This document shows, piece after piece, positions 1-64,000 of a stretch of DNA of 64,000 bases. The position numbers and the translations under genes were made by a program. Every line of letters begins with the position of its first letter. Within the stretch, counting starts at the first letter, position 1. The DNA lies in the NCBI GenBank assembly GCA_040753875.1, contig JBFMDV010000005.1, forward strand, positions 305,142 through 369,141. The letters are read 5' to 3'. The notes beneath the pieces are model-generated. The model searched no databases. It saw only the letters and a list, made by a program, of their open reading frames with translations, and was not told where the DNA came from. Source of the stretch: Candidatus Zixiibacteriota bacterium (GTDB lineage Bacteria > Zixibacteria > MSB-5A5 > GN15 > FEB-12).

Positions 1-362
1 CAGATGAATCGATAGCTTCCCGCGCCCGGCGGCTGGAAACAGACAGTAGTCGTAAACTGATACGGGAATTTCTGCGGTGTGTAACTTATCGGGCCCTCGA
101 CCAGCGACAAGGTCAGCGTGTCGTAGGTATCCGGGTCGGTGGCGCTGATCTGGTAACACGACGAATCGCCGACACAGAGACGCCAGGTGGTATCGCCCGG
201 CAGAATCAGGGTCGGATACCAGGTGGGATCAGCCTGCGCGACCGACGTGGTAACATCGGTCGAGATCGATTGTCCGGGGGATGGCGCCGCCACGACGAAT
301 TGCGGAAAAAACAAGCAAAGAAAAATTGTCGGAAATCTAAGGAAGGAGATCAACCGCTTCAT
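1..362 (-). CDS. hypothetical secreted protein, N-terminal 120 codons (rest of gene lies beyond the left edge)
   Basis: Absent from the ORF track because it has no stop inside the window. Manual minus-strand translation from ATG 362-360 gives MKRLISFLRFPTIFLCLFFPQFVVAAPSPGQSISTDVTTSVAQADPTWYPTLILPGDTTWRLCVGDSSCYQISATDPDTYDTLTLSLVEGPISYTPQKFPYQFTTTVCFQPPGAGSYRFI, open down to base 1. The N-terminus is signal-peptide-like. GGAGGA (rc of 366-371) lies 3 nt upstream of the ATG. Confidence 0.55.
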   Translation of the reverse strand, partial: MKRLISFLRFPTIFLCLFFPQFVVAAPSPGQSISTDVTTSVAQADPTWYPTLILPGDTTWRLCVGDSSCYQISATDPDTYDTLTLSLVEGPISYTPQKFPYQFTTTVCFQPPGAGSYRFI

Positions 363-563
363 CTTTCCTCCACACACGACCGGGCTGACCGCACGTTATC
401 CCGCTGTCGGCGAAATCTATTGGCCGAGACGATGCCAAATGGAGTTGTTCGCAGGGAACTCCCCCTTTGGACTTGCAGGATTTACGATATGGGCTACCTT
501 CAGGTCGGGTAAGACCACACTGCAGTAATCAGTAGCTGCTCTAAAATCTATCGAAACCATACA

Positions 564-591
564 AATATACCGTTTTCCCCAGATTCGTCAA
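564..591 (-). promoter_or_regulatory. candidate sigma70-type promoter for the left-edge gene
   Basis: Minus strand reads TTGACG (rc of 586-591), 16-nt spacer, TATATT (rc of 564-569). This implies a ~190-nt leader to the ATG at 362. Confidence 0.35.
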
Positions 592-797
592 GTGGTTATG
601 CCATTTCGAGCCAGTGTCGACGCAAGAATTGGGCCGAAACCCAGGCGGTTATCTCGTTGGCGTCTAAGGTGCTTTTCACGCCGTCACGGCCCATTTGGTC
701 GGCCTGCTGCCCAAGCTGTGCAGAGTTCTGCGCATACTGGACCTAAGACTCCTCGGTGTATCGTTGGTGTAGACGTGGCTTTAGATGATTAGCTCCT

Positions 798-879
798 CCG
801 TTTGGGTTCGTTATGGTGCAGTAATTGAGCTAAGTACTTGGGAATCAACAACCGTTTTTGGGTTCGTTTTGTCATTTTT
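798..879 (+). repeat. two direct copies of CCGTTT(TT)GGGTTCGTT (798-812, 852-868); 858-879 is the left arm of a 22-nt inverted repeat
   Basis: Direct reading. TTGGGTTCGTTTTGTCATTTTT (858-879) matches the reverse complement of 2384-2405 with 2 mismatches. Confidence 0.7.
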
Positions 880-954
880 TGTTGCTCCGTCGTTGCCGTC
901 CTACGGACACGCCGTGCGACGCTGACGGATTTTACCACAGACGGTGGCTATTCA

Positions 955-1139
955 GTTCTTTGTAGGTCAAGACCCCTTCAGGGGCTCAAACATGGGTGGG
1001 GGTCTTGACACCTCGGGTAACAAAACCCCCTCCTTCAGAATAGTTCTTTGTAGGTCAAGACCCCTTCAGGGGCTCAAACATGGGTGGGGGTCTTGACACC
1101 TCGGGTAACAAATCGTCAAAACCCCCTCCTTCAGAATAG
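955..1139 (+). repeat. two tandem copies of an ~88-bp hairpin-containing unit (955-1043, 1044-1139); a third copy lies at 2416-2504
   Basis: The unit is GTTCTTTGTAGGTCAAGACCCCTTCAGGGGCTCAAACATGGGTGGGGGTCTTGACACCTCGGGTAACAAAACCCCCTCCTTCAGAATAG. Copy 2 carries a 7-nt insertion (AATCGTC). There is an internal 11-bp inverted repeat, GTCAAGACCCC / GGGGTCTTGAC. Confidence 0.9.
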
Positions 1140-1367
1140 CATCATCGAAGTTTTCACCTACAACTCGACGCCACGATGACAACTGGGCTGCCACGCCGCG
1201 GTTCGAGCCCTCTTGCGTCGGTTCGAGCCCCCTTGCGTCGGTTCGAGCCCTCTTGCGTCGGTTCGAGCCCCCTTGCGTCGGTTCGAGCCCCCTTGCGTCG
1301 GTTCGAGCGAAGTCGAGAACCGAACCCAGGCTAATCGCGTCTCGTCTGCGCTCGACGCGACGGAAAG
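1044..1367 (+). repeat. copy A of a duplicated ~275-325-bp non-coding module (hairpin unit + 58-nt tail + 20-bp tandem array + 3' flank)
   Basis: Near-identical by eye to 2416-2690. Both have the same tail, CATCATCGAAGTTTTCAC(C/T)TACAACTCGACGCCACGATGACAACTGGGCTGCCACGCCG. Both have the same post-array flank, GGTTCGAGCGAAGTCGAGAACCGAACCCAG..AATCGCGTCTCGTCTGCGCTCGAC.CGACGGAAAG. They differ in array copy number. Confidence 0.9.
1201..1309 (+). repeat. 20-bp head-to-tail tandem array, 5 full units plus a 9-nt partial unit
   Basis: GTTCGAGCCC(T/C)CTTGCGTCG occupies 1201-1220, 1221-1240, 1241-1260, 1261-1280 and 1281-1300, then GTTCGAGCG. Variant order is T,C,T,C,C. There are no spacers. Confidence 0.95.
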
Positions 1368-1410
1368 TGGATACTTGAAGCAACTAATAAACTGCAAGAA
1401 AATTGGCAAC

Positions 1411-1450
1411 GGCAGGGTGGCCCACCCGCTTGCGGGTGGGTTTGTGTCGG
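1411..1450 (+). repeat. 40-nt conserved hairpin motif H1 (second copy H2 at 3209-3247)
   Basis: GGCAGGGTGGCCCACCCGCTTGCGGGTGGGTTTGTGTCGG, with stem CCCACCCG / CGGGTGGG. H2 is GGCAGGTGGCCCACCCGTTCGCGGGTGGGTTCGTGTCGG. Confidence 0.85.
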
Positions 1451-1587
1451 AGGGTAACCCGGTAACACACCTATTCAGGCGTGATCTCAGACTTGCCCCG
1501 TAACCCCATCGATACTGGTACCTCCACTTTCCCCACTAAATCCCGGCAGATTCCGATTCCCTCCCCATTGATAAATAAGGGAGTTAC

Positions 1588-2710
1588 TATGCCTGCCAGT
1601 CAAAAACAGACCCGCGCCAATCGGCGCAACGCCAACAAATCCACCGGCCCCAAAACCGACGAAGGGAAAGCCGTCGCCGGCCGGAACGCCGTCAAACACG
1701 GCCACTACGCGAATACCGTCGTCATCACCTCCCCACAGATCACCGAGGATCAGGCCGAATACGATCGCCTGTTGGCCGATATCACCCGGGAACTCAAACC
1801 GGAAACGCCGCTTCAGGAGCATTTTGTCTGCAAGATCGCCAACTGTCTCTGGCGCTCCCGGCGTGCTGCCACCGCCGAAACCGCCGAAATCACTGCCCAA
1901 CTCGCCAAGGTCGATACGGAGATCGAGCAAGACGCCGAGTGGAGAGCCCGATGGCGCGGCGACGACACCTATCCCGGCATTGAAGACCTCGGCGAAACCG
2001 AGCGCGCCGCCCGCGACATCACCCTACATCAGCGCCTCATCCCCGAGGACAAAGCCGCCTACAACATTCTCCGATACGAAATGCGGCTCGACAGGCAGCT
2101 CACTCGCGCCTATCACATGTTTCTGCACCTGAAACAGCGACACCGCGTCGCCGCGCGACGACGTCTCGCACGCACGCGAAAACTCGCCGCCTCGCGTAAG
2201 TTGCTGCGCCCCAAGCTGCGTGCGGGTCGCGCACGGGCCGTCCGACCTCCCGAGATTTCCTCCAAGCCAATGGACAACATTGACATTCACGAACGTGTCG
2301 TATCCGAACGCGACATGTTGGCGATGTCTAACTCCGTATCCGCCAATTCGGTAACACCCCATTTCACGTGTCTTGACAAAAATGAAAATGACGAAACGAA
2401 CCCAATTGGCAGCCGGTTCTTTGTAGGTCAAGACCCCTTCAGGGGCTCAAACATGGGTGGGGGTCTTGACACCTCGGGTAACAAAACCCCCTCCTTCAGA
2501 ATAGCATCATCGAAGTTTTCACTTACAACTCGACGCCACGATGACAACTGGGCTGCCACGCCGTCGGTTCGAGCCGCCTTGCGTCGGTTCGAGCCCCCTT
2601 GCGTCGGTTCGAGCCCCCTTGCGTCGGTTCGAGCGAAGTCGAGAACCGAACCCAGCCCAATCGCGTCTCGTCTGCGCTCGACACGACGGAAAGAACGATG
2701 TGACTTGTAG
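1588..2710 (+). CDS. hypothetical protein with basic N-terminal motif NRRNA..STGP.T.EGK....NA.KHG; 3' end uncertain because the frame stays open through the repeat module
   Basis: ATG at 1588 is preceded by AAGGGAG (1577-1583). The N-terminus MPASQKQTRANRRNANKSTGPKTDEGKAVAGRNAVKHG resembles, from memory, a widespread uncharacterised family seen in environmental bacterial genomes. From about 2384 the frame crosses the inverted-repeat arm, the 88-bp unit and the 20-bp array before the stop at 2708-2710. Confidence 0.55.
2384..2405 (-). repeat. right arm of the 22-nt imperfect inverted repeat (partner 858-879)
   Basis: GAAAATGACGAAACGAACCCAA is the reverse complement of TTGGGTTCGTTTCGTCATTTTC, matching 858-879 at 20 of 22 positions. 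Confidence 0.7.
2416..2690 (+). repeat. copy B of the duplicated non-coding module (one 88-bp unit + tail + 3-unit array + flank)
   Basis: See 1044-1367. The sequences diverge after ...GACGGAAAG (about 2690 here, about 1367 in copy A). Confidence 0.9.
2567..2635 (+). repeat. 20-bp tandem array, 3 full units plus a partial unit
   Basis: GTTCGAGCCGCCTTGCGTCG (2567-2586), then GTTCGAGCCCCCTTGCGTCG twice (2587-2626), then GTTCGAGCG. Confidence 0.95.
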
Positions 2711-3208
2711 CAATGAGACGACCTTGTGTGGACATTCTGAAGTGCGTTGAGGGCCTGTATTGTTCGTTGTGGCGGGTCAGGTCTTGCAGCCGCAAGTTTC
2801 ATCATCGCCGCACTTCGACTCGCTCAATGCGACGACGACAGAGCGCACTTGCACTGAAGCGCGGCCGTATGACCCGCCACTTTTTCAGCAGTCCCTTTAT
2901 AGAGTGGGATTGGTGCATTTCGCGCCACGACGAGGAATCTGACCATCGACATGTGTCATTCCCGCGCACGCAGGAACCCAGCCGCAGCCAACCCCTGGAT
3001 TCCCGTTTTGTTGTTCCGGCAGTTCTTGCTCGCCCGAGACGAACAGAGATTTGCCATTACATTTCCGCACGCGCTGTCGAGGGCGAGTGTGAACTGCCGG
3101 TCAATGACCAGCCACCTATTCGGTCGGGGCATCAATTTACACCTGATATGTATGTCACCAACTATAGGCTGCAGGTCACACAACACCTTCGGCTGGGGTC
3201 GCTCATCC

Positions 3209-3247
3209 GGCAGGTGGCCCACCCGTTCGCGGGTGGGTTCGTGTCGG
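3209..3247 (+). repeat. hairpin motif H2 (copy of 1411-1450)
   Basis: Same orientation as H1. It differs at three substituted positions (two in the loop-proximal part, one in the 3' tail) plus a one-G length difference at the 5' end, and the 8-bp stem is preserved. Confidence 0.85.
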
Positions 3248-3473
3248 GTGACGCCCGACCGCACTACTGAATTCGTTAGTGCCGAGATAGACTGATATGG
3301 GAGAAGGAGAATGTGCTGGACCCAGCCTTAGGCTGGGATACAACTGGAAAGTGTGACCCTCGCGACGAATGCGGGCGCAATCCGGTCACACCAACCCCCC
3401 CCCTTGACAAAATAGGCCATAATTGCCTTCTTTCTCGGCAAGTAGAGATCGAAACAGTCATAAGGAGACCAGC

Positions 3474-5492
3474 ATGGCCAAGAGCGCCGCCAGGAGTGTC
3501 ACCAAATCCGCCGCCAGGCCGATCCAGAAGCCGGACATCAAAACCGGCTCGAAAAAGACAATCGATGTCCTGCTCGAAGAGAATCGCTTATTCAAGCCTT
3601 CCCCCGCTTTCATCAAACAAGCCAATCTGAATCACGGCTCGATTCTTAAGGCGGCTGAGGCGGACCCGGTCAAGTTCTGGGAGAGCATGGCGTCTGAGCT
3701 GGTCTGGAAGAAGAAATGGTCCAAGGCGCTTGATTGGAATCCACCGGATGCGAAGTGGTTCGTGGGGGGAAAACTGAACGTGACCGAATCCTGTCTCGAC
3801 CGTCATATCAACGAGGGAACCGGGTGCCGTCGGAACAAAGCGGCGCTTATTTGGGAAGGGGAACCGGGTGACAAGCGTGTGCTCACCTATTTCGAACTCT
3901 GGCGCCAGGTGAACAAATTCGCCAACGTGTTGAAGAAGCTCGGTGTGAAAAAAGGGGACCGGGTCGCGATCTACCTTCCGCTCATTCCGGAACTAGTGAT
4001 TTCCACTCTGGCGTGTGCGCGGATTGGGGCGGTGCATTCGGTGGTATTCGGCGGCTTCTCCCCTGAAGCGCTGCGGGAGCGAATCAACGATGCGCAAGCC
4101 AAAGTGCTGATCACCGCCGACGGCAGCTACAGGAGGGGACAGATTATTCCGCTCAAGCACGACGCCGATGTGGCACTCGCGGATTGTCCGACGATTGAGC
4201 ATTGCATCATAGTCAAGCGGGGTGACTTTTTACTGCGCGTGAAAGAGGGACGGGACCACTGGTATCACCGCCATATGCAGGAAGCGGAGAATTACTGTCC
4301 ACCGGTCTATATGGATGCCGAGGACCCACTGTTTATCCTGTACACATCGGGAACGACCGGCAAACCGAAAGGGATCGTGCATACATGCGGCGGCTATATG
4401 ACTGGCGTCTATGCGACCAGCAAATATGTGTTCGATATGAAGAACGAAGACGTGTTCTGGTGCACGGCGGATATTGGCTGGGTGACGGGGCACTCGTACG
4501 TGGTGTATGGACCGTTGGCGAATGGCGCGACACAGGTAATCTATGAGGGAGCGCCGGACTGGCCGGACCAGGATCGATTTTGGCAGATAGTGGAAGATTA
4601 TGGAGTGTCAGTCTTCTACACGGCGCCGACGGCAATCCGCGCGTTCATGAAATGGGGGCGGCAGTGGCCGGACAAGCATGACCTGAGTACGCTCCGCCTT
4701 CTCGGTTCGGTTGGCGAGCCGATCAATCCGGAAGCCTGGATGTGGTATCATGACGTTATCGGTAAAGAGAAGTGCCCCATCGTTGATACCTGGTGGCAGA
4801 CCGAGACCGGGCATATCCTGATTACACCGATACCGGGGGTAACATCGACAAAACCGGGTTCGGCGACGCGCCCGTTCCCGGGAATCAGCGCGGCGATTCT
4901 CGACGAAAAAGGAAACGAGATCAAGGAAGGGGGCGGTTTCCTGGCGATCACCAAACCGTGGCCCGGCATGCTTCGGGGAATCTGGGGAGACCGCCAGCGG
5001 TATGTCGACACTTATTGGACCAAGTGGCCGGGGGTCTATTTCCCCGGCGATGGGGCCAAGGTTGATAAGGACGGCTATTTCTGGATACTGGGGCGGGTTG
5101 ACGATGTGATCAACACCGCCGGACACCGCATTTCGACGATGGAGGTGGAGTCGGCGCTGGTGGAGCACCAGGCAGTCGCCGAAGCGGCGGTAGTAGGTGT
5201 GCCGCACGAGCTAAAGGGAGAAGGACTGGTGGCGTTTGTGACGGTCGGGTCGGCGATCAAACCGGACGACCGGCTGAATTCGCAGCTCAAAGATCATGTG
5301 GTGCGCAAAATCGGGGCGTTAGCGAAGCCCGAGAAGATCATCTTTGCGTCAGATTTGCCGAAGACCCGCTCGGGGAAGATCATGCGACGGCTGCTTCGCG
5401 ACGTGGCCACCGGCAAGGTGCTGGGGGATACAACCACGTTATCCGATCCTGAAGTAGTGGCGCGCATCAAGCGGCGGTACGAAGAGGATTGA
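3474..5492 (+). CDS. acs: acetyl-CoA synthetase (AMP-forming) with ~29-aa basic N-terminal extension
   Basis: AAGGAG (3462-3467) precedes the ATG at 3474. Adenylate-forming motifs [11 protein letters not shown] and [12 protein letters not shown] are present, and the protein is colinear with Acs from [14 protein letters not shown] onward. Confidence 0.95.
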
Positions 5493-5667
5493 CCTGGTTT
5501 GAAAATTCCACACTGGGAGACGGGCATCCAGAACAAGGGCTGTCCCAAGAGTCGCTAAGCCAGTTGCGTCAGGTCACAACCCCGACTTCGTCGAGGTTAG
5601 GACCCGACGCAACTTCGTCAAAATTCCACGCAGTGAGGCGGGCAGCCAATACAGGTGGCCCGTTTCT

Positions 5668-6594
5668 CTATTGGACGACTTGATACGGAATGAAAAACCC
5701 GCGGATGAACTTCTTGTCCTGCGTCTCGAAGAAGGTCTGGACGAAAATGACACTGAATCGGCGAGGGACACCACTCGGCGTCTGCAGTGTGTCGACAAAG
5801 CTGTTGGTGCCGAGGCGGTTCATTGAGAACTGGCGATAACGGTCGATTCCTGGTGCAGTATACAGATGGAAATACTCGAGGTTGTTACTGCCCCTCTTTT
5901 TCGCTTCAAGGACAAGCTTTGAAGCGGCGGTGACCGTATCCAGGGACTGCAGACGAGTGAATCTCGGCAAATAGACTTTCAAGATAGTATCTATAAGCGT
6001 ATCCTGATACGAGAACGACTCGGCCTCGATGACCGATTGGTCCGGCTTGGTGACCGTGAAAATCGGAACGGGGTCAAGCTCGCCAATACCGTTGTACCCC
6101 CACAGGAGCCAACCGACAAAATCATTACTGTCATCACCCAACTTGAGGAACGCGCCGTATCGTCGAATCTCTCGGTCCTGGACCACGGTATCGGTTTCAA
6201 CGCCCGCGACTATGCGCGAGCGCTTCACGGTTAAAACGTCCTTCTGTACCAAAACAGCTTCACGCAGAAGCCCGAAATGCTCATAGATTTCTTCGCCGTT
6301 TCCAAGAAATACGTCGTACTCACGAGTCCTCGAAAGGAGCGAGTCCCGATAGTCGGCGGTGTCGGGATAAATCTTGTATGCCTCCGGCAACACCAGGCTG
6401 TCGGCGCCAAATAGAAGCTTACCTTCATAAGTCTCCTGCGCGTAGCGGATGATCTCCTCGACATCATTGACATGCGGAACATCCTTCTCCTTACACGCCA
6501 GGAGCAGAGCCAGCAGGGCCAACAGAAGCCACACCGGCCAAATCAGTATGGACAAGCGGATATTGTTCTTAGCGGCGTTTGCGTTGTTTGGCAT
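5668..6594 (-). CDS. hypothetical lipoprotein
   Basis: 308-aa ORF. The N-terminus has a hydrophobic segment ending in the lipobox LLAC ([11 protein letters not shown]). It overlaps the uvrB stop by 26 nt and is probably co-transcribed. Confidence 0.6.
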
Positions 6595-8611
6595 GCTTGA
6601 GCTCGTTCTTCAAGGTGGTGACTTCATCTCGGATCAGGATGGCGGTTTCAAAATCCAGATTCTCCGCTGATTTTTTCATCGCTCGCATCATAAACGCCAG
6701 TTGATCCTCACTCGACATCAACTCGAAATGCTCGGGCTTCTCGAACCTGGCCTCTTCGACTGTCTTGCTGTCCGCAAACGCGGTTGAGCGGATGATCTCA
6801 TCGCGGGTTTTGTAGATCGTCTCCGGGTCGATTCCGTGCGCTTCATTGTAGGTCAGTTGCTTGGCGCGGCGGCGATTGGTCTCCTCGATCGCCTTACGCA
6901 TCGAGTCGGTCACTTTGTCGGCATAGAAAATGACGGCGCCGTTCTTGTTGCGGGCCGCCCGTCCCGCTACCTGTACAAGCGACCGTTCGGACCGAAGAAA
7001 ACCCTCTTTGTCGGCATCGAGCACCGCGACCAGCGAAACCTCAGGCAGGTCGAGTCCCTCTCTGAGCAGATTGACGCCGATCAGGACATCGAACTCAGCC
7101 AAGCGGAGGTCTCTGATGATGGAGGTTCGGTCTATGGAATCGATCTCACTGTGGAGATACCGCACCCGGATGCCCATGCGAGACATGTAGTCGGTGAGGT
7201 CCTCGGCCATCCGCTTGGTCAGGGTGGTGGCGAGCACCCTTTCCCCCTGTGCCACACGCTTCCGCACTTGCTCCAGCAGATCATCAACCTGGGTGCGAAG
7301 TGCTCTCACCTCGATCACCGGGTCCAGCAATCCGGTGGGGCGAATGACCTGTTCGACTACTACCCCCTCACATTTTTCCAGTTCGTATTCAGCTGGCGTG
7401 GCGGAAACGTAGATACGTTTCTGAAGCAGATTATCGAACTCCTCGAAAAAGAGCGGTCGATTATCCAGCGCTGATGGCAACCGGAACCCATGCTCTACCA
7501 AGACCTCTTTGCGGCTTCGGTCACCCGCAAACATGCCTCGCGCCTGCGGAATCGACTGGTGGGACTCATCGATGATAGTCAGGAAATCATCGGGGAAAAA
7601 GTCGATCAGCGTCTTGGGCCGTTCCCCCGGCTGACGTCCGGTGAGATAGCGCGAGTAGTTTTCGACCCCGGTGCAGTAGCCGACTTCTTTGAGCATTTCC
7701 AGATCGTAGCGGGTTCGCATCTCCAGCCGCTGGGCTTCGAGGAGCTTATCGAGCGAGCGAAAAAGCTCCAGACGTTCCTTAAGCTCTTGTTCGATCTGGA
7801 CAATTGCGCCTTGAAGAGTCGGTTTGGAGGTGACGAAGTGCTTGGCCGGATAGATGGCCACTTTGTGCCGTTCAGCGAGAATCTCCCCCGTCAATGGGTC
7901 AATCTCGGAGATACGTTCGATGGTATCACCGAACAGCTCGACACGCAGCGCTGTCTCGCGATAGGCCGGGATGAGCTCGATGGTGTCGCCGCGAACGCGG
8001 AAATTGCCACGCGAAAAGTCAATATCGTTGCGGTTGTAGTGGATGTCGATCAGATTGCGAATGAGCTGGTCACGGTCGATATCGGTGCCGACCTGCAGGA
8101 ACAGGAGTTGCGCCTTGTATTCCTCAGGCGAGCCCAAACCGTAGATGCAAGAGACTGAAGCAACTATGATCACATCATCGCGCTCGAGGAGCGAAGCGGT
8201 GGCCCGGAGGCGGAGGCGGTCGATGTCCTCATTCATCTGCGTATCTTTTTCGATGTACGTATCGGTGGTAGGCAGGTAGGCCTCGGGCTGGTAATAGTCA
8301 TAATAGCTGATAAAAAACTCGACGGCGTTTTTCGGGAAGAACGCTTTCAACTCTCCATAAAGCTGCGCCGCGAGAGTCTTGTTGTGGGACATGACCAGAG
8401 TGGGGCGCCCGTGACGGGCGATAACGTTGGCAATAGTGAAGGTCTTGCCGGAGCCGGTCACGCCGAGAAGGGTCTGATGGGTGCGTCCCTGAACCAGACC
8501 GGCAGTGAGTTCATCAATCGCCTGTGGTTGGTCCCCCTTGGGCTCGAAACCGGCATGCAGTTCGAAATGGGCCTTTGACCCTGTGTTCAATCCGCGAGTA
8601 TCCGTGTGCAT
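6569..8611 (-). CDS. uvrB: excinuclease ABC subunit B
   Basis: 680 aa. It has GDQPQAI, the Walker A motif [10 protein letters not shown], helicase motifs, and a C-terminal UVR domain ([13 protein letters not shown]). Confidence 0.97.
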
Positions 8612-8862
8612 AGGTCTGTGTATCTGACGTTCGTCGTACCCAATATAACTGAAACAATCGACCGCACAATCGCGTTCGCTTGCGGCAGACCCAGAAGTGA
8701 CCTGGTGTTCAAACGGGAACTATCCGTACCAACGCGGGTGTAACTCTTTGAATGGCTTAGCACGAGCGGAAAAAAGACCTTGACTTTGCCCGCCGAAAAC
8801 ATAGCTTAGGCGGCTCAAATATAATGGCTCGTATGGCAGAATCGTCGTCAGGAGGAAAATTG

Positions 8863-9183
8863 ATGTACGCGATATTTCGGTTGGCCGGGTTTCAGTTCCG
8901 AGCGGAGGAAGGAGAAGTTCTCCGGGTACCCGCAAAACTTCAGACCACCGGGGATCATGTGGAGATCTCCGACATCCTGTTGGTCAAGAGCTCGGACCAC
9001 GCGCTGGTGGGGACGCCGTTCGTGAGCGGCGCCAAAATCGAGGCGGCGTTGATCGGACGGGGCAAGGGTGAGAAAGTGCACGGCTACAAGTACAAACGGC
9101 GTACCAAAGCCCGCAAAGCGCTGGGGCATCGGCAGGATTATTCGGAACTCAAGATTCAGAAGATCGTCGCTCCGAAAAATTGA
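8863..9183 (+). CDS. rplU: 50S ribosomal protein L21
   Basis: AGGAGGA (8850-8856) precedes the ATG at 8863. MYAIFRLAGFQFRAEEGEVLRV...GHRQDYSELKIQKI is typical of L21. The ORF-track start at 8824 was trimmed. Confidence 0.93.
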   Translation: MYAIFRLAGFQFRAEEGEVLRVPAKLQTTGDHVEISDILLVKSSDHALVGTPFVSGAKIEAALIGRGKGEKVHGYKYKRRTKARKALGHRQDYSELKIQKIVAPKN

Positions 9184-11678
9184 CGCACAGGCAGACGAGA
9201 GTGAACACGAGAGCAGGGACTGCTCTAATAGTCTGGCTGGCCATGATGGCGTTCGGCATCGTGGTCACTGCTCAGGAATCACTGAATGTCACCGACGTAG
9301 AGGTGGTAGGCAATCGCGTTGCCACCTCTTCCCTTGTCATGGGGGTGTCCTCGATTGACAAGGGGAGCCCCCTCACACCCGCTTCAGTTCAGGAGACAAT
9401 CCGCCGGCTGTACAGACTTGGAGTCTTTGAGAGCGTGGCAGTCGAAGCGGAGCGGACCGCGGGCGGCGTCAAGGTCTTTATAGTCGTCAAGGAGCTTCCC
9501 AAGCTCGCCGGTCTGGAGTTTTCCGGCAACAAAGAGTTCAAGAGCAAGGAGCTTCAGGAAAAACTGAAGCTCGGTGTCGGGGGATACATCTCTCCGTACC
9601 TCATCGCCGTCAAGAAACAGGAAATCGTCAAAGCGTACGCCGACAAGGGGTATTTCCGCACCGAGGTTTCCTCCAGCCTCAACTACAGCGCCGATTCCTC
9701 CGAAGCAGTGCTGACCTATCGTATCGACGAACGCTCCAAGGTCAAAGTCGAGCAGGTGATCATGACCGGCAATGTGCGGGTGAAGGCGAGCGACCTGATC
9801 GGCAAGATGAGAAATCGAAAACGCGGCTTCCTTAAGAGTTCCACGTTCGTGGAGGAGAAATACGAAGAGGATCTGCGGAAGGTGGCTGACGAGTATCACA
9901 AGAAGGGGTACATCGACGCCTATATCGTATCCGACTCGACCCGCATCGACAGTACGACCAATCGCATGAAGATATACCTCGACGTGTACGAAGGGCCCCT
10001 GTATTACTTCGGCAAGGCTGAGTTCAAGAACAACGAGGCGCTGAAGACCGACGTGCTGCGAAAAAAACTCAAGTTCAAAGAGGACGATATTTTCAACGCC
10101 GAAGTGTACGAGAAATCGCTCTACGAACTGTACACGGCGTATCAGGATATCGGCCATCTGCATGTACGGGTGAACGACGAGCGAACCACGCGCACAGACT
10201 CGATCGTCGACATCGCCTATGATATCGCCGAGGGGCTCCCCTCGCATATCAACCTGGTCAAGATCGTCGGCAACTCCAAGACCAAGGACCGCGTGATCCG
10301 CCGCGAGTTGTCGGTGCTTCCCGGACAGGTGTTCAACCGGGCGCTGCTCATACGTTCGGTGCGCGATGTCATGGCGCTCAACTTCTTCTCCAACGTCGAG
10401 CCGGTGCCGATCGACCTGCCGAACGGCGATGTCGACCTTGAGGTCAAAGTGGACGAAAAGCAGACCGGGCAGATCTCGGCCGGAGCGGGATACAACAGCC
10501 AGGATAAACTGGTTGGGACCCTGGGGATGGGGATACCGAATTTAGGCGGCAACGGCCAGAATCTCACGTTCAATATCGAGTTCGGCAAGAACCGCAATTC
10601 GTTCTCGCTGTCGTTCACCGAGCCCTGGTTATTCGGCAAACCGACCCTGCTCGGGTCCGACGCTTACCTGGCCAACCGTCGGTGGTACGACGAGTACACC
10701 GAGGGACGACAGGGTGGGTCGGTGCGATTGGGACGACGTCTCAGCTGGCCGGACAACTACTTCCGCGCCTATGCGGCGTTCCGGCTGGAACGGAACAGAT
10801 TCTATGATTTCAGCGATGCCTTTGATACCAACAACCGCTTCAAATCGTATTACTACAAGGACAGCGACAGCAGCGGCGCGTACAGTTCCGCCGATTCGCT
10901 TGTGACGACGCACACGTATGGCGCGTATCCGGGTTCTGTCCTGGCGTACAACGAGGACTGGAATACGGCATCACGGCTCTCGCTGACCATCACGCGAGAT
11001 TCCCGAAACCTTCCGGAGTTCGCGACCAAGGGCTCAGAGGTTTCGTACACCTTCGAGAACACGGGTGGACTGCTGGGTGGGTTCTGGCACTATCAGAAAC
11101 ACCAGTTGTCGCTGTCCAAGTTCGTGCCGCTTATCGGCAACACGGTCGCGCTGGCGGCACGCGTGCAATATGCGATGCTCACCGCCCCCGACGGCGACAG
11201 CCGGATTCTGGTATCGGATCGATTTTCACCCGGCGGCACGGCGTACGACGGGATCGTTCGCGGCTACGACGACGGTATCCTTACTCCGGACTCGGTCGTG
11301 GCCCAATCCGACAGCATACTCTGGTACAACGATCCGAATCCGGACACCCTCACTGACACCGCCCAGTTGGTTTCATACAACCCGTACACGACCCGGGTGC
11401 GCGGCAAGTACATGCTGGTGACGAATCTCGAACTGCAATTCGCCATTGCCAAACAGCAGTTTTATGGATTATTGTTCTTCGATGCCGGAAACTCGTGGCT
11501 GCGCCGGACCGATATCAAACCGCTCACGGATCTCTACCGGGGGGTTGGGTTCGGTTTCAGAGTAGTGGTGCCGGGTATAGGCACGATCGGCTTCGATTTC
11601 GGGTATCCGCTTGATAAATATCGACACCAAAAGCAGAGCTGGAAACCGCACTTCCAGATCGGGACGACTTTCAGATAA
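9180..11678 (+). CDS. bamA: outer membrane protein assembly factor BamA
   Basis: 832 aa. It has a signal-like N-terminus, POTRA-like repeats (VEVVGN..., GLEFSGNKEF...) and a C-terminal Omp85 barrel. The start is uncertain: TTG at 9180 overlaps the rplU stop, and GTG at 9201 is an alternative. Confidence 0.9.
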   Translation: MTHRQTRVNTRAGTALIVWLAMMAFGIVVTAQESLNVTDVEVVGNRVATSSLVMGVSSIDKGSPLTPASVQETIRRLYRLGVFESVAVEAERTAGGVKVFIVVKELPKLAGLEFSGNKEFKSKELQEKLKLGVGGYISPYLIAVKKQEIVKAYADKGYFRTEVSSSLNYSADSSEAVLTYRIDERSKVKVEQVIMTGNVRVKASDLIGKMRNRKRGFLKSSTFVEEKYEEDLRKVADEYHKKGYIDAYIVSDSTRIDSTTNRMKIYLDVYEGPLYYFGKAEFKNNEALKTDVLRKKLKFKEDDIFNAEVYEKSLYELYTAYQDIGHLHVRVNDERTTRTDSIVDIAYDIAEGLPSHINLVKIVGNSKTKDRVIRRELSVLPGQVFNRALLIRSVRDVMALNFFSNVEPVPIDLPNGDVDLEVKVDEKQTGQISAGAGYNSQDKLVGTLGMGIPNLGGNGQNLTFNIEFGKNRNSFSLSFTEPWLFGKPTLLGSDAYLANRRWYDEYTEGRQGGSVRLGRRLSWPDNYFRAYAAFRLERNRFYDFSDAFDTNNRFKSYYYKDSDSSGAYSSADSLVTTHTYGAYPGSVLAYNEDWNTASRLSLTITRDSRNLPEFATKGSEVSYTFENTGGLLGGFWHYQKHQLSLSKFVPLIGNTVALAARVQYAMLTAPDGDSRILVSDRFSPGGTAYDGIVRGYDDGILTPDSVVAQSDSILWYNDPNPDTLTDTAQLVSYNPYTTRVRGKYMLVTNLELQFAIAKQQFYGLLFFDAGNSWLRRTDIKPLTDLYRGVGFGFRVVVPGIGTIGFDFGYPLDKYRHQKQSWKPHFQIGTTFR

Positions 11679-11704
11679 TGATGTTCAGTAGAGGAGATAG
11701 AGTA

Positions 11705-12241
11705 ATGCTGAGAATGAGACACGCGTTGATCCTGCTGTTTACACTGGCCCTGATGGCCTCCCTGGCGGGCACCGCAGGCGCCCAGGCGACCAAGATCGGC
11801 TTTGTCAAGGATGAGGAGATCAAACAGGGTTACAAGGCCTGGACCAAAGCACAGGAGCAGTGGGAACTGGAACGGAAGACTTGGGACGAACAGGCTCAGA
11901 CCATGCAGACAGAACTCCAGGAACTCGTGGACCAGTACGACAAGCAGAAGCTGATTCTCTCTGACGACAAGAAGAAGGAGAAGGAAGCCGCGATCCGGGC
12001 CAAGCAGGAGGCGCTTGATGCTTTTACCAAGCAGATCTATGGTCCCGGCGGCACGGCCGAACGGAAGCAGCAGGAACTGATCGGCCCGCTCCTCGAGAAG
12101 GTCTCCAAGGCCATTGAGGCCGTGGCGGTCGAAGGGGGGTTTGACGTGATATTCACCATGCAGAGCGGTCTGGGATATATCAAGGAGACGTATGACGTGA
12201 CCGCCAAGGTGCTGGAGCAACTTGACAAACTCGAGCAATAG
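11705..12241 (+). CDS. skp: OmpH/Skp-family periplasmic chaperone
   Basis: GGAGAT precedes the ATG at 11705. It has a signal peptide (MLRMRHALILLFTLALMASLAGTAGAQA) and a Lys/Glu/Gln-rich coiled coil. The position between bamA and lpxD is canonical. Confidence 0.85.
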   Translation: MLRMRHALILLFTLALMASLAGTAGAQATKIGFVKDEEIKQGYKAWTKAQEQWELERKTWDEQAQTMQTELQELVDQYDKQKLILSDDKKKEKEAAIRAKQEALDAFTKQIYGPGGTAERKQQELIGPLLEKVSKAIEAVAVEGGFDVIFTMQSGLGYIKETYDVTAKVLEQLDKLEQ

Positions 12242-13256
12242 TCCCGGCTACACGCTGGCTGCCCTTGCGACTGCCGTTGGTGCAGAACTTCACGGAGACG
12301 GCGCCATAGTCATTACCGGCGCCGCTCCGATCGAAACCGCCGGCGCCGATGATATCTGCTTCGTGGCCAACCCCGCCTACAAGAAATACATCACAACGAC
12401 CAATGCCGCAGCCATAGTTCTCGATCACGCTCAGGACGCAGCCGGTCGACCGGCTCTCCGACATGCCAATCCCTATCTAACGTTTGCGCATATTCTCGAT
12501 CTGCTGTATCCGGATCCCGTCCTGGTTACGACCGGCGTGCACAAGAGCGCGGTCATTTCAGCCAATGTGGCCATTGAACCGTCCGCGGCAGTCGGGCCGT
12601 TCTGTGAGATACAGGACGATGTCACCATAGGCAAGGGAAGCCGACTGGTGTCGTCGGTATTTGTCGGAAAAGGGTGTCGGATTGGCGACAATTGTCTTAT
12701 TCACCCCGGCGTGAGGATACTTCACGGTACGCAGATCGGGAACAACGTCATTCTCCATGCAGGCACCGTGCTTGGTCCCGACGGTTTCGGATTCGCACCG
12801 TCGGACGCGGGTCTCAAGAAGATCAAGCAAGTGGGTTGGGTGGAGATTGGCGACGATGTGGAGATCGGGGCTAACTGCACGATCGACCGGGGAGCGCTGG
12901 GCCCGACGCGGATAGGGCAAGGCACCAAGATCGACAACCTGGTACAGATTGCCCATAACGTTGAGACCGGCCGGCACTGCATTATCGTATCGCAGGTAGG
13001 GATTTCCGGTTCGACGAAATTGGGCAACGGCGTCGTGCTGGCCGGTCAGGTAGGTTTGGTGGGGCATATCGAGATCGGTGATGGCGTCAAAGTGGGGGCG
13101 CAGTCCGGCGTCCATAAGTCCATCCCACCCGGCAAAGAGTATTTTGGCTATCCGGCGCGAGAAGCGATAGAAGCGATGAAGATCAGCGCGGCGCTGAATC
13201 GGCTTCCAGAGCTCTTGAGACGGGTGCGAGCGCTCGAAGAGAAGCTCGATAAATAA
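12222..13256 (+). CDS. lpxD: UDP-3-O-acylglucosamine N-acyltransferase
   Basis: 344 aa. It has the N-terminal LpxD domain (ICFVANPAYKKY) and left-handed beta-helix hexapeptide repeats. The TTG start at 12222 overlaps the skp end. Confidence 0.9.
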   Translation: MTNSSNSPGYTLAALATAVGAELHGDGAIVITGAAPIETAGADDICFVANPAYKKYITTTNAAAIVLDHAQDAAGRPALRHANPYLTFAHILDLLYPDPVLVTTGVHKSAVISANVAIEPSAAVGPFCEIQDDVTIGKGSRLVSSVFVGKGCRIGDNCLIHPGVRILHGTQIGNNVILHAGTVLGPDGFGFAPSDAGLKKIKQVGWVEIGDDVEIGANCTIDRGALGPTRIGQGTKIDNLVQIAHNVETGRHCIIVSQVGISGSTKLGNGVVLAGQVGLVGHIEIGDGVKVGAQSGVHKSIPPGKEYFGYPAREAIEAMKISAALNRLPELLRRVRALEEKLDK

Positions 13257-13838
13257 TCAGGTCGACAGGCGTTCCTCGATCTCGGCGATCTTTTTCCAGT
13301 TCCGTTCCATTTCCTCCACGTAGCGAAGCACCGTCGCGCTGTCATTGTGGTCGGCGGCACCACGGATCCCGCAGAGCGACCCCCATTGCTGTCGGTTGAT
13401 TATTTTCAACGACGTTAATTGGTTGCCGAGGTTGGTTACGGCCCGGTTGAGTTCTCCTGCGATTTCTTTCAGATTGCTGTCCCCGGCGACGGTCAGCCTG
13501 GATGTCAAGTTCCCTGCGCTCAGTTCCTTGAGTCGGTCGATGATCCGCTCGGCCGGGTCGACCGCCCGAGCGGTCGGCAGGATGGTCATCACCGCGATTG
13601 CAGTGCTGGCTGCAACGACGGCTGATATCATGTACGGCAAGAGCGTGACTGCGGCCAGATTTATGGCCGAGCCGACATCGGCGAGCAGACTCCCGGTCTC
13701 GGCGCCGTTGAAATAGGTGATGATAGCGGTGCAAATGACAACGGCCGAGCCGGTAAGCAGACCGATACGAAGATACAATCGGGATTTCTCCATCCGGGAA
13801 CGACTGGTCACACCGGCAGTTGGGCTGTCTGTAGTCAT
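13257..13838 (-). CDS. small membrane protein with two TM segments and a HAMP-like domain, no output domain
   Basis: 193 aa. Two hydrophobic segments are followed by PAERIIDRLKELSAGNLTSRLTVAGDSNLKEIAGELNRAVTNLGNQL, which matches the HAMP pattern. Confidence 0.6.
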   Translation of the reverse strand: MTTDSPTAGVTSRSRMEKSRLYLRIGLLTGSAVVICTAIITYFNGAETGSLLADVGSAINLAAVTLLPYMISAVVAASTAIAVMTILPTARAVDPAERIIDRLKELSAGNLTSRLTVAGDSNLKEIAGELNRAVTNLGNQLTSLKIINRQQWGSLCGIRGAADHNDSATVLRYVEEMERNWKKIAEIEERLST

Positions 13839-13949
13839 GGTCTCACCTCCGGGTCACCTCCATGGGACCGGTTTTCCTCCCCCTGTTCTCCGTACCCATT
13901 CTCGGTCGACCGCGGGCGATTTCTTAGTGCAAAGAACTGACAGCCGGTA

Positions 13950-13985
13950 GCAGAAACAGCGCAGAGGTAACACTCTGCGCTGCTG
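13950..13985 (-). terminator. rho-independent terminator downstream of ssb
   Basis: 10-bp stem CAGCGCAGAG (13957-13966) / CTCTGCGCTG (13973-13982). On the minus strand it is followed by TTTCTGC. Confidence 0.6.
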
Positions 13986-14031
13986 AAAATTGCCCCGGTG
14001 ATGTTCACCGGTGAATCAGGGAAGGGAGCAA

Positions 14032-14463
14032 TTAGAACGGCAGGTCGTCATCGCTCGGCCCCTGATCTGGCGGAATCGGAACCTCGTCGGCGGCTCCACC
14101 TGTCGACGCCCCTGCGCCTGGCCCTCCCGAATCGGCGCGGTTGCCGATAAACTGGAAACTCTGGACCACAACCTCGGAGACGTATCGCTTGTTGCCTTCC
14201 TTATCATCATAACTGCGGTTATCGATACGCCCCTCGATATACACCTCGCGTCCCTTGCGGAGGTATTCTTTCATGACTTCGGCGGTCTTTCCCCAGGCGA
14301 CGATATTGTGCCAGGTGACCGACTCCTTTTTCTGTCCGTCGGGTCCGGTCCAGCGTTCGTCGGTGGCCAGCGAGAATGTGGCAACCGCCTTCCCGCCCGC
14401 GGTGTATCGAAGATCCGGGTCTTTGCCCAATCGTCCGATCAGGATCGCTTTGTTTACGCTCAT
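14032..14463 (-). CDS. ssb: single-stranded DNA-binding protein
   Basis: GAGGAG precedes the ATG at 14463. It has the OB-fold sequence MSVNKAILIGRLGKDPDLRYT...WHNIVAWGK, a Gly-rich linker and the acidic tip DDDLPF. Confidence 0.96.
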   Translation of the reverse strand: MSVNKAILIGRLGKDPDLRYTAGGKAVATFSLATDERWTGPDGQKKESVTWHNIVAWGKTAEVMKEYLRKGREVYIEGRIDNRSYDDKEGNKRYVSEVVVQSFQFIGNRADSGGPGAGASTGGAADEVPIPPDQGPSDDDLPF

Positions 14464-14577
14464 AAGGGCTCCTCTCAATCAATGAAGTGTCCGAAGATAC
14501 CTAAGGTCATATCCGGTGTCAAGGAAGGCCACAAATCCCTTGATGGCGTGTCGGCGGTTCACTATCGTGGCGGCACG

Positions 14578-15300
14578 ATGAGTGACGCAAAGGGCAAACT
14601 CTATCTCGTGCCAACGCCGATCGGTAACCTCGGCGATATCTCTCAACGAGCCTTGGCGACGCTCCAACAGGCGGATCTGGTGGCCTGTGAGGACACCCGC
14701 GTCAGCGGCGCTCTACTCAAGCGATTTAGTATACAAAAGCGGCTGATCTCCTATCACAATTTCAACGAAATGGGCCGGGCCAGGCAGCTTCTGGAGGAGT
14801 TGCAAACGGGCAAATCGGTGGCGGTGATCACGGACGCTGGTTCTCCAGGCATCTCCGATCCGGCGTATCGGGTGGTGAGAACAGCGCTCGACCACGATAT
14901 CGAAATAGTCGCGCTCCCCGGACCGAGCGCACTGATACCTGCACTGACGGCATCGGGGCTGCCGACCGACCGGTTTTTCTTCGAGGGGTTCCTGCCGGTC
15001 AAAGGGGCAGCTCGGAGAAATCGGCTGAAAGTTCTGAAATCGTTCGAGCATACGCTGGTATTCTATGAATCGCCGCACCGGATCAACAAAGCTGTGGCTG
15101 ACATGCACGAAGTGCTGGGGGACCGGCGGGCGTGCCTGGCGAGAGAGATTTCCAAGAAGTTCGAAGAGTATCTACGCGGCAGACTGGGCGAGCTGGCAGA
15201 GATGCTTAGCAAGAGGACTATCAAGGGGGAGATCGTACTGGTGGTCGAAGGGCTCGGCAAAGGGCATCCGGAGGCCGGGGATGAAGAGGCCGGCATATGA
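14578..15300 (+). CDS. rsmI: 16S rRNA (cytidine1402-2'-O)-methyltransferase
   Basis: GKLYLVPTPIGNLGDISQRALATLQQADLVACEDTR is the RsmI signature. The upstream part of the 429-aa track ORF is antisense to ssb and was trimmed. Confidence 0.92.
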   Translation: MSDAKGKLYLVPTPIGNLGDISQRALATLQQADLVACEDTRVSGALLKRFSIQKRLISYHNFNEMGRARQLLEELQTGKSVAVITDAGSPGISDPAYRVVRTALDHDIEIVALPGPSALIPALTASGLPTDRFFFEGFLPVKGAARRNRLKVLKSFEHTLVFYESPHRINKAVADMHEVLGDRRACLAREISKKFEEYLRGRLGELAEMLSKRTIKGEIVLVVEGLGKGHPEAGDEEAGI

Positions 15301-16220
15301 GACGTGCCGCTAACACGCAGCGCATCTATCCCTATGACTGGCTCATAATAGGCTATTCGGTATCCATGCTGATACTGATCACGCTGTTTGGCCGGCCACT
15401 ACAAGAGTACGCGGATGAGTTGTTGTTTTACTCAGGGACAGCGGTCCTTGCAGCCGTGCTGGCACGGTACCTGACCGAAGACTCCGGATCAGCCCAGAGA
15501 TTCATTCGACTCTTATATCCAATGCTGCTGTTCACCCTTTTCTACAGGATGACCGGGGGGACGATGTTCCTAGTGTTCGATCGGTTCTTCGACAGCCAGC
15601 TGACGGGGTTGGAGCAGCGGATCCTCGGCGTGGAACCCTCGCTGTCTTTCGACCACTATCTGCCAAATACGCTGGTAACGGAACTGCTGTCATTCAGCTA
15701 TTTCAGCTATTATTTCATGATCCCGGTCTTCTTTCTGGTGACGTTTTTTTCCCGGAGATACGATGTAATCAAGAGGTCAATGACGGCGATCTGCATGATG
15801 TTTTTTGTGTCATACCTGTTGTTCGTACTGTATCCGATCGAGGGGCCGCGCTGGCATTTTGCCGAACTGTATACCAACAGCATCACTGGTCCGTTCTTCC
15901 GACCGCTGGTTGACCTGGTAATAGCCAACGGCGCCGTTCGAGGCGGCTGCATGCCGTCATCACATGTCGGCGTAGCGCTCGTAGTACTGGTGTACAGCCT
16001 GAGACAAGATCGACGGATCGGCTGGTTCCTTGTCCCCATCAATCTTGGTCTGGCCGCCGGAACGGTGTGGGGGCGCTTTCATTACGTTTCGGATGTGGTC
16101 GTTGGGGCCGCTATTGGTATAATATCCGTGCTGTTGGTTGACCGGTACTATCCCCGCTTCGCCCCTGCGAATACGGAACAACAAACGTCGAGGGAGGTTG
16201 TATACCACAATGCATCCTGA
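15297..16220 (+). CDS. PAP2-family membrane phosphatase
   Basis: Polytopic protein with PAP2 motifs PSSHV and RFHYVSDVVVG. ATGA overlap with rsmI. Confidence 0.75.
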   Translation: MRRAANTQRIYPYDWLIIGYSVSMLILITLFGRPLQEYADELLFYSGTAVLAAVLARYLTEDSGSAQRFIRLLYPMLLFTLFYRMTGGTMFLVFDRFFDSQLTGLEQRILGVEPSLSFDHYLPNTLVTELLSFSYFSYYFMIPVFFLVTFFSRRYDVIKRSMTAICMMFFVSYLLFVLYPIEGPRWHFAELYTNSITGPFFRPLVDLVIANGAVRGGCMPSSHVGVALVVLVYSLRQDRRIGWFLVPINLGLAAGTVWGRFHYVSDVVVGAAIGIISVLLVDRYYPRFAPANTEQQTSREVVYHNAS

Positions 16221-17028
16221 GCTTTTCCGTATTGGACCAGTCCCGATCAAGAGCTACGGCCTCATGCTGGCGATCTCGTTTCTCTTGGGTATCTGGTATG
16301 TGTACAGGGTGACCAAACGGGACGGCAAGCCGTTCGATCCGTATCTGACTATCGCGTCGTTGATGATATTCTCAGGCGTGGTCGGGGCGCGCCTGTTCTA
16401 CGTGGTGTTCCATCTGGAGGAGTTCAAGGACAACTGGCTGGCTCTGTTCGGGTCGTTCGATTCCCACGAGTTCGGGATCGCCGGGTTGAATCTTTACGGG
16501 GGGGTATTGACGGCGATCGTGGCGGTGTTCTGGTTCACCCGTCGCTACAGGATGAACCTCCTGGAAGTGTTCGACTATTTCTCCCCCACGCTCGGGCTTG
16601 GTCTGGGGATCACGCGCATTGGCTGTTTCTTAAATGGCTGCTGTTTTGGCACGCCGACCGAGCTGCCCTGGGGAATCAGCTTCCCGCCCGGTTCGATACC
16701 ATATTCAGTATTTCAAAGTCTGCCGCTGCATCCCTCGCAACTGTACAGTTCGCTGTACGGACTCCTGTTGTTTCTGCTCTTGCACTTCATGATGAAACGA
16801 AAGAAGTTTATTGGCCAGCTTGTGGCTGTCCTGTTCATGGTGGAGGCTCTGTTCCGTTTCACGATCGAGAGTGTACGATATTACGAAGACGAAATGGTGA
16901 TTAAACTGGGTGGGACTGTGATCACCTACAACCAGATCATTGCCGTGGGACTGTTCGTGGCAGGAATAGCAATATACCTGATACAGCGCAAGCGTGGCGC
17001 ACTGCCGCCGCGGACAGCTGCCATCTGA
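16210..17028 (+). CDS. lgt: prolipoprotein diacylglyceryl transferase
   Basis: MHPELFRIGPVPIKSYGLMLAISFLLG..., GARLFYV, GLGLGITRIGCFLNGCCFG and HPSQLY are Lgt hallmarks. The track ORF start at 16138 was trimmed. Confidence 0.93.
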   Translation: MHPELFRIGPVPIKSYGLMLAISFLLGIWYVYRVTKRDGKPFDPYLTIASLMIFSGVVGARLFYVVFHLEEFKDNWLALFGSFDSHEFGIAGLNLYGGVLTAIVAVFWFTRRYRMNLLEVFDYFSPTLGLGLGITRIGCFLNGCCFGTPTELPWGISFPPGSIPYSVFQSLPLHPSQLYSSLYGLLLFLLLHFMMKRKKFIGQLVAVLFMVEALFRFTIESVRYYEDEMVIKLGGTVITYNQIIAVGLFVAGIAIYLIQRKRGALPPRTAAI

Positions 17029-17029
17029 A

Positions 17030-17776
17030 TTACATAAGCGAATAGCCGCCATCGACGATCACCGTCTGACCGGTGACCCAGCTTGCTTTGGGCGTGGAGA
17101 GAAACACGACCACGTCGGCAACTTCATCGGGGGTACCAATCCGCTTGAACGGGGTTCGTGCGGACACCTCGCGCTTCATATCCTCATAATTGGGAAACAC
17201 CTTCAGGGCGCTGGTATCGATGAAACCGCCCGAGACGCAATTGACGGTGATATGGCGGGGGGCCATCTCGATGGCCATGTATTTCACCATATTTTCAATG
17301 GCTGCCTTGGAGACACCGATTGCCGCATAGCCGGGGATATAGCGAATCGAGCCGAGCGATGAGAGGGCGACGATCCGGCTGTGGTCCGGCATAATGGGTG
17401 AGCCGAGCTGGACGCAATGCAGGAATGCCCGGGCGTTGGTGTGCATGGAGAGGTCCCAAGCCTTGTCGTCGATATCGAGCATCGATGTGTACAGCCCGAG
17501 CGCGGCATTGGAGACCATGATATCGAGCTTGCCGAACCGTTCTTTGATCCCCTCAAAGATCGCTGGCAATTGATCGTGATTCCCCATGTTGGCGCGATGG
17601 GCGTAGCAGTCGACGCCGAGCGCCTTGATCTTTTCAACCGCTTCGTTGGCCCCCTGTCGGCTCCGGAAATAGCTGACCACGATATCGGCCCCTTTTTGAG
17701 CGAGCTTCGTGGCCACGGCAAGCCCGATCCCCCGGGTCCCTCCTGAAACAAATGCAATCTTCCCTTTGAGTTCCAT
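17030..17776 (-). CDS. fabL: enoyl-[acyl-carrier-protein] reductase, FabL-like SDR
   Basis: AGGAGG precedes the ATG at 17776. It has GGTRGIG, SSLGSIRY, IGVSKAA, VNCVSGGFIDTSALKVFPNYEDM and GQTVIVDGGYSL. From memory this closely parallels B. subtilis FabL. Confidence 0.8.
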   Translation of the reverse strand: MELKGKIAFVSGGTRGIGLAVATKLAQKGADIVVSYFRSRQGANEAVEKIKALGVDCYAHRANMGNHDQLPAIFEGIKERFGKLDIMVSNAALGLYTSMLDIDDKAWDLSMHTNARAFLHCVQLGSPIMPDHSRIVALSSLGSIRYIPGYAAIGVSKAAIENMVKYMAIEMAPRHITVNCVSGGFIDTSALKVFPNYEDMKREVSARTPFKRIGTPDEVADVVVFLSTPKASWVTGQTVIVDGGYSLM

Positions 17777-17811
17777 CTCAAGCCTCCTGCCCAATAAGAA
17801 TCACGGCCTAA

Positions 17812-18519
17812 TCAGATCTCGTAGCCGCCGGCCTGGCTCTCAAGAGTCTCGGCCAGCGCTTCAAGACTGACCGGTGTGAAATCCGTGTCAAAAACCTGCG
17901 CGTATTTTTCGATCAGCACGTGGCTGAATGTCTTCAGATTCACTTTCTTGCCAAGTATCTTTTGCGCGGAGGTCATCACCGCCGCATCCAGGCCGCATGG
18001 ATTGATCTTCTTGAAGTCCGAGAGTTTGGTATTGAGATTGATGGCGGCGCCGTGAAATGTGATCCATCGTTTCACCGCCACTCCGATCGACGCGATCTTC
18101 TTGTCTTTCACCCAGACGCCAGTGTGTTCGTCCCCTCTGGTCGCGGTAATACCGATTTCCTTCAGCGCCTTGATGATTCCGTCCTGAATACCGTCCATGA
18201 ACAGATGAATATCTCTGCCACGGCGTGTCAGATTGAAAATGAAATAAGCGACCAATTGACCCGGCCCGTGATAGGTGACATCCCCGCCGCGCTCGACGAA
18301 ATACGGTTCCTCGTCGAGACCGTCGAAATTCTCACGGTGACCGTCTTTGCCGACAGTCACCACCGGGTGATGCTCCACCGTGAGGATCGTGTCGCGCGCA
18401 AGCCCATGCTCGCGCATTTTCACCAGTCCGTGCTGCCAGCCGAGCACCCGCTCGTAGCTGATCTGCCCCAATTCGAGCGACCAGCCCAGGAGCTTCTCTG
18501 ATGCCACCGCCGCCATCAA
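17812..18519 (-). CDS. lipB: lipoyl(octanoyl) transferase
   Basis: RGGDVTYHGPGQLVAYFIFNL, KIASIGVAV, TFHGAAINL and NPCG are present. 4-nt overlap with the upstream E2 gene. Confidence 0.9.
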   Translation of the reverse strand: MMAAVASEKLLGWSLELGQISYERVLGWQHGLVKMREHGLARDTILTVEHHPVVTVGKDGHRENFDGLDEEPYFVERGGDVTYHGPGQLVAYFIFNLTRRGRDIHLFMDGIQDGIIKALKEIGITATRGDEHTGVWVKDKKIASIGVAVKRWITFHGAAINLNTKLSDFKKINPCGLDAAVMTSAQKILGKKVNLKTFSHVLIEKYAQVFDTDFTPVSLEALAETLESQAGGYEI

Positions 18520-19859
18520 CGCAGATTCAACAGCAGACTGGTCGGTTTGGCCAGAAACTCATGTATGCGGTGCAGGAATTTCACCGCCGTGTGACCGTCG
18601 ATAAGCCGGTGATCGAACGACAGGCCGAACGACGAGATATGTCGGATAACGATCTGGTCAGCCACCACCCACGGCCGCTTGACAATCTGATGGATACCGA
18701 GGATCGCCACTTGCGGCTGGCTTATGACGGGGGTGGATGAAGTGGCGCCGAACATGCCGGCGTTGGTCAGGGTGAACGTACCGTCGGCAACGTCATCGGG
18801 TTTCAGCCTGTTGGTGCGAGCTTTTTCGCCGAGTGACGCTATCTCGACCGCCAGTTCGACAATCGTCTTTTTGTCGGCGTCCTTGATGACCGGCACGATC
18901 AGCCCCTCGTCACGCGCCACCGCCACACCGATATTGTAATAATTCTTGAGCAGTATCTCTTTGTCGGTCATAGAGGCATTGACAGTCGGGTATTCTCTGA
19001 GCGCCACGCAGGCCGCCTTGACGATAAACGGCATGAAGGTCAGGTTGACGCCATATGCCTCCACAAACGACTTCTTGATCTCGTTGCGGAAGCTGACCAG
19101 TTCGGTCATGTCGATGTCTTCGAAAGTGGTGACGTGGGCCGAGGTATCGAGCGATTTTCGCATGTGCTCCGAAATCGCCTTGCGGGCGCCCACCAAGGGC
19201 ATCCGGGTGACTCGCTGCGACTCTGGCAGGGGCGCAAAGACAGGTATCGAGACACTGACCCTGGGTTGCTTGGGAGCCGGTGCGGCGACACTAACAGCAG
19301 GAGCGGCACCGGGCTGAGCAGCGAAGGCAGGGGCGGGAACCGGACCAGCGGCGAAACCGGCGCCGACCGACCGAGCCTCGACCGTACGCATGACATCTTC
19401 GACCGTTACTCGCCCTTCTTTGCCAGTCGGGATGATCGTGGAGGGGTCAACGCCGTACTCGCGGACCATCATCTTGACTTTGGGGGACATCAGGCCGCGG
19501 CCGATCTCGGCGGTCCCTTTTACCTGAGGCATCGGTGCAGGTACTGGTGCTGCAGCTGGAGGGGCCGCTTTCTGAACGGCTGCGGCCGCTGGAGCCGCCG
19601 CAATACCGGCACTAGTGCCCTTGCCGTCCTCGATGAGCGCGATTCTGGTCCCCACCGGGACAACATCGCCCACCTTGGCCAACTGCGCCGTAAGGACGCC
19701 GGCCGACTCGGCGGGAATTTCGACATTTACCTTGTCGGTCATCAGCTCAACCAACGGCTGATTGATCTCAACTCTATCGCCAACTTTGACCTTCCATTCC
19801 AGGATGGTTCCCTCCAGCACCGACTCTCCCATTTGCGGGACCAGCACATCAACTGCCAT
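18516..19859 (-). CDS. 2-oxoacid dehydrogenase E2 component (dihydrolipoamide acyltransferase)
   Basis: It has a lipoyl domain (LMTDKVNVEIPA), an Ala/Pro linker, a subunit-binding domain and a catalytic domain (SFDHRLIDG). Confidence 0.92.
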   Translation of the reverse strand: MAVDVLVPQMGESVLEGTILEWKVKVGDRVEINQPLVELMTDKVNVEIPAESAGVLTAQLAKVGDVVPVGTRIALIEDGKGTSAGIAAAPAAAAVQKAAPPAAAPVPAPMPQVKGTAEIGRGLMSPKVKMMVREYGVDPSTIIPTGKEGRVTVEDVMRTVEARSVGAGFAAGPVPAPAFAAQPGAAPAVSVAAPAPKQPRVSVSIPVFAPLPESQRVTRMPLVGARKAISEHMRKSLDTSAHVTTFEDIDMTELVSFRNEIKKSFVEAYGVNLTFMPFIVKAACVALREYPTVNASMTDKEILLKNYYNIGVAVARDEGLIVPVIKDADKKTIVELAVEIASLGEKARTNRLKPDDVADGTFTLTNAGMFGATSSTPVISQPQVAILGIHQIVKRPWVVADQIVIRHISSFGLSFDHRLIDGHTAVKFLHRIHEFLAKPTSLLLNLR

Positions 19860-19959
19860 CTGCGTAACCTCTATTCACACAATCGTTATATCCGAACAAA
19901 CTGGACCGATGATAACAGACCAGCCCACCTGGAGTCAAGATGCTCTAATACGGTAACTC

Positions 19960-21063
19960 TCAGGCAATTTCAAGCATTTTTTCAAGCGCACGGAGCGCTT
20001 CGGTCCGGGTCGGCTCCGGTACTCGTATCGGTTTGATATCCGGGTAATGCTCCAGACAGAACGCCAGATCATTCAATGTCGTTCGATACATATTGGCGCA
20101 GACCGGGCAGGTATTGCCGGAGAGTTCGAGAATGGTCTTGTCCCGATGCTGGTGCGCCATCCGGTTGATCAGATTGATCTCAGTTCCTATGGCGATAATC
20201 GAGCCGGGGGGCGCCTCCTGACAGTACTTCACGATGAAGCTGGTGGAGCCGTTGGCGTCGGCCAGCTCGACCACCTCGTGCGGGCATTCCGGATGGACCA
20301 CTACCTTGACGCCCGGATATTTCTGTCTCACGTTGCGCACCTGATCGGCAGTGAAGTTGGTATGAACGTGGCAATGCCCTTTCCAGAGGATGATCTTCGC
20401 ACGCTCTATCTGTTGTGCGGTCAGGCCGCCGCCTTCGCAGGAGAAGTCCCATTTGACCATCTGTTCCGGCGTCAGACCATACGCTATTCCGGTATTATAT
20501 CCAAGGTGCTCGTCCGGAAAGAAGAAGGCTTTCTCGCGTCGGCTAAGGGCATAATCGAGCGCGGCGCGCGCGTTCGACGACGTGCAGATCAAGCCGCCGT
20601 TTTTGCCAGTAAACGCCTTCAGTCCGGCAGCAGTGTTCATATAGGAGATCGGCATGATTTTTTCGGCGCCACCGAACGGTTTCAGATACTCCCACGCTTC
20701 CATCACGTCCGCCATCTCAGCCATATCGGCCATGGGGCAGCCGGCAAGCGGGTTGGGTAAATAGACGTGTTGATGGTCAGCTGTCAGGATATCCGCCGAC
20801 TCCGCCATGAAATGCACCCCGCAGAAGGCGATGACCTCCGCCTCTTTCCTGGAGGCCGCGATCTTGGAGAGGCCGTAGCTGTCACCAAGGTGGTCGGCGA
20901 ATTCGACCACTTCGAGCCGCTGATAATGGTGCACCAGGATACAGAGCTTGGAGCCGAGTTTGTTGCGCACCGCGCGGATGCGGTCACGTAGTTCGTCGAC
21001 CGTGGACTCCCGGTACTCTTTCGGCAGCGAGAAGTACACGCCTACTCTTCCTTTCGTGCTCAA
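19960..21063 (-). CDS. nadA: quinolinate synthase
   Basis: 367 aa, long NadA type. Motifs include ILVHHYQ, VHFMAE, CPMA and VVHPECP. Confidence 0.9.
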   Translation of the reverse strand: MSTKGRVGVYFSLPKEYRESTVDELRDRIRAVRNKLGSKLCILVHHYQRLEVVEFADHLGDSYGLSKIAASRKEAEVIAFCGVHFMAESADILTADHQHVYLPNPLAGCPMADMAEMADVMEAWEYLKPFGGAEKIMPISYMNTAAGLKAFTGKNGGLICTSSNARAALDYALSRREKAFFFPDEHLGYNTGIAYGLTPEQMVKWDFSCEGGGLTAQQIERAKIILWKGHCHVHTNFTADQVRNVRQKYPGVKVVVHPECPHEVVELADANGSTSFIVKYCQEAPPGSIIAIGTEINLINRMAHQHRDKTILELSGNTCPVCANMYRTTLNDLAFCLEHYPDIKPIRVPEPTRTEALRALEKMLEIA

Positions 21064-22099
21064 GCCGGGCCCATTTCCTGAGGACCAACTCCTGCTTTTC
21101 GGTGGAATGCCCAGGGCTCACCTTGGCTTTGGGGTCGATGAAGTTCTTGGCATTGTTCACCGCCACCGCCACTTCACCGCAGCCGGTCGAAATGAGCTTA
21201 AGTTTGCCGTCGTAGGTAACAATATCACCGGCCGCATATACCCCCTCGATATTGGTACGCATGCGCCGATCCACCTTGATGGCGTTGTGTTCGATCTCCA
21301 ATCCCCAACTCTCGATTGGTCCCAGATTGGTCAGAAAGCCGATATTGCAGATGATGGCGTCGACCGGCATCCGTTCTTCTTCACCGGTCTGTGTCTGAAC
21401 GATGGTCACGTTTTCCACATGTTCATTCCCTTCGATCTTTTTGACTTCCCAGAAGGGATACTTCATGCGTACGGATGAATTCTTCACTTTGCGAATGGAG
21501 TCCTCGTGAGCCGAGAAGAAGTCGTTGCGATGAATGTGTGTCACCGCTTTCGCGACCGGTTCCAACATCATGCAGTAGTCGAACGCAGAGTCGCCGCCAC
21601 CGACCACGAGGACGTTCTTGTCCTGGAAATCCGCAACGCGACGGATGAAGTAGTGCACACCGGCTCCTTCCAAGCGTTCGACATTGGGAACATCAAGCCG
21701 GCGCGGTATATAGGCACCGAGGCCGGCGCAGATGACCACTGTTTTGGAGCTATGAACGCCGAGGTCGGTCGTAATAGTAATGACGCCGTTGCCACCATGG
21801 TCGAGATTGAGAACCTTCTCGCCGAGACACAACTTGTGGGGATACTGCGTCGCCTGCTCGCGCATGAGCTTGACCAGGTCTTTGGCGAGAATTTTGGGAA
21901 ATCCGGCGACATCGTAAATGTACTTCTCGGGATAGAGAGCCATGAGGCCGCCACCGACCTCGCCAAGCATGTCGATGGTCTTGTAGCGCATCATGCGGAG
22001 TCCGGCGTAGTACATGCCGTACATGGCCACCGGGCCGGCGCCGATGAAGGTTATATCATAGACCGCCCGATCATCGCGGTCACTTGCCTGCGTATTCAT
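20984..22099 (-). CDS. ferredoxin-NADP+ reductase, thioredoxin-reductase-like (YumC type)
   Basis: It has ITFIGAGPVAMYG, GGGLMALYPEKYIYDVAGFPKI and a second GGGDSA dinucleotide fold. The 3' end overlaps the nadA start by 80 nt. Confidence 0.85.
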   Translation of the reverse strand: MNTQASDRDDRAVYDITFIGAGPVAMYGMYYAGLRMMRYKTIDMLGEVGGGLMALYPEKYIYDVAGFPKILAKDLVKLMREQATQYPHKLCLGEKVLNLDHGGNGVITITTDLGVHSSKTVVICAGLGAYIPRRLDVPNVERLEGAGVHYFIRRVADFQDKNVLVVGGGDSAFDYCMMLEPVAKAVTHIHRNDFFSAHEDSIRKVKNSSVRMKYPFWEVKKIEGNEHVENVTIVQTQTGEEERMPVDAIICNIGFLTNLGPIESWGLEIEHNAIKVDRRMRTNIEGVYAAGDIVTYDGKLKLISTGCGEVAVAVNNAKNFIDPKAKVSPGHSTEKQELVLRKWARLEHERKSRRVLLAAERVPGVHGRRTT

Positions 22100-22207
22100 A
22101 GTTGTTCGCCGATTACAACAGTGACGGCGGGCCGATAGTGCCCGTCAAATAATAGGCGCTTTTCACCAGAGCATGATGGCGACATGCAGGCCGGACACGT
22201 CTGGTGG

Positions 22208-22708
22208 TCAGCGCTCCAGCCTGGCCAGGCGACGAAACAGCTCGGTATTGTCCGGCAGCTCTGTGGGCGGGACTTTCTCTGCGTACCGGACCACACCGGA
22301 CTTGTCTACCAGAAAGACGGCTCGTTCGGCGTAGCCGCGCTCGCTGAGCACACCATACAACCTGGCCACACGCCCGTGCGGATGATAATCCGACATGAGA
22401 GGGAACGAGAGGCCGCCGAGTGATTTCGCCCAAGCGACGTGCGAAGGGACCGAATCGACCGATATGGCCAGAAGCTGGCAATTGTACTTTTCGAACTCGT
22501 CAAGCACGTGCTGATAGCCGGGTATCTGCGCCGCGCAGACCGGTGTCCAATCGCCCGGATAGAAGGCGAGCACGACATTCTTACGTCCCCGATACCAGGC
22601 GAGATTGAGTTCTCCCTCATTATGGGTGGGAAGCGTGAAATCCGGCGCCTGGTCGCCCACCTGCGGTCCCTTGGTGCTCAACGGTTGTGCCTGCTCCTGT
22701 CGTGGCAT
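22208..22708 (-). CDS. peroxiredoxin (AhpC/TSA family)
   Basis: VGDQAPDFTLP...VVLAFYPGDWTPVCAAQ, with a peroxidatic Cys context. Confidence 0.88.
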   Translation of the reverse strand: MPRQEQAQPLSTKGPQVGDQAPDFTLPTHNEGELNLAWYRGRKNVVLAFYPGDWTPVCAAQIPGYQHVLDEFEKYNCQLLAISVDSVPSHVAWAKSLGGLSFPLMSDYHPHGRVARLYGVLSERGYAERAVFLVDKSGVVRYAEKVPPTELPDNTELFRRLARLER

Positions 22709-22716
22709 GTTGACCT

Positions 22717-22908
22717 TCAGTACTTTTCCTGGTCGTCGTCGTAACCTTCGTCGAGATCATCCTCGTCGTAGACATCGTCGTCGAGACCATTGTCTTCATC
22801 TTCCGTCCATTCGGAAAATTTGCTGCGGGGAGCCCCGCACACCGGGCAAGTCTCCGGCGGTTCCTCTTCGTCATGGACGTAGCCGCAAATATCGCATGCC
22901 CACTGCAT
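22717..22908 (-). CDS. rubrerythrin-type rubredoxin-like zinc/iron ribbon protein with acidic tail
   Basis: MQWACDICGYVHDEEEPPETCPVCGAPRSKF has C-x2-C-x12-C-x2-C spacing, as in the C-terminal domain of rubrerythrin. It is followed by a tail of about 30 aa rich in Asp/Glu. Confidence 0.8.
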   Translation of the reverse strand: MQWACDICGYVHDEEEPPETCPVCGAPRSKFSEWTEDEDNGLDDDVYDEDDLDEGYDDDQEKY

Positions 22909-22969
22909 GATCGCCTACTCCCATCCTGTCATCAAAGAATTCATAGCTCTTGCCACATGTTTGTGCAAT

Positions 22970-23470
22970 TCAATCCTCGAGTGGCGCCCCATCGTCGTAC
23001 CCGAACCAACTGTAGTTCCCGCCCAGTGCTTCTTTTTCGGCCTGAAGCAACTCGAAATGCTGGTGTTCCTCGGCCGCAAGATTGTCAAAGATGGCACGGA
23101 ACTCCGGGTCCGCAACCAGACCGCGCTCCTGCTGGTAGTATTTCGTAGCAGCCAGTTCCGCTTCGATCGCCAGATTGATGAACTCCATCTCTGATTTCAG
23201 ATCGGACAGATGTCCCTTGCGGAAGACGTCAGCTAGGGCGTTGATCCCTTTCTCAGGGAGTTCGCCGACCGGTTCACCGATATGCTTGTCGAAAATGGCG
23301 TACAGTGTCTCTTTGTGACGGTTCTCATCGTCGCGGAGATTCTGCAGCTTACGCCGTGCTTCCTCGTTGGTGGCCTTCTGTGACAGCAGATCATAGAAGA
23401 AGTAACCGTCGACTTCGCCTTTGATCGCCTTCTTCAGAATGGCCGCTATTTCCTGTTTGGTCTTCGCCAT
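22970..23470 (-). CDS. ferritin-like diiron protein (rubrerythrin-family four-helix bundle, no rubredoxin domain)
   Basis: I place the start at ATG 23470 (MAKTKQEI), which avoids overlap with gltX. Paired E...ExxH motifs are present (EVDGY...DENRH; EAELAA...EEHQH). Confidence 0.8.
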   Translation of the reverse strand: MAKTKQEIAAILKKAIKGEVDGYFFYDLLSQKATNEEARRKLQNLRDDENRHKETLYAIFDKHIGEPVGELPEKGINALADVFRKGHLSDLKSEMEFINLAIEAELAATKYYQQERGLVADPEFRAIFDNLAAEEHQHFELLQAEKEALGGNYSWFGYDDGAPLED

Positions 23471-23495
23471 AGCACCCGGTCTATCCAGAATCGTT

Positions 23496-24971
23496 TCAAG
23501 TTTGTTTCTTCGTGCGGATATAGTCAACAGCTTTTTTGAGTCGTTCTATCACAATGGGCTGGGACAGGGTCACCAGCAGGTCATACAGACCCGGACCGGC
23601 CGACATCCCGGAAACGGCCAACCGGGTCGGATGGATGATCTTCGCCTTTTTTATACCCTTCTCCTCGGCCAGCGCCGTCAGGGCAGCTTCGACCGTCTCG
23701 TGGTTAAATGACATCAGGGACGCGAGCCGGTCGGCTAAAGCGGCCAGCAAATCTGCCGCTTCAGGCGTGAAATTCTGCTGTTCGGCGGTCGAGTCATAAC
23801 GATAGTCGAAGCTAAAGAAGTAGCTTCCAAGAGAGACAAAATCGGACAGCCGGCGAACTCGGTCTTTCAGAAGCCGGACCACCTCGCGCAGATAGTCCCA
23901 GCGCGTCTCCAGCCAGTATTTGGTGCTGGCGCCCGATTCAACCAGAAGCGGCGCTACCATGGTGGCAAGATCATGGTCCGATTTGAGAGCGATATGCGCC
24001 TTGTTAAACGCGACCAGCTTCTCTTCATCGAACACGGCGTTGGAGGCGTTCAGGTATTCGGCCTGAAAGATATCGATCAGTTCGGTCGGAGTGTAAATTT
24101 CACGGTCCGTTTTGGGATTCCAGCCCAAGAGGCAAAGATAATTGAACATAGCCTCTGGGAGTATCCCCTCGTGCTGGTATGCGGCTACGTCCTTATCCCC
24201 CAGCCGCTTAGAGACCTTTTGTTTGTCGGGTCTCAAAATGAGCGGTACGTGTCCGAATTTGGGTATTTCCCACCCGAGCGCACGATACAAGTGAATCTGC
24301 TTGAAGGTATTCGAAATATGATCGTTGCCGCGAATGACATGTGTGATTCTCATGTCATGGTCGTCGATCACGACAGCGAAATTGTAGGTTGGACTGCCGT
24401 CGGACCGCGCCGCGACAAAATCCTCGATATCGTCATTCTTGCGCGTTATTTTTCCTGAAACTATATCGTCGTATGATGTCTCACCTTCGGGTATGCGTAG
24501 CCGCACGGCATAGGATTCTCCCGCGGATAACTTAACATCGATCTGCGCTGGAGTGAGCGCAAGGCATTTGCGGCTGTATTTTGGCGCCCGCTTTTCGGCA
24601 GTGGCCCGAGCCCGCTCGGCCTCGAGTTCCGACGGGGCACAGAAGCATCGATAGCCATGCCCACTGTCAAGCAGCTTCTGCACGTACTCACGGTGCAGCT
24701 TCATCCGCGTTGACTGGTACACCACCTCCTCATCCCAGTCCAGCGCGAGCCATTTCAGAGCCGAGAGGATCGGTTCGATGAGCGACGCATCGGACCGCTC
24801 GACATCGGTATCCTCGATGCGAATGAGAAACCGGCCGCCATTGTGCCGCGCGAAAAGAAAGTTGAAAATGGCCGTGCGGGCTGTGCCGACGTGGAGATAA
24901 CCGGTCGGAGAAGGTGCTATGCGGACGCGAATCTGGTCTGGTGTCATCTGGTTCGCTCTGGCGTCACTCAT
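23496..24971 (-). CDS. gltX: glutamyl-tRNA synthetase
   Basis: RIAPSPTGYLHVGTARTA (HIGH-type) and KVSKRLG (KMSKS-type) are present; 491 aa. Confidence 0.95.
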   Translation of the reverse strand: MSDARANQMTPDQIRVRIAPSPTGYLHVGTARTAIFNFLFARHNGGRFLIRIEDTDVERSDASLIEPILSALKWLALDWDEEVVYQSTRMKLHREYVQKLLDSGHGYRCFCAPSELEAERARATAEKRAPKYSRKCLALTPAQIDVKLSAGESYAVRLRIPEGETSYDDIVSGKITRKNDDIEDFVAARSDGSPTYNFAVVIDDHDMRITHVIRGNDHISNTFKQIHLYRALGWEIPKFGHVPLILRPDKQKVSKRLGDKDVAAYQHEGILPEAMFNYLCLLGWNPKTDREIYTPTELIDIFQAEYLNASNAVFDEEKLVAFNKAHIALKSDHDLATMVAPLLVESGASTKYWLETRWDYLREVVRLLKDRVRRLSDFVSLGSYFFSFDYRYDSTAEQQNFTPEAADLLAALADRLASLMSFNHETVEAALTALAEEKGIKKAKIIHPTRLAVSGMSAGPGLYDLLVTLSQPIVIERLKKAVDYIRTKKQT

Positions 24972-25434
24972 ACTTTGAGCCGGGGGGCGGCTGCTTCGGT
25001 TCTACTGCCGGAGGAGGCGGGGGCGGTGCGGTCGCGGGACCGGAGGTCGGCTGCGGGGGGCACTGTCCCGGGGGAGGCGGTGGCGTCGAATGCGGGGTCC
25101 ACTCGGGTTTGACTTCGGCCAACTCAAACTCGATACCTCCGGCGAAGCGGGCGATGGCGTTGTAAATGAGCACGACAAGAGCGCCCAGTACCGTGTTGAA
25201 AAACGCTCCCATGAGAGAGAACATGATGGGAAGAACGATCATGAGGATGCCGATCGGGAGCTGCGCGACATCGAACTCCGCCCCGGGAACGCCGGGTATC
25301 TGGCGCATGACGGACACGATGAAGCCGAAGAACATCGCGTACAAGAGCCCCACGATAAACCCGATAATCAGATTGAGAAAGAACGAGACTTTCACGAACG
25401 GCCAGACGGCCATCGTTTTCAATTCATAGCGCAT
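24964..25434 (-). CDS. hypothetical polytopic membrane protein with Pro-rich C-terminal tail
   Basis: 156 aa with 3-4 hydrophobic segments, then PPPPPGQCPPQPTSGPATAPPPPPPAVEPKQPPPG. 8-nt overlap with the gltX start. Confidence 0.6.
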   Translation of the reverse strand: MRYELKTMAVWPFVKVSFFLNLIIGFIVGLLYAMFFGFIVSVMRQIPGVPGAEFDVAQLPIGILMIVLPIMFSLMGAFFNTVLGALVVLIYNAIARFAGGIEFELAEVKPEWTPHSTPPPPPGQCPPQPTSGPATAPPPPPPAVEPKQPPPGSKYE

Positions 25435-25523
25435 GCCCTGCCTCCTGCACTGCCATCAGATCTGCGGCTGTTCAGCTTCTACGGCGAAGATATGGTCGGT
25501 CGTTCTTCCGAACAAGCGGTCTG

Positions 25524-27638
25524 TCAGGTCCGGGTCAACTTGCAGATGAACCGGGCGTCGACCGCTTTGCACATGTTCTCATCCGGTGATGCGATGAACG
25601 GGTTGATATCGATCTCCGAGATCATGTCAAAATCCTGGACCAGTTGGGATATCCGAAGCAGCGTTTCTTCGACGGTCGGCAGATCGACCGGCCTGGCCCC
25701 GCGGAAACCGGTCAGCAGCGGGTATGATTTGAGAGACCGGATCATCTCGCGGGCCCCTTCATCGCTGAGGGGATGAACGCGAAAGGCAACATCTTTCATG
25801 ACCTCGACATATATGCCCCCAAGCCCGAACATAATGAGCGGGCCGAAAGAGGGAACGTTGGTCATCCCGATAACGGTTTCGATGCCCCCCTCGATCATCT
25901 TCTGGATCGCCACCGAGAACTTCTCCCCCTTTTTGAGCTTACCGACCCGGCGTTGCAGCTCGGAGAACGACTCTCTGGCCTCTTTGTCGGAGCGGATATC
26001 CACCATCACACCCCCGACTTCGGTCTTGTGGAGGATCGGCGGCGTGTTGATCTTCATGACCACCGGATACCCTATCTCCGAGGCGACCGCCGCAGCTTCC
26101 TTGATCGACTCGGCGAATTGGTAACGCGCCGTAGGGATACCGTAGGCATCCAGTATCTCGATGGCGTCTTCGCCCACGATCGCGCCATCCTGACCTTTCA
26201 GCACCCGCTTCATGATCGCCTGCACCCGTGAGGTATCGACACGGAACGTCCGGAATTTCCCTTTCGGTTTTGACAGCCACTGGCGATACCCCCAGACGGT
26301 GGCCAGAGTCTGCGCGATCGCTTCCGGGAAAATGTACACCGGAATGCCATGCGACTTGAGGTAGTTGATACCGACCGAACCCTCGCCGGCACCCATGAAG
26401 CAGGCCAGAACGGTCTTGTCCGTGCCGGCGAGAGCTTCCTGAATGTTGGTGGCAACATCGAGCTGATCGATGGTCACCGGCGGCACGAATATCGGGATAA
26501 TCGTATCGTAGCGTTTGTCGGTCTTCACTGCTTCCAGAGTCATCCGAAACTCACGGCCGGCGGCACCGGCTACCATATCCATGGGGTTAGCGAACGAGGC
26601 GTGCGCCGAACTGAATTTGCGCAACTCTTTGATCGTTTGAGGTGAAAGCGGCGGCATATCCAGACCGTTGTTGATGAGCGCATCGGTGGCCAGGATGCCA
26701 GGGCCGCCGGCATTGGTTACGACTACAACCCTGTTCCCTTTGGGCACGGGCTGCATCGAAAGAGCCGAAGCAACATCAAATAGTTCTTCGACCGTGTCGA
26801 CTCGCATGACACCCGTCTGCTCGAACAGGGCATCGACTCCCACATCGACATCGGCAAGTGCGCCGGTGTGTGACGACGCCGCCTTCGCGCCAAGCTTGGT
26901 GCGACCGGACTTCACGGCTACGATCGGTTTGATGCGTGAGATCTCACGCGCGATCTGGGTGAAATGGCGCGGATTGCCGAAGTTCTCGACATAGAGCAGG
27001 ATAATGTCGGTACGGGGGTCATCACGGAAATATGTCAGGATGTCGTTGACCGAGATATCTGCTTTGTTGCCGATTGATACGACCACCGAGAACCCGATTC
27101 CCAGCTCTTTCGCCTGGGACATGATGGCTTCCCCCAAGGCGCCGGATTGCGACACGAAACCAATTTTCCCAACATTGGGGAATGTCTTGCCGAAGGTAGC
27201 ATTCAGATTGATGGTCGGATCGGTATTGACGATCCCCATACAGTTCGGACCGATGAGTCGTATGTTGTATCGATGGCAGAGCTCCACTATCTCCAGTTCG
27301 CGCTGCTTACCCTCGGATCCGGTCTCGGAAAAACCGGCCGAGATCACTACCAGCCCATGGACCCCCTTTTCGCCACACTGGCGCACAACCTCTTTGACCG
27401 CCAGTTTGGGTACAATGACCACTGCCAGATCGACCGCATCGGGAACATCAAGGACTGTCGAGTAAGCCTTTATGGAATGAATGACCGGAGCTTTAGGGTT
27501 AACCGGGAACACCTTCCCGTTAAACTCCGCCGAGAGGATATTGTGAAGAGTTTCACGACCGATTGTTCCCTTTTGAGTCGAGGCACCGATCACTGCCACT
27601 GAGGTCGGCCGGAAGATAAAATCAAGTTCATGTCGCAT
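25524..27638 (-). CDS. acetyl-CoA synthetase (ADP-forming), fused alpha/beta (acetate-CoA ligase family)
   Basis: It has an N-terminal CoA-binding domain (SVAVIGAS...KVFPVNP), a succinyl-CoA-ligase-like flavodoxin domain and a C-terminal ATP-grasp. The start is ambiguous: ATG 27638, GTG 27647 or GTG 27653. Confidence 0.88.
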   Translation of the reverse strand: MRHELDFIFRPTSVAVIGASTQKGTIGRETLHNILSAEFNGKVFPVNPKAPVIHSIKAYSTVLDVPDAVDLAVVIVPKLAVKEVVRQCGEKGVHGLVVISAGFSETGSEGKQRELEIVELCHRYNIRLIGPNCMGIVNTDPTINLNATFGKTFPNVGKIGFVSQSGALGEAIMSQAKELGIGFSVVVSIGNKADISVNDILTYFRDDPRTDIILLYVENFGNPRHFTQIAREISRIKPIVAVKSGRTKLGAKAASSHTGALADVDVGVDALFEQTGVMRVDTVEELFDVASALSMQPVPKGNRVVVVTNAGGPGILATDALINNGLDMPPLSPQTIKELRKFSSAHASFANPMDMVAGAAGREFRMTLEAVKTDKRYDTIIPIFVPPVTIDQLDVATNIQEALAGTDKTVLACFMGAGEGSVGINYLKSHGIPVYIFPEAIAQTLATVWGYRQWLSKPKGKFRTFRVDTSRVQAIMKRVLKGQDGAIVGEDAIEILDAYGIPTARYQFAESIKEAAAVASEIGYPVVMKINTPPILHKTEVGGVMVDIRSDKEARESFSELQRRVGKLKKGEKFSVAIQKMIEGGIETVIGMTNVPSFGPLIMFGLGGIYVEVMKDVAFRVHPLSDEGAREMIRSLKSYPLLTGFRGARPVDLPTVEETLLRISQLVQDFDMISEIDINPFIASPDENMCKAVDARFICKLTRT

Positions 27639-27822
27639 ATGTGTCACAGTCACAACGAGTTATTTGCATTCATCTATTGGTGTACGGGCGTTCGTGAGGC
27701 GTTGACAAACGTCATTGGTTCTCATCACAACCTCGCGAACGGCGACAGGAATGAATGTATTCGGCGACGAATGTCAAGGGAAAGTTGGGACGTTGAGGTT
27801 GTGAACCTGCCCGTCGGAAACG

Positions 27823-27856
27823 GCTCAGGCCGGAAAGCTGACTTTCCGGCCTGAGC
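27823..27856 (-). terminator. long perfect hairpin downstream of ppdK
   Basis: GCTCAGGCCGGAAAG (27823-27837), loop ACTGA (27838-27842), CTTTCCGGCCTGAGC. The stem is 14-15 bp. The U-tract on the minus strand is weak (GTTTCC). Confidence 0.55.
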
Positions 27857-27887
27857 GAAAGACTATGCATGCGAACGCACCGCCCTA

Positions 27888-30683
27888 CTACGCTGTAGTG
27901 TGCGCCTCTTTTGAGCTCTTCTTTCCGTCGGCGTGTTTAATGGCCGCATGGGCGGCTGCCAGACGTGCTATCGGCACACGAAAAGGAGAGCAGGAGACAT
28001 AGTCCAGGCCGACCTCGTGACAGAAATCAATCGAGGCCGGGTCGCCGCCATGCTCGCCGCAGATACCGACTTTGAGATCCGGCCGTACGGCGCGCCCCTT
28101 CTCCTTGCCCATTCTCACGAGCTGGCCCACTCCGTTGGCATCGATCGAAACGAACGGGTCGTTGGGCAGGACCTGGTGCTGGACATAATACCCGAGGAAC
28201 TTGCCGGCATCGTCGCGGGAGAAACCCATGGTCATCTGGGTGAGGTCGTTGGTGCCGAAGCTGAAGAATTCCGCCTCGACGGCGATCTCGTCCGCGGTGA
28301 GTGCCGCGCGCGGGATCTCGATCATCGTACCGACCAGGAACTTGAGGTCCTTGACTCGCATTTTGTTCATTACTTCGCCGGCAACGCGCATCACGAGCTC
28401 CTTTTGGTTCTTGAACTCGTTGACGTGTCCGACCAGGGGGATCATGATCTCTGGAAAGACCGGAATCTTGTTACGATGCAGATCGCATGCGGCCTCGAGA
28501 ATGGCCCGCACCTGCATCTCCGTGATCTCCGGGTAGACAATACCGAGACGGCAACCGCGATGTCCAAGCATTGGGTTCAACTCGGTCAGTTCCTCGGTGC
28601 GCTTGAGTGTCTTCTGGAGAGCTTCAAGCTGCTCCTCGTAGTCATCGCTCTTGGGATCAAGCGCCTTAATCTTTACCAGAACATCTTCACGCTTGGGCAG
28701 GAACTCGTGAAGCGGTGGGTCGAGCGTTCGGATCGTCACCGGCAGGCCCTGCATCGTCTCGAACAATCCCTTGAAATCCTTCTTCTGGAACGGCAACAAG
28801 CGGTCGAGCGCCGCCTGTCTTTCTTCGGGCGAATCGGCCAGGATCATCTCCTGCACTATTGGAATGCGGTCATCGGCGAAAAACATGTGCTCGGTCCGGC
28901 AGAGACCGATTCCCTCAGCGCCATATTTGATTGCCTGTTGGGCATCGCGCGGAATATCGGCGTTAGCGCGCACTTTGAGACGGCGCGTCTCATCGGCCCA
29001 TTTCATCAGTTCCGAGAATTCGCCGGACAGTTCCGGCTCGATCGTCGGGACGGCGCCCAGAATAATCTCGCCGGTGGAGCCGTTGAGCGTGACAACTTCC
29101 CCTTCTTTGATCGTCAGTTTGCCGACGGAAAACTGCTTCTTGGCGGCGTTCACACGAGCCATTTCGGCGCCGGTCACACAGCATTTGCCCATACCCCTGG
29201 CCACCACAGCCGCGTGCGAGGTCATGCCGCCGCGAGACGTGAGAATGCCTACCGCGACATTCATCCCCTCGATGTCATCGGGGTTAGTTTCATCGCGGAC
29301 CAGAATGGTCGACTCTTTGGCGCCGTGTTTGACGACGTCCTCAGCCGTGAAATAGACTTTGCCCGAGGCAGCGCCGGGTGACGCGGCCAGGCCTTTGGCG
29401 ATCACATCGTACTTGGCGTGCGGGTCGATGCGTGGATGCAAAAGCTGGTCGAGCGATTGCGGTTCGATCCGCATGAGCGCCTCTTCCTTGGTGATCAGCT
29501 TCTCCTTGACCATGTCGACGGCGATCTTGATGGCGGCCTGGACGGTCCGTTTGCCGTTTCGAGTCTGCAGCATGTAAAGCTGGTTCTCCTGAATGGTGAA
29601 CTCGAAATCCTGCAAGTCCCGATAATGCTTTTCCAGGCGAGTGGTGATCTCTTTGAGTTGTTTGTAGATGTCGGGCATATCGTGGCCAAGGTCGGCGATC
29701 GGCTGCGGCGTGCGAATCCCCGCAACGACATCCTCGCCCTGCGCGTTAATCAAGTATTCGCCGTAAAATTCCTTGGCGCCCGTGGCGGGATTCCGGGTGA
29801 ATCCGACACCGGTTGCCGAACTGTTTCCCATGTTGCCGAACACCATCGCCTGCACGTTCACGGCCGTGCCGAGGTCGGCGGGGATGTTGTTCATTCGGCG
29901 ATAGCTGATCGCGCGCGGGTTGTTCCAACTGCGGAATACGGCGTCGCGCGAGAGACGCAACTGAGCCCAGGCATCTTCCGGGAACGGCTCGCCGGTTTTG
30001 CGCTTGATGATCTGTTTGTATTTCTTGATGATGTCTTTCAGGTCATTTACCTGAAGCGAGCTATCCTGTTTGATGCGCCTTTCGTGCTTCTTCTCGGTGA
30101 TGATTTCCTCGAATTGCTCTTTATCGATGCCCAACACGACGTTGCCAAACATCTGTATGAAGCGCCGGTAAACATCGAGTGCGAAGCGCGGGTTGTTAGT
30201 CTTTTTGGAGAGCCCTTCGACAGTCTCTTCATTGAGACCGAGATTGAGGATAGTGTCCATCATGCCGGGCATGGAAAATTTTGCGCCGGAGCGAACCGAC
30301 ACCAGGAGCGGATTGGCCGGGTCGCCGAACTTCTTGCCGGTCTCGTGCTCGACCATGGCAACCTGCTTTTCGAGCTCCTTGTCCAATTGCTTGGGGAGCT
30401 CCATGCCGTTCTCGTAGTAGATCTTGCAGACCTCGGTGGTGATCGTGAAGCCGGGCGGGACGGGAATTCCGGCGTTGACCATCTCGGCCAGGTTGGCCCC
30501 TTTGCCGCCGAGCAGATCTTTCATGCCGGCATTCCCTTCGGCCTTGCCGCCGCCAAAGAAATAGAAATACTTGCCGGTCAGCTCCAGTTTGGCGCCACCG
30601 CTTCTGGGTTTCGCCGTCACCGGTTTCGACGCACTCTTGGGGGGGGCTGTCTTTTTGGGTGCCACAGTTTTCTTAAGAGGCAT
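27888..30683 (-). CDS. ppdK: pyruvate, phosphate dikinase with Lys/Pro/Ala-rich N-terminal extension
   Basis: It is colinear with PPDK from KYFYFFGGGKAEGNAGMKDLLGGKGANLAEM. It has the phospho-His region GGMTSHAAVVARG and the C-terminal PEP-utilising TIM barrel. AAGGA lies 7 nt upstream of the ATG at 30683; GTG at 30689 is an alternative start. Confidence 0.96.
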   Translation of the reverse strand: MPLKKTVAPKKTAPPKSASKPVTAKPRSGGAKLELTGKYFYFFGGGKAEGNAGMKDLLGGKGANLAEMVNAGIPVPPGFTITTEVCKIYYENGMELPKQLDKELEKQVAMVEHETGKKFGDPANPLLVSVRSGAKFSMPGMMDTILNLGLNEETVEGLSKKTNNPRFALDVYRRFIQMFGNVVLGIDKEQFEEIITEKKHERRIKQDSSLQVNDLKDIIKKYKQIIKRKTGEPFPEDAWAQLRLSRDAVFRSWNNPRAISYRRMNNIPADLGTAVNVQAMVFGNMGNSSATGVGFTRNPATGAKEFYGEYLINAQGEDVVAGIRTPQPIADLGHDMPDIYKQLKEITTRLEKHYRDLQDFEFTIQENQLYMLQTRNGKRTVQAAIKIAVDMVKEKLITKEEALMRIEPQSLDQLLHPRIDPHAKYDVIAKGLAASPGAASGKVYFTAEDVVKHGAKESTILVRDETNPDDIEGMNVAVGILTSRGGMTSHAAVVARGMGKCCVTGAEMARVNAAKKQFSVGKLTIKEGEVVTLNGSTGEIILGAVPTIEPELSGEFSELMKWADETRRLKVRANADIPRDAQQAIKYGAEGIGLCRTEHMFFADDRIPIVQEMILADSPEERQAALDRLLPFQKKDFKGLFETMQGLPVTIRTLDPPLHEFLPKREDVLVKIKALDPKSDDYEEQLEALQKTLKRTEELTELNPMLGHRGCRLGIVYPEITEMQVRAILEAACDLHRNKIPVFPEIMIPLVGHVNEFKNQKELVMRVAGEVMNKMRVKDLKFLVGTMIEIPRAALTADEIAVEAEFFSFGTNDLTQMTMGFSRDDAGKFLGYYVQHQVLPNDPFVSIDANGVGQLVRMGKEKGRAVRPDLKVGICGEHGGDPASIDFCHEVGLDYVSCSPFRVPIARLAAAHAAIKHADGKKSSKEAHTTA

Positions 30684-30755
30684 ACGCACATCCTTACCCG
30701 AATCAGGTCCACGATTTTTTCTGGCGGGAATCTATGGTAAAGCCTGCTGACGAGC

Positions 30756-30800
30756 AATAGAAAAGGCGACCGCGAACGTTATGTTCGGATCGGTCGCCTT
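30756..30800 (-). terminator. rho-independent terminator of the 115-aa gene
   Basis: Stem AAGGCGACCG (30763-30772) / CGGTCGCCTT (30791-30800). The minus strand continues TTTTCTATT. Confidence 0.7.
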
Positions 30801-30822
30801 GCTTGCTGGCCGCCTTGCCCGC

Positions 30823-31170
30823 CTACATGGTGAAGAGTCGTTCCCCTCGGATGATCTTCTCCAAAATGCGCACCGTCTTCTCAACCGGCGAGTGCATGAT
30901 GTCGGTCGTGTTGTAGGTGCTTCGCACGACCTCGCGTGATGCGGACATGCCGGCCTTCCCGCGACCACCCCGGAGTTTTTTCTTGTGGGTCAGGTTGTAC
31001 TGACGCTGGTACTCCTTGGCCTTTTCCTTGTGCATCTGGTAATACCGACGCTGATACTCCCGTCGCGCTTCCGCAGTGGACAGTTTCGAGGTTGTGCTTG
31101 TTGGCTGGGCTGCCCTGTCGGCCGTCTCGGTGCTGGTGATGGCGGGAGATCGTTTCTCCATCCGAGCCAT
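30823..31170 (-). CDS. small basic hypothetical protein (115 aa), apparently monocistronic
   Basis: The ORF has its own candidate promoter (31255-31283) and terminator (30756-30800). It has a Lys/Arg/Tyr/Gln-rich centre, EARREYQRRYYQMHKEKAKEYQRQYNLTHKKK. I recognise no family. Confidence 0.5.
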   Translation of the reverse strand: MARMEKRSPAITSTETADRAAQPTSTTSKLSTAEARREYQRRYYQMHKEKAKEYQRQYNLTHKKKLRGGRGKAGMSASREVVRSTYNTTDIMHSPVEKTVRILEKIIRGERLFTM

Positions 31171-31254
31171 TACCTACCTCACTTTCCCTGTGTCAAGTGT
31201 TGCTACCCTTTTTGCGAAATCGCGCAACCGCGATTGGTTCCTCACACCGAGATG

Positions 31255-31283
31255 TAGTTAGGAAAAATTTGCCTGTATGTCAA
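31255..31283 (-). promoter_or_regulatory. candidate sigma70-type promoter
   Basis: Minus strand reads TTGACA (rc of 31278-31283), 17 nt, TAACTA (rc of 31255-31260). Confidence 0.4.
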
Positions 31284-31525
31284 GCACTATTTTCGTCTTT
31301 TTTCTACGTCGACCTCCTTTAAGCTCTACCCTGACAATGAATTATAATCAAACAGTTTCGTATTGTCTCGTAACTTATTGTGAGATAAGGCATTCTCCGG
31401 AGCGTACCTGCATGCCACAACTCCTTATGTCGCAATGCACTACAGTGATGCTCCGTACCCGACACTGCTCTGTTTCCTGTCGACCTGCCATCACTTATTC
31501 GTACGAACTAATCCTCCGGATTGTC

Positions 31526-31570
31526 AACAAAAAATCCCGCCGAAATCGCTTCGGCGGGATTGTTTTTGTT
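31526..31570 (-). terminator. bidirectional rho-independent terminator ending the 12-gene array
   Basis: 11-bp perfect stem ATCCCGCCGAA (31534-31544) / TTCGGCGGGAT (31550-31560). It is flanked by an A-run (31529-31534, a T-run on the minus strand) and by TGTTTTTGTT. Confidence 0.85.
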
Positions 31571-31582
31571 GCCTTCGCCTGT

Positions 31583-32386
31583 TTACGCCGCGGGTGATTC
31601 GCGTCTCTTCAAATGTTGCACGATCTCCCAAGCGATATACGCGATCAGCATCACGACGATCAGCCAGAAGATCAAGGGGAACCATATCGAATGGTTGGGG
31701 TTGGCGTCATCAAAGGCGGTCTTCAGCCAGCTCCGGTTAAGGAACTGCACGCGCTCGATGAAGAGCGAGATACGCGCCATGACGGTATAGCCGAACGATG
31801 CCCCGAACCCGATCATCAGGATCCAGATTCCGAACTTGGCGAGCACGCCGAAAGCGCCGGTGTGCGCTTTGGAAAAGAAGAAGTAGGACAGTGCGGCCAG
31901 CGCTCCGACCAGAACGATGAGCTGCGACAACGCTGATGTCGGGTCAAACAAACCGGAACCAATGAATGTCTCCCACGAGATGTTCGACATCATCGCGTAC
32001 AACTGCTTGTTCACGCGGTTGGACATCTCGAGCGGGACCGCCAGACCGGCGGATATCCCGATATAGAGCGCCATCGGCCAGCGTGACATCCATGAGTACT
32101 TCTTCGAAAAGCGGGTCCACATCAGTGCGCCCAGGAAACCCGGAATGAGGTACCAAGGAGCCGAGGAGTCCAACCACACCTTGTACCAGTGACCGTCGGA
32201 CAGTTTCGCGAACAGGTTCGGGTAGAGGCTGTTGTGCCAGAGCAGAATGGAGAAGTACCCGGTAGCGGTACCGACCATGAGATGTTCGGCAAATTTGTAG
32301 AACGGATTGTCCTTATACAGGAAGCTGAATATCGCCAGCGTCAGAAACGCGGCCAAGCTTGTCCAGAGATACGTTTCAAAGTCCAT
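31583..32386 (-). CDS. module 1 component A: polytopic membrane protein, uncharacterised family
   Basis: 267 aa, MDFETYLWTSLAAFLTLAIFSFLYKDNPFYKFAEHLMVG...FFFSKAHTG...IGFGASFGYTVMARISL. It is a paralog of 35231-36064 and 38935-39594 and has an extra C-terminal TM segment. Confidence 0.85.
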   Translation of the reverse strand: MDFETYLWTSLAAFLTLAIFSFLYKDNPFYKFAEHLMVGTATGYFSILLWHNSLYPNLFAKLSDGHWYKVWLDSSAPWYLIPGFLGALMWTRFSKKYSWMSRWPMALYIGISAGLAVPLEMSNRVNKQLYAMMSNISWETFIGSGLFDPTSALSQLIVLVGALAALSYFFFSKAHTGAFGVLAKFGIWILMIGFGASFGYTVMARISLFIERVQFLNRSWLKTAFDDANPNHSIWFPLIFWLIVVMLIAYIAWEIVQHLKRRESPAA

Positions 32387-32388
32387 GC

Positions 32389-33264
32389 CTACCTGCCTTC
32401 CGTCGCGCGACGGCGCCGGGACGTGAAGTACCCGACGTTGCCTACGACTATGAACGCAATGATCACGATGTGCGCGAAGACCTGAATGCGCATACCATCG
32501 GTTGCGGGACCGGGGTTGTCGGCGAGTTGCTCATATTGCGCCGCTCCGAGAAGCCCCCCCATGAGGCCGAATATCTGACCGGAATTCAGGTACGGGTAGT
32601 AGTCGGCCGCCATGACGCCGGTGGTGCCGAGCGCCAGCGGGAAGTTGAAGCGCCCCTGACCATACGAGACCCAGGCGTCAGTAATGTTGCCACCGGAAAG
32701 ATCGATCACACAGGCTACTTGCTTGTAGTTGATGACGCCATTCATGATCGGCAGAGAGTCCAGCGGTCGACCATAGTAGTCGATCGGGAACGGCAACCGG
32801 AAATTCTGCCCCATCCCAAGAATCTGCAATATGAAGTACGGTTTGTATCCCAGGAACACATAGTCGACGCCGTTGACGAGTTCTCGCCCCTTATACGCCA
32901 CACCGTGGTATGTTTGGTCAAGCTTCATGGAATCCGTGATGTCGTGAATCGCCGCATCCACCATTCCGGAGCCGTACTGCGACAGCGTGCAGAAGATGAT
33001 CCGCAGGTCCTTGCGGAAGCAGTGCTCCATGATAGCGTATGCCATCGGATGCAACTCAGCCTGCATGGAGGGATCGTAGTCGATGCCGAGATACACGATC
33101 TGGCCGGGTTGGAGCTTGCCGACGAATTCGTATATGCTGCGGACCTCGCTGTTGATCCGGATCGGGATTTGAAACGAGACAGCATAGGTACCGACCACGA
33201 CGACAGCCAATAGGAGGAACACCCAGCGGCGGTCGATCGCCATCATCTTTTCGAAGATAGTCAT
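32389..33264 (-). CDS. module 1 component B: bitopic protein with a large domain held between N- and C-terminal TM anchors
   Basis: 291 aa. AAGGAGG precedes the ATG at 33264. Motifs are DYDPSMQAELHPMA, GYKPY, GAAQYEQL and AHIVIIAFIVVGNVGYF, then a basic tail. Paralog of 36067-37005 and 39599-40612. Confidence 0.85.
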   Translation of the reverse strand: MTIFEKMMAIDRRWVFLLLAVVVVGTYAVSFQIPIRINSEVRSIYEFVGKLQPGQIVYLGIDYDPSMQAELHPMAYAIMEHCFRKDLRIIFCTLSQYGSGMVDAAIHDITDSMKLDQTYHGVAYKGRELVNGVDYVFLGYKPYFILQILGMGQNFRLPFPIDYYGRPLDSLPIMNGVINYKQVACVIDLSGGNITDAWVSYGQGRFNFPLALGTTGVMAADYYPYLNSGQIFGLMGGLLGAAQYEQLADNPGPATDGMRIQVFAHIVIIAFIVVGNVGYFTSRRRRATEGR

Positions 33265-33276
33265 ATTTCGACCTCC

Positions 33277-33936
33277 TTATCCTTTCCCCATGTAGCTTCG
33301 TTCGATACCCAAAATCACTTTCAGGGCCGTGGCCACCATGCCCAGGCCAATGCCGATCACGATGGCGCGCTTGGCAGCCAGGTTGGGGACATTGAGCAGC
33401 CAGTTGGCGGCGTTGCTGACATAATCACCGAGCGGTCCGAGATAGGGATTGAAGCGAAGCATCAGGATGAGCGCCGCCGCCAGCAGCAGCGTCGCCAGCA
33501 CATTGCGGGCGCGAAAGGCGCGATACGCTGCCGACGCAATGAAGAACGCCAGCAGGGAGAAAATGGTCGACTGGATCGGCCGTATGACATACTCGTATGC
33601 ATGACGGTACATGTAACTCTGGAGTCCTTCCGTCGTGCTGAAATGCAGCCCCCAGCTCCCGTCCACTTTGGCGAGGAAGCCGAAGCAGATGGTCGCAAAC
33701 AGACTTATGAGCAGCACGACCGAGTAGCCGCGGTCCGGCTTGTGCTGCCGCAGTTTGTCGTAGTTCACTCTGAACAAAGACCAGATGCCGAGCACCAGCG
33801 CAAAAACGCCAATGATGGTGATCCAGTCGAGCAGGTACTCGTAGATCCACTCCGACGATTCATGCGGGACGAAATACTGAAACACCATGAAGAGTCCGAA
33901 CACCAGGACCAACAGTATGGGAATCTGTCGCTTCAT
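33277..33936 (-). CDS. module 1 component C: polytopic membrane protein, uncharacterised family
   Basis: 219 aa. GAGGAGGA precedes the ATG at 33936. Motifs are YRAFRARN, PNLAAKRAIVIGIGLG and LGIERSYMGKG. Paralog of 37010-37687 and 40618-41265. Confidence 0.85.
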   Translation of the reverse strand: MKRQIPILLVLVFGLFMVFQYFVPHESSEWIYEYLLDWITIIGVFALVLGIWSLFRVNYDKLRQHKPDRGYSVVLLISLFATICFGFLAKVDGSWGLHFSTTEGLQSYMYRHAYEYVIRPIQSTIFSLLAFFIASAAYRAFRARNVLATLLLAAALILMLRFNPYLGPLGDYVSNAANWLLNVPNLAAKRAIVIGIGLGMVATALKVILGIERSYMGKG

Positions 33937-33952
33937 TGTTTCTACATCCTCC

Positions 33953-35197
33953 TCAATTGGCCACTTTGAAGAGCTCTTTGAAGCTCATGCCCCAGGAAAC
34001 ATCGGAAAACGCCGCGACATTCAGCGCTACAGCCCCGATCAGCGCGAGAATGATCACCGCCGCCTTTGCATAATCCTGTGCCTTCAGTGACCCCAGCAAC
34101 AGTGGTTCGCGTCCGAGGTAGGCCGAAGCGGCATAGAGCTCTTCGCCGATCAGCGTGTAATCACAGGCAACAACGAAAAACGGGATCTGGGCGACTTCAT
34201 CGGTGCCGGCGATCTGTATGGAGCCGGCCAGGGCACCGGTCTCGGCCAGAATCAGTGATTCCGCAAAGAACTTACCCATATACACGTTGGTTGCCGGCAA
34301 TTGCCTGAGCATGATACCATTGACAGCGCCGACATAACCGAACTGCGAGTTGGTCAGAAAGTAGACCATCTCCTCGCGGTAGTCATCGACTCGTCCGGCG
34401 TCCATATACGCCGATTTCACCGTCTCCTGAGCAACCGTCATCACAATCGGGTCATAGCAGGGGACGATCAAGTGGGTCTGGTATTCGGCAACCCGCTTGG
34501 CCACTCTGCCGAGGATGGTGAATGAGGCGATGGTCGCTATTTCGGCGGCGGTGCCGAGTCCAAGCACATACAGAATCGGCTTCCCCATTTCCGTCGCGCG
34601 CCCGATAGCTTCGTCGATAGCCTCTATTCCGCTCAACGGCCTCACGTACAGGTCACCACCCTTCTTGGCTTTGGTGACGAAAAAGACGGTGAGGAACCCG
34701 AAGAACAGCACTGCCACCAGCACCGGCACTCGCCCTTTGTTGAACCATTGCCCATACGACTGCACCGGTCCAAAGACTGGTGACAAGGACCTGATGGTTG
34801 AATCAGGTGTGACGGCATCGACACGGTAATAATAGTCCGTGTGGTCGGCCATGTAGTCGGGTGATTCCGCTTCTTTCGAACCGACATTGTTGTAGGTTTT
34901 CTGTCCGGGCAGTGCCGCCCCTACTTTTGTGAACTCGCCGCCGGGAGAAGTGGCACGGAGCACGTCGTAGGCGATGACGTTGCGGAGTCCGGCGCCGTCG
35001 TCCGGCGACAAATCCCATGAGAGCGTGATCGCGTGCCCGTGGTCGTTATCGAGGTCAATAGCCCGAAGATTAGAGACTGGCGCCGGAGGAGCTAGCGGCA
35101 GCGCCATATCCGGCGGTTGAATCGTGTCGATCTGCGCCACGGCCCCCGCAGTCGCCAACAGACACACCGTAAGAACTGTTCTCAGCAGAGATTGCAT
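33953..35197 (-). CDS. module 1 component D: signal peptide + Fn3-like ectodomain + TM + conserved ~240-aa core + C-terminal TM
   Basis: 414 aa. GGAGGA precedes the ATG at 35197. It has a signal peptide (MQSLLRTVLTVCLLATAGAVAQ) and ITLSWDLSPDD...YYYRVDAV. Core motifs are GIEAIDEAIGRATEMG, FAESLILAETG, IQIAGT and PFFVVACDYTLIGEELYAASAYL. Confidence 0.85.
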   Translation of the reverse strand: MQSLLRTVLTVCLLATAGAVAQIDTIQPPDMALPLAPPAPVSNLRAIDLDNDHGHAITLSWDLSPDDGAGLRNVIAYDVLRATSPGGEFTKVGAALPGQKTYNNVGSKEAESPDYMADHTDYYYRVDAVTPDSTIRSLSPVFGPVQSYGQWFNKGRVPVLVAVLFFGFLTVFFVTKAKKGGDLYVRPLSGIEAIDEAIGRATEMGKPILYVLGLGTAAEIATIASFTILGRVAKRVAEYQTHLIVPCYDPIVMTVAQETVKSAYMDAGRVDDYREEMVYFLTNSQFGYVGAVNGIMLRQLPATNVYMGKFFAESLILAETGALAGSIQIAGTDEVAQIPFFVVACDYTLIGEELYAASAYLGREPLLLGSLKAQDYAKAAVIILALIGAVALNVAAFSDVSWGMSFKELFKVAN

Positions 35198-35230
35198 ACA
35201 TCCTCCGCGAGGCTTCTTGTATCACTCATA

Positions 35231-36064
35231 TCATTGCTTGATCAATCCCAACCAGTCGCTGAACAGGAACGTCAACCGGCCCACGAGAAGCGAGACACGC
35301 CCCATCACCGTATAGCCGAACGACGCACCGAATGTCACCATCAGCACCCAGATCCCGAAGCGCGACGCGCGCCCCGTGAGTCCCGTGTGCTCCTTTGAAA
35401 AGAAGAAATATATCAATCCGCACACGACGCCAAGAAAAATCACCCAGTTGGCCAGCATGACGACGAACTGCCCGGCGATATTGAGGTTAAAGTCGGAAAT
35501 AAAACTCCCGATCCCCCGCCATTCGACCAGGAGTGGCACGAAGGTGGACGATATCTGCTCGATGAAATCGGAACGCATGTAGCGCACGAAATTCAGTCCG
35601 GCGGTGGTACCAACGATGAAGGCCAGCGACCATCTCGAGATCCACCCCAGTTTCGATGACAGCCTCATGAGCAGGAGCAGGCCGAATATGACCGGAATGA
35701 AAAACACCCAGTTGATCGGAAATGGCCCGACATACTCGCTCGGGATATACGGCACTTTGAAAGACGCCGACAGTGACGAGGAAATGCGAGGGATCAGGTT
35801 CCCGACGATGGTGGACCAGAACCCCATGCACATCCAGAACGCGGCGGATATCCCGACAAACAGGTGCTCGGCGAATTTATAGAACGGATTGTCGGCATAG
35901 AGGAATGACAGGACCGCCAGGGTCAGAAAGGCCGAGATGGTCACCAGGAATCCGCGCAGGATGTAGTCCTCCTGAACGCCGTTATATGCCGACGCCTTGG
36001 CGAACCAACTGACGGCAAACAGAACGACTACCGCAAAAAGAACAATGATGGTGGAACGTCTCAC
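35231..36064 (-). CDS. module 2 component A (with extra N-terminal TM segment)
   Basis: The GTG start at 36064 lies 2 nt after the B2 stop (TGAccGTG). The sequence (V)RRSTIIVLFAVVVLFAVSWF...FLTLAVLSFLYADNPFYKFAEHLFVG...FFFSKEHTG...TFGASFGYTVMGRVSL follows. The 377-aa track ORF was trimmed because its 5' part overlaps B2. Confidence 0.8.
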   Translation of the reverse strand: MRRSTIIVLFAVVVLFAVSWFAKASAYNGVQEDYILRGFLVTISAFLTLAVLSFLYADNPFYKFAEHLFVGISAAFWMCMGFWSTIVGNLIPRISSSLSASFKVPYIPSEYVGPFPINWVFFIPVIFGLLLLMRLSSKLGWISRWSLAFIVGTTAGLNFVRYMRSDFIEQISSTFVPLLVEWRGIGSFISDFNLNIAGQFVVMLANWVIFLGVVCGLIYFFFSKEHTGLTGRASRFGIWVLMVTFGASFGYTVMGRVSLLVGRLTFLFSDWLGLIKQ

Positions 36065-36066
36065 GG

Positions 36067-37005
36067 TCAGACCGGCTCCTTTTTGCGGGAGCGGAAGTAG
36101 GTGATGTTGCCGATGATTATGAATGCCATAATAACCAGGTGCGCCAGTGTCTGGGGGCCCATCATACGAAGCCCCGGAGCCGGCGTATCGGCAAACTGCG
36201 GATATCGGTTCACCAGTTCGTGCTCGTATTCGGCCGCCCCCTTGATGCCGCCGAGAATACCGAGAATTTGCCTGGGGTAATACGGATACAACAACGGTGC
36301 GGTCACCGCCGCCACGCCCGAGGCGATCGGTACGTTGCCGGGATCGCCGACAAACAGCACCCACTCTTTCGCGCCGGGATAACCACCGCCGGTCGTGAGG
36401 ACAAGGTCAAAATCCTTGCAGGACCTGACGCCGTCAAAGATCGGCAGGCTGTCGAGCGGCACGGTGTTAACATCGGTGGGGAACATCTTGCGGATATCGG
36501 TCACGATGACATTGAGCACGCCCTCGTTGCCCGCCTTGTACCCAATCACGGCGTAGTCGACGCCATTCACTTTCTGCGAAAATTCCCGCCGGACAACGCG
36601 GTCGAGGGAGGTGGTCATGAGCGCCTGACCGGTCGCCCAGAGCGACATGAACACGACACGATGCCCTTTGCTCAAGCAGTGGCGCATGTATGCATCAGCC
36701 ATCGGTTGAACTTCGGGGGCCATGGCCGGGTCAAAATCGAACGACATGAGCACGCGCGACCCCGGCGGCAATGATTCGATCTTGTCGAACACCGCCTTGA
36801 CGGTAGGTGTCATGCGCTCCTTGAACGTGATGGGAAAGAGCACCGGCAGGGAGACGGCCACAAATACAAACGCGAAGATAAGCCTTCGGGGAACTTCCCT
36901 GCCTTTGACCGAACGGATGGTAAGCCAGACCAGTCCACCGCCGATCGCCGCCAGGGTGAGCGCCACGCCGATATCGCTGAAGCTGATGGCCATGATGCCG
37001 AACAT
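36067..37005 (-). CDS. module 2 component B
   Basis: The ATG at 37005 lies 4 nt after the C2 stop. MFGIMAISF... has two N-terminal TM segments. Motifs are FDFDPAMAPEVQPMA, GYKAGNE, KEWVLF, GAAEYEHEL and AHLVIMAFIIIGNITYF. Confidence 0.85.
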   Translation of the reverse strand: MFGIMAISFSDIGVALTLAAIGGGLVWLTIRSVKGREVPRRLIFAFVFVAVSLPVLFPITFKERMTPTVKAVFDKIESLPPGSRVLMSFDFDPAMAPEVQPMADAYMRHCLSKGHRVVFMSLWATGQALMTTSLDRVVRREFSQKVNGVDYAVIGYKAGNEGVLNVIVTDIRKMFPTDVNTVPLDSLPIFDGVRSCKDFDLVLTTGGGYPGAKEWVLFVGDPGNVPIASGVAAVTAPLLYPYYPRQILGILGGIKGAAEYEHELVNRYPQFADTPAPGLRMMGPQTLAHLVIMAFIIIGNITYFRSRKKEPV

Positions 37006-37009
37006 GCGA

Positions 37010-37687
37010 TTACCCTTTGTCCTCGCCAAGATAAGTGCGCTCAATCCCAAGCAGCACGCGGAGCGACATCGACACCACACCAAGCCCGATACCGATCATA
37101 ATCGCCCGCTGCCCCGCCAGATTGGGGGAACTCATGATCCAGATCGCCATATTGGGGACCTGGAGGGCAGACAACGAGTCCGGGATCCAGGCCGTGATCA
37201 TCGTCCCGAACGGCGTGCGGCCAAGGAGGATCACAAAAGCAGCTATGAGAAGTATAGTCGCCTCACGGTTCTTGGCGCGAAAGGCGCGATACGACGCCGA
37301 CGCCACATAGAATGCCAGAAGTGCATACATAGTCGAGCTAAGTGGATTCATCACCCGTTCGAAGATTGTCTGAAACCACGAGCCGGAGGCGGTCACGGAT
37401 GCGGCGATCCCGCCCGCATTGCCGATCTTGAAAAGGCCGGAAGCGAGCACGAGGAAAAACCCAAAGAGGGTAACCAGCGAATAACCCCAGTCTTTCTTTC
37501 GACGGGACACCTTGTCCAGATGAATACGAACCAGGTTCCCGCCCCCAAGGAAAAACGCGAACACGGCAATGATATCAAAAAAGAGGGTGAAGTTCTCCCC
37601 CATCGACTGCACGGGCGGCAGGAAAACTGATACGATCAGGAGAGTACCGACGAAAAACGTGATGAAGAGCGGGACCGTTCGTTTCAT
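37010..37687 (-). CDS. module 2 component C
   Basis: 225 aa. The ATG at 37687 lies 3 nt after the D2 stop (TAAcgcATG). Motifs are YRAFRAKN, PNLAGQRAIMIGIGLG and LGIERTYLG. Confidence 0.85.
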   Translation of the reverse strand: MKRTVPLFITFFVGTLLIVSVFLPPVQSMGENFTLFFDIIAVFAFFLGGGNLVRIHLDKVSRRKKDWGYSLVTLFGFFLVLASGLFKIGNAGGIAASVTASGSWFQTIFERVMNPLSSTMYALLAFYVASASYRAFRAKNREATILLIAAFVILLGRTPFGTMITAWIPDSLSALQVPNMAIWIMSSPNLAGQRAIMIGIGLGVVSMSLRVLLGIERTYLGEDKG

Positions 37688-37690
37688 GCG

Positions 37691-38938
37691 TTACCGATTC
37701 GTCTGGAAAACCGAGGTGAGCGTGTTCAGAAGGTTGGTCATGAATTCGATATCGTAGGCCGCGCTCAGGGTGGCGGCAAGAGTCCCGATGAGTATCATCA
37801 ACAGCGCCAGCCCCTTGCCGATATCCTGGCCCTTCAGCGACCCGAGCTGCTTTGGCTCGCCGGAGAGATAGGCTGAGGCCGCGAATAACTCTTCGCCGAT
37901 GAGCGTGAAGTCGCACGCGGCGACAAAGAACGGCAACTGCGCCGGCATGGCGGTACCGGCGATCTGGATCGCTCCGACAGAATTGCCGGTCTCGGCTATG
38001 ATCAGAGACTCGGCAAAGAAAGCACCGAGATAGAAGCAGGTGGCCGGTTTCTCTCGTACCATGATACCGTCGACTGCCGCGACGTAGCCGAACTGCTCAT
38101 CGGTCACGTAGCGCACCATATCATCGTTGTAGGCATCGGGACGACCTGCCGCCATGTACGCAGTCTTGATTGTCTCGCGCGCGGCGGTCATTACCAGCGA
38201 CCGTGAGACCGGCATGTTGATCTTGGTGTCGTAATCAGCCACCACCCGCGCCACGCGGCCGAGGATAGTGATCCCCGCCACCGTCTGCACGTTATCCATA
38301 TCCTGAATGCCGGGGATAAACAGGATGGGGCGCCCCATTTCGGTGGCGCGACCGATTGCCTCATCGACGGCTTCAAGTCCGGCGATCTTACGAATAAACA
38401 GCTTTTTGCCGCGACGTGCGGTCTCGATGAAATAGATGACCGAACCGGCAATGATGAAGGCAATCAGGAAAAGATATTTCCTGTCAAAGTTGATCCATTC
38501 TCGTTCGGTGCGAAGAGGCGCGGTCCTGACCGAAAGTGCGGTGCCGGTCGGGGCGATAGTCTCAAGATAGTACACATAGGCACGGCCGAGTCGGACGGCG
38601 TTGTCCTGGTACCGATTCGTGCCGGCGGCAAACTCGGCCAGTTTGACCGGCGTGCTGTCATCGGTAATGCGGTATAGCCGGTAGCCGGTAACCGTCCCTT
38701 TCATAACCTGGTCATCTATGGAGGGGACCCAGGAGAGGTCGATGTGGTCGCCGTCATCGTACTTGTGGTCACTGGCGACGAGCGACGTAGCGGGGGCAGG
38801 AAGAATTGGTGCCGCGGTGTCTGGAATATCGGCCTGGGCGAAGGCTATGTTATTGGATGACGGGATCAGGACCAACGTGAGTAACAGACAGCATAGAGAG
38901 CAGACGTATGAACGAGAGATTGATGTGAGCGGTCTCAT
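37691..38938 (-). CDS. module 2 component D
   Basis: 415 aa. Its ATG overlaps the A3 stop (ATGA at 38935-38938). It has a signal peptide ending AFAQA and the Fn3-like IDLSWVPSIDD...YVYYLETIA. The core is almost colinear with D3. Confidence 0.85.
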   Translation of the reverse strand: MRPLTSISRSYVCSLCCLLLTLVLIPSSNNIAFAQADIPDTAAPILPAPATSLVASDHKYDDGDHIDLSWVPSIDDQVMKGTVTGYRLYRITDDSTPVKLAEFAAGTNRYQDNAVRLGRAYVYYLETIAPTGTALSVRTAPLRTEREWINFDRKYLFLIAFIIAGSVIYFIETARRGKKLFIRKIAGLEAVDEAIGRATEMGRPILFIPGIQDMDNVQTVAGITILGRVARVVADYDTKINMPVSRSLVMTAARETIKTAYMAAGRPDAYNDDMVRYVTDEQFGYVAAVDGIMVREKPATCFYLGAFFAESLIIAETGNSVGAIQIAGTAMPAQLPFFVAACDFTLIGEELFAASAYLSGEPKQLGSLKGQDIGKGLALLMILIGTLAATLSAAYDIEFMTNLLNTLTSVFQTNR

Positions 38939-39594
38939 TTGATAAGCCCCAACCAGTCTCCAAGCAGGAAATCGATGCGGCCTATCAAAAGCGACATACG
39001 GCTCATGACCGTGTAGCCGAACGACGCGCCAAATGTTACCATGAGGACGAATATACCAACTTTGGCCGCACCACCAAAGGCTCCTTTATGCTCTTTGGAA
39101 AAAAAGAAATAGATCAGGGCGGTGAAAGTCCCGACCGCCACCACCACATTACCGATCACGTCATAGAGCGACGCCCCTCCATCAGCGCCCAACAGCGGAC
39201 GGACGGTGTCGGCGACCTGCACCATCACGTTCGATGCAAAGTAGCCGATGAGATTAAGTCCGGCCGTGGCACCAACGATGAAGGCCAGCGGCCAACGCGA
39301 TAACCAGCCGATTTTGGGAATTAGCCGCATCAGCATCAAGAGCCCCAGCGCGCCGCCGACAAGCAGCGCGTAATCTGGAGATCGCGAGGGGTCTCCGGGA
39401 AACACGCCCACCCAGAACTTGCCGTAGATATTATCCCAGAAATAGGTGACGAACCAGTATCCGGCCGATGCCCCCACGAACACGGCCTCGCAGATTTTGT
39501 ACCACACATTGTCCCGATACAAAAACGAGATGATCCCGAGCGTGAGAAACGCCGCCGTCCACAGCGCGAGATGATCCATGATGCCGGTGTTCAT
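38935..39594 (-). CDS. module 3 component A (minimal form)
   Basis: The ATG at 39594 lies 4 nt after the B3 stop; the start could also be MDHLALW at 39579. FLTLGIISFLYRDNVWYKICEAVFVG...FFFSKEHKG...TFGASFGYTVMSRMSL is present. The track ORF start at 39756 was trimmed. Confidence 0.8.
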   Translation of the reverse strand: MNTGIMDHLALWTAAFLTLGIISFLYRDNVWYKICEAVFVGASAGYWFVTYFWDNIYGKFWVGVFPGDPSRSPDYALLVGGALGLLMLMRLIPKIGWLSRWPLAFIVGATAGLNLIGYFASNVMVQVADTVRPLLGADGGASLYDVIGNVVVAVGTFTALIYFFFSKEHKGAFGGAAKVGIFVLMVTFGASFGYTVMSRMSLLIGRIDFLLGDWLGLIK

Positions 39595-39598
39595 ACCG

Positions 39599-40612
39599 TC
39601 ACAGGCTCCGTTTCCCCTTACGTCGTTCGTGCATGAAGTAGGCCACGTTGCCGATGACAATGAATGCGACGACCACCAAGTGCGAAAACGATTGCGACAG
39701 CATGAACTTGGTTCCCTTGGCCAGCGTGCCGGTGAGCTGCTCGAACTCCGCCGCACCGTTCATGCCGCCCAGTATCCCCAGCAACTGGCCCGAGCGAACG
39801 TAGGGATACATGCCGGTTGTCTGAACGGCTGTGTTCCCGGCACCCATCTTGAGCCCATAGCGATCCACGGCAAACAGCACCCATTCTTTCGTGCCCGGGT
39901 ATCCGGCGGAAAGATTGAATGAATAATCGACGTTGGCATAGTTCCGCACGTTGCGCACCAGCGGCAGACTGTCATACGGCGTGCCCTGGTAATCGGCTGG
40001 AAACATCGACTTGAAATCCGATCCCAGCCGCTGAATGACGAATTCGTTGCCGGATTGGAATCCCAGGTTGACGTAGTCGACACCGTAGACCGGAAGCTTG
40101 GCACGTATGTCAGGTTCATCGAGTATCTTCGTCAACGCGAGATTTGCCTGTTGCGGTCCCTGCGGCCAGAGACCAAAGATGATCATTTTGAAATCGTGCG
40201 CGAAACCATAACGCAAGAACGACTCGGCCATTGGCTGCAGCTCGGCAGCCGAAGGGGGATCGTAGTCGAAAGTCACGAGTACTTTGGAACCTGGCGGGAC
40301 TTTCTGCAGATAATCATACAACATCTGAGCTTCCGATGAGATCGCCACTTTCTGGGTCAATGACATGAACAGCGGCATGGCCACGGCGATCCCCACATAC
40401 AGGAACACCACTCGCCGCTCGGCGAATTTCCCCCGTATAGTCAAAATGAGAATCCATACAATTGACAAGCCAAGCATAATCGACACAAGCAGCGATACAG
40501 CCGGTGAGAACGACACTGAACCAAACCAGCCGGCATGCCGCCCGACATACCAGATGGCGCACAGTGCGACTACAAGGATTATCAGAAGAAGACGAAACAT
40601 GCTGCGGCTCAT
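39599..40612 (-). CDS. module 3 component B (three N-terminal TM segments)
   Basis: The ATG at 40612 lies 5 nt after the C3 stop; TTG at 40621 is an alternative. Motifs are FDYDPPSAAELQPMA, GFQSGNE, KEWVLF, GAAEFEQL and SHLVVVAFIVIGNVAYF. Confidence 0.85.
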   Translation of the reverse strand: MSRSMFRLLLIILVVALCAIWYVGRHAGWFGSVSFSPAVSLLVSIMLGLSIVWILILTIRGKFAERRVVFLYVGIAVAMPLFMSLTQKVAISSEAQMLYDYLQKVPPGSKVLVTFDYDPPSAAELQPMAESFLRYGFAHDFKMIIFGLWPQGPQQANLALTKILDEPDIRAKLPVYGVDYVNLGFQSGNEFVIQRLGSDFKSMFPADYQGTPYDSLPLVRNVRNYANVDYSFNLSAGYPGTKEWVLFAVDRYGLKMGAGNTAVQTTGMYPYVRSGQLLGILGGMNGAAEFEQLTGTLAKGTKFMLSQSFSHLVVVAFIVIGNVAYFMHERRKGKRSL

Positions 40613-40617
40613 GCCAA

Positions 40618-41265
40618 TCAATCCCCTCCCAGGTGTGAGCGTTCAATGCCGAGGATAATCCGAAGCGAGGCGGAGACAGTCCCGAGTGCCACGCCGATCA
40701 TGATCGCCCGCTGGCCGGCCGTGTTGGGGAAGTTCATGATCCAGGTCGCCAGGTCAGACAAACGCCAGTGCTCCGGCAGGAATCCGGTGGCGACATCACC
40801 AACCGGAACCCGTCCCACCATCACCAGAAACGCGGCCACCAAGAGGAGTGTCGCATCGAGGTTGCGAGCGCGAAACGCCCGGTACGATGCTGAAGCCACG
40901 AAAAACGCCAGGATGGCATACATGGTAGATGAGAGCGGAGAATACACATAATTGTAGATCCAGTCGGACCAGGTGCCCGGATTGCGGAAATCCCGGCCTT
41001 CGGCGAAACCGACCACCGCAACAATCAGGAAGCAGACCACGATGATGACCGCGTAGCCCCATTCCCCTCTGCGGGAGAAGATCTTTTGCAGGGATGTCTT
41101 GAAGAGATTAAGTGCCCCCAGCCAGATCGCGCATGCGGCCACTATAGAAAACCAATCCGACTGCCAGTTGCTTACTTTGGAAAACGGGACATGCGGGATG
41201 AAATACTGCACCACCATCACAACCCCGACAATCGCGGTAATGATGAGCGGTACTTCGCGACGCAT
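40618..41265 (-). CDS. module 3 component C
   Basis: The ATG at 41265 shares one base with the D3 stop (TAATG, 41263-41267). MRREVPLIITAIVGVVMVVQYF..., YRAFRARN, PNTAGQRAIMIGVALG and LGIERSHLG are present. The track ORF start at 41457 was trimmed. Confidence 0.85.
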   Translation of the reverse strand: MRREVPLIITAIVGVVMVVQYFIPHVPFSKVSNWQSDWFSIVAACAIWLGALNLFKTSLQKIFSRRGEWGYAVIIVVCFLIVAVVGFAEGRDFRNPGTWSDWIYNYVYSPLSSTMYAILAFFVASASYRAFRARNLDATLLLVAAFLVMVGRVPVGDVATGFLPEHWRLSDLATWIMNFPNTAGQRAIMIGVALGTVSASLRIILGIERSHLGGD

Positions 41266-42512
41266 TACTCGATCACCTGAAACAACCTGGCGGCGTTGGC
41301 GAGATGCAGGGTCTCGAGCAGAATGCCGATCACGATGGCGGCCAGGATTACGCCCTTGCCGATATCCTGTCCCTTGAGTGAACCAAGCTGCCGCGGCTCT
41401 TTGGACAAGTAGGCAGATGCGGCGAACAACTCTTCGCCGATCAACGTGTAGTCGCACGCCGCGACGAAGAACGGCAACTGCGATGGCTCTGAGGTTCCGG
41501 CAATCTGAATCGCGCCGACCGAGTTACCGGTCTCTGCCAGAATCAACGACTCGGCATAGAACATCCCCATCATGAAGATGGCGGCCGGTTTCTCGCGAAC
41601 GACCAGACCATCGATCGCCGCAGCGTAACCGAACTGGTCGTCAGTCAAATATGTTACCTGATCTTCACGGAAGGAATCGGGGCGTCCCGACCGGACATAT
41701 GCCTCTTTCACGACTTCGCGGCAGGTAACCATCACAAGCGAGCGAGCCACCGGCACATCGAGTCGAGTCTCGTACTGCGCCGCTTTCTCGGCGACACGAC
41801 CGAGGATCGTAATACCGGCCAATGTGGCTACCTGGTCCATATCCTGTGAGCCGGGGATGTAGTAGACTTTGCGCCCCATTTCAGTGGCGCGGCCAACTGC
41901 TTCATCAACCGCCTCGAGCCCGGCGATCTTGCGAATGAAAAACGTCTTTCCGGCCTGGGCCAGCATGATGTAAAGGATAATGAAACCGCAAAGCATAACT
42001 GTCCCGACAAAGACATTGATGCGCCGCCAGTCGAACCACTGAGCCGTCGCCTTGACCGGGCCGACCGGCGCTGATTCCAACATCCAGACCTTGCCGAGCG
42101 TAGCAGCGGAAGAATCGCTGATTGTCCGCACTGTGTAGAAGTACTCTTTTCCTTCCACCACCTGCCCATCCTGGTACTTAGTGGTTCCGGCTGGCAGCAT
42201 GGCGAGACCAGTAATTAAACCCGGCGCACCATTGACACTTTCGGCTCGAGCAATAGAGTAAGCCTTCACCAATCCCTCAGCGTGGTCATCCGGCGAAAGC
42301 TCCCAGGTTATGTCGATCGACTCGCCCCCGTCGTTCGGAGTATCCTTGACCACAACGTGACTGGCCGGTCGGATTGGTGTTGTAGTTATAGAATCAAGAG
42401 AATCAGCGGCAGCGAGTGTTGGATCTGGTCCCGCGAGCGTGGCGAGCGCAACCATACCAGTTAACAGGCTGAAGTGGGGAAAAGAAACAAACAGAGAAGG
42501 CAAGTTAGTCAT
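41265..42512 (-). CDS. module 3 component D (first gene of the array)
   Basis: I chose the start at ATG 42512 (MTNLPSLFVSFPHFSLLTGMVALATLAG) by analogy with the D1 and D2 signal peptides. In-frame ATGs at 42584 and 42605 cannot be excluded. It has the Fn3-like IDITWELSPDD...YFYTVRTIS and the same core motifs as D2. Confidence 0.8.
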   Translation of the reverse strand: MTNLPSLFVSFPHFSLLTGMVALATLAGPDPTLAAADSLDSITTTPIRPASHVVVKDTPNDGGESIDITWELSPDDHAEGLVKAYSIARAESVNGAPGLITGLAMLPAGTTKYQDGQVVEGKEYFYTVRTISDSSAATLGKVWMLESAPVGPVKATAQWFDWRRINVFVGTVMLCGFIILYIMLAQAGKTFFIRKIAGLEAVDEAVGRATEMGRKVYYIPGSQDMDQVATLAGITILGRVAEKAAQYETRLDVPVARSLVMVTCREVVKEAYVRSGRPDSFREDQVTYLTDDQFGYAAAIDGLVVREKPAAIFMMGMFYAESLILAETGNSVGAIQIAGTSEPSQLPFFVAACDYTLIGEELFAASAYLSKEPRQLGSLKGQDIGKGVILAAIVIGILLETLHLANAARLFQVIE

Positions 42513-42665
42513 CCTCAAGCTGCGATCTGGTTTCGTCGCAAACAAACAACAGTATACCCTTTGCTGACGAACTGCGGTCAGCATATGTTCAGTCGTCGGT
42601 ATCATCTGACGCAGGAATTGCGGCAGCCGATGAGGATTCGGCCACGCTCCAAGCAGCGTCGGGCA

Positions 42666-42694
42666 AATCTATCGGCGGCCACTGCTCAAGTCAA
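42666..42694 (-). promoter_or_regulatory. candidate sigma70-type promoter of the 12-gene array
   Basis: Minus strand reads TTGACT (rc of 42689-42694), 17 nt, TAGATT (rc of 42666-42671). Confidence 0.45.
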
Positions 42695-42849
42695 GGACTA
42701 AATCGACGCACTAACTTGTCATACACCGAATTGGAACCGCCGTTTCGTGGACGGTACGCACTGAGAAAGTGAAACTTCCATAGACGCTACAGTTCAGATA
42801 TCGAACCAGAGCCTGGAGCGTTCATGACTGATTCTACGCAAGTTGCCGC

Positions 42850-42878
42850 TTTACAATTTCTGGAGGCATGCGTATACT
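42850..42878 (+). promoter_or_regulatory. candidate sigma70-type promoter of the divergent GlmL-like operon
   Basis: TTTACA (42850-42855), 17 nt, TATACT (42873-42878). The leader to the ATG at 42983 is about 100 nt. Confidence 0.5.
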
Positions 42879-42982
42879 GGACGGCTCGGTCACCCTGCCA
42901 GACCGAGACCGTCCATGCAAAGGACCTGTGGTCGCGCCAGGCGTGGAGTATTGTGAAGGCAGCAAAGCGAGATATATAACCG

Positions 42983-44839
42983 ATGGCCAAGTTTGCGAGT
43001 CCCGAGGAAATCAAAGTCATTGTTGCGACCGATTGCGGTTCGACCACCACGAAAGCAATTCTCATAGAATACCTCAACGGCGAATACCGCCTGCTCTCGC
43101 GAGGCGAGGCACCGACGACAGTCGAAGCTCCATTTGAAGATGTCACCATGGGAGTACTTAATGCGGTCGCGGAGTTGGAGGAGCTCTCGGGCAGGAAGTT
43201 GCTTGACGATCAGGGACGGTTCATCACGCCGGCAAATGGAAAAGAGGGAACCGACGTTTACATATCCACATCGTCGGCAGGGGGTGGGCTACAGATGATG
43301 GTGGCAGGCGTGGTGCGTTCTATGACGGCCGAGTCGGCTGAACGGGCGGCACTTGGCGCAGGGGCCATCGTGATGGACGTGATCGCATCGAACGACAAGC
43401 GGCTGCCGCACCAGCAAATCGAGCGGATACGGCATCTACGACCGGACATGATTCTCTTGTCGGGCGGAATTGACGGCGGTACAACTACGCACGTGGTAGA
43501 GATCGCTGAACTTGTTTCTGCGGCCGACCCGCGTCCCAGACTCGGCTCTGGCTACAAACTGCCGGTCATCTATGCGGGTAATAAAGATGCAACCGAGCCG
43601 GTCAAGGAAGCGCTGTCAGACAAAGTTGATCTGAAAGTGGTCCCGAACCTCCGCCCGGTCCTGGAGCGCGAAAACCTTGGTCCGGCCCGTGAAGAGATCC
43701 ATGAACTGTTTATGGAACACGTCATGGCCCAGGCACCCGGCTATCGCAAGCTGATGTCCTGGACCGACGCGCCGATTATGCCGACTCCCGGTGCGGTGGG
43801 GCTCATTATACAGACCATTGCAGACATTTACAATATCGAAGCGGTTGGTGTCGATATCGGCGGCGCTACCACTGATGTCTTCTCAGTATTTCGTCCGGAC
43901 AGCAAGACGCCGGTATTCAACCGGACGGTCTCGGCCAACCTGGGCATGTCGTACTCTATCTCCAACGTGTTCGCCGAGGCTACGCTGCCGATGGTGATGC
44001 GGTGGGTGCCGTTTCCGATGGACGAGCGGGACCTTCGCAACCGCGTGAAGAACAAGATGATCCGACCGACCACTATCCCGCAATCGATGGAAGAGCTGAT
44101 CTTCGAGCAGGCGATTGCACGCGAAGCGCTTCGACTGGCGTTTATCCAGCACAAGAGTTTTGCGACAGTTTTGAAAGGGGTGCAACAGCAGCGAACGATC
44201 GCCGACGCTTTCGAGCAGTCATCATCGGGCGCCTCAATCGTCAATATGATGACCCTCAACATGCTGATCGGCTCGGGCGGCGTGCTTTCACACGCGCCGC
44301 GTCGGCAACAGTCGGCCCTGATGATGATCGATTCGTTCCTTCCCGAAGGAGTGACGCGCCTGGCGGTCGATTCCATCTTTATGATGCCGCAGCTCGGCGT
44401 GCTGACCGAGGTGCAGCCGAAAGCGGCTACCGAAGTATTCGAAAAAGACTGCCTGATTCATCTGGGGACCTGCATAGCGCCCTCCGGCACTACGAAAAAG
44501 CCGGGACCGGTGATGAAATACTGTATCGAGTTACCGGGCGGCACGGTCAACGGCACACTCAGTCATTTGGAAATGAAGCTATTCAAGCTTGGCTTGCAGT
44601 CGAACAGGCTGCCGCAAACCGTGAAGGCAACGTTCGAACCGGAACGGAACTACGATGTGGGCGGCGGCAAGGGTGTCAAGGTGGAGCGAGAACTGCATGG
44701 TGGGGTGGTCGGCGTCATCCTCGACGGCCGCGGTCGGCCGTTCGATTTGTCATCGCTGTCCGAGCAAGACCGCGTCACCTATCTGAAGAAGTGGATTCTG
44801 GAATTGAACATATATCCGGAAGGAGATTGGGGAAAATGA
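42983..44839 (+). CDS. GlmL/MutL-family ASKHA-fold ATPase-like protein (glutamate mutase accessory protein family), 618 aa
   Basis: The N-terminal phosphate-1-like motif VATDCGSTTTKAILIE fits the D.GST.TK pattern of the MutL/GlmL family as I recall it. A second motif, VGVDIGGATTDVFSV, is present. No B12 mutase subunits occur in the window. Confidence 0.6.
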   Translation: MAKFASPEEIKVIVATDCGSTTTKAILIEYLNGEYRLLSRGEAPTTVEAPFEDVTMGVLNAVAELEELSGRKLLDDQGRFITPANGKEGTDVYISTSSAGGGLQMMVAGVVRSMTAESAERAALGAGAIVMDVIASNDKRLPHQQIERIRHLRPDMILLSGGIDGGTTTHVVEIAELVSAADPRPRLGSGYKLPVIYAGNKDATEPVKEALSDKVDLKVVPNLRPVLERENLGPAREEIHELFMEHVMAQAPGYRKLMSWTDAPIMPTPGAVGLIIQTIADIYNIEAVGVDIGGATTDVFSVFRPDSKTPVFNRTVSANLGMSYSISNVFAEATLPMVMRWVPFPMDERDLRNRVKNKMIRPTTIPQSMEELIFEQAIAREALRLAFIQHKSFATVLKGVQQQRTIADAFEQSSSGASIVNMMTLNMLIGSGGVLSHAPRRQQSALMMIDSFLPEGVTRLAVDSIFMMPQLGVLTEVQPKAATEVFEKDCLIHLGTCIAPSGTTKKPGPVMKYCIELPGGTVNGTLSHLEMKLFKLGLQSNRLPQTVKATFEPERNYDVGGGKGVKVERELHGGVVGVILDGRGRPFDLSSLSEQDRVTYLKKWILELNIYPEGDWGK

Positions 44840-45630
44840 CGCGCCACCCCAGAGCTATCGTGACAATCTCGCTGCTTGTTGCAGCGGCACTATCAGCGGC
44901 TGCTTCCCCTTCCCAAGCAACCAACTTCGTCAGCCTGAACGGCAAGTTCTACATCTCTTATCCCGCCGATTGGAAGCAGGTCGATTTCCTGACCGTAGAT
45001 TATTTCCTGGCGCAGTCCAACGCGGGCCAGCAGACGTTTCAATACGAGGCCGTGTTCGCGCCGGCCGACCAGGTTCCGTTCAGCGATGGTCCGTATCTTA
45101 TTCTCACTGTCGACACGATCGGCAATCTGACCGATCGGCAGATTGACTCAGTGCTCGATGATCTGTCCAAAGGGTTCGGCGCGCCGATCAACCGCACAAC
45201 GAGCGGCGATCCGTTGACCGGGTTGACCGTGGCTGAACCGAGATATGACGCTTCCGCCCATCTTGTGACTATCCTTTCGGACATACGAGAGTTGAATCAG
45301 CCGCTTCGAAAAAGCCTGCTCGCGGTCAAGTTTTACCCCGGCGGTACGGCCAATTTCTATTTCTATGCGCCGGATTCTCTGTTCGCACGGGTCACTCCCG
45401 TGTTCAGGGACATTCTGGCGTCATTCTCGACGGAAAATATTCAAGCTGCCATGCCGAAAGAGGAATTGCGTCTGGCGGACTCCAAGAAAACGAGCGATAC
45501 CTCGGACGGCAGCTCGACGAAACGCCGAGGCCTGTTTGGTGGCGGCATTTTTGTTGTCATCATCCTGATCATCGTGATGGCTCGTCGCAGACGGAAACGC
45601 CGCGAAGCGGAGCAGAATCTCCAGCACTAA
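44836..45630 (+). CDS. hypothetical exported protein with C-terminal membrane anchor
   Basis: ATGA overlap with the upstream gene. It has a signal peptide (MTRHPRAIVTISLLVAAALSAAASPSQA), a C-terminal TM (LFGGGIFVVIILIIVMA) and a basic tail, RRRRKRRE. It corresponds to the 3' part of track ORF 44002-45630. Confidence 0.7.
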   Translation: MTRHPRAIVTISLLVAAALSAAASPSQATNFVSLNGKFYISYPADWKQVDFLTVDYFLAQSNAGQQTFQYEAVFAPADQVPFSDGPYLILTVDTIGNLTDRQIDSVLDDLSKGFGAPINRTTSGDPLTGLTVAEPRYDASAHLVTILSDIRELNQPLRKSLLAVKFYPGGTANFYFYAPDSLFARVTPVFRDILASFSTENIQAAMPKEELRLADSKKTSDTSDGSSTKRRGLFGGGIFVVIILIIVMARRRRKRREAEQNLQH

Positions 45631-45643
45631 GAGGAATACCCCC

Positions 45644-46771
45644 ATGGGTCATGCGTATACGCCGGGACTGAAAGTCACCGAGAAACTACTCGTCAAGAAG
45701 AACCGTATTCTCCCTCTCAAGGGAGAGGTGGTCGTCAAGACGGGCGACAGGGTCAAGCCGAGCGATGTGGTTGCCCGGACCCATCTGCCCGGCAATGTCG
45801 TGCCGCTGAACATTGCCAATAAGCTGGGTATCCCGCCGGAAGACATCGGTACCGTCATGATGAAGAAAGTCGGCGATGGAATCAAGAACGGCGAGGTGAT
45901 TGCTATCTCCAAGTCGTTGTTCGGCCTGTTCAAGAACGAATGTCAGGCCACGATCGACGGCACCATTGAATCGATCTCGCACGTAACCGGCCAGGTGCTC
46001 CTGCGCGGAGAGCCGACCCCGGTTGAAGTGAAAGCATATATCTCGGGCGAGGTGCTGGAGGTGATCCCGAAAGAGGGGGTGGTGGTGGCGTGCGTGGCCA
46101 GTTTCGTCCAGGGGATTTTCGGTATCGGCGGCGAGACGTTCGGCGCCTTGCAGGTGGTGGTCCCGGACCCGAATACCGTGCTCACCGAAAAACTCATCAC
46201 CGAAAGTCACAAGGGAAAGGTTATAGTCGGCGGCTCGCTGGTGACGGCCGATGGCCTCAAGAAGGCGATCGCCGTCGGCGTCCACGGCGTGGTGGTCGGT
46301 GGATTTGACGACAAGGACCTTCGCGATTTCCTCGGCTACGATATTGGCGTGGCGATCACCGGCTCGGAGGATATCGGCACCACGCTGGTGGTGACCGAAG
46401 GGTTCGGCCAGATCAACATGGCGCAGAAGACGTTCGATTTGCTGAAGAAGCACGAAGGAGAAATGGCCTGCATCAACGGGGCAACGCAAATCCGGGCCGG
46501 CGTGATCCGGCCGGAAGTCGTCATTCCGGCGGTTGCGGAGTCGAATATCAAAGCTGAGGCAGTGGCTGGGCAGACCGAGGGACTGAAAGTGGGATCCCCG
46601 ATTCGCGTCATCCGACATCCTCATTTCGGACGACTGGGCAAGGTGACCGACCTGCCGTCACCATTGACCGTCCTGGAATCCGAGTCCAAAGCGCGCATTC
46701 TCGAAGTGGAATTTGACGACGGTTCCCGTGCGGTTGTCCCGCGTGCCAATGTTGAGATGATTGAAGGCTGA
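45644..46771 (+). CDS. hypothetical cytoplasmic protein (N-terminal barrel-sandwich-hybrid-like segment, C-terminal KOW/SH3-like segment)
   Basis: 375 aa. The N-terminus LPLKGEVVVKTGDRVKPSDVVAR resembles lipoyl/hybrid-barrel folds. The C-terminus GSPIRVIRHPHFGRLGKVTDL is KOW-like. I recognise no family. Confidence 0.6.
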   Translation: MGHAYTPGLKVTEKLLVKKNRILPLKGEVVVKTGDRVKPSDVVARTHLPGNVVPLNIANKLGIPPEDIGTVMMKKVGDGIKNGEVIAISKSLFGLFKNECQATIDGTIESISHVTGQVLLRGEPTPVEVKAYISGEVLEVIPKEGVVVACVASFVQGIFGIGGETFGALQVVVPDPNTVLTEKLITESHKGKVIVGGSLVTADGLKKAIAVGVHGVVVGGFDDKDLRDFLGYDIGVAITGSEDIGTTLVVTEGFGQINMAQKTFDLLKKHEGEMACINGATQIRAGVIRPEVVIPAVAESNIKAEAVAGQTEGLKVGSPIRVIRHPHFGRLGKVTDLPSPLTVLESESKARILEVEFDDGSRAVVPRANVEMIEG

Positions 46772-46796
46772 AAAGCCGCAGAAAGAATTCGGTGTG

Positions 46797-46828
46797 AAAC
46801 CCTCTCCACAAGGGAGGGTTTTGTTATT
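46797..46828 (+). terminator. rho-independent terminator of the GlmL-like operon
   Basis: AAACCCTCTCC (46797-46807), loop ACAA, then GGGAGGGTTT followed by TTGTTATT. It overlaps the stop of the convergent lipoprotein gene. Confidence 0.65.
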
Positions 46829-47060
46829 CGGGGCTGTCGGGCGACTCGACCGTATCTACCGGACCAGCGGGGGCAAAATCTGCGCTGTCGAGCAGCGAAC
46901 TATCCACTCGCACCGCCGCCGGATCGAGCCGCGTACTATCGCGGAACTCGTCGGGATGTCCGGCCGCCGAAGTCTGGTCCTTTCCGGAACCATCCTTGGT
47001 ACCACATCCCAGAATAAGCACGAGCAACAAACCGACAATGATGACTATTAAGCTTCTCAT
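46824..47060 (-). CDS. small lipoprotein (78 aa)
   Basis: AGGAGGGG precedes the ATG at 47060. MRSLIVIIVGLLLVLILGCG carries the lipobox LILGC. Confidence 0.65.
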   Translation of the reverse strand: MRSLIVIIVGLLLVLILGCGTKDGSGKDQTSAAGHPDEFRDSTRLDPAAVRVDSSLLDSADFAPAGPVDTVESPDSPE

Positions 47061-47158
47061 GTAACCACCACCCCTCCTGAGCCTCTAATAACGGGCTTGG
47101 GTTCTACCGGTCAAGTTTAATATTCGGCCGCCAAGACAACACAGAAGGGCGGTTTTAG

Positions 47159-47187
47159 TTGACGCTCCCATACGGCGCGTCTATTAT
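47159..47187 (+). promoter_or_regulatory. candidate sigma70-type promoter of the tol-pal cluster
   Basis: TTGACG (47159-47164), 17 nt, TATTAT (47182-47187). Confidence 0.5.
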
Positions 47188-47261
47188 GCTGTGTTGGGGA
47201 AAGTTTGCCCAACAGGCTGCGTATAAGCAATGTAACTCCTTCGGCAAGAGAGTGATAATAG

Positions 47262-47972
47262 ATGCCAAAGCTCATTCTTGCGAGCCTGTTTTCCGGCTCG
47301 CTGTGGGAAATAATCGGGGAGACCTCCGCCTTCGGCGGGTTCATCCTCGCCGTCCTTCTGTTCATGTCGGTCACCTCGTGGGTGGTGATACTGAACAAAT
47401 GGCGGCAGTTCCGGTCGGTTGACCGGGACAACGAGCGCTTTCTGAACATGTTCCGCAAAGCGAGGCGCATCGGTGATGCCGTCGACCAGATCAAGCTGTT
47501 CCCCCACGCACCGTTGGCCGGTATCTATGCCGCCGGCGTACAGGAACTGGTGACGCTGGTGAACCGTAAGACCGGCGGCAAGCCGGAAAGTTTCACGCCG
47601 CTCGATAGTAATGACTTCGACGTGCTTGAAATGACCATGGAGAAGACGATGACCGATGAAATGGGCAAGATGGAACGGCTGGTGGTATTCCTTGCCACGA
47701 CGTCATCGGCGGCTCCGTTCATGGGCCTGCTCGGCACGGTGGTCGGCATTATGGATTCATTCTGGTCAATCGGCGAGCGCGGAAACGCCTCGCTGGCCAT
47801 CGTGGCACCCGGCATTGCCGAAGCGCTGCTGGCCACAATTGTCGGTCTCGGCGCCGCCATCCCGGCGGTCATTGCCTACAACTGGGCCAACAACAAGACC
47901 AAATTCCTCAACGACAAGGCGGGCGGGTTCATCCTGGAGTTTCTGGCCCGCGCCAAGAAGGAACTGTTCTGA
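47262..47972 (+). CDS. tolQ: Tol-Pal system protein TolQ (MotA/TolQ/ExbB family)
   Basis: 236 aa with three TM segments. The family motif GLLGTVVGIMDSF...APGIAEALLATIVGL is present. Context is tolR-tolA-tolB-pal-cpoB. Confidence 0.88.
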   Translation: MPKLILASLFSGSLWEIIGETSAFGGFILAVLLFMSVTSWVVILNKWRQFRSVDRDNERFLNMFRKARRIGDAVDQIKLFPHAPLAGIYAAGVQELVTLVNRKTGGKPESFTPLDSNDFDVLEMTMEKTMTDEMGKMERLVVFLATTSSAAPFMGLLGTVVGIMDSFWSIGERGNASLAIVAPGIAEALLATIVGLGAAIPAVIAYNWANNKTKFLNDKAGGFILEFLARAKKELF

Positions 47973-48403
47973 TGCGTCGCCCTCCTCATCGGACCTATCG
48001 GTCGATGGCCGATATCAACATCGCCAACCTTGTCGACGTGGTGCTGGTGCTCTTGATCATATTCATGATCTCCGCGCCGTTGCTTCAGTCCGGCATCGAG
48101 GTCAACCTGCCCAAGACCAAGGCGGCCGCCGCCGAGGAAGAACGCGAGGGGGTTGTCATTACCATGGATGCCAAGGGAGGAGTGTATATCAACGATGTCT
48201 GGTCGCGGATGGACAAGTTCGAAGAAGCGCTGGATAAAGAGATAAAAGCCAAGAACACGAGCGCCGTGTATATCCGTGGTGATTCGTCGGTCCCGTATGG
48301 CCTGGCTATCGACATCATCGGACGGATCAAGGAAATGGGGATAGAGCAGATCGGGCTGGTGACCGCCCATCAGGACAAGGGACAGAAGAAGCTGAAGAAA
48401 TGA
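47972..48403 (+). CDS. tolR: TolR (ExbD/TolR family)
   Basis: TGATG overlap with tolQ. DINIANLVDVVLVLLIIFMISAPLL is typical of ExbD/TolR. Confidence 0.88.
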   Translation: MRRPPHRTYRSMADINIANLVDVVLVLLIIFMISAPLLQSGIEVNLPKTKAAAAEEEREGVVITMDAKGGVYINDVWSRMDKFEEALDKEIKAKNTSAVYIRGDSSVPYGLAIDIIGRIKEMGIEQIGLVTAHQDKGQKKLKK

Positions 48404-49071
48404 TCGTACTCAAGCGGGACATCATATTCGCACTTATGCTGCATGTCGCGGCGGTAGCGGCGCTGACGGTCTCCAAGCCGTTCGATTTCCGTAAGCCGCT
48501 CCACATGGATGAGGTAATCCGTGTCACTCTCACCGGCCCACCGCCAATGAGGCCCGCGCCGCAGGTGGCCGTCGGCCCTGCGGTGACCGCACCAACTATA
48601 CCGGCCGCAGTACCTATTACGGACCCCAAGCAGCCGAAGAAGAAGCCCGCAACCAAGCCAAAGCAGGCTACCAAACCACCGAAGCGGGTCATTCACGAGC
48701 CGAGTGCGGCAGAGCTGGCGCAGTCGACTGAGATAGAAGGAGTTGGTAAAGACTCACCGTTCGCCGGAGCAACGATAAGCAATAGCTCGTTCACGTACCC
48801 TTACTGGTTCGAGCAGGCATTCATCAAAATCCAGTCCAACTGGCGCAACCCGGTGGATGCCGATGGCGTGATTGTGTGCGTTGTCTATTTCGAGGTCATC
48901 CGCTCCGGGAGAGTCGCTGAGAACAGAGTGCAGAAATCTTCCGGTATAACTGCATTTGATGACGCTTGTCTGGCGGCAGTGGACCGCTCCTCGCCGTTTC
49001 CACCCCTTCCGCGCGAGTTCCGCGATGAAATCATTGGCATCACATTGCCGTTCAAATATGAACCAAGGTAA
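48400..49071 (+). CDS. tolA: TolA/TonB-family energy transducer
   Basis: ATGA overlap with tolR. It has an N-terminal TM, a Pro/Lys-rich spacer (PKQPKKKPATKPKQATKPPK) and a TonB_C-like C-terminus (YFEVIRSGRVAENRVQKSSGITAFDDACLAAV). Confidence 0.7.
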   Translation: MIVLKRDIIFALMLHVAAVAALTVSKPFDFRKPLHMDEVIRVTLTGPPPMRPAPQVAVGPAVTAPTIPAAVPITDPKQPKKKPATKPKQATKPPKRVIHEPSAAELAQSTEIEGVGKDSPFAGATISNSSFTYPYWFEQAFIKIQSNWRNPVDADGVIVCVVYFEVIRSGRVAENRVQKSSGITAFDDACLAAVDRSSPFPPLPREFRDEIIGITLPFKYEPR

Positions 49072-49078
49072 GGCATAC

Positions 49079-50401
49079 ATGAACTTTCGGATATGGCTCT
49101 CCGCTCTCTTGATTCTCGGCGTCATTTCACCGGCCTGGGCGCAAGGCGACGATGAGGACGTTCACACTATTTTCTTCGACACCATTCGCACGGGAGATGT
49201 CCGCCCAACACCGGTCGCGGTCGAAGATATGAAATATATCGGCACCCAGTATATCACCGCTGCCGATTCGCAGATCATGGGTTCGCTCACCGGCGTGGTC
49301 CAGTTTGATCTTGATTTCTACGCCGATTTCGAGTTGGTCCGCCTCGATCCGTTCTATTTGAAAACATACGAGATCAAAGAGATGGACCTGCTGGGCTGGC
49401 AGCGACTCGGAGCACAGTATCTGGTGCGACTGGAAGCGGAGTTTCCGGCCGCCAATCTTCGCTCCCGATGGCGCCTGCTCGACACCAAGACCAAACAGGA
49501 GATTGGCAAAGGACTGTTTGAGGGGGACAGATATTCCTGGCGGGAAACTGCCCATAGAATCTCGAACGACATTGTGAAGACGCTCACTGGCGAACGAGGG
49601 GTGTTTCTCACGCAGATCGCCTATATCAGGAAAATCGGCAAGGCCAAGGAGATATTCATCGCCGACTACGACGGCGCCAACGAGAGACAACTGACCAAAA
49701 TGGGGACGATCAACATCTCTCCCTGTTTTGCACCGAGCGGGCAGGATATCTACTTTATCAGTTTCCGGGATGGGGATGCGCAATTATTCAAAGTTGACGT
49801 TAACAGCGGTAAAGTAAGCAAACTGACCAATTTCCCCGGGCTGGTGTCGGCGCCGGCTGTCTCTCCCGATGGTAACAAGATCGCGTGCATATTGACCAAA
49901 GATGGTAACTCAGAGATCTATGTGCTGGATATTTCGGGCAAGGTCATCAAGCGCCTGACCAATCACCCGGCAATCGAGTCCGCCCCCACCTGGTCACCTG
50001 ATGGGCGTCTGATCGCATTCACCTCGGACCGGACCGGTAGTCCGCAGATTTATACCATGGACGCCGATGGTTTCAACGTGAAGCGATTGACCTACGAGGG
50101 GAAATACAACGACTCCCCCCTGTGGTCCGCTCGCGGCGACCGTGTGACGTTTGTGAGCCGCACCAAGAGCGGCCGGTTTGATCTGGCCTCGATAGATACT
50201 TCGGGTGAAGGGTTTCGCATCCTGACGCAAGTGGGCCAGAACGAGAATCCGCATTTCTCGCCCGATGGCAAGCAGTTGATTTTCGCTTCCACTCGTCTTG
50301 GTACCGACGACATCTATACCGGGGACCTGTCAGGTCGAAATCAGAGACGCCTGACGCGCAGCGGTAGTTGTTCAAACCCGATCTGGGGGCCGATGCGTTG
50401 A
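49079..50401 (+). CDS. tolB: Tol-Pal system beta-propeller protein TolB
   Basis: It has a signal peptide (MNFRIWLSALLILGVISPAWAQ) and repeated SP..SPDG propeller blades. The track ORF start at 48956 was trimmed. Confidence 0.9.
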   Translation: MNFRIWLSALLILGVISPAWAQGDDEDVHTIFFDTIRTGDVRPTPVAVEDMKYIGTQYITAADSQIMGSLTGVVQFDLDFYADFELVRLDPFYLKTYEIKEMDLLGWQRLGAQYLVRLEAEFPAANLRSRWRLLDTKTKQEIGKGLFEGDRYSWRETAHRISNDIVKTLTGERGVFLTQIAYIRKIGKAKEIFIADYDGANERQLTKMGTINISPCFAPSGQDIYFISFRDGDAQLFKVDVNSGKVSKLTNFPGLVSAPAVSPDGNKIACILTKDGNSEIYVLDISGKVIKRLTNHPAIESAPTWSPDGRLIAFTSDRTGSPQIYTMDADGFNVKRLTYEGKYNDSPLWSARGDRVTFVSRTKSGRFDLASIDTSGEGFRILTQVGQNENPHFSPDGKQLIFASTRLGTDDIYTGDLSGRNQRRLTRSGSCSNPIWGPMR

Positions 50402-50505
50402 GGTTAGACCCCGTGGGCCGAAACGGGACTCGACAGGTACGGTAATCGCTTAGTGGGCTTTCGGTTACGAAAGTGGAACCGCCGCTTGATTTAGACCCTT
50501 TTTTG

Positions 50506-50534
50506 TTGACCCTGTCGGACAAGGCGTTTAGATT
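50506..50534 (+). promoter_or_regulatory. candidate internal promoter upstream of pal
   Basis: TTGACC (50506-50511), 17 nt, TAGATT (50529-50534). A second candidate is TTGACA (50544-50549), 17 nt, TATGTG (50567-50572). Confidence 0.4.
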
Positions 50535-50596
50535 CAACCATTGTTGACAGAGTGCATACATGGAATTATGTGACTAATATGGAGGTATCAGCACAC

Positions 50597-51109
50597 ATGA
50601 AAAAATTACTCTTTGTACTGGCCGTTGGATTACTGGCGGTGGCGCTTGTGGGTGTCGGTTGTGGCAAGAAGAAAGTTGCCGAAGAACAGCCGGTCACTCC
50701 ACCGGTGGTGAAGGACACAACGACGCCCAAGACGGAAACGCCGCCCGAGACGCCCAAGCCGACACTACGGGAAGACCAGTTCCAGACCGTGTATTTTGAT
50801 TTTGATAAATACAATCTCCGCCCGGATGCGAAGGCGGGCCTGGATGCCGACTACGCGCTGTTGCAGGAATACCCGGATGTGATCGTCAAGATCGAGGGGC
50901 ATTGCGACGAACGCGGCACGGTGGAGTATAACCTTTCGCTCGGCGAAAAGCGGGCTCGTTCCGCCATGGATTACCTGACCGGTCTGGGAATCTCGGCCAA
51001 CCGCATTTCCATTATCAGCTACGGCAAGGAGCGCCCGGCAGTGATGGGAAGCGATGAATCGGCCTGGGCGAAGAACCGTCGGTGCGAGTTCCGTATCGTC
51101 TCTCAGTGA
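50597..51109 (+). CDS. pal: peptidoglycan-associated lipoprotein Pal (OmpA family)
   Basis: GGAGGT precedes the ATG at 50597. It has the lipobox GVGCG and an OmpA-like domain (VYFDFDKYNLRPDA...NRRCEFRIV). Confidence 0.92.
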   Translation: MKKLLFVLAVGLLAVALVGVGCGKKKVAEEQPVTPPVVKDTTTPKTETPPETPKPTLREDQFQTVYFDFDKYNLRPDAKAGLDADYALLQEYPDVIVKIEGHCDERGTVEYNLSLGEKRARSAMDYLTGLGISANRISIISYGKERPAVMGSDESAWAKNRRCEFRIVSQ

Positions 51110-51114
51110 GTACG

Positions 51115-51882
51115 ATGAACACGATAGGCTCCGACAAACGACATCTGATAGTCGCCGTCGTTCTGACGGCGGTTGTCAGCCTGGTGGTTCTCTCCGGCTG
51201 CGTCACCAAGCGCGATATCGAAGAGATCAATATCCGGTTGGACCGGATCGAGCAGAAAGCTGTCCAGACGCAAAGGCTGGTCGCCCAGATGGATTCCACC
51301 AACACGGCCAGTGCCGAAGCGGATAAGAAACTCCGCAACGACATGCAGCAGACAGTGCTGGACCTTCAGGGGCAAATCGCCAAGCTGCTGGAGAACTACA
51401 ACGACCTGCTGACGAAAGTTGATGCACTCAGTCGCTCGAAGTCCCGTATCCAGAGCTCACCAGGAGCCCAGGACGGTGGCGAAGGCACAACCGCTACGCC
51501 CCAGTCGTCGGACTGCGACAACGCCTACGACGAGGCATTCCTGTTGGTTCGCAAAGGGGATTACGACAAGGCCATTACGGGATTTCGTGGCTTTCTGACC
51601 ACATGCCCAAAACATGCTTCAACGGAGAACGCCTACTACTGGATCGGCGAGTGCTATTATTCGCTGGAGAAATACTCCGACGCTATCACGGAGTTTGAGT
51701 ATCTGTTGAAGACCTACAAGGCGACGGCAAACGCCAGTCGCGCCTTATACAAGCTGGGGCGATCCAAGCAGGAGCTCGGGCAGAAAGCGGATGCCAAGAA
51801 GATATTCCAGCGTCTGATCGACGAGCACGGCGGCACACTTGAGGCCGAACAGGCCAAGGAACGGCTCAAAGAATTGAAGTAG
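51115..51882 (+). CDS. cpoB: Tol-Pal system protein CpoB/YbgF
   Basis: It has a signal/lipobox (VVLSGC), a coiled coil and C-terminal TPRs (AYYWIGECYYSLEKYSDAITEF...ALYKLG). Confidence 0.85.
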   Translation: MNTIGSDKRHLIVAVVLTAVVSLVVLSGCVTKRDIEEINIRLDRIEQKAVQTQRLVAQMDSTNTASAEADKKLRNDMQQTVLDLQGQIAKLLENYNDLLTKVDALSRSKSRIQSSPGAQDGGEGTTATPQSSDCDNAYDEAFLLVRKGDYDKAITGFRGFLTTCPKHASTENAYYWIGECYYSLEKYSDAITEFEYLLKTYKATANASRALYKLGRSKQELGQKADAKKIFQRLIDEHGGTLEAEQAKERLKELK

Positions 51883-51884
51883 CC

Positions 51885-52421
51885 ATGCGAGTCGACAAGC
51901 TGCAAGTTCGCATCGAGACCCCGACCGGCGAAAACATCCCCGGCCGGGGTTTTTACCAGAGAGATGAAGAATCGCTTTATGTGCAGATCGGCCAGTTTGA
52001 TCCAGCCCATCGGTTTTTTTCATTTCTCGACGGCGATCCGGTACGACTGGACCTTGACAAGGAAGGACGCCTGGTGTTCATCGAAGTGGCCGTGCCCAGG
52101 CGCGCCTGGCGTGTCGAATCGGGTCTTGTCCCACCATTAGCAGTCCTTCCTCGCGATGTCCGCTGGCTTGATTTTCGAGGCCGTATTGGCCTACCTGTCG
52201 TATCGACAAACCTCGAGCGGTCAATTGTGAAACTGGTGCTCTCGCAGGAGCCGCCGGCTCAGACGATCGCGCTGGCCGACTCGGTACTTCTCGAAATATC
52301 TGCCGAACAGACAGCAGTCGCTATCTGGGTGACGGAAATTGTGGATGATCTCGCCGGGCGGGAGATTGCCGCCTATCGGCGTCGTGGACGCACGCTTGGC
52401 CTCGTGGCCGCCGCATTGTGA
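51885..52421 (+). CDS. hypothetical protein
   Basis: 178-aa ORF starting 3 nt after cpoB. I recognise no family. Weak DUF2283-like strings are present (ESLYVQI, LDLDKEGRLVFIEV). Confidence 0.5.
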   Translation: MRVDKLQVRIETPTGENIPGRGFYQRDEESLYVQIGQFDPAHRFFSFLDGDPVRLDLDKEGRLVFIEVAVPRRAWRVESGLVPPLAVLPRDVRWLDFRGRIGLPVVSTNLERSIVKLVLSQEPPAQTIALADSVLLEISAEQTAVAIWVTEIVDDLAGREIAAYRRRGRTLGLVAAAL

Positions 52422-52435
52422 TTGACTCGGCATAG

Positions 52436-54469
<2,034 letters not shown>

Positions 54470-54507
54470 TTTGCTTGACTCAGTTAGCACGGTTCTGCCA
54501 GGTCCTG

Positions 54508-55002
54508 TCATCCGCTGACAGGTGGATGATGTGACCTGGCAAATTCGACTTCTGCTGCCTGTAACGCATCAAACGGATCCACAATCCGAAACCGACCCTG
54601 CTTCAATACGATCGGACGGATTTTGACATAGGCATTGTCCCTCCAGGCGGCAGCCGAGTCGGACGTGAGATGTGTTCCTCCCGATGCTCCAATCTGAAAC
54701 CACTCATCGAGGCAGATCACCACATGTGTCGCTTGACCTGCTTCATTCACAGCGAACAACAGGGCGCCCGACCTTGGTGAATCAAGTGAATGAGATAAAA
54801 ACCGTTTCAGCAAGCCATCGGCACTCAGGTTTTTGCGCTCAGAGAGCTGCCCGGCCGTTTTGAGACATTCGATCACAAATCCGGAGCAGTCAAAACCTGA
54901 CGGATCATCTCCGCCCCACACGTAGGGAGTCCCCAGATACGAAAGGGCAGTTCGTAGGAACCACCGTCGTGATGCAGCACATCGAGTCATGCCAACAGGC
55001 AA
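54508..55002 (-). CDS. NlpC/P60 (C40) family peptidase
   Basis: YLGTPYVWGGDDPSGFDCSGFV contains the catalytic Cys motif. A His lies downstream (THVVICL). Confidence 0.8.
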   Translation of the reverse strand: MPVGMTRCAASRRWFLRTALSYLGTPYVWGGDDPSGFDCSGFVIECLKTAGQLSERKNLSADGLLKRFLSHSLDSPRSGALLFAVNEAGQATHVVICLDEWFQIGASGGTHLTSDSAAAWRDNAYVKIRPIVLKQGRFRIVDPFDALQAAEVEFARSHHPPVSG

Positions 55003-55046
55003 TTAGCCTGATTCTGGTGCGATTCGGAGCGGAAATTGCGCTTGGG

Positions 55047-55919
55047 CTATCGGCGGGCTTGCCGTTGCGCCCAGTAAACGCCACCGAGCACGCACGCGGC
55101 GCCGATGGCTGTAATGGCCGTGAATTGCTCCCCCAGATACGGAACTGCCAGAGCCGTGGTTGCCACCGGTTCCAGATAGAGGAAATAACCAGCCTTGGCT
55201 GCGCCGATCTTGGCGATCCCCTCCTGCCAGAACCAGTGCGCCAGAGCAGTGCCGAGAATCCCCAGGAATAGAATGGCAATAGTCGCTTCTAATGGAAGAT
55301 GCGCAAATCGGGACCAGTTGGAAGTGAGCGCCATGTACCCAAGCAGCAACACACCGCAAGGCAGGAGAATCGCAAATGTGATCGCGACCGGATTCCGCTC
55401 CCGCGAAATATCACGTGTGGCGACAGTGTAGATCGCCCAGGTGAACGCCGATCCCAAAACCAGCCAGTCTCCCACGCTCTTCATCCAGCCGATATGTGAC
55501 AGATCGCCGTGCGAAATGAGAAGGACAATTCCTACCGTAGCGACAACAATCCCGATAATCTGATTCCGTCCGATCTTCTCTTTGAGGAACAGATACGACA
55601 GAACCGCCAGCACCAGCGGCGTCACTGAGATCAGCCATCCCGTATTAGTGGCCGACGTGTATTTGATTCCGGTAATCTGAATCAGAAAATGAGTAGTGAT
55701 GACAGCCGAACCGAGCAGGAGGTTCATATTCTGATGGTAGTTGAAATGCAGGCGAATCTTCTTTTTGGCAATTACTACCAGAAGTATGGGAAGTCCTATG
55801 AGAAGACGGAGTCCCAGCAGTTCGGCGGGCGAGACATAGGACAACGCGACCTTGGTGGCGACAAATGTCCACCCCCAGATTATGACGGTGAACAACAGCA
55901 GAAAGCGCGTGAGGATCAT
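55047..55919 (-). CDS. EamA/DMT-family transporter
   Basis: 290 aa with 10 predicted TM segments in two EamA-like halves. Confidence 0.8.
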   Translation of the reverse strand: MILTRFLLLFTVIIWGWTFVATKVALSYVSPAELLGLRLLIGLPILLVVIAKKKIRLHFNYHQNMNLLLGSAVITTHFLIQITGIKYTSATNTGWLISVTPLVLAVLSYLFLKEKIGRNQIIGIVVATVGIVLLISHGDLSHIGWMKSVGDWLVLGSAFTWAIYTVATRDISRERNPVAITFAILLPCGVLLLGYMALTSNWSRFAHLPLEATIAILFLGILGTALAHWFWQEGIAKIGAAKAGYFLYLEPVATTALAVPYLGEQFTAITAIGAACVLGGVYWAQRQARR

Positions 55920-55956
55920 ACGGCTTGTTCCGTGAGTTTCATACCTTGCATGGCCG

Positions 55957-55984
55957 AAGCCCTCCGGCTGTCACCGGAGGGCTT
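55957..55984 (-). terminator. stem-loop at the 3' side of the SRP RNA (possible terminator or processing hairpin)
   Basis: AAGCCCTCCGG (55957-55967) / CCGGAGGGCTT (55974-55984). There is no clear U-tract on the minus strand. Confidence 0.35.
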
Positions 55985-55990
55985 TCGTTT

Positions 55991-56262
<272 letters not shown>

Positions 56263-56266
56263 CCTG

Positions 56267-56308
56267 TTTTACCGCTTCGCGATTCAAGACGTTTAGCCCT
56301 GAATCGTT
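56267..56308 (-). promoter_or_regulatory. conserved upstream element in front of the SRP RNA (paralogous to 56502-56545)
   Basis: The plus strand TTTTACCGCTTCGCGATTCAAGACGTTTAGCCCTGAATCGTT compares with CTATCTACCGCTTCGCGAATCAAGACGATACTGCCTTGAATCGT. The shared 22-mer ACCGCTTCGCGA(A/T)TCAAGACG has 1 mismatch. Confidence 0.5.
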
Positions 56309-56416
56309 CGAGCAATTCAGTATCGCATCCTAGTCAGCTTCGCGAACAAAACCGCGTAGGTCGGGTTCCGAGTCCGCTTCGGACGAGAAACCCGACAAGC
56401 CATCACAAAAACAAAA

Positions 56417-56489
56417 TGGAGCAGATCGGGATCGAACCGACGGCCTCCACGTTGCGAACGTGGCGCTCTCCCAGCTGAGCTACTGCCCC
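56417..56489 (-). tRNA. tRNA-Ala (anticodon CGC), CCA not encoded
   Basis: The reverse complement is GGGGCAGTAGCTCAGCTGGGAGAGCGCCACGTTCGCAACGTGGAGGCCGTCGGTTCGATCCCGATCTGCTCCA. It forms a 7-bp acceptor stem with the G3:U70 alanine identity pair. The anticodon loop is TTCGCAA and the T-loop is TTCGATC. Confidence 0.95.
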
Positions 56490-56501
56490 AAGGACATCGT
56501 C

Positions 56502-56545
56502 CTATCTACCGCTTCGCGAATCAAGACGATACTGCCTTGAATCGT
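56502..56545 (-). promoter_or_regulatory. conserved upstream element in front of tRNA-Ala (paralogous to 56267-56308)
   Basis: See 56267-56308. On the minus strand CGTCTTGATTCGCGAAGCGGTAGATAGG ends 13 nt before the tRNA 5' end. TAGATA is a possible -10. Confidence 0.5.
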
Positions 56546-56663
56546 AGGAGCGGTGACATACAAATCAATAACAGCATGGGCGAAGCCCGGTGCCGTACGG
56601 GCGAATAGATAATGAAATCCAGGGTGCAAGCCAAGCGGTTTTTGGGGAAATGCAGCTGGTACT

Positions 56664-57151
56664 TTAGAGGTGCTTGCGAACCGAGTCCAGGATCCTCGCA
56701 TATCTGTCAGCATCAGTATAGCCGAGGAATCGATATATCAGGTCTCCCTCGCGATTGAAAAAGCAGGCGCATGGATACCCCGAGATGCCGTAGATGTTGT
56801 TCAACTCGCGACATGTGACCAGGCTATCACAATATGGCACCAGGCTGTCGATATCCGGATTCACCTGGACTGCATTAAACGACGCGTTAAGAATGGTTAT
56901 CACGCTTCTGTCGGTCAGCACCTCCGATTTGAGCTTCCGGCACCATCCACACCAGTCGACAGAAAAAAGACCACGGAATGGCTCTTTTTGGCGACGGAGG
57001 TGTCGTATACCATTGCGCTGCTGACCCAAAACACTGAATCATCTGCCCCGACATAAACATCGGTGGCAACCATCTTGTCCGAATTGCAATCAACAGTCAG
57101 CAGACTGACGAAAGCGGCGCCCAGGAGCACGAGCAATTTCATCTGTTGCAT
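56664..57151 (-). pseudogene. exported thioredoxin-like protein (WCGWC motif) split by a 1-nt frameshift in an A6/T6 homopolymer
   Basis: ORF 56915-57151 has GGAGGAGG before its ATG, a signal peptide and ...SVAKKSHSVVFF. ORF 56664-57029 in another frame continues FSVDWCGWCRKLKSEVL... One extra T in the run at 56963-56968 would give a continuous ...KKSHSVVFFSVDWCGWCRKL... Confidence 0.8.
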
Positions 57152-57243
57152 TTAGACCTCCTCCTTTGGGGCTTCGAACTGAGATTTAATGACACGAAAG
57201 AGTATATGGCTAGGTCTGTCAATGATCTTTCAGGCGGTCTGCC

Positions 57244-57843
57244 CTACAGCATCACACCGGCCCGGAGCAAAGCGGTTGGGCCGAACCTGATACGATTCCG
57301 CCCATCCCACCCCTCAAATGCCTCGAACACACCAACTTCGGCAAAAAACGCTGCTGCCATGTCGCTGAAAAAAATCACCTCAAGGCTCCCTTTGAAGGTT
57401 ATGAAATCGGCAGGGTTAAGATAGGTGGTGTCAATTGTACGGACAACCGCCAGCCTTCCATATCCAAAGAAGAGGCTGGGGCGGAAAGCGACCTTGCTTT
57501 GTTTGCCAATCTGCATGTATTTCACCCCCAGCGACACATCGAGCATATGCTGCCCGATCTCAAACGGATATACGCGGTGGACATCGAAACCAACCCCCCA
57601 GTACCAATGCGGGCGGATGCGGAAATCCATGCCGGCGCCGAACGTGAAGCCGGGAATCAGCGATTGTTCCTGGGAGTTAATATGGCCGGTGCCCGACCCA
57701 AGGAACCCCAGGCGCATGAAATAGAATCCCCGTTTGTCCCAAAGCCGTTGCGTTTGCGTATACGATTGAGACCGTGCAACCGCTGGAGCAAGACCTGCCA
57801 GGAGTATAATGGACAAGAGTAGTCGCGAGATCGGTGTTGGCAT
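57244..57843 (-). CDS. hypothetical outer-membrane beta-barrel-like protein
   Basis: 199 aa. It has a signal peptide (LLLSIILLAGLAPAVARSQ), and alternating hydrophobic/Gly-aromatic strands follow (GFTFGAGMDFRI, WGVGFDVHRV). Confidence 0.55.
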   Translation of the reverse strand: MPTPISRLLLSIILLAGLAPAVARSQSYTQTQRLWDKRGFYFMRLGFLGSGTGHINSQEQSLIPGFTFGAGMDFRIRPHWYWGVGFDVHRVYPFEIGQHMLDVSLGVKYMQIGKQSKVAFRPSLFFGYGRLAVVRTIDTTYLNPADFITFKGSLEVIFFSDMAAAFFAEVGVFEAFEGWDGRNRIRFGPTALLRAGVML

Positions 57844-57941
57844 AAGGCAATGAGCGCCAAACTGAAGCAGAAGTCAATGCATACCTGCAGTGGTCAAAAT
57901 ATGATTCCCCCAAGTGGTCAATTCCCCTATATTGATAATTC

Positions 57942-59627
57942 ATGAACTACACAGTTTTGGCCAGAAAATATCGGCCGCAGACATTTGATGATGTTGTGGC
58001 GCAGGAGCATGTCACCCGAACGCTTCGCAACGCCTTGAAGAACAACCGGATCGGCTCCGGATATCTGTTCTGCGGGCCGCGTGGGACCGGCAAAACCACG
58101 GTCGCACGGATACTGGCCAAAGCAGTCAACTGTGTCAACGGCCCCACCCAGACGCCTTGCGGCGAGTGCCCGGCCTGCAAAGAGATCACGGCCGGTTCCT
58201 CACTTGACGTACTCGAAATCGATGCTGCTTCGAATACCGGGGTGGACGATGTCCGGACTCTTCGTGAAAACGTCCGCTACCTGCCAACAAACGGCAAGAA
58301 GCGCATCTATATCATCGACGAGGTCCATCGGCTGTCGGGTGCTGCGTTTGACGCGCTCCTGAAAACTCTCGAAGAGCCGCCGCCGCACGTCATGTTCGTA
58401 TTCGCCACTACCGAACCGACCAAGGTGCCGGAGACGATTCTCTCACGGACACAGCGATATGACTTCCGCCGCGTCTCGGTCGATGAGTTGACCTCCCACC
58501 TTCGGACGATAGCACAACGGGAACACCTTACCATCGACGATGCCGCGCTGCATTTGCTGGCCCGAAAGGCTGACGGTTCGGTGCGCGATTCGTTGTCGCT
58601 GATGGATCAGATAACAGCCTTCGCCGGTGACACGATCGGCGAACAGGATGTGGTCGCGGCGCTTGGCCTGGTTGATCGACAGTTCCTGTTCGATTTCGTG
58701 AATGCGGTGGCCGAGGCGGACGGGGCCAAAGCGCTTCATTTGACAAAACGTCTGTTCGATGCCGGAGTGGATGTTGCCGACTTTGTGTCTGAGCTGCTGG
58801 ATCACTTTCGTACATTGTTGGTGCTCTCATCCGGCCCGGAGTCTGCGGAGCTGCTGCCGCTCGGTTCGGCGGAACTGGCCGAGTATCAGAAACAGGCACA
58901 GAACTACTCCGTGGGGGATCTGCTCCGGCTGATCAAGATTGCATCGGAGGTCATACGGGATCTCAAGGATGGGGGGTTGGACGAGCGGCTTTTACTGGAG
59001 GTGGCGTCGGTCAGAATGGCCGATATGGAATCGACCGTCAGATTGGAGGAGGTACTCAAAGCGCTAAGCGCGCTCCCGATCGGGGCAGCTTCCGGTGCCG
59101 CCGGCCCTGGTGGTGTACCGGATTTTTTTCCGGCCGCGCCGCTGAGAAAAGACGAGGTTCCAGCGGCGGCCGGCCCTCGTGATGTCACAACTGTGGCGGC
59201 AGAAGCGCTGGCGCAGCCATCGCGGACACTGAATCTTGCCCAGGTCCACGCCGGCTGGGAGGGGTTCCTGACAGACCTTCGGCACACGAACCCGATGCTC
59301 GCCTCGCAAGTGCGCATGGCGGAGATCAAGAGTGTTAAGGACAATCAGGTGACTCTGCTGTACTTCGCCTCCGGCGAAACATCCATGCAGCTGGTGCTGA
59401 AGGTTGAGAACTTGAACGCCACTATTCGAGCGTTACGCGAACATTTTAAGGCCAATGTCACGCTGAAAGTGGAGATCGACCGTTCAAAGGAACACCCGAA
59501 CCCGCCACTCGCCAAAGGCGAGCAACCGAAGGTTGACATCAAGAAGCTGGTCGAGGAGTCACCGCGACTCAAACAGTTGATCGACAAAGTCGACGGCGAA
59601 GTAATCGGCGTCAAGAAAGTACAATGA
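57942..59627 (+). CDS. dnaX: DNA polymerase III subunits gamma/tau
   Basis: YRPQTFDDVVAQEHV, the Walker A motif GPRGTGKTT, the Zn module CGECPACKEI and DEVHRLS are present. Confidence 0.96.
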   Translation: MNYTVLARKYRPQTFDDVVAQEHVTRTLRNALKNNRIGSGYLFCGPRGTGKTTVARILAKAVNCVNGPTQTPCGECPACKEITAGSSLDVLEIDAASNTGVDDVRTLRENVRYLPTNGKKRIYIIDEVHRLSGAAFDALLKTLEEPPPHVMFVFATTEPTKVPETILSRTQRYDFRRVSVDELTSHLRTIAQREHLTIDDAALHLLARKADGSVRDSLSLMDQITAFAGDTIGEQDVVAALGLVDRQFLFDFVNAVAEADGAKALHLTKRLFDAGVDVADFVSELLDHFRTLLVLSSGPESAELLPLGSAELAEYQKQAQNYSVGDLLRLIKIASEVIRDLKDGGLDERLLLEVASVRMADMESTVRLEEVLKALSALPIGAASGAAGPGGVPDFFPAAPLRKDEVPAAAGPRDVTTVAAEALAQPSRTLNLAQVHAGWEGFLTDLRHTNPMLASQVRMAEIKSVKDNQVTLLYFASGETSMQLVLKVENLNATIRALREHFKANVTLKVEIDRSKEHPNPPLAKGEQPKVDIKKLVEESPRLKQLIDKVDGEVIGVKKVQ

Positions 59628-59666
59628 ACAGAATATATTTCGGTGCTACGGTAAGGAGCAAATAAG

Positions 59667-59993
59667 ATGGGCATGGGCGGACTGGGCGATATGATGAAAC
59701 AGGTGCAGAAGATGCAGGCCAAAATGGCGGAGATCCAAGCCCAGCTCGAGAAGGCGCAGGTCGAAGGGTCGGCCGGGGGCGGGATGGTGAAGGTGATCGC
59801 CAACGGTAAACACGAGGTCATCTCTGTGACGATTGATCCCGAGGTGGTAGACAGGAATGATGTCGAGATGCTGCAGGACCTGGTCGTCGCTGCGGTCAAC
59901 CAGGCGCACCAGAAAGCGCAGGAACTGGCATCGGAGCAAATGGCGGAACTGACCGGCGGACTCAAGATCCCTGGTCTAAATCTCCCCTTCTGA
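59667..59993 (+). CDS. ybaB: nucleoid-associated protein YbaB/EbfC
   Basis: 108 aa with MMKQVQKMQAKMAEIQAQLEK...GGGMVKV..NGKHEV. It sits in canonical dnaX-ybaB-recR synteny. Confidence 0.93.
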   Translation: MGMGGLGDMMKQVQKMQAKMAEIQAQLEKAQVEGSAGGGMVKVIANGKHEVISVTIDPEVVDRNDVEMLQDLVVAAVNQAHQKAQELASEQMAELTGGLKIPGLNLPF

Positions 59994-60000
59994 GAGCAAG

Positions 60001-60600
60001 ATGATGTTACAATCGGCGGATTCGGTCGAACGACTTATTACCGAATTGACACGGCTGCCCGGCATAGGTCGAAAATCGGCGGCCCGCTTGGCATTTCATA
60101 TCCTCAAGCTGACCAAGCAGGAGGCCAATGACCTGGCCGAGGCTATCCGGGTAGTCAAAGAGAAGGTGGGGTTTTGCTCGGTCTGCTGCAATATTTCCGA
60201 AACCGACCCCTGTCGCGTCTGCACCGATCCAAAACGCCGATCCGACGTGCTCTGCGTGGTGGAAGAGGTTTCCGATGCTGCCGCCATGGACAAGGCGGAG
60301 GGATTTAATGGGCGATTCCATATTCTGGGCGGACGTCTCTCGCCGTTGAACGGTATCGGGCCGGATGATCTGAATATCCAGCAGCTTCTCACCCGTCTCA
60401 AGCCGGAGGTGACCGAGATCATCCTCGCCACTAATCCTAATGTCGAAGGCGAAGCTACTGCGACCTATTTGGCACGTCTCTTGAAACCGCTGGGCGTGAA
60501 AGTCACCCGCATCGCCCGTGGTCTGCCGGTCGGCTCGGATCTGGAGTATGCGGACGCCGTCACCCTGACACGGGCTCTTGAAGGGCGACAGGAGTATTGA
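60001..60600 (+). CDS. recR: recombination protein RecR
   Basis: LPGIGRKSAARLAFH (HhH), the Cys4 zinc finger CSVCCNISETDPCRVC and a Toprim domain are present. Confidence 0.96.
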   Translation: MMLQSADSVERLITELTRLPGIGRKSAARLAFHILKLTKQEANDLAEAIRVVKEKVGFCSVCCNISETDPCRVCTDPKRRSDVLCVVEEVSDAAAMDKAEGFNGRFHILGGRLSPLNGIGPDDLNIQQLLTRLKPEVTEIILATNPNVEGEATATYLARLLKPLGVKVTRIARGLPVGSDLEYADAVTLTRALEGRQEY

Positions 60601-60613
60601 TCTTTCTCGACGT

Positions 60614-62629
60614 ATGGATAACGGGACTCCACTCGCCAGGCGCACGTTGTATCTCCTGATCGTTACCGCTGCACTTTTCGCGGCCGGCCGTTTCCTGGGG
60701 GGGAGCTTGTTTGATAATAACTGGTCATTCACTCAGTGGCGGGCGTTCTCCTGGTGGTACGGGGTTGTATGGCTGTTGCTGTGCGCCGCAGGACTCCACG
60801 CGGCATATCATCACCACGAACGGCTGCAAAATTTGATTGTGAAACGGCTTTTCGCACCGGTCGCTCTGGCGATTCTGACCATTGCTGCCATTCTGCTCAG
60901 TTTTGATTCGTTTGTCTACGGCGGTGGAAACCTTCGAATTGGCCAGATAGGCCAGGTCAACACCGCCGTGTTTCATTGGTACGAACTTGGCACAACCGCA
61001 ATCGTGGCCTTGCTATTCCAGGCGACCAGTCTGTTCTCATCGAAACCACACATAGCCGCGTGGTGGGCCTGGCGGTTGTTCTCTTTTCTGTGTGCCGGAT
61101 TGACGATCTGGGGTGCGATCAGATTGTCGGCGGCGCTTGCTCAGGGAAAAGCGGAGTGCGTGTGGCTAACCATGATTCTCCTGTTCGGCGGCCACACCCT
61201 TGTTCTTTTGGGATACACAGGGATCGAACCGGTATTGGTAGCTTCTGTGATCTGGTTTGCGGCGCTCGCGCTGCCCGCGCTGCAGTCGCGCCGCGGCAGG
61301 CATGTGATGATACTCTGGGGGCTGACTGCGCTGGCTGTTGTCATGCATGCCGCGAATCTATACCTGATACCGGCAGTGGTCTATGTGTCGATCGCCGGCA
61401 CGGGCAAGCAGTCGCGCCAAGCTCGGACGGCGATAGCGGCCTCGGCGCTGCTACTGTGCGCGCTGATCGCGACGACATACTGGTACGCAGACCGGTCGTT
61501 TTCGTTCTCGGATCAAATCCTGTTTCTGCACGGCAAGAGCCCGTTCAATGATTACAGCCTGTTCTCGCTCCGCCATCTTGGGGATTTCACACAACTTCTG
61601 TTTCTCGCCTCTCCCCTGCTGGTACTGATCGCAGGGCTGACACTACGGCAACATGCAATGGATCCGCGGATGCGGCTGTCGGCTGTCGGCTGGATACTTC
61701 TCTTAGGGGGCAGCGTGACAGCTTTTGTCATCAATCCGATCAACGGCATTCCACTGGATTTTCCCCGCCTTGCGGCGTTCCTATGCCCCGTTGCATTGCT
61801 GGTGGCTTGCATCGTAGCGGCACAGGGCGGACGAACTGCTGCCATGGTCGCCGTGTTCGCTCTGATGGCGCCGCTCTCATACTTGCCGGTATATATCAGG
61901 ATCGATCATGCCGGGCCGTATGTCACAGAGTACCTGGATAAGCATGATGCGTTGTATCGAACCGCCTGTTTGTCATTCCGTGATGCCTACTTCGCGCGGA
62001 GGGAGTTCAGCAGCGCCGACCAGTGGGAATGGAAGCTGCCGGTGAAATCGCCGGAGGTGCTGAACCTCCGCGGCATCAGTTCTCTCTCTATGAGTGGGGA
62101 CAACGAGGAGGCGCTCCGGGTACTGTATCCGTTGATTGCCAAGAATCCGTACTGGGACGAGCCACGGGCGCTGGCAGCGCAGATACAGATGAAGCTGCAG
62201 CGGTTCAATCTGGCCAAGCCGCAAATCGACACCTGTTTGATGCTGGCCCCTGATAAGAAGGAGCATCTGACCCTTCTGTACCAGTATCTTCGCGACAATC
62301 AGCGATATCCCGAAGCTCTGGCCCAGGTAGAAAGAGCGAAGCAACTCTACCCGCATGATATGGATGTCGCTATCGATTACGTGATCGCCAAATACCGGAT
62401 CGCTGATTATGTTGGCGCCGAAAGCGCAGCCGATTCACTGCTGGCCGCTGATTCAACAACGGCGTACGCTCATCTCATCAAAGGATTGCTCTATGAACGA
62501 AACGGCGATGTGGTGCGAGCAGTGCGACACTACGACAGCTTCGTCACCCTGGCTCCCGAGGAACCGGAGGCAGCTACCATTCGGCAGCGACTGAATGTGC
62601 TGAGAGAGAGAGTACCGAGCGGTCGATAA
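60614..62629 (+). CDS. polytopic membrane protein (about 11 TM segments) with C-terminal TPR repeats
   Basis: I place the start at ATG 60614 (MDNGTPLARRTLYLLIV). Roughly 400 hydrophobic aa are followed by TPR-like repeats (ALRVLYPLIAKNPYW, PEALAQVERAKQLYPHD, AYAHLIKGLLYERNGD). The architecture resembles GT-C glycosyltransferase-TPR fusions; this is inference only. Confidence 0.6.
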   Translation: MDNGTPLARRTLYLLIVTAALFAAGRFLGGSLFDNNWSFTQWRAFSWWYGVVWLLLCAAGLHAAYHHHERLQNLIVKRLFAPVALAILTIAAILLSFDSFVYGGGNLRIGQIGQVNTAVFHWYELGTTAIVALLFQATSLFSSKPHIAAWWAWRLFSFLCAGLTIWGAIRLSAALAQGKAECVWLTMILLFGGHTLVLLGYTGIEPVLVASVIWFAALALPALQSRRGRHVMILWGLTALAVVMHAANLYLIPAVVYVSIAGTGKQSRQARTAIAASALLLCALIATTYWYADRSFSFSDQILFLHGKSPFNDYSLFSLRHLGDFTQLLFLASPLLVLIAGLTLRQHAMDPRMRLSAVGWILLLGGSVTAFVINPINGIPLDFPRLAAFLCPVALLVACIVAAQGGRTAAMVAVFALMAPLSYLPVYIRIDHAGPYVTEYLDKHDALYRTACLSFRDAYFARREFSSADQWEWKLPVKSPEVLNLRGISSLSMSGDNEEALRVLYPLIAKNPYWDEPRALAAQIQMKLQRFNLAKPQIDTCLMLAPDKKEHLTLLYQYLRDNQRYPEALAQVERAKQLYPHDMDVAIDYVIAKYRIADYVGAESAADSLLAADSTTAYAHLIKGLLYERNGDVVRAVRHYDSFVTLAPEEPEAATIRQRLNVLRERVPSGR

Positions 62630-62632
62630 GGG

Positions 62633-64000
62633 TCACTGACGGTATTGCATACGGGCGAAACCGTCCATCGCGGCAACTTTGTAAGCTTCACTGAGCGTCG
62701 GGTAATTGAACACCGTGTCAACGAAATAGTCGAGTGTCCCGCCGTGGGTCATGACGGCCTGACCGATGTGAATCAGTTCCGTGGCCCGGTCCCCGATGAT
62801 ATGTACGCCGAGGATTCGCTTTGACTTGAGATCAAAGATGATTTTGAGCATACCGTCGTGGTCGTTGATGATCTGGCCTCGCGCCAACTCGAAATAACGG
62901 GCCACGCCTATCTCATACTCGTGGCCGGCCGCAGTGAGGGACTCTTCTGTTTCTCCCACAATCGAGACCTCCGGAATGGTGTAAATGCCAAACGGCAGGA
63001 GAGTATTGAGGCATGAGACGCTGTCTTTCTTGAACGCGTGGATGGCGGCGAGTCTCCCCTGGTCCATTGAGACCGACGCCAGTGAAGGGAAACCAATCAC
63101 GTCCCCGACCGCGTATACGGTTGGGACAGTAGTACGATAATATTGGTCGACCTTGACAAGGCCATGGTCATCAGTCTCGATCCCCAGGCCTTCCAGACCC
63201 AGGTTATCAGTATTACCGTTTCGTCCGGCCGCATACAGCAGGCGGTCGGAGACCACGCGCCGTCCCGACCTGGTGACGGTCACCACCTGGTTGTTCTCCA
63301 CCGAGAAGCTCTCCGCCGCTTCGCCGAGGATCAACGTAATGCCGTACTTGCGCATCAGATACACGAGAGCATCACCGATCTCATGATCGAGAAACGACAG
63401 GAGTTTCTTGCGAGAGTCGACTATGAATACCTTCACGCCGAGATGCGCGAAGATGCACGCGTACTCGCAGCCGATCACGCCCCCTCCGGCAATGGTGAGG
63501 GTCCGTGGCAGGATATCCATGTCGATGATCGTCTCGGCATCGTAAATGTATTTGCTGTCGAACGGCACGTGCGGGGGATGATACGAGCGGGTACCGGTGG
63601 AGATCACGATCACCTCCGCCGTGAGGATGCGATTGGAGTTCGTGTCCTCGGAGACCACGACCGTGTTCGGGGAGGCGATCATGCCGGTGCCATGAATCAC
63701 CTCAATCCGGTGCTGCGCCATATTCTGCTGGATGACATCGAGCTCCTGCTGAATCACCTGGTCTTTGCGGTAGGTGAGGTCACGCATCGAGATGTCGGTT
63801 TTCATACCCCCGACCAGTCCGTACGCGGTGCGCTGGCGAAGACCGGCGATGTAGAGCGCGGTTTCGCGAAGGGTCTTGGACGGGATCGTCCCGGTATGTA
63901 TGCAGACTCCCCCTTGCACCGATTTTCGTTCGATGATCGCGGTCGACTTTCGCATCTTGGCGGCTTCGATGGCCGCCTTCTCGCCGGCCGGGCCGGAGCC
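62633..64000 (-). CDS. sthA: soluble pyridine nucleotide transhydrogenase-like flavoprotein (5' end beyond the right edge)
   Basis: The frame stays open from 63955 to base 64000 (GSGPAGEKAAIEAAKMRKST...). GGVCIHTGTIPSK carries a single Cys, as in SthA rather than Lpd (CxxxxC). FAD/NAD folds and a dimerisation domain (FNYPTLSEAYK) are present. Confidence 0.8.
   Translation of the reverse strand, partial: GSGPAGEKAAIEAAKMRKSTAIIERKSVQGGVCIHTGTIPSKTLRETALYIAGLRQRTAYGLVGGMKTDISMRDLTYRKDQVIQQELDVIQQNMAQHRIEVIHGTGMIASPNTVVVSEDTNSNRILTAEVIVISTGTRSYHPPHVPFDSKYIYDAETIIDMDILPRTLTIAGGGVIGCEYACIFAHLGVKVFIVDSRKKLLSFLDHEIGDALVYLMRKYGITLILGEAAESFSVENNQVVTVTRSGRRVVSDRLLYAAGRNGNTDNLGLEGLGIETDDHGLVKVDQYYRTTVPTVYAVGDVIGFPSLASVSMDQGRLAAIHAFKKDSVSCLNTLLPFGIYTIPEVSIVGETEESLTAAGHEYEIGVARYFELARGQIINDHDGMLKIIFDLKSKRILGVHIIGDRATELIHIGQAVMTHGGTLDYFVDTVFNYPTLSEAYKVAAMDGFARMQYRQ

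Follow-up and report, generated by a model that had tools for sequence, protein, structure and literature searches.

A hairpin-repeat mosaic around an undescribed gene in Candidatus Zixiibacteriota: a putative single-gene cassette linked to an 11-nt signature

Introduction

What has gathered several classes of hairpin and tandem repeat around one gene, and has the gene a part in it? The locus raising the question lies at the left end of a window of 64 kb (the whole stretch of 64,000 nucleotides analysed here) from a Candidatus Zixiibacteriota genome, in the spacer between the gene of a giant surface protein and acs. A first-pass annotation had read there five kinds of repeat in otherwise non-coding DNA, and had suggested the scar of a small non-autonomous mobile element, a family of structured RNAs or a recombination-prone cassette site. 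The explanation that we favour, tentatively and at somewhat less than an even chance, is a selfish cassette of one gene, encoding a protein that acts on a short signature, within a BIME-like mosaic that was recently and locally duplicated.

The repeat classes

All five repeat classes were confirmed in place, with chance matches excluded, and the order given for the parts (left inverted repeat, module A, hairpin H1, gene, right inverted repeat, module B, hairpin H2) is correct. No further copies of these classes were found in the rest of the 64-kb window. The features of the spacer are the following.

362-660, no strand assigned: ancestral part of the spacer, the sole stretch aligning with the spacers of the relatives L207-L211; outside the gained block
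591-564, minus strand: promoter-like site of the leftward giant-protein gene, within the ancestral part
801-815, minus strand: inverted signature, copy 1, with TAACGAACCCA at 803-813; a second, weaker left copy of the inverted repeat
857-879, minus strand: left inverted repeat, which is inverted signature copy 2, with AAACGAACCCA at 859-869
955-1138, plus strand: two 88-nt units, each with a GTAG tag, a palindrome and a degenerate signature (in the first, GTAG at 962-965, palindrome at 966-1009 and AACAAAACCCCC at 1019-1030)
1139-1198, plus strand: tail spacer common to modules A and B, part of the repeat family 1117-1198 = 2482-2563
1199-1308, plus strand: 20-bp tandem array of module A, 5.5 copies of CGGTTCGAGCCCCCTTGCGT
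1296-1365, plus strand: long imperfect tail hairpin starting CGTCGG, with the signature-like AACCGAACCCA in its loop (1318-1328)
1411-1450, plus strand: H1, a terminator-like G+C hairpin with TTTGTGT behind it; an inverted signature can be read in the 3' flank (1437-1447)
1528-1588, plus strand: conserved leader, TTTCCCCACTAAATCCC at 1528-1544 and then a hairpin
1589-2710, plus strand: open reading frame of 373 aa, with a conserved core of aa 1-185 (1589-2143) and an unconserved tail
2385-2405, plus strand: right inverted repeat, which is the 3' signature of the gene family, with AAACGAACCCA at 2394-2404
2416-2503, plus strand: third copy of the 88-nt unit, start of module B
2504-2691, plus strand: rest of module B, namely spacer, 20-bp array and tail hairpin with AACCGAACCCA at 2644-2654
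2954-2982, plus strand: TGTC-tagged REP-type palindrome, GTCATTCCCGCG...GGAACCCAG
3016-3100, no strand assigned: further inverted repeat of 25 nt, 80% complementary
3209-3247, plus strand: H2, second copy of the H hairpin, with the inverted signature-like ACACGAACCCA at 3234-3244
3395-3473, plus strand: ancestral acs promoter and leader, with TTGACA at 3404-3409; outside the gained block

The three 88-nt units (955-1042; 1043-1138, with an 8-nt insertion; 2416-2503) are present as described, with a 46-nt core identical in all three; none of 100 shuffles yielded a match, the window holds no copy outside 955-2503, and a metagenome scan with the unit core returned 0 matches. The conserved tail also exists, its length being 82 nt instead of the 58 nt first reported (1117-1198 against 2482-2563, 99% identical). 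The 20-bp arrays, counted before as five units against three, measure 5.5 copies in module A and 3.7 in module B (2562-2634), and each is followed by a shared 70-nt hairpin (1296-1365 and 2622-2691). The first of these folds at -32.9 kcal/mol (z = -2.3), and its first 26 nt are found again in locus L001 (7187-7212), where the H hairpin also occurs (7095-7125). H1 and H2 stand in direct orientation, as had been noted, and are 91% identical. The inverted repeat, given as 22 nt, is real and spans 21 nt (858-878 against 2385-2405, 95% complementary). Modules A and B are 96-100% identical and differ in point changes and in the number of units (two 88-nt units against one, besides the unequal arrays), and each has unique flanks. 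The duplication of the module is recent and local.

The suggestion of a structured RNA family found no support. Rfam searches of the window (gathering and E-value thresholds) and of 17 homologous loci gave nothing at the cassette. Fold z-scores are weak as well: the 88-nt unit scores -1.25, and the tail hairpin and H1 fall between -2.1 and -2.7, H2 alone reaching -4.1. A CRISPR array was ruled out, the arrays being head-to-tail without spacers, and the earlier statement that the locus holds no CRISPR array, attC array, transposase or integrase stands.

A block gained between the giant gene and acs

The spacer measures 3,112 bp here against 500-750 bp in five syntenic relatives (L207-L211). In these the giant-protein gene, an orthologue of the one in the window, and acs are still adjacent, and their spacers contain neither cassette nor signature. 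CTTGACAAAATAG, in the acs promoter and leader region, is common to the window and L208. The alignments thus indicate that a block of ~2.7 kb (roughly 700-3390) has been gained in this spacer. The empty-site relatives are distant (Acs 82-84% identical), so that the order of events is not reconstructable.

An 11-nt signature in the repeats and behind the gene

The repeats had been taken for five separate kinds. They are not independent, because most of them carry one signature, AAAC(G/A)AACCCA. Allowing at most one mismatch to AAACRAACCCA, 8 sites were observed in the whole 64 kb against 1.7 expected by chance, and seven of the eight lie within 800-3250. They are found twice at the left inverted repeat and once at the right one, in the loop of each tail hairpin, and in the flank 3' of H1 and of H2.

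The same signature is linked to the gene. Across 82 homologous loci (621 kb, several phyla), 57 of the 59 forward copies lie between +500 and +1500 nt from the gene start, the exact signature being missing in about half of the loci; in those loci whose reading frame ends ahead of it, the gap is mostly 3-34 nt. When a metagenome was scanned for the signature first, the family gene stood at fixed distances in 30 of 120 loci, and many of the 90 gene-less 17-mer matches may be due to chance. The case for the signature as a mark at the 3' ends of genes in general is weak. In an alpha-proteobacterial subfamily it precedes the start codon by 34 nt, and hence it is not simply the end of an element. 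Other readings were considered. GGTTCGAGCC resembles a T-loop, and tRNA mimicry was rejected since ARAGORN gives only a tRNA-Ala at 56416 and stem partners are lacking; sigma-54, ECF, IHF, LexA-box and primer-binding-site readings, compared by eye, did not fit.

The gene and its protein family

The core cassette, of ~880 bp (1528-2405), comprises the conserved leader, the reading frame and the signature AAACGAACCCA. Its left limit recurs in the paralogous units of L008 and L011, which start at -61 with the same leader motif as the window, and the stretch shared by these paralogues runs exactly from -61 through the signature. In the leader hairpin, 1555-1562 pairs with 1578-1585 and takes in the Shine-Dalgarno GGGAG, whose pairing probability is 1.0 in the window; family-wide, occlusion of the Shine-Dalgarno is not significant (0.63 against 0.63 in controls). 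Strong hairpins are enriched between -500 and 0 nt from the gene start in the 82 loci. An upstream terminator-like hairpin together with a hairpin pairing the ribosome-binding site is an insulation typical of selfish or harmful genes.

The frame that opens at 1589 meets no stop before 2710 and reads through the right inverted repeat and module B, so the DNA around the conserved core is not "otherwise non-coding", as had been annotated. Homologues cover aa 1-185 only. The gene is apparently absent from the recorded protein set of the source genome.

The gene belongs to a very large family that is undescribed in the libraries searched: 39,759 cluster representatives (50% identity) match it at E <= 1e-3, and the protein and longer family members gave no match in Pfam, NCBIfam, PHROGs or PADLOC, with no Pfam or NCBIfam hit even at E <= 1. 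No PDB entry was matched by sequence profile or by structure, and a literature search for the N-terminal motif found nothing. The invariant columns are ANRxNAxKSTGPxTxEGK...NAxKHG at the N-terminus, W88-R89, R92 and Y163-E164. The gene in the window has these columns, with AAAC(G/A)AACCCA adjacent at 2394-2404, and thus belongs to the family as defined. The structure model (pLDDT 89) is all-alpha, with a basic N-terminus and no structural match. A RAYT, and with it a REPtron, was ruled out by this fold, by the lack of a PDB match and by the lack of a Pfam or NCBIfam hit (Y1_Tnp). No catalytic fold or motif is recognisable in the protein, and therefore nothing shows that it can move DNA.

The family is present in Zixibacteria, Acidobacteria, Planctomycetes, Verrucomicrobia and Proteobacteria, among neighbouring genes that are unrelated from locus to locus; a phage collection gave 0 matches and a plasmid collection three weak ones. 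In Bryobacterales the gene is multi-copy, in units of ~1.25 kb that are 85-96% identical. Because paralogous copies diverge by 4-27% and no identical ones were seen, recent transposition is not indicated.

REP-type hairpins and gene-less arrays

The palindromes of the window carry REP tags. In the GTAG superfamily of REPs an unpaired GTAG adjoins a short palindromic stem (PMC3733652), and this arrangement is found in all three 88-nt units (GTAG at 962-965, stem of 966-976 with 998-1009). A canonical 27-nt version lies in L008 (4669-4696), and L008, L011 and L105 contain related TGTAGGTCAGGAC hairpins. REPs of the CGTC superfamily have a CGTC or TGTC tag, a stem of 8-9 bp starting AT and a CCA-like tail (PMC3733652). 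The palindrome at 2954-2982 has this form (TGTC-ATTCCCGCG...GGAACCCAG) and matches L008, the same hairpin type standing in arrays in L002, L003 and L081. Since hairpins of REP type build up in any spacer that tolerates them, those seen here may be incidental.

Repeats of this kind also occur without the gene. Among metagenomic loci, L105 contains six signature-bounded hairpin units, with a TTGTAGGTCA palindrome among them, and L126 a 117-nt unit repeated 4.5 times. In L001 a gene-less 176-nt segment opens with the H hairpin, closes with the signature and lies between 118-nt direct repeats, mirroring the series module A, then H1, gene and signature, then module B of the window. Of the earlier suggestions, a mobile origin or a recombination-prone cassette site fits best, since the block is absent in the five relatives, the gene is multi-copy in some genomes and gene-less arrays bounded by the signature exist. 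A non-autonomous scar is only part of the picture, as an apparently intact, strongly conserved gene stands at the centre.

Proposed explanation

The cassette protein would recognise the signature, whether in DNA or in RNA. Hairpin units of REP type, tagged GTAG and CGTC, would be bounded by copies of it and make up a BIME-like mosaic. At the signature sites, recombination or slippage during replication would copy a module of 280-415 bp, leaving the cassette bracketed, and the same process could alter the unit numbers of the two modules. Terminator-like H1 and the leader hairpin would insulate the gene. Binding of the signature by the protein, mobility of the cassette and the manner in which units are copied are the putative parts of this scheme, suggested by linkage and arrangement.

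A wider proposal, which we consider unlikely, is that family and signature constitute a new, phylum-spanning class of selfish cassettes, in which an all-helical protein recognises the signature and drives the copying of signature-bounded hairpin units. Such a class would stand beside the RAYTs as their non-HUH counterpart, and might be the partner so far lacking for REP classes without a dedicated transposase, of which CGTC is an example (PMC3733652).

Alternative explanations

The alternative that survives best, credible if unlikely, is an ordinary REP/BIME hotspot. Here a RAYT encoded elsewhere would spread the REPs, an unrelated orphan gene would occupy a permissive spacer, its transcript would carry the signature as a 3'-end or regulatory RNA element, and slippage between repeats would account for the duplication. 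The GTAG and TGTC tags agree with it, as do the unequal unit numbers of the modules and the location of REPs mostly downstream of genes (PMC3733652). The signature moreover keeps to one strand and to the close neighbourhood of the stop codon, and in the alpha-proteobacterial type it follows an HTH gene and a Rad52/DUF968 gene, on their own strands. High-copy REPs, however, would be expected to recur, and the units of the window do not do so elsewhere in the 64 kb. The hotspot is also weakened by a signature that sits within the repeats and bounds hairpin units in gene-less arrays, and the ends of reading frames just upstream of gene-less 17-mer sites are barely enriched (28% against 19%).

To a transposon with terminal inverted repeats (858-2405), its reading frame encoding a new kind of transposase, we give little credence. 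The inverted repeat does enclose module A, H1 and the gene, the block is absent from relatives, and inverted upstream copies exist in L002, L011 (degenerate), L117 and L203. Yet an inverted copy within 4 kb is found in only a few of the ~40 signature-bearing loci, and the inverted pair of L117 and that of L203 do not enclose the family gene; the repeat is thus not a typical terminal inverted repeat, and as a family-wide element end it was ruled out. Module B and H2, outside the repeat, are missing from the relatives as well. No target-site duplication, duplicated flanks or consistent pair of left and right ends was found, and the structure model has no transposase fold and the protein is no recognisable transposase.

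Still less credence is given to an integron-like attC cluster without integrase, in which each cassette would be followed by an attC-like recombination site that includes the signature. The site does directly follow the stop codon, direct arrays of sites separate short units, and an inverted GGGTTCGT(T) ~40 nt downstream pairs with the signature in both L019 and L042, L042 ending GTTAAGC. The form of an attC site is an imperfect palindrome, RYYYAAC...GTTRRRY, and a complete integron has an integrase nearby. The partner arm is missing at most sites, however, the unit borders of the window (GTTCTTTG) do not fit GTTRRRY, and no integrase is present. Moreover, attC sites conserve structure and not sequence, whereas here 11 nt are conserved across phyla, at a site bound to one gene family instead of diverse cassettes.

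There is very little chance that the locus is of the type III toxin-antitoxin kind, with a tandem-repeat RNA, a terminator and a toxin gene: the order of tandem repeats (955-1308), terminator-like H1 and gene is the expected one, but the all-alpha model is not a ToxN/AbiQ-type fold, PADLOC gave no match, homologous loci do not share the upstream tandem repeats, and the module is present on the downstream side of the gene too. Next to none is left for a collapsed or mis-joined repeat, despite the metagenome-assembled genome and the near identity of the modules, given their differing unit numbers, point changes and unique flanks, the synteny of both flanks with relatives and a source contig of 550 kb.

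Comparison with known systems

The selfish cassette in a duplicated mosaic, which we prefer, has a close likeness in REP/BIME mosaics and in REPtrons, RAYT genes with REPs on either side (PMC2817692, PMC3116915, PMC3733652), which share with it palindromes tagged GTAG and CGTC/TGTC in composite arrays, conserved inter-REP motifs, a small gene flanked by REPs, and arrays in spacers, mostly downstream of genes. It differs in its protein, which is no HUH/Y1 transposase and for which no relative of known function was detected, and in that the gene is multi-copy in some genomes while RAYTs are typically single-copy. Unlike in REPs, an 11-nt cross-phylum signature bounds the units, and these are found nowhere else in the 64 kb.

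The features of IS200/IS605 elements, of integron cassettes with attC clusters and of ToxIN are established knowledge. IS200/IS605 elements are similarly small, with one short reading frame, and can do without terminal inverted repeats or target duplications; they likewise have an upstream terminator-like hairpin, a stem pairing the ribosome-binding site, divergent copies and low activity. In contrast to them, the locus has no TnpA(Y1) or TnpB and no defined pair of subterminal hairpins or target tetranucleotide, and its mobility is putative. With integron cassettes and attC clusters it has in common a conserved site after the stop codon and direct-orientation arrays of sites between short units; unlike integron cassettes, it lacks both an integrase and R''/R' core sites at the borders, involves just one gene family, and is conserved in sequence instead of structure. 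ToxIN shares the tandem repeats, the terminator-like hairpin and the gene, and differs in the fold of the protein and in that the repeats here are not a family feature and stand downstream as well.

The protein family is tied to a non-coding sequence of 11-17 nt that is nearly unchanged across phyla. Such conservation usually marks a specific interaction between protein and nucleic acid. If the protein acts on the signature, bacteria would have a new route to build and spread composite hairpin repeats, and REP classes without a driver would gain a testable candidate for one. Even on a cautious reading, the signature is a useful new marker for annotation.

Repeat organization of the locus

All five repeat classes described around the gene in the first-pass annotation were recovered, and most of them are linked by one common element, the 11-nt signature AAAC(G/A)AACCCA; the repeat finding is more coherent than was recognised there.

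Repeats and signature-like sites of the locus (window coordinates; strand given for signature-like sites)
803 and 859, minus strand: signature-like sites, IR-left (twice)
858-878 and 2385-2405: 21-nt inverted repeat, IR-left paired with IR-right
955-1042: 88-nt unit, copy 1 (repeat tools and reading of 1-4200)
1043-1138: 88-nt unit, copy 2, with an 8-nt insertion (repeat tools)
2416-2503: 88-nt unit, copy 3 (repeat tools)
1117-1198 and 2482-2563: shared 82-nt spacer (repeat tools)
1199-1308: 20-bp array, 5.5 copies
2562-2634: 20-bp array, 3.7 copies
1296-1365 and 2622-2691: 70-nt hairpin common to both modules, after each 20-bp array
1318 and 2644, plus strand: signature-like sites, loops of the two tail hairpins
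1411-1450 and 3209-3247: H hairpin, two copies (H1 and H2)
1437 and 3234, minus strand: signature-like sites, 3' flanks of H1 and H2
2394, plus strand: signature-like site, IR-right

The three copies of the hairpin unit and the 40-nt motif present twice (H) stand as first described, the tandem arrays read as 5 and 3 units contain 5.5 and 3.7 copies, and the inverted repeat measures 21 instead of 22 nt. The conserved tail, shared by both modules, is 82 and not 58 nt long. The surroundings are not "otherwise non-coding", since the ORF from 1589 meets its first stop at 2710 and reads across IR-right and module B.

A 46-nt core of the 88-nt unit is identical in 3/3 copies and absent from every shuffle, and each unit ends, as read from the sequence, in a degenerate signature, AACAAAACCCCC. 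Between modules A and B identity is 96-100% but the unit numbers are unequal, and the two lie on either side of H1, the leader, the gene and the signature. At ≤1 mismatch the window holds eight signature-like sites, where 1.7 would be expected over its full 64 kb, and seven of them are inside 800-3250; the sole one outside (AACCGAACCCA, 11546-11556, minus strand) may be a chance match. No repeat class of the locus was found again in the remaining 60 kb of the window, where a bacterial large SRP RNA (55991-56256, minus strand) and the adjoining tRNA-Ala(CGC) (56416-56490, minus strand) are ordinary genes that serve as landmarks.

Comparison with syntenic relatives

In five relatives (L207-L211, Acs 82-84% identical) the spacer has the same neighbours: on the minus strand the gene for a giant surface protein that carries a T9SS sorting domain, and after it acs on the plus strand (3474-5492 in the window). 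At its N-terminus the product of the left gene in the window shares 43-47% identity with its counterparts, and the DNA around the start codon matches. The spacer measures 3,112 bp in the window versus 500-750 bp in the relatives, whose spacers contain neither the family gene nor the signature. Because only ~362-660 and the acs promoter region near 3404 can be aligned with them, about 2.7 kb of the window spacer is a lineage-specific gain.

The gene family and its signature

Homologues align only with amino acids 1-185 of the window protein. They are typically 205-220 residues long with unconserved tails, the longer of which are often translated downstream repeats; in two homologues (P0001 and P0004) the tails include KKMTKRTQ and KKMSERTQ, the in-frame translation of the signature. 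Invariant or near-invariant positions comprise an N-terminal ANRxNAxKSTGPxTxEGK...NAxKHG, W88-R89, R92, E97 and Y163-E164. The family was unmatched in every protein-domain library searched. Its AlphaFold model (pLDDT 89, confident) is all-helical with two helices of ~45 residues, and the best that Foldseek could match to it were generic coiled coils.

Among 1.84 billion cluster representatives, a profile search recovered 39,759 members with an E-value ≤ 1e-3 and 23,018 with one ≤ 1e-10. Reference genomes hold more than 539 loci, spanning Zixibacteria, Acidobacteria (Bryobacterales), Planctomycetes, Verrucomicrobia and Proteobacteria; the adjoining genes are unrelated housekeeping genes, plasmids nearly lack the family and no member was found in phages. 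Some Bryobacterales genomes carry at least six copies, as ~1.25-kb units, 85-96% identical, that surround the gene from about -230 to about +490 nt. As far as the searched libraries and the literature search show, the family and its cross-phylum signature are undescribed.

Several loci have further peculiarities. Two copies or fragments of the gene stand in tandem on one contig in L010 (2761-3818) and L077 (358-2257), and Bryobacterales contigs (L013/L017, L022/L024, L025/L026) pair family genes in opposite orientation, 20-74 kb apart. Close to several Bryobacterales copies is an element of ~1 kb with 99.6-99.9% identity (L023 169-1475; also L028, L031, L037), and L023 1402-1475 matches the group II intron model. 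In Planctomycete loci (L051, L054, L056, L064, L066, L067, L080) short A/T-rich tandem repeats (CAATAGT/CAATCGT-like) immediately precede the ribosome-binding site, ~100 nt ahead of the ATG. In L002 a fragmented AAA-type ATPase frame of several overlapping partial ORFs (1811-3873), probably a pseudogene, separates an inverted signature pair from the family gene. The closest genome relative, L001, has 49% protein identity. The 1589-2710 protein has no identical entry in the public protein collection; because its best match is 55%, and that of the same genome's Acs is 100%, the source annotation probably either left the ORF uncalled or treated it as a pseudogene.

The sequence of IR-right recurs outside the window, at homologous loci. 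AAC[GA]AACCCA is the top enriched word downstream of the family gene, and ACGAACCCA occurs downstream in 29 loci against once in control flanks. In 621 kb of homologous loci, 57/59 forward copies fall between +500 and +1500 nt, counted from the gene start; if the ORF ends ahead of the signature, mostly 3-34 nt separate the two. Often the signature is present as two copies ~90 nt from each other, or in tandem with a spacing of 11 nt. The cassette is defined from leader to signature because the sequence common to two paralogues of one Zixibacteria genome (L008 and L011) runs exactly from -61 to the signature's final base. In the window it occupies 1528-2405, and its leader opens with TTTCCCCACTAAATCCC, as in other Zixibacteria loci.

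A metagenome scan with the 17-mer ATGACRAAACGAACCCA gave at least 120 loci, some of which may by rough estimate be chance matches. In at least 30 of those listed, the family gene and the signature share a strand and take one of two fixed arrangements: the signature either lies just past the gene (at least 14 of the matches listed) or precedes the start codon by 34-40 nt (likewise at least 14). In the latter, alpha-proteobacterial type (L069 1918-4654, L117, L203, L113), Gp157 (Siphovirus Gp157) and Rad52/DUF968 genes (Pfam) precede the family gene, together with a divergent HTH gene; L117 and L203 have an exact inverted signature 2.2-2.6 kb upstream. At least 10 metagenome loci contain direct arrays of 2-9 signature copies on contigs that lack the family gene.

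Interpretation of the locus

The account we tentatively favour, at somewhat less than an even chance, is a selfish single-gene cassette whose protein would act on the signature, inside a signature-bounded REP mosaic with recent local duplication; what the protein does, and whether the cassette moves, we infer. It is rather unlikely that the locus is instead an ordinary REP hotspot holding an orphan gene, with the signature as an element of its transcript. As to expression, H1 has TTTGTGT after its G+C hairpin; a consensus scan did not flag it. The Shine-Dalgarno of the window gene is paired with a probability of 1.0 (control 0.85), and pairing is ~0.7-1.0 in most Zixibacteria loci, several with CCUCC/GGAGG stems. 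Occlusion is treated as a feature of this subgroup only, because over all 61 scorable loci pairing equals the shuffled control, with no excess.

A transposon with the inverted repeat as its ends is improbable, and the locus fails on a defining feature of IS elements; an integron-like cassette site ranks next, failing likewise for attC, and a type III toxin-antitoxin-like locus, which fails for ToxIN, is very improbable. RAYT/REPtron, CRISPR and Rfam families were also rejected, each on a defining feature. An assembly artefact is the least probable explanation of all.

Duplications comparable with the window modules are found elsewhere. In L001 a gene-less 176-nt segment opens with the window's H hairpin, includes the first part of the tail hairpin, and closes with the signature, between 118-nt direct repeats 97% identical; in L011, L032 and L058, signature-plus-flank segments are duplicated on both sides of inserted hairpin blocks. 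Local copying at or near the signature is therefore a recurrent event.

Relation to REP sequences

Over 82 homologous loci, strong hairpins are enriched in the interval -500 to 0 nt relative to the gene start, at 1.35-2.0 per kb versus ~0.5, and an H1-like upstream hairpin is therefore common among homologues; a second zone of enrichment extends from +750 to +1250 nt. The window hairpins carry the tags that define the GTAG and CGTC superfamilies, and fit the REPs described by Di Nocera et al. (PMC3733652), in which CGTC REPs have no dedicated transposase. In the 88-nt unit the palindrome directly follows GTAG, and a compact GTAG form, TGTAGGTCAGGAC...GTCCTGAC, occurs in L008 and L011. The TGTC-tagged palindrome at 2954-2982 has a stem starting with AT and a CCA-like tail. 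This CGTC/TGTC type, GTCATTCC...GGAATCCAG, is near-unchanged in distant genomes and often arrayed beside the family gene, upstream in L002 (660-1070) and downstream in L003 (5100-5950) and L081 (6837-6988). Among the metagenome arrays, L126 has a 117-nt tandem of 4.5 copies, and in L105 the signature opens each of six units, whose hairpins differ and include TTGTAGGTCA...TGACCTACAA. The L105 array is BIME-like, a mosaic with the signature in the role of the inter-REP motif, and the window repeats are a variant of REP/BIME mosaics, a known kind.

Follow-up and report, generated by a model that had tools for sequence, protein, structure and literature searches.

Results

The window, that is the whole 64-kb stretch of DNA that was analysed, carries three tandem copies of a four-gene cassette, D-A-B-C, all on the minus strand. 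Cassette 3 begins with D3 (41265-42512), the first gene transcribed, and continues with A3 (40618-41265), whose ATG shares one base with the D3 stop codon, B3 (39599-40621) and C3 (38935-39594), whose own stop overlaps the start of D2 (ATGA). The canonical paralog, D2 (37691-38938, 415 aa), is followed by A2 (37010-37687, 225 aa), B2 (36067-37005, 312 aa, with its ATG at 37005) and C2 (35231-36064, 277 aa), which has a GTG start at 36064 and an AGGAG sequence 11 nt upstream of it. D1 (33953-35197, 414 aa), the most diverged paralog, precedes A1 (33277-33936, 219 aa), B1 (32389-33264, 291 aa) and C1 (31583-32386, 267 aa), the last of which has an extra C-terminal transmembrane (TM) helix. Start and stop codons overlap or are tightly spaced, and the unit has one strong terminator, located 22 nt past the C1 stop (31533-31561, minus strand; 13-bp stem with 7 G-C pairs and a T run). 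Judging from the sequence, this intrinsic terminator is the likely end of a 12-gene transcription unit. Upstream of D3 lies a sigma-70-like promoter match (42666-42694, minus strand, TTGACT-17-TAGATT), which is a consensus match only, in a region where the number of promoter-like sites does not exceed the shuffled expectation. No riboswitch or other Rfam match was found within the window or upstream of the operon.

A3 (~215 aa) is polytopic with 5-6 TM helices, carries the motif SASYRAFRA(R/K)N and belongs to no Pfam or NCBIfam family; a weak match of A to the glycan polymerase model TIGR04370 recurs in just 3 of 38 orthologs. B3, which has no Pfam family and no sequence relative in the PDB, consists of N-terminal TM helices, a ~220-aa soluble domain predicted to be periplasmic, a C-terminal TM helix and a basic tail. 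C3 (219 aa) is polytopic, with the motifs FFFSKEH and FGASFGYTVM, and the exact protein is present in NCBI as a hypothetical protein. Searches of Pfam and NCBIfam at E values up to 10 gave no transporter family for A, B or C. The first-pass annotation viewed D alone, and D is one subunit of the D-A-B-C cassette. Of 79 genome loci with room for it, nearly all have this gene order, with D first. They come from at least 10 phylum-level groups, and the cassette is triplicated in Zixibacteria-type MAGs; the system occurs in many little-studied bacterial phyla. The Zixibacteria neighbours are envelope genes, Tol-Pal here and PorV and a TonB-dependent receptor in another locus (L001), and genes of sugar or lipid metabolism are not recurrent neighbours of the cassette.

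Three further genes lie on the plus strand, divergent from the D operon. M (42983-44839, 618 aa) is a GlmL/MutL-like ASKHA ATPase that matches Pfam MutL (PF13941) with 431 bits over residues 13-490, falls below the cutoffs of the NCBIfam GlmL models (234 vs 475 bits; 174 vs 204) and has the ASKHA motifs DCGSTT and DIGGAT; it is the sole recognisable ATPase of the system. Y (44836-45630, ~264 aa) has a signal peptide and a C-terminal TM anchor, and is found between M and X only in Zixibacteria resembling the window. X (45644-46771, 375 aa) is soluble, with a KOW-like C-terminus and an N-terminal barrel-sandwich hybrid of the RnfC_N, NqrA_N or biotin-lipoyl type. Its 22 orthologs match Biotin_lipoyl (19), RnfC_N (10; best E 1.4e-6), NQRA_N (7) and KOW (6). 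X lies directly upstream of D in other phyla, and in ~20 of the 79 loci the order is M-X-D-A-B-C on one strand, with M directly upstream. A search centred on X recovered X-D-A-B-C in 20 of 41 metagenome loci with room, and 5 more were divergent like the window. The window holds a single M and a single X for its three cassettes. In about half of the loci whose flanks are long enough, M and X lie away from D-A-B-C, and the stand-alone M-X pairs adjoin housekeeping genes; the association may therefore be less strict than that of dedicated partners.

All three D proteins are full-length members of DUF6754 (PF20539), scoring 375-414 bits against a cutoff of 27 (E values of 1.7e-112, 3e-124 and 1.2e-122 for D1, D2 and D3). 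They have in common a signal-like N-terminus, a fibronectin type III (Fn3) domain of ~100 aa, a TM helix (TM1), a core of ~200 aa and a C-terminal TM helix. In D2, where AF2 models were used, the parts are a signal peptide (38831-38938), Fn3 (38513-38797), TM1 (38414-38485), the Rossmann-like DUF6754 core (37859-38413), a C-terminal amphipathic and TM helix (37754-37855) and a short outside tail (37694-37753). D1 has a signal peptide (35132-35197), an Fn3 domain with an insertion (~34760-35080), TM1 (34673-34729), the core (~34109-34663) and the C-terminal TM helix (34007-34063), while D3, with TM helices assigned by hydropathy, has Fn3 (~42048-42377), TM1 (~41958-42014), the core (~41400-41954) and the C-terminal TM helix (~41301-41363). 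The first-pass annotation had given each D protein a signal peptide, a conserved region behind the first TM segment and another TM segment at its end. The core does follow directly on TM1, and by hydropathy every copy closes with a TM helix, as does the D2 model; the signal peptide is clear in D1 (MQSLLRTVLTVCLLATAGAVAQ) and D2 (...CCLLLTLVLIPSSNNIAFAQA) and weaker in D3, the start of which is ambiguous between the ATG at 42512 (415 aa, the first-pass choice) and that at 42605 (the longest ORF, 446 aa). A signal-like N-terminal segment was found in 110 of 120 family representatives with an ectodomain and a starting M.

The ectodomain had been predicted to be Fn3-like over ~130 aa; the fold is well supported, and the span is smaller, ~95-110 aa. 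The AF2 model of D2 has seven strands within residues 51-135 at pLDDT >90, and Fn3 domains (titin, neogenin, DCC) make up nearly all of the top 50 Foldseek matches in the PDB, with E ~1e-6 and target-normalised TM-scores of 0.75-0.79 for single-domain targets. A profile of D3-type orthologs matches a titin Fn3 domain (E 2.6e-15). The D1-type profile has no match in the PDB, and profile comparison shows the D1-type ectodomain to be homologous to those of D2 and D3 (42-76 bits). None of the three is matched by Pfam fn3 (PF00041) at E 0.01 or better.

In the model, the core is an alpha/beta domain of six strands flanked by two TM helices (pLDDT 82.7, pTM 0.74); it is Rossmann-like and has no close relative in the PDB. 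Foldseek returned no significant fold match (best E 6e-3, query TM-score ~0.3). The weak likenesses were to generic Rossmann folds: class-I methyltransferases and GT-B glycosyltransferases such as OtsA at the top, and further nucleotide-binding Rossmann folds, among them 5ahw, a universal stress protein that binds cAMP (target TM-score 0.45). Neither sequence nor structure matched an enzyme family significantly. A motif scan of the three cores found no Walker A or other known NTPase motif and no GxGxxG. The loop after strand beta1 reads GLGTAA in D1 alone (a GxGxxA pattern) and G(I/S)QDMD in D2 and D3, which with the canonical orthologs have a DxDx[TV]-like motif, DMD(N/Q)V, shortly behind beta1 that is not conserved in D1-type paralogs. 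Since this loop differs between paralogs, the D cores are probably not functionally identical. Residues invariant across the family (D2 numbering) are R183, R197, E310, E316, Q325, C342, D343, E349, E350, D372 and K375.

Conservation is distributed unevenly along the D proteins, as the first-pass annotation had noticed. Between paralogs, identity is 31-35% in the ectodomain, 15-21% in TM1, which has no invariant charged residue, 55-72% in the core (72% for D2 and D3) and 21-45% in the C-terminal TM region; the difference between ectodomain and core is significant for all three pairs (Fisher test, p = 2e-6, 1e-4 and 1e-9). To call the core almost invariant is an overstatement for paralogs at such values. 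Among positional orthologs, the ectodomain is 37-45% identical and the core 80-83%. Compared with orthologs from planctomycetes and acidobacteria, the D2 core has 74% identity, the highest value of all components of the system (M 64%, X 51%, A 48%, C 46%, B 40%, ectodomain 38%). Matched to a profile built from its own positional orthologs, each ectodomain reaches 106-159 bits, compared with 42-76 bits for the profiles of the other types; the ectodomains therefore carry paralog-specific signatures.

A survey of 150 representative proteins extends this picture to the family. The N-terminal module, which always accompanies a DUF6754 core, varies from 1 to 751 aa: an ectodomain is lacking, or it consists of one to five Fn3 domains or of beta-propellers of the PQQ/BamB type; the commonest architecture is signal peptide, Fn3, TM, DUF6754, TM. 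Charge bias was assessed in 145 representatives, where K+R counts were 4.2 after TM1 and 1.9 before it and ran in the expected direction in 93%. This positive-inside distribution places the Fn3 domain in the periplasm and the core in the cytoplasm; the first-pass annotation had left the membrane side of the core to a topology prediction.

Discussion

We propose, with moderate confidence, that D-A-B-C encodes a conserved complex of the inner membrane with D as its signature subunit. In it, D would serve as a coupling subunit whose cytoplasmic domain is constrained and whose periplasmic adaptor can evolve. The N-terminus of D would be exported and one Fn3 domain displayed in the periplasm; the protein would then cross the membrane, set its ~200-aa Rossmann-like DUF6754 domain in the cytoplasm and re-enter the membrane via the C-terminal helix, beside A and C with their 5-6 TM helices and B with its ~220-aa periplasmic domain. 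The cytoplasmic domain, whose family-invariant residues include five acidic ones, may be the constrained working or docking part, and it could bind a ligand or metal or dock the cytoplasmic proteins X and M, single-copy in the window. If three paralogous complexes share one M-X pair, this would account for the core diverging least between paralogs, and catalysis would explain its high conservation equally well. The periplasmic module would be an exchangeable adaptor or spacer, tuned in each lineage and paralog to a different envelope partner or substrate. Of the earlier idea that paralog-specific recognition domains face outward from a common core, the variable outward domain and the paralog-specific signatures stand; the recognition role is unsupported. 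The ectodomain evolves fast even among orthologs, a pattern equally compatible with a spacer under weak constraint and with a tuned adaptor. All structure models of the system are of single chains.

Other readings can be imagined. It is possible, if rather unlikely, that D-A-B-C is a solute or ion transporter, with A and C forming the pathway, B providing a periplasmic binding or gating domain, and D as an accessory or regulatory subunit. In D, the cytoplasmic Rossmann-like domain would then detect a nucleotide or metabolite, much like the RCK/KTN or USP domains of channels, and Fn3 would serve just to position the complex. Two subunits of 5-6 TM helices and one with a periplasmic domain would suit such a system, as would the weak likeness of the core to 5ahw and nucleotide-binding folds. 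The beta1-loop, at the usual phosphate-binding position, differs between paralogs, which could reflect different ligands, and three paralogous sets recall transporter families of differing specificity. Yet A, B and C match no transporter family, the structural matches are not significant, no riboswitch accompanies the operon, and the most conserved component of a transporter would not be expected to be its regulatory subunit. We give a similarly low probability to the core being an enzyme (e.g. glycosyl-, methyl- or phosphotransferase-like) of an envelope-biogenesis machine, which would act on a membrane or envelope substrate passed across by A, B and C while the Fn3 domains or propellers touch the periplasmic product or outer layers. 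Envelope enzymes commonly bear Fn3 or beta-propeller ectodomains in bacteria, and the core is conserved to a very high degree for a DUF, with E310, E316, C342, D343, E349 and E350 invariant. The envelope-gene neighbours in Zixibacteria, the methyltransferases and glycosyltransferases among the weak top structural matches and the DMD(N/Q)V motif of D2, D3 and the canonical orthologs also point this way. However, this motif is not kept in D1-type paralogs, no match to an enzyme family is significant, the glycan polymerase match of A is confined to those three orthologs, and the cassette lacks recurrent sugar or lipid metabolism neighbours.

Taken literally, the first-pass description of a common engine would make the D core the stator-like or NTPase motor of three machines, with the Fn3 domains as paralog-specific recognition heads. 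No other element of the system is as conserved as the core, the ectodomains of the family are modular, and their type-specific signatures are kept among orthologs. We nevertheless consider this reading very improbable: the core, without Walker A or GxGxxG motifs and without a significant fold match, leaves the label of engine unsupported, and it matches no MotA/ExbB or related Pfam family. Its model is that of a soluble alpha/beta domain and not of a channel. Unlike MotB, ExbD and TolR, D has no invariant charged residue in TM1, which is also its segment of lowest conservation, and a recognisable ATPase, M, is encoded alongside.

Parts of the system recall several known ones. M resembles the ASKHA 'reactivase' ATPases of the GlmL/MutL, EutA and DdrA type in its MutL match and both phosphate-binding motifs, but differs from GlmL/MutL in its scores under the GlmL cutoffs and in an extra C-terminal region of 130 aa; no B12 mutase gene was present among the flanking genes scanned near M, and its conserved neighbours are X and D-A-B-C. 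The RnfC_N and NQRA_N matches of X orthologs, and a layout in which one soluble protein is followed by several small polytopic proteins of the membrane and by another that has a periplasmic domain, recall Na+-NQR and Rnf. The barrel-sandwich hybrid is, however, a widespread module, X has no invariant Cys, and A, B, C and D match none of the families of those complexes (E up to 10). GldM, a subunit of the GldLM gliding/type 9 secretion motor, and similar proteins are anchored in the inner membrane, have periplasmic beta-sandwich (Ig-like) domains and polytopic partners, and occur in phyla related to the FCB group. D is alike in its anchor, its periplasmic beta-sandwich and its partners, but no sequence relationship was detected, its TM helix has no conserved charged residues, and GldM, with a single TM helix, lacks a cytoplasmic Rossmann domain. 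For DUF6754 itself, no mention was found in the literature searched and no function has been described; the existing annotation is without the triplication and the D-A-B-C and M-X context, and many members, D1 among them (MEW6050019.1), are named 'fibronectin type III domain-containing protein' by NCBI, where a 'DUF6754 domain-containing protein' from a Zixiibacteriota MAG is 100% identical to D2. Although identity to the Fn3 domains of titin, neogenin and DCC and the Fn3-like 3mpc of C. thermocellum is just 15-19%, and D1 departs from them in its insertion and its lack of a PDB sequence match, the D domain shares with them conserved Trp and Tyr landmarks and the same seven-strand sandwich (rmsd ~3 A over ~105 residues).

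Architecture of the D proteins and the fold of their ectodomain

D1 (33953-35197), D2 (37691-38938) and D3 (41265-42512), all on the minus strand, are two-TM subunits with a periplasmic Fn3 domain and a cytoplasmic Rossmann-like DUF6754 domain. This architecture is already catalogued, through Pfam DUF6754 and through the NCBI name of D1, which is that of an Fn3-domain protein. The layout described in the first-pass annotation was reproduced in a three-way alignment of D1, D2 and D3. The signal peptide it assigned to every copy is clear in D1 and D2 and weaker in D3, whose start codon is ambiguous (42512 or 42605). Its contrast between a variable ectodomain, N-terminal to the first TM segment (TM1), and a conserved core was borne out: pairwise identity is 31-35% in the ectodomain and 55-72% in the core (72% between D2 and D3), a significant difference (Fisher p 1e-4 to 1e-9). 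At 55-72%, "almost invariant" is too strong a description of the core among these paralogs. TM1 (15-21% identity) and the C-terminal TM region (21-45%) complete the comparison.

The annotation had left to a topology prediction the question of which side of the membrane the core faces, and the answer is the cytoplasmic side. The 12 residues after TM1 carry on average 4.2 K+R against 1.9 before it, a bias in the expected direction in 93% of 145 family representatives; at the C-terminal TM helix the means are 1.9 before and 0.8 after (expected direction in 82%). An N-terminal signal-like segment is found in 110 of 120 ectodomain-bearing family proteins. Together, the charge bias and the signal-like segments place Fn3 in the periplasm and the core in the cytoplasm. 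In some DUF6754 proteins (P0123, P0152, P0218) an extra domain of 140-230 aa follows the C-terminal TM helix; should the predicted topology hold, it would add a second module in the periplasm.

The Fn3-like sandwich suspected from short motifs is present in D2, where an AlphaFold2 model built from 50 homologs shows seven strands over residues 51-135 with pLDDT >90. The model has what we took to define the fold, a beta-sandwich of seven strands and ~90-100 aa that can be superposed on Fn3 domains of solved structure. Nearly all PDB matches of the D2 ectodomain in Foldseek are Fn3 domains (titin, neogenin, DCC, myomesin), and single-domain targets superpose with a target TM-score of 0.75-0.79, an rmsd of ~3 A and E ~1e-6. 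By homology to D2, the ectodomains of D1 and D3 are probably Fn3 domains as well. A profile of D3-type orthologs finds titin Fn3 at E 2.6e-15 and the family profile does so at E 3e-6; the D1-type profile has no PDB match, and the three ectodomain types match one another at 42-76 bits in profile scores. Pfam fn3 (PF00041) reaches E 0.01 on none of the three copies, which marks them as divergent Fn3 domains; it is present in close relatives of the D proteins.

The DUF6754 core

Pfam DUF6754 (PF20539) matches D1, D2 and D3 at 375, 414 and 408 bits (cutoff 27; E 1e-112 to 1e-124) over positions 2-254 of its 257, so that all three belong to the family; NCBIfam has no match for the D proteins. The 50-sequence model of D2 is poor at residues 283-344. 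A second model, of residues 145-415 with 100 more diverse homologs (pLDDT 82.7, pTM 0.74), gives a TM helix, then an alpha/beta (Rossmann-like) domain of six strands, and finally a long C-terminal helix within which the second TM segment lies. We had considered residues 300-360, which are hydrophobic and rich in acidic residues, as membrane-embedded helices. The 50-sequence model has pLDDT <50 there, and the 100-sequence model resolves them confidently as buried strands and helices of the soluble domain.

Foldseek found no match for the core in the PDB below E 1e-3, and no PDB sequence relatives of the core were found. The best structural matches are generic Rossmann folds with a query TM-score of ~0.3, among them methyltransferases, GT-B glycosyltransferases, dehydrogenases and a universal stress protein. 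A Walker A motif (GxxxxGK[ST]), the mark of P-loop proteins, is absent from all D proteins. So is GxGxxG, the mark of classical dinucleotide-binding (NTP/NAD(P)) Rossmann folds; the relaxed form GxGxx[GA] occurs only in D1 (GLGTAA). That motif lies in the loop after strand 1 (34535-34558 in D1, 38284-38307 in D2, 41825-41848 in D3, all on the minus strand), the usual phosphate-binding site in Rossmann-like folds. The loop reads G(I/S)QDMD in D2, D3 and the canonical, single-copy orthologs, and GLGTAA, which resembles GxGxxA, in D1-type proteins. The difference in this loop between paralogs suggests that their cytoplasmic cores may differ in function. A HAD-like phosphatase or P-type ATPase P-domain would have DxDx[TV] right behind strand 1 in every member; it was considered and rejected, since the DMDNV/DMDQV of D2 and D3 lies at some distance from the strand and is missing from D1-type proteins, and no HAD structure is among the Foldseek matches of the core. 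The family-invariant residues (D2 numbering) are R183, R197, G210, T219, Q282, E310, E316, Q325, G328, C342, D343, E349, E350, D372 and K375.

Variable heads on a constant core

A search of 1.84 billion cluster representatives recovered 2468 clusters at E <=1e-3 and 844 at E <=1e-30. DUF6754 is always C-terminal in the family, preceded by 1-751 aa (median 241). Of 150 representatives, 53 have a detectable D-type Fn3, in one to five copies. Heads of 400-600 aa are mostly something else, and the non-Fn3 heads examined are either PQQ/BamB-type beta-propellers or have no Pfam match. A few members carry an added domain past the last TM helix. Exchange of the periplasmic head is thus a property of the whole family and not just of these paralogs.

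In eight genomes with three cassettes, the D proteins cluster by cassette position. Their cores share 80-83% identity at the same position and 58-70% across positions, from which we conclude that the triplication is old. The corresponding ectodomain values, 37-45% and 26-34%, indicate a domain that evolves fast everywhere with a modest type-specific signal; profile scores bring this signal out more clearly (106-159 bits for the own type, 42-76 for the others). Across phyla, we compared the proteins of the window with ten single-cassette loci from Planctomycetota and Acidobacteriota. Identity in the core is 74% for D2, 66% for D3 and 56% for D1, and in the ectodomain 38% where it is alignable at all. 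The neighbouring proteins give 64% (M), 51% (X), 48% (A2), 46% (C2) and 40% (B2). By these values cassette 2 is the canonical copy, and no other part of the system is as conserved as the core of D. For a domain without known function, 74% identity between Zixibacteria and Planctomycetota/Acidobacteriota is exceptionally high and implies that its role is important.

A four-gene cassette

Twelve closely packed minus-strand genes, from ~42600 to 31583, form three tandem four-gene cassettes transcribed in the order D3-A3-B3-C3, D2-A2-B2-C2, D1-A1-B1-C1, where A, B and C are the membrane protein genes that follow each D. The span 33953-42512 is bounded by the D1 end and the presumed D3 start, and therefore also includes A, B and C of two cassettes. 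Gene junctions overlap or are spaced by a few bases: the A3 start and D3 stop share one base, ATGA combines the C3 stop with the D2 start, and C2 starts at a GTG (36064) with AGGAG 11 nt upstream. The sole strong terminator of the 12-gene unit lies just past C1 (31533-31561), and no Rfam match to a riboswitch or leader RNA precedes the operon. The window belongs to a Candidatus Zixiibacteriota MAG; an NCBI protein encoded on a 550-kb contig matches D2 at 100% identity.

Several other features of the region may be recorded here. Long plus-strand ORFs overlap real genes at 32359-33213, 36139-36774 and 36722-37630 (antisense) and at 44002-44835 (the out-of-frame 5' part of an ORF that ends in Y); their translations are rich in Arg, Gly and Pro, and they are best explained as artefacts of the 56% G+C. 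The last cassette is followed downstream by a 115-aa ORF without family match (30823-31170, minus) and then by pyruvate phosphate dikinase (27888-30689, minus); this pair comes after the cassettes in a second Zixibacteria genome as well (L001, CP070674.1). A bacterial large SRP RNA (55991-56256, minus, 152 bits) and a tRNA gene (56417-56489, minus) are unrelated to the D proteins.

A genome scan with the D alignment returned at least 600 loci, of which 79 were kept. They come from Zixibacteria, Planctomycetota (including Gimesia and Singulisphaera MAGs), Acidobacteriota, Gemmatimonadota, Eisenbacteria, Marinimicrobia, WOR-3, Coatesbacteria, Stahlbacteria and others. With HMMs of A, B and C from the window, these genes were found right after D, giving the order D-A-B-C, in nearly all loci with room for them. 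The conserved D-A-B-C cassette, in which D comes first, occurs in hundreds of genomes belonging to ten or more phylum-level groups, in one copy in most phyla and in two or three in Zixibacteria-type MAGs. Some loci depart from this pattern. In the Coatesbacteria locus L071 (CP070633.1), D-A-B-C is followed by M and next by an inverted c-b-a that lacks D; L007 has two D-A-B-C sets followed by D-D-A-B-B-C, probably split or duplicated genes; and the first set of L001 is A-B-C without D. In two planctomycete loci (L026:4182-6011, L078:2934-4742) A is ~600 aa and not ~215, with a large extra region that has no Pfam domain.

A, B, C, X and Y have no family match in Pfam or NCBIfam, and no PDB sequence relatives of B were found. 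A was considered as a Wzy-like repeat-unit polymerase, since TIGR04370 matches A2 at E 3e-5, yet only three of 38 orthologs match, and the resemblance was rejected as compositional. An hhalign comparison of the D core with the periplasmic domain of B, and of A with C, gave no homology except a resemblance of TM helices. No fusion of D to A, B or C of the Rosetta-stone kind occurs in 150 representatives. Anti-phage defence was also rejected, no PADLOC model matching D, A, B, C, M, X or Y.

The M and X genes

M (42983-44839) is a GlmL/MutL-like ASKHA ATPase and X (45644-46771) a barrel-sandwich protein, with Y (44836-45630) between them, all on the plus strand. M and a 375-aa X precede D on the same strand in ~20 loci; in the window and its close relatives the order is M-Y-X, divergent from the cassettes and running into Tol-Pal. 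A metagenome scan from X found X-D-A-B-C in 20 of the 41 loci with enough downstream sequence, and five further divergent arrangements; the remaining M-X pairs are located among housekeeping genes. The Tol-Pal cluster (47262-50401, plus; TolQ 47262-47972, TolB 48956-50401) has the same direction as M, Y and X (42983-46771), and M-Y-X followed by TolQ, TolR and a TolA-like gene is also seen in the metagenome loci L086, L087 and L098.

The phosphate motifs of the ASKHA fold are intact in M, which matches Pfam PF13941 (MutL) at 431 bits (cutoff 27). In NCBIfam it scores 234 bits against GlmL (cutoff 475) and 174 against the family model (cutoff 204), so that it appears to be a distinct branch. 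X has an RnfC_N/NqrA_N/biotin-lipoyl-type barrel-sandwich N-terminus and a KOW-like C-terminus, and no PDB sequence relatives of X were found. A gene of ~133 aa without Pfam match often precedes M (e.g. L037:2424-2819, L042:2577-2981, L120:5715-6089), both in DABC loci of Planctomycetota and Acidobacteriota and in loci without DABC; in the window it is absent from this position. Apart from M, X and this gene, the recurrent neighbours are only lineage-specific or housekeeping genes.

Possible functions of the system

The first-pass annotation called the conserved core an engine, a term that finds no support here. Features of an NTPase or a stator are missing from the core, and the one ATPase encoded nearby is M. 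D as a literal motor, of the MotAB, ExbBD, TolQR or GldLM type, would call for an invariant acidic residue in its TM helix, and TM1 of D has no invariant residue and only 15-21% identity between paralogs. No MotA_ExbB-type Pfam model matches D, A, B or C, and the true TolQ of the window (47262-47972) stands apart from D-A-B-C. We would suggest instead that the cytoplasmic domain of D is under constraint as its working or docking part, and that the head in the periplasm is an evolvable adaptor. With three cassettes and one M and one X, a shared cytoplasmic partner could explain why the paralogs diverge least in the core; catalysis by the core would account for this equally well.

D-A-B-C could also be a transporter in which D is a regulatory subunit. 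A and C have five to six TM helices each, and B is predicted to be a mirror image of D, with a ~220-aa periplasmic domain between TM helices and a basic cytoplasmic tail. An envelope-biogenesis enzyme complex is another reading of the same cassette. A more far-reaching reading, to which we give somewhat less than even odds, sees in D-A-B-C with M and X an undescribed class of envelope-spanning machine, in which DUF6754 would be a new catalytic or coupling module and the swapped head would address different envelope targets. If so, this machine would be common to Planctomycetota, Acidobacteriota, Gemmatimonadota and a large number of candidate phyla related to FCB, with the periplasmic head exchanged between lineages as well as between paralogs. 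The series of ectodomains on a constant core (none, Fn3, multi-Fn3, propeller, and three diverged paralogs within a single operon) provides natural variants with which the role of the head could be probed. MAGs assigned to Gimesia and Singulisphaera, genera that have cultured representatives, also carry the cassette, which may make it accessible to experiment.

No paper containing DUF6754, PF20539 or PF13941, or combining Zixibacteria with Fn3, was found in the literature searched. What is uncatalogued is the gene context, a four-gene cassette often joined to M and X, with A, B and C matching no family in Pfam or NCBIfam. As a multi-gene system it appears to be new, to the extent that negative searches and a fold search of incomplete coverage allow: no literature on it was found, and no characterised system with which it was compared matches it. 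An Rnf or Na+-NQR complex would have membrane subunits of the Rnf-Nqr families and a periplasmic subunit that binds FMN; searched as far as E 10, A, B, C and D gave no match to these families, and the likeness to these complexes is confined to the N-terminal barrel-sandwich of X, which resembles RnfC_N or NqrA_N.

Follow-up and report, generated by a model that had tools for sequence, protein, structure and literature searches.

Gene order and gene fusions that link a long-form MutL/GlmL-family protein (P1) to a cytoplasmic protein (P3) and to a cassette of four membrane protein genes (D-C-B-A) point to an undescribed ATP-coupled membrane machine, on which we found no literature. The constant partner of P1 is P3, which is adjacent to it in most lineages and fused to it in others, and co-directional P1-P3-D-C-B-A operons, often headed by P1, were detected under many phylum labels. 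The best explanation, which we offer tentatively and with a little less than even confidence, is that P1 and P3 form a cytoplasmic nucleotide-driven module that acts on a four-protein inner-membrane complex, D-C-B-A, and that P1 is not the servant of a B12 mutase; the physical contact between the parts, the ATPase-driven coupling, and the kind of work done and its direction are inferred. The genome analyzed here encodes one P1-P3 module and three paralogous cassettes, all of which this module probably serves; within the 64-kb window (the whole stretch of DNA that was analyzed), the three cassettes are located upstream of P1 (Table 1).

Table 1. Features of the P1 unit and of the three D-C-B-A cassettes (positions in the window)
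Feature	Position	Strand	Evidence
Sigma-70-like promoter candidate 5' of D1, TTGACT-17-TAGATT, divergent from P1	42666..42694	-	consensus match only
Sigma-70-like promoter candidate 5' of P1, TTTACA-17-TATACT	42850..42878	+	consensus match only
P1, long-form MutL/GlmL-family ASKHA ATPase (predicted), 618 aa	42983..44839	+	PF13941
P1 ASKHA/MutL core, residues 13-490	43019..44452	+	Pfam alignment, model positions 1-450 of 450
P1 C-terminal extension, residues 491-618 (128 aa)	44453..44836	+	no counterpart in 461-aa GlmLs
P2, exported, C-terminally anchored, 264 aa	44836..45630	+	hydropathy; ATGA overlap
P3, cytoplasmic, 375 aa	45644..46771	+	ORF; AF2 model, pLDDT 80
Terminator-like hairpin and T-run at end of P1-P2-P3 unit	46802..46828	+	sequence scan
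D1: signal peptide, periplasmic FN3, TM, cytoplasmic alpha/beta DUF6754, C-terminal TM	41265..42512	-	PF20539, 408 bits
C1: polytopic, ~5-6 TM; start overlaps D1 stop	40618..41265	-	no Pfam/PDB match
B1: N-terminal TM(s), ~225-aa predicted periplasmic domain, C-terminal TM	39599..40612	-	no Pfam/PDB match
A1: polytopic, at least 4 TM	38935..39594	-	no Pfam/PDB match
D2 (second cassette); start overlaps A1 stop	37691..38938	-	PF20539, 413.6 bits
C2	37010..37687	-	paralogous cassette
B2	36067..37005	-	paralogous cassette
A2	35231..36064	-	paralogous cassette
D3 (third cassette)	33953..35197	-	PF20539, 375 bits
C3	33277..33936	-	paralogous cassette
B3	32389..33264	-	paralogous cassette
A3	31583..32386	-	paralogous cassette

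P1 and the canonical GlmL proteins

The first-pass annotation had described P1 as a 618-aa open reading frame with two ASKHA phosphate motifs, assigned it to the GlmL/MutL family and estimated it to be about 150 aa longer than clostridial GlmL. All these claims held up: the motifs span residues 13-28 (VATDCGSTTTKAILIE) and 287-299 (VGVDIGGATTDVF), the Pfam profile PF13941 (MutL) matches P1 far above chance and over its entire length (E 4.7e-129, 431.5 bits, cut-off 27), and the canonical GlmL proteins in annotated glmS-glmL-glmE clusters consist of 461 aa, so that P1 is 157 aa longer, with the excess found mainly in the C-terminal extension. Judging from these sequence features, we place P1, as a divergent protein of the long form, in the MutL/GlmL branch of the ASKHA ATPases (actin/Hsp70/sugar-kinase fold); a sequence search against solved structures yielded no match. 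In 49 diverse long-form representatives, the nucleotide-binding motifs are retained, namely phosphate-1 (D17, G19, T23), phosphate-2 (D291, G293, T296, T297) and the GSGG region (G432), and so is the C-terminal extension, which shows no match in Pfam and carries an invariant D581-x-R583 ('LDGRGRP'). Some P1 variants (P0132, P0131, P0124) are additionally anchored by an N-terminal TM segment, and two of them also have extracellular domains.

By the same type of evidence, P1 is not a canonical GlmL. In BLASTP alignments, it shows 25-29% identity to canonical GlmL over ~460 aa (residues 10-489 of P1 versus 1-457 of GlmL), and it falls below all three equivalog or subfamily cut-offs in NCBIfam (GlmL, Or-4 and TIGR01319), scoring 234 bits on the GlmL model against a cut-off of 475 (GlmL/MutL is listed as PF13941; NF040745). 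Thus, P1 shares with GlmL/MutL the Pfam family and both phosphate motifs but differs in the absence of glmS and glmE, the additional 157 aa, the C-terminal domain, the P3 partner, the membrane module and the high identity across phyla (65-91%).

Database sources label P1 'glutamate mutase L' or 'methylaspartate mutase', and these names, together with the PF13941 match, speak for P1 being an accessory (reactivase) of a glutamate mutase or aminomutase, with the B12 enzyme encoded elsewhere in the genome. We consider this possibility barely credible: the database reading is largely refuted by the cut-offs, the missing mutase genes and the synteny. Neither a Pfam search of the large ORFs of the window, which detected no B12 mutase, nor a tblastn search that used canonical GlmS, GlmE and methylaspartase as queries and produced zero matches in the 64 kb contradicted the earlier description of P1 as an orphan without a GlmS/GlmE-like mutase nearby. 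In 168 related loci (flanks up to 10 kb), there were no homologs of GlmE or methylaspartase and only one weak GlmS-like match (in L084). In the control clusters, canonical glmL is always located between glmS and glmE, whereas P1 is syntenic with membrane proteins instead, and neither its additional conserved domain nor its obligate partner, P3, occurs in glm clusters. The B12-binding motif and conserved Cys clusters are absent from all families of the system, which also lack conserved cofactor sites made of Cys or His. Two outcomes named beforehand as refuting the initial proposal, the lack of a MutL/GlmL or ASKHA profile hit and homologs consistently located beside B12 mutases or unrelated pathways but never beside the membrane module, did not materialize.

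P3 and the conserved gene neighborhood

The P3 gene follows P1 in 59 of the 69 genome loci with at least 1.5 kb downstream of P1. Among the 47 informative P1 clusters (80% identity clusters), 35 have P3 either next to P1 or fused to it, and fusions to the P1 C-terminus are known from several lineages (P0122, P0133, P0137, P0187, P0201, P0231). The protein contains no TM segments, and its AlphaFold2 model (pLDDT 80) predicts a barrel-sandwich hybrid (~11-141), an alpha/beta domain (~145-300) and a KOW/SH3-like barrel (~315-375), in agreement with the initial characterization of a 375-aa cytoplasmic protein with hybrid-barrel-like and KOW-like ends. Foldseek returned domain-level matches only (T. 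maritima NusG, BesA, KOW, PetP), with NqrA and RnfC absent among the 50 matches listed. P3, along with A, B and C, matched no Pfam or PDB entry; homologs of P3 show weak matches to RnfC_N (25.7 bits versus a cut-off of 25.6), NQRA_N (E 0.0035) and Biotin_lipoyl.

The three-gene operon proposed in the first-pass annotation is present here but is not the conserved unit, since P2 is clade-specific and P3 is the constant partner. Its individual elements were recovered as described: translational coupling of P1 to an exported, anchored protein, with an ATGA shared by the P1 stop and the P2 start (44836-44839), and a hairpin with a T-run after P3, although terminator-like sites in this region are no more frequent than in shuffled sequence. 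The divergent D1/P1 intergenic region (470 bp) contains the P1 promoter candidate. P2, for which Pfam detected no match, begins with a signal-like hydrophobic segment at the N-terminus, continues with a periplasmic domain that is conserved and a linker of low complexity, and ends with a TM segment and a basic tail (RRRRKRR); its homologs (30-48% identity) are limited to the close Zixibacteria-type clade. In other lineages, two small proteins, X and Y, precede P1 in place of P2, and P2 was found together with X/Y in none of 110 loci. In the best explanation, P2 is a clade-specific, periplasmic, membrane-anchored accessory subunit that replaces X and Y. X has two TM segments, and this membrane theme, shared with the TM-anchored P1 variants, was counted in favor of the best explanation.

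The suspected link to an ATPase-less membrane array was supported by operon synteny in many lineages and by D-seeded look-ups: of six informative contexts, 5 yielded P1 and all 6 yielded P3. The energizing or assembly role suggested in the first-pass annotation is still an inference. Of the 62 loci with flanks of at least 6 kb in either direction, 34 include a full cassette there (one D gene in 15, two in 9 and three in 10), and in L090, D-C-B-A is followed by a P1-P3 fusion. D-C-B-A was not seen nearby in ~45% of the long-flank loci; a distant subfamily of P1-P3 fusions (L081-L089, L125), which retains the C-terminal extension motif as 'LIDxR', has no D-C-B-A and no conserved neighbors at all; and L162, from a Latescibacterota cluster, encodes P3-D-C-B-A without P1 within 10 kb. 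These three observations were counted against the best explanation.

P1 is exceptionally conserved, a point in favor of the best explanation. For the same genome pairs, the mean identity is 85% for P1, 72% for P3, 67% for TolR and 58% for TolQ, and D reaches 59-64%; P1 is also more conserved than PPDK (71% in the two PPDK-carrying loci).

The D-C-B-A membrane proteins

The FN3 domain of D1 was identified by a PDB profile search, the domain architecture was taken from the AlphaFold2 model of the paralog D2, and the topology was predicted from hydropathy. The D2 model (pLDDT 80) comprises FN3 (51-135), a TM segment (151-175), the alpha/beta domain (186-359) and a helical hairpin (362-411); no structural match was found for the cytoplasmic domain, a point against the best explanation, and the Foldseek results were dominated by FN3. 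The B proteins have a short cytoplasmic N-terminus, with a nearly invariant or invariant D-R-R motif ahead of the first TM segment. D, with FN3 in the periplasm and the alpha/beta domain in the cytoplasm, and B, with its predicted periplasmic domain, together present domains to both sides of the membrane, which was likewise counted in favor of the best explanation.

The overall composition resembles that of Rnf/Na+-NQR, with P3 as the peripheral cytoplasmic subunit that has an RnfC/NqrA-type barrel-sandwich hybrid at the N-terminus, A and C as two small polytopic subunits, B as the bitopic one whose domain faces the periplasm, and D as the TM-anchored one whose domain lies in the cytoplasm. 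However, A and C do not match the Rnf-Nqr family and lack homology to one another, there is no equivalent of RnfD/NqrB, the cofactor sites are lacking, and the input from the cytoplasm comes from a protein with an ATPase fold rather than from a redox module. D-C-B-A shows no likeness to any known transporter family either.

Possible mechanism and alternatives

Under the best explanation, binding and hydrolysis of ATP would bring the two ASKHA lobes of P1 together. The motion would be passed on by the family-specific P1 C-terminal domain, with its invariant D-x-R, and by P3, and would reach the cytoplasmic domain of D and perhaps also the conserved cytoplasmic N-terminus of B. Transmitted across the membrane to the periplasmic FN3 and B domains, it would there drive the transport or assembly of a substrate, as yet unidentified, in the envelope or periplasm. 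We know of no precedent for a transporter or machine that is powered by an ASKHA ATPase, which counts against this mechanism.

In the B12-enzyme reactivases EutA and DdrAB (PduGH), the latter the reactivating factor of diol/glycerol dehydratase, an ASKHA ATPase and a smaller subunit act through a nucleotide-dependent shift on an alpha/beta domain of the client. The logic of the P1 system is the same, but it has no B12 enzyme, binding motif or cofactor signature and no match to a solved structure, and its presumed client is a membrane complex. GlmL/MutL has been called a reactivation chaperone by analogy with the diol-dehydratase reactivating factor, a role that is only presumed, and the DdrAB-type logic is cited in the same work (PMC4682846). 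Accordingly, P1 might be an Hsp70-like chaperone that, with P3, assembles, repairs or resets D-C-B-A, for instance via the alpha/beta domain of D, without powering each cycle. The alpha/beta domains of P3 and D are a possible client or swap partner, and a single P1-P3 module accompanies one to three cassettes; still, an assembly factor is seldom better conserved than its client, as P1 is compared to D, and the fusion to P3 and the membrane tethering suggest a permanent subunit. We regard a chaperone role as quite unlikely, although sequence data alone cannot separate it from the best explanation.

PilM-PilN-PilO of type IV pili, GspL-GspM of type II secretion, FtsA and MreB-RodZ combine a cytoplasmic actin-fold protein with bitopic inner-membrane proteins that have periplasmic domains. 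The P1 system has the same layout, and the D-R-R motif of B recalls the N-terminal peptide of PilN that is bound by PilM, but there is no homology: P1 belongs to PF13941, the membrane proteins match nothing in these systems, and the neighborhood of P1 contains no conserved genes for pili, secretins or the divisome. Polymerization of P1 in the manner of MreB, FtsA or ParM, with D-C-B-A, X and Y as membrane anchors organizing an envelope process, would be consistent with its ASKHA fold, its degree of conservation, which is that of cytoskeletal or core proteins, its repeated membrane association and the Tol-Pal genes that adjoin P1 in Zixibacteria-type genomes. Such a scaffold appears highly unlikely, given that PF13941 is closest to hydantoinase and reactivase branches rather than to actin-like filament families, MreB-like matches of the P1 family are not significant, P1 lacks a terminal amphipathic helix, and only a single clade has the Tol genes next to P1.

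Finally, P1-P3 could be a soluble ATP-dependent enzyme (kinase, ligase or hydantoinase-like) that acts on a cargo of D-C-B-A (a small molecule, peptide or amino-acid derivative), with the clustering reflecting a common pathway rather than one machine. This possibility is rather unlikely, but the strongest of the alternatives. Many ASKHA proteins are kinases, the canonical relatives of P1 function in amino-acid fermentation pathways, and the distant P1-P3 fusions have no membrane module nearby, as would be the case for a self-contained enzyme. M1 peptidases recur, as a fusion in P0131 and by adjacency in L052; an OPT oligopeptide transporter adjoins the cassette in L161; and glycine-cleavage genes are located upstream in at least 12 loci. 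There are also weak secondary matches to Hydantoinase_A (PF01968, the family of hydantoinase A, oxoprolinase and acetone carboxylase) near the phosphate-2 region, with E 0.0026 and 17.5 bits for P1, below the 22.9-bit gathering threshold, and E-values down to 1e-5 among its relatives, four of which score 23.7-25.5 bits; however, no HyuB-like partner lies beside P1, and P3 is unrelated. No further enzyme family is conserved around the P1 loci, and D-C-B-A is unlike known transporters. The degree of conservation of P1 across phyla would be unusual for a peripheral catabolic enzyme, and the TM-anchored P1 variants and membrane-associated X and Y suggest action at the membrane.

The P1 operon and the family affiliation of P1

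The gene for P1, a long-form MutL/GlmL-family protein, encodes VATDCGSTTTKAILIE and VGVDIGGATTDVF, both at the places reported in the first-pass annotation, and the family assignment proposed there was borne out by a Pfam profile search, in which PF13941 matched with an E-value of 4.7e-129 (431.5 bits against a cut-off of 27) and the alignment joined residues 13-490 of P1 to the entire model (positions 1-450 of 450). The architecture of the operon also proved to be as described: the P1 stop overlaps the start of P2 (ATGA, 44836-44839), the exported and C-terminally anchored character of P2 is reflected in an N-terminal signal-like segment and a C-terminal transmembrane (TM) segment followed by RRRRKRR, and a terminator-like hairpin with a T-run closes the P1-P2-P3 unit, as expected. 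Long antisense open reading frames (ORFs) over P1 and P3 were rejected as genes; these are shadow ORFs, whose clustering across 40-73 loci merely reflects the strong conservation of the sense genes.

Coordinates of the features discussed in the text (window positions)
Feature	Position	Strand	Description
D-C-B-A cassettes	31583-42512	-	three tandem paralogous cassettes, 12 membrane-protein genes
Long antisense ORFs over P1 and P3	42787-46624	both	e.g. 43828-44376 and 45686-46624
P1	42983-44839	+	618 aa
P2	44836-45630	+	264 aa
P3	45644-46771	+	375 aa; starts 13 bases past the P2 stop; without TM segment
Hairpin and T-run	46802-46828		terminator
Small ORF	46824-47060	-	78 aa
Tol-Pal cluster	47262-51882		complete
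SRP RNA	55991-56256	-	large-type bacterial (RF01854, 152 bits)
tRNA-Ala(CGC)	56416-56490	-	

P1 contains the signature motifs of the ASKHA ATPase superfamily, to which it belongs: DCGSTTTK at residues 17-24 (phosphate-1, DxGxTxxK), DIGGATTD at residues 291-298 (phosphate-2, DxGGxTxD) and the adenosine motif (GxGG) in GSGGVL at about residues 430-435. Among 49 diverse representatives, D17 is invariant, and G19, T23, D291, G293, T296, T297 and G432 are at least 90% conserved; catalysis is inferred from this conservation of the nucleotide motifs. That P1 is an actin-like scaffold appears improbable to us. The C-terminal extension of the long form is conserved as well, with D581 and R583 ('LDGRGRP') invariant in 49 diverse long forms.

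Several lines of evidence indicate that P1 is a PF13941 member yet, as judged from its sequence, not GlmL proper. It falls under the cut-offs of all three relevant NCBIfam models: NF040745 (GlmL, methylaspartate mutase accessory protein, equivalog; 234.1 bits, cut-off 475), NF040744 (GlmL-related ornithine degradation protein Or-4; 222.7 bits, cut-off 600) and TIGR01319 (glmL_fam subfamily; 174.5 bits, cut-off 204.05). P1 homologues are labelled 'TIGR01319 family' by JGI all the same. As a positive control, a tblastn search of annotated plasmid and chromid records with P1 returned canonical GlmLs only, at 25-30% identity and aligned entirely inside residues 3-489 of P1. The control GlmLs of Peptoclostridium acidaminophilum and Prevotella nigrescens, 461 aa long and encoded in glmS-glmL-glmE-methylaspartase (mal) clusters, align with residues 10-489 at 25-29% identity, and residues 490-618 are without counterpart. 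The absence of a mutase partner noted in the first-pass annotation was upheld: tblastn queries for GlmS, GlmE and methylaspartase match nothing in the 64-kb window. Over 168 related loci with flanks of up to 10 kb, the control queries for GlmE and methylaspartase yielded no matches, and GlmS yielded one weak B12-domain-like match (in L084). Neither the cobalamin motif DxHxxG...SxL...GG nor a conserved Cys cluster was found in P1, P3 or in B and D, two of the four membrane-protein families of the adjacent cassettes. A B12-mutase accessory role was thus rejected, given the unmet NCBIfam cut-offs, the lack of mutase genes in the window and, apart from the one weak GlmS match, in the related loci, and the missing B12 motif; that P1 is a conventional accessory protein whose enzyme is encoded elsewhere in the genome seems to us extremely improbable. 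A mobile-element origin of P1 was rejected as well: there was no phage match, and the matches in the plasmid collection were all canonical GlmLs with less than 31% identity.

An exhaustive HMMER search with P1 retrieved 2,952 cluster representatives, 746 of these with E-values up to 1e-30. The best 150 of the 2,952 are mostly long forms of approximately 560-640 aa or proteins of approximately 900-1,330 aa, the remainder being shorter. P0001, which carries the name Candidatus Zixiibacteriota, matches P1 with 100% identity. Identity to P1 is 85-94% within the best 120 clusters and 65-91% across genomes labelled Zixibacteria, Calditrichaeota, Planctomycetota, Poribacteria, Eisenbacteria, Fermentibacteria, Gemmatimonadota, Fibrobacterota, CSSED10-310 and others. 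For the same genome pairs, the mean identity is 85% for P1, 72% for P3, 67% for TolR and 58% for TolQ, with 71% for PPDK in the two loci that carry it. Conservation of P1 above that of TolQ, TolR and PPDK in the same genomes implies an important cell function.

P3, the constant partner, and the small accessory proteins

P3 follows P1 in 59 of the 69 genome loci whose sequence extends at least 1.5 kb past P1 and is adjacent or fused to it in 35 of 47 informative P1 clusters (clustering at 80% identity). The two proteins also occur as single chains, P1 forming the N-terminal and P3 the C-terminal part (P0122, 995 aa; P0133, 1,003 aa, from Ozemobacteraceae; P0137; P0187, from Zophobacter; P0201; P0231). 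Such fusions are classical Rosetta-stone evidence for a physical partnership, the contact itself being inferred from the protein sequences. In a distant fusion subfamily, the hybrid-barrel region is duplicated.

Across phyla, P3 retains 51-75% identity, and its invariant motifs include YTPGLKV (with Y5-T6-P7-G8-L9 at the N-terminus), FxQGIFGxGGE, GVAITGxE, TEGFG and NGxTQIRAGVxRPE, with no Pfam, NCBIfam or PDB sequence match. The hybrid-barrel-like and KOW-like ends attributed to this protein from the sequence were right at the level of the fold: the AlphaFold2 model (pLDDT 80) consists of an N-terminal barrel-sandwich hybrid, a central alpha/beta domain and a C-terminal SH3/KOW-like barrel. 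A Foldseek comparison with the PDB gave domain-level matches only (T. maritima NusG, BesA, Spt5 KOW, PetP and Tudor); the C-terminal barrel matches Spt5 KOW, PetP and Tudor over approximately 60-80 residues, with probabilities of 0.99-1.00 and target-normalised TM-scores of 0.65-0.84, and the Pfam KOW sequence match is sub-threshold. Weak RnfC_N, NQRA_N and Biotin_lipoyl matches were observed among P3 homologues, one of which reaches the RnfC_N threshold (25.7 versus 25.6 bits); the others are weak (NQRA_N, E 0.0035-0.005), and P3 of the window itself is under the RnfC_N threshold. The barrel-sandwich fold, along with the glycine-cleavage (gcv) and lipB genes that neighbor some of the loci, suggested a lipoyl or biotinyl carrier. 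This candidate was rejected because the hybrid barrel contains no invariant lysine (K90 and K97 are not invariant across phyla, with T in L061, Q in L063 and R in L067); the Biotin_lipoyl matches are sub-threshold.

In most lineages outside the clade of the window, P1 is directly preceded, on the same strand, by one or both of two small proteins, X and Y (L041-L080 and L092-L165, for example, L164:5984-6776 and L161:5978-6876). X is a protein of approximately 150 aa with two TM segments and a C-terminal domain that contains 'GVLLSPF..SRLENFRG', and Y, of approximately 130 aa, combines a hydrophobic core ('PAILFLES.KPLN.GSQ') with a charged tail; neither is detectable anywhere in the 64-kb window. 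P2 is restricted to the clade of the window (30-48% identity). In the 110 loci whose flanks reach at least 1.5 kb to either side of P1, X or Y is encoded without P2 in 58, P2 without X or Y in 21 and neither in 31; no locus combines P2 with X or Y. Because P2 is clade-restricted and never found together with X or Y, it looks like a lineage-specific replacement or addition rather than a core part. A sorting signal at the C-terminus of P2 was considered and rejected: the GG_III-CTERM match is weak (E 0.005; 16.7 bits, with 22 required), and no conserved motif precedes the TM segment among 30 P2 homologues, so that this end serves as a plain membrane anchor. Three P1 variants, P0132 (Chloroflexota), P0131 (Bacillota) and P0124, possess an N-terminal TM anchor of their own, with extracellular domains in two of them (Peptidase_M1 in P0131 and TSP3 repeats in P0124). 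Taken with the features of X, Y and P2, these variants locate P1 on the cytoplasmic side of the membrane in a diversity of bacteria.

The D-C-B-A membrane module and its link to P1-P3

The genes for the four membrane-protein families D, C, B and A that lie upstream of P1 are tightly packed, with three overlapping junctions (D1/C1, A1/D2 and B2/A2). The three cassette types are orthologous across genomes, indicating that the duplications are ancient and that each copy has been maintained. D belongs to PF20539 (DUF6754), with scores of 408, 414 and 375 bits for D1, D2 and D3, respectively, against a cut-off of 27. In the AlphaFold2 model (pLDDT 80), D comprises a signal peptide, an FN3 domain, one TM segment, an alpha/beta domain of approximately 175 residues, predicted by the positive-inside rule to be cytoplasmic, and a C-terminal helical hairpin; the FN3 domain was confirmed by profile search and Foldseek, and a Foldseek search of the PDB with D gave nothing but FN3 matches. 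B has an N-terminal TM segment, a predicted periplasmic domain of approximately 225 aa and a C-terminal TM segment, preceded as a whole by a D-R-R motif ahead of the first TM segment, in which D11 is nearly invariant, and R12 and R13 are invariant. A and C are polytopic. No Pfam or PDB match was found for A, B or C, with only scattered sub-threshold noise when every alignment member was scanned against Pfam, and P1, P3, A, B and C, searched as single sequences or profiles, have no sequence relative among solved structures. Comparisons with hhalign detected no homology between P3 and D, B and D, or A and C (probability 0.5% for the last pair); the four families are unrelated to one another and to P3. 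The likeness to the Rnf/Nqr complexes is in the subunit layout only, and membership in this group was rejected given the A-C comparison, the lack of an Rnf-Nqr Pfam match in 24 C and 23 A sequences (E up to 0.1) and the absence of conserved Cys clusters.

The linkage was quantified in the 62 loci in which each flank of P1 measures at least 6 kb: P3 is adjacent or fused in 52 of these and a full D-C-B-A cassette is present in 34, with one D gene in 15, two in 9 and three in 10 of the cassette-bearing loci. Outside the clade of the window, the genes usually run in one direction as a single operon, P1-P3-D-C-B-A (L031, L040, L042, L046, L054, L057, L058, L063, L067, L069, L073, L076, L080 and many metagenome loci); L054 and L161 have operons with one cassette, and in L090, D-C-B-A is followed by a P1-P3 fusion. 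The tie to the membrane array that had been suggested from adjacency held up in a reciprocal test with look-ups seeded from D homologues that were picked without reference to P1: within 10 kb, PF13941 together with a gene of approximately 375 codons was recovered in five of six informative contexts, a P3-sized gene being present in all six. The sole D-seeded context without the ATPase, L162/L163 (a Latescibacterota cluster), has P3-D-C-B-A as an operon and lacks P1 within 10 kb.

The linkage has limits. P1 is unlinked from all other components in L032, L033 and the Poribacteria loci L071 and L079; loci with P1 alone have no conserved neighbors beyond Y and housekeeping genes; and the distant P1-P3 fusions (L081-L089 and L125) have neither D-C-B-A nearby nor any conserved neighbor. 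The unlinked P1 genes and the stand-alone distant fusions indicate that P1-P3 is the ancestral functional pair; D-C-B-A is a module associated with this pair in the subfamily that includes the window. The stand-alone fusions also favor another reading, in which P1-P3 works as a soluble enzyme and is coupled through metabolism to D-C-B-A as a transporter; repeated associations with genes for M1 peptidase, OPT and glycine cleavage favor it as well. We consider this reading unlikely but worth keeping in mind.

The reading that we tentatively prefer, while holding it at slightly less than even confidence, is that P1-P3 is a nucleotide-driven module that acts on a D-C-B-A complex, with both the coupling and the substrate inferred. 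It is based on the conserved ASKHA site, the obligate and sometimes fused partner, and the recurrent linkage to a membrane complex that has domains on both membrane faces; one cytoplasmic P1-P3 pair accompanies one, two or three cassettes. Under this proposal, ATP-driven lobe closure in P1 would reach the cytoplasmic domain of D, and possibly the N-terminus of B, by way of P3 and the C-terminal domain of P1; the signal would then cross the membrane to the FN3 domain of D and the periplasmic domain of B, and an unknown envelope or periplasmic substrate would be moved or assembled. A like logic is found in PilM-PilNO and GspL-M, where an ASKHA protein is coupled to bitopic membrane proteins, and in the DdrAB and EutA reactivases, where an ASKHA ATPase and a small partner act on an alpha/beta domain. 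In coupling of the PilM/PilN type, the ASKHA protein binds a conserved N-terminal peptide on the cytoplasmic side of its bitopic partner, which the D-R-R motif of B recalls. The membership tests that were run against known systems of these kinds gave no clear positive. We deem it rather improbable that P1-P3 is a reactivase-like assembly or maintenance chaperone. For GlmL/MutL itself, the literature bases the designation as a reactivation chaperone solely on analogy to the diol-dehydratase reactivating factor (PMC4682846). A B12-enzyme reactivase of the DdrAB/EutA type would use ATP to release damaged cobalamin from its cognate B12 enzyme, and no such enzyme was found near P1 in the window or the related loci.

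In the library searched, we found no relevant literature on DUF6754, PF13941, TIGR01319 or the association of P1-P3 with D-C-B-A, and the curated family libraries contain no model for P3, A, B, C or P2; for these reasons, we regard it as a categorically new kind of system, of unknown function. At least five of the families in it lack both a known function and a solved structure: P3, A, B and C, the DUF6754 domain of D, and also X, Y and P2. Possibly, although we find it doubtful at present, the long-form MutL ATPase, P3 and D-C-B-A (with X/Y or P2) represent a previously unrecognised class of envelope machines and the first multi-subunit inner-membrane complex with an ASKHA-fold motor, as opposed to ABC, AAA+, P-type or rotary ATPases or ion-motive force. 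Such a machine would share its subunit layout with Rnf/Nqr without redox cofactors, would be spread over many, mostly uncultured, diderm phyla with an ATPase about as conserved as core bioenergetic proteins, and would serve up to three specialised cassettes with one cytoplasmic motor. If so, thousands of genes now called 'glutamate mutase L' or 'methylaspartate mutase' have the wrong annotation, among them those of Zixibacteria, Calditrichota, Planctomycetota, Gemmatimonadota, Fibrobacterota, Eisenbacteria, Poribacteria and other lineages, and are markers of a self-contained system of six to eight genes. A membrane complex with ASKHA-derived power would then represent a novel means by which energy is put to work at the bacterial envelope, and a general role of the poorly understood MutL/GlmL family in nucleotide-driven remodelling of the alpha/beta domain of a partner would be suggested. 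With its parts list now defined, the system is directly testable.

Neighboring genes in the related loci and in the window

In at least 12 loci (L060, L063, L064, L067, L068, L069, L106, L116, L124, L128, L164 and L165), (X)-Y-P1 is immediately preceded on its own strand by glycine-cleavage genes; gcvPA/PB are present in all of these, gcvT in some, and gcvH was seen in L164 and L165. In L164, lipB follows the last cassette. This adjacency may be lineage synteny or a functional hint. An M1 peptidase and proteins with T9SS tails adjoin P1 in L052 (13147-16170), independently of the P0131 fusion. L115 (9974-16830) contains two tandem P1-P3 pairs with no D-C-B-A within the flanks, and in L168 (7594-8712), the stretch between the divergent P1 and D1 genes contains an inserted TIR-domain (CAP12-PCTIR) gene along with another gene, in a locus that is otherwise organised as in the window.

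The window itself is a chromosomal housekeeping stretch of a Zixibacteria metagenome-assembled genome, with other genes that include acetyl-CoA synthetase, UvrB, BamA-Skp-LpxD, Lgt, LipB, NadA, GluRS, PPDK, Tol-Pal, LigA and DnaX. The Tol-Pal cluster, directly downstream of the P3 region, encodes TolQ, TolR, a TonB_C-type TolA, TolB, an OmpA-family Pal and a TPR CpoB-like protein; its adjacency to P1-P3 is kept, in two orientations, within the Zixibacteria-type clade and not in other phyla. The small ORF that separates tolQ from the P3 terminator resembles a lipoprotein at its N-terminus (lipobox LLVLILGC) and has no Pfam match. Farther downstream, the large-type SRP RNA adjoins the gene for tRNA-Ala(CGC) in what is a diderm organism with BamA and Tol-Pal.
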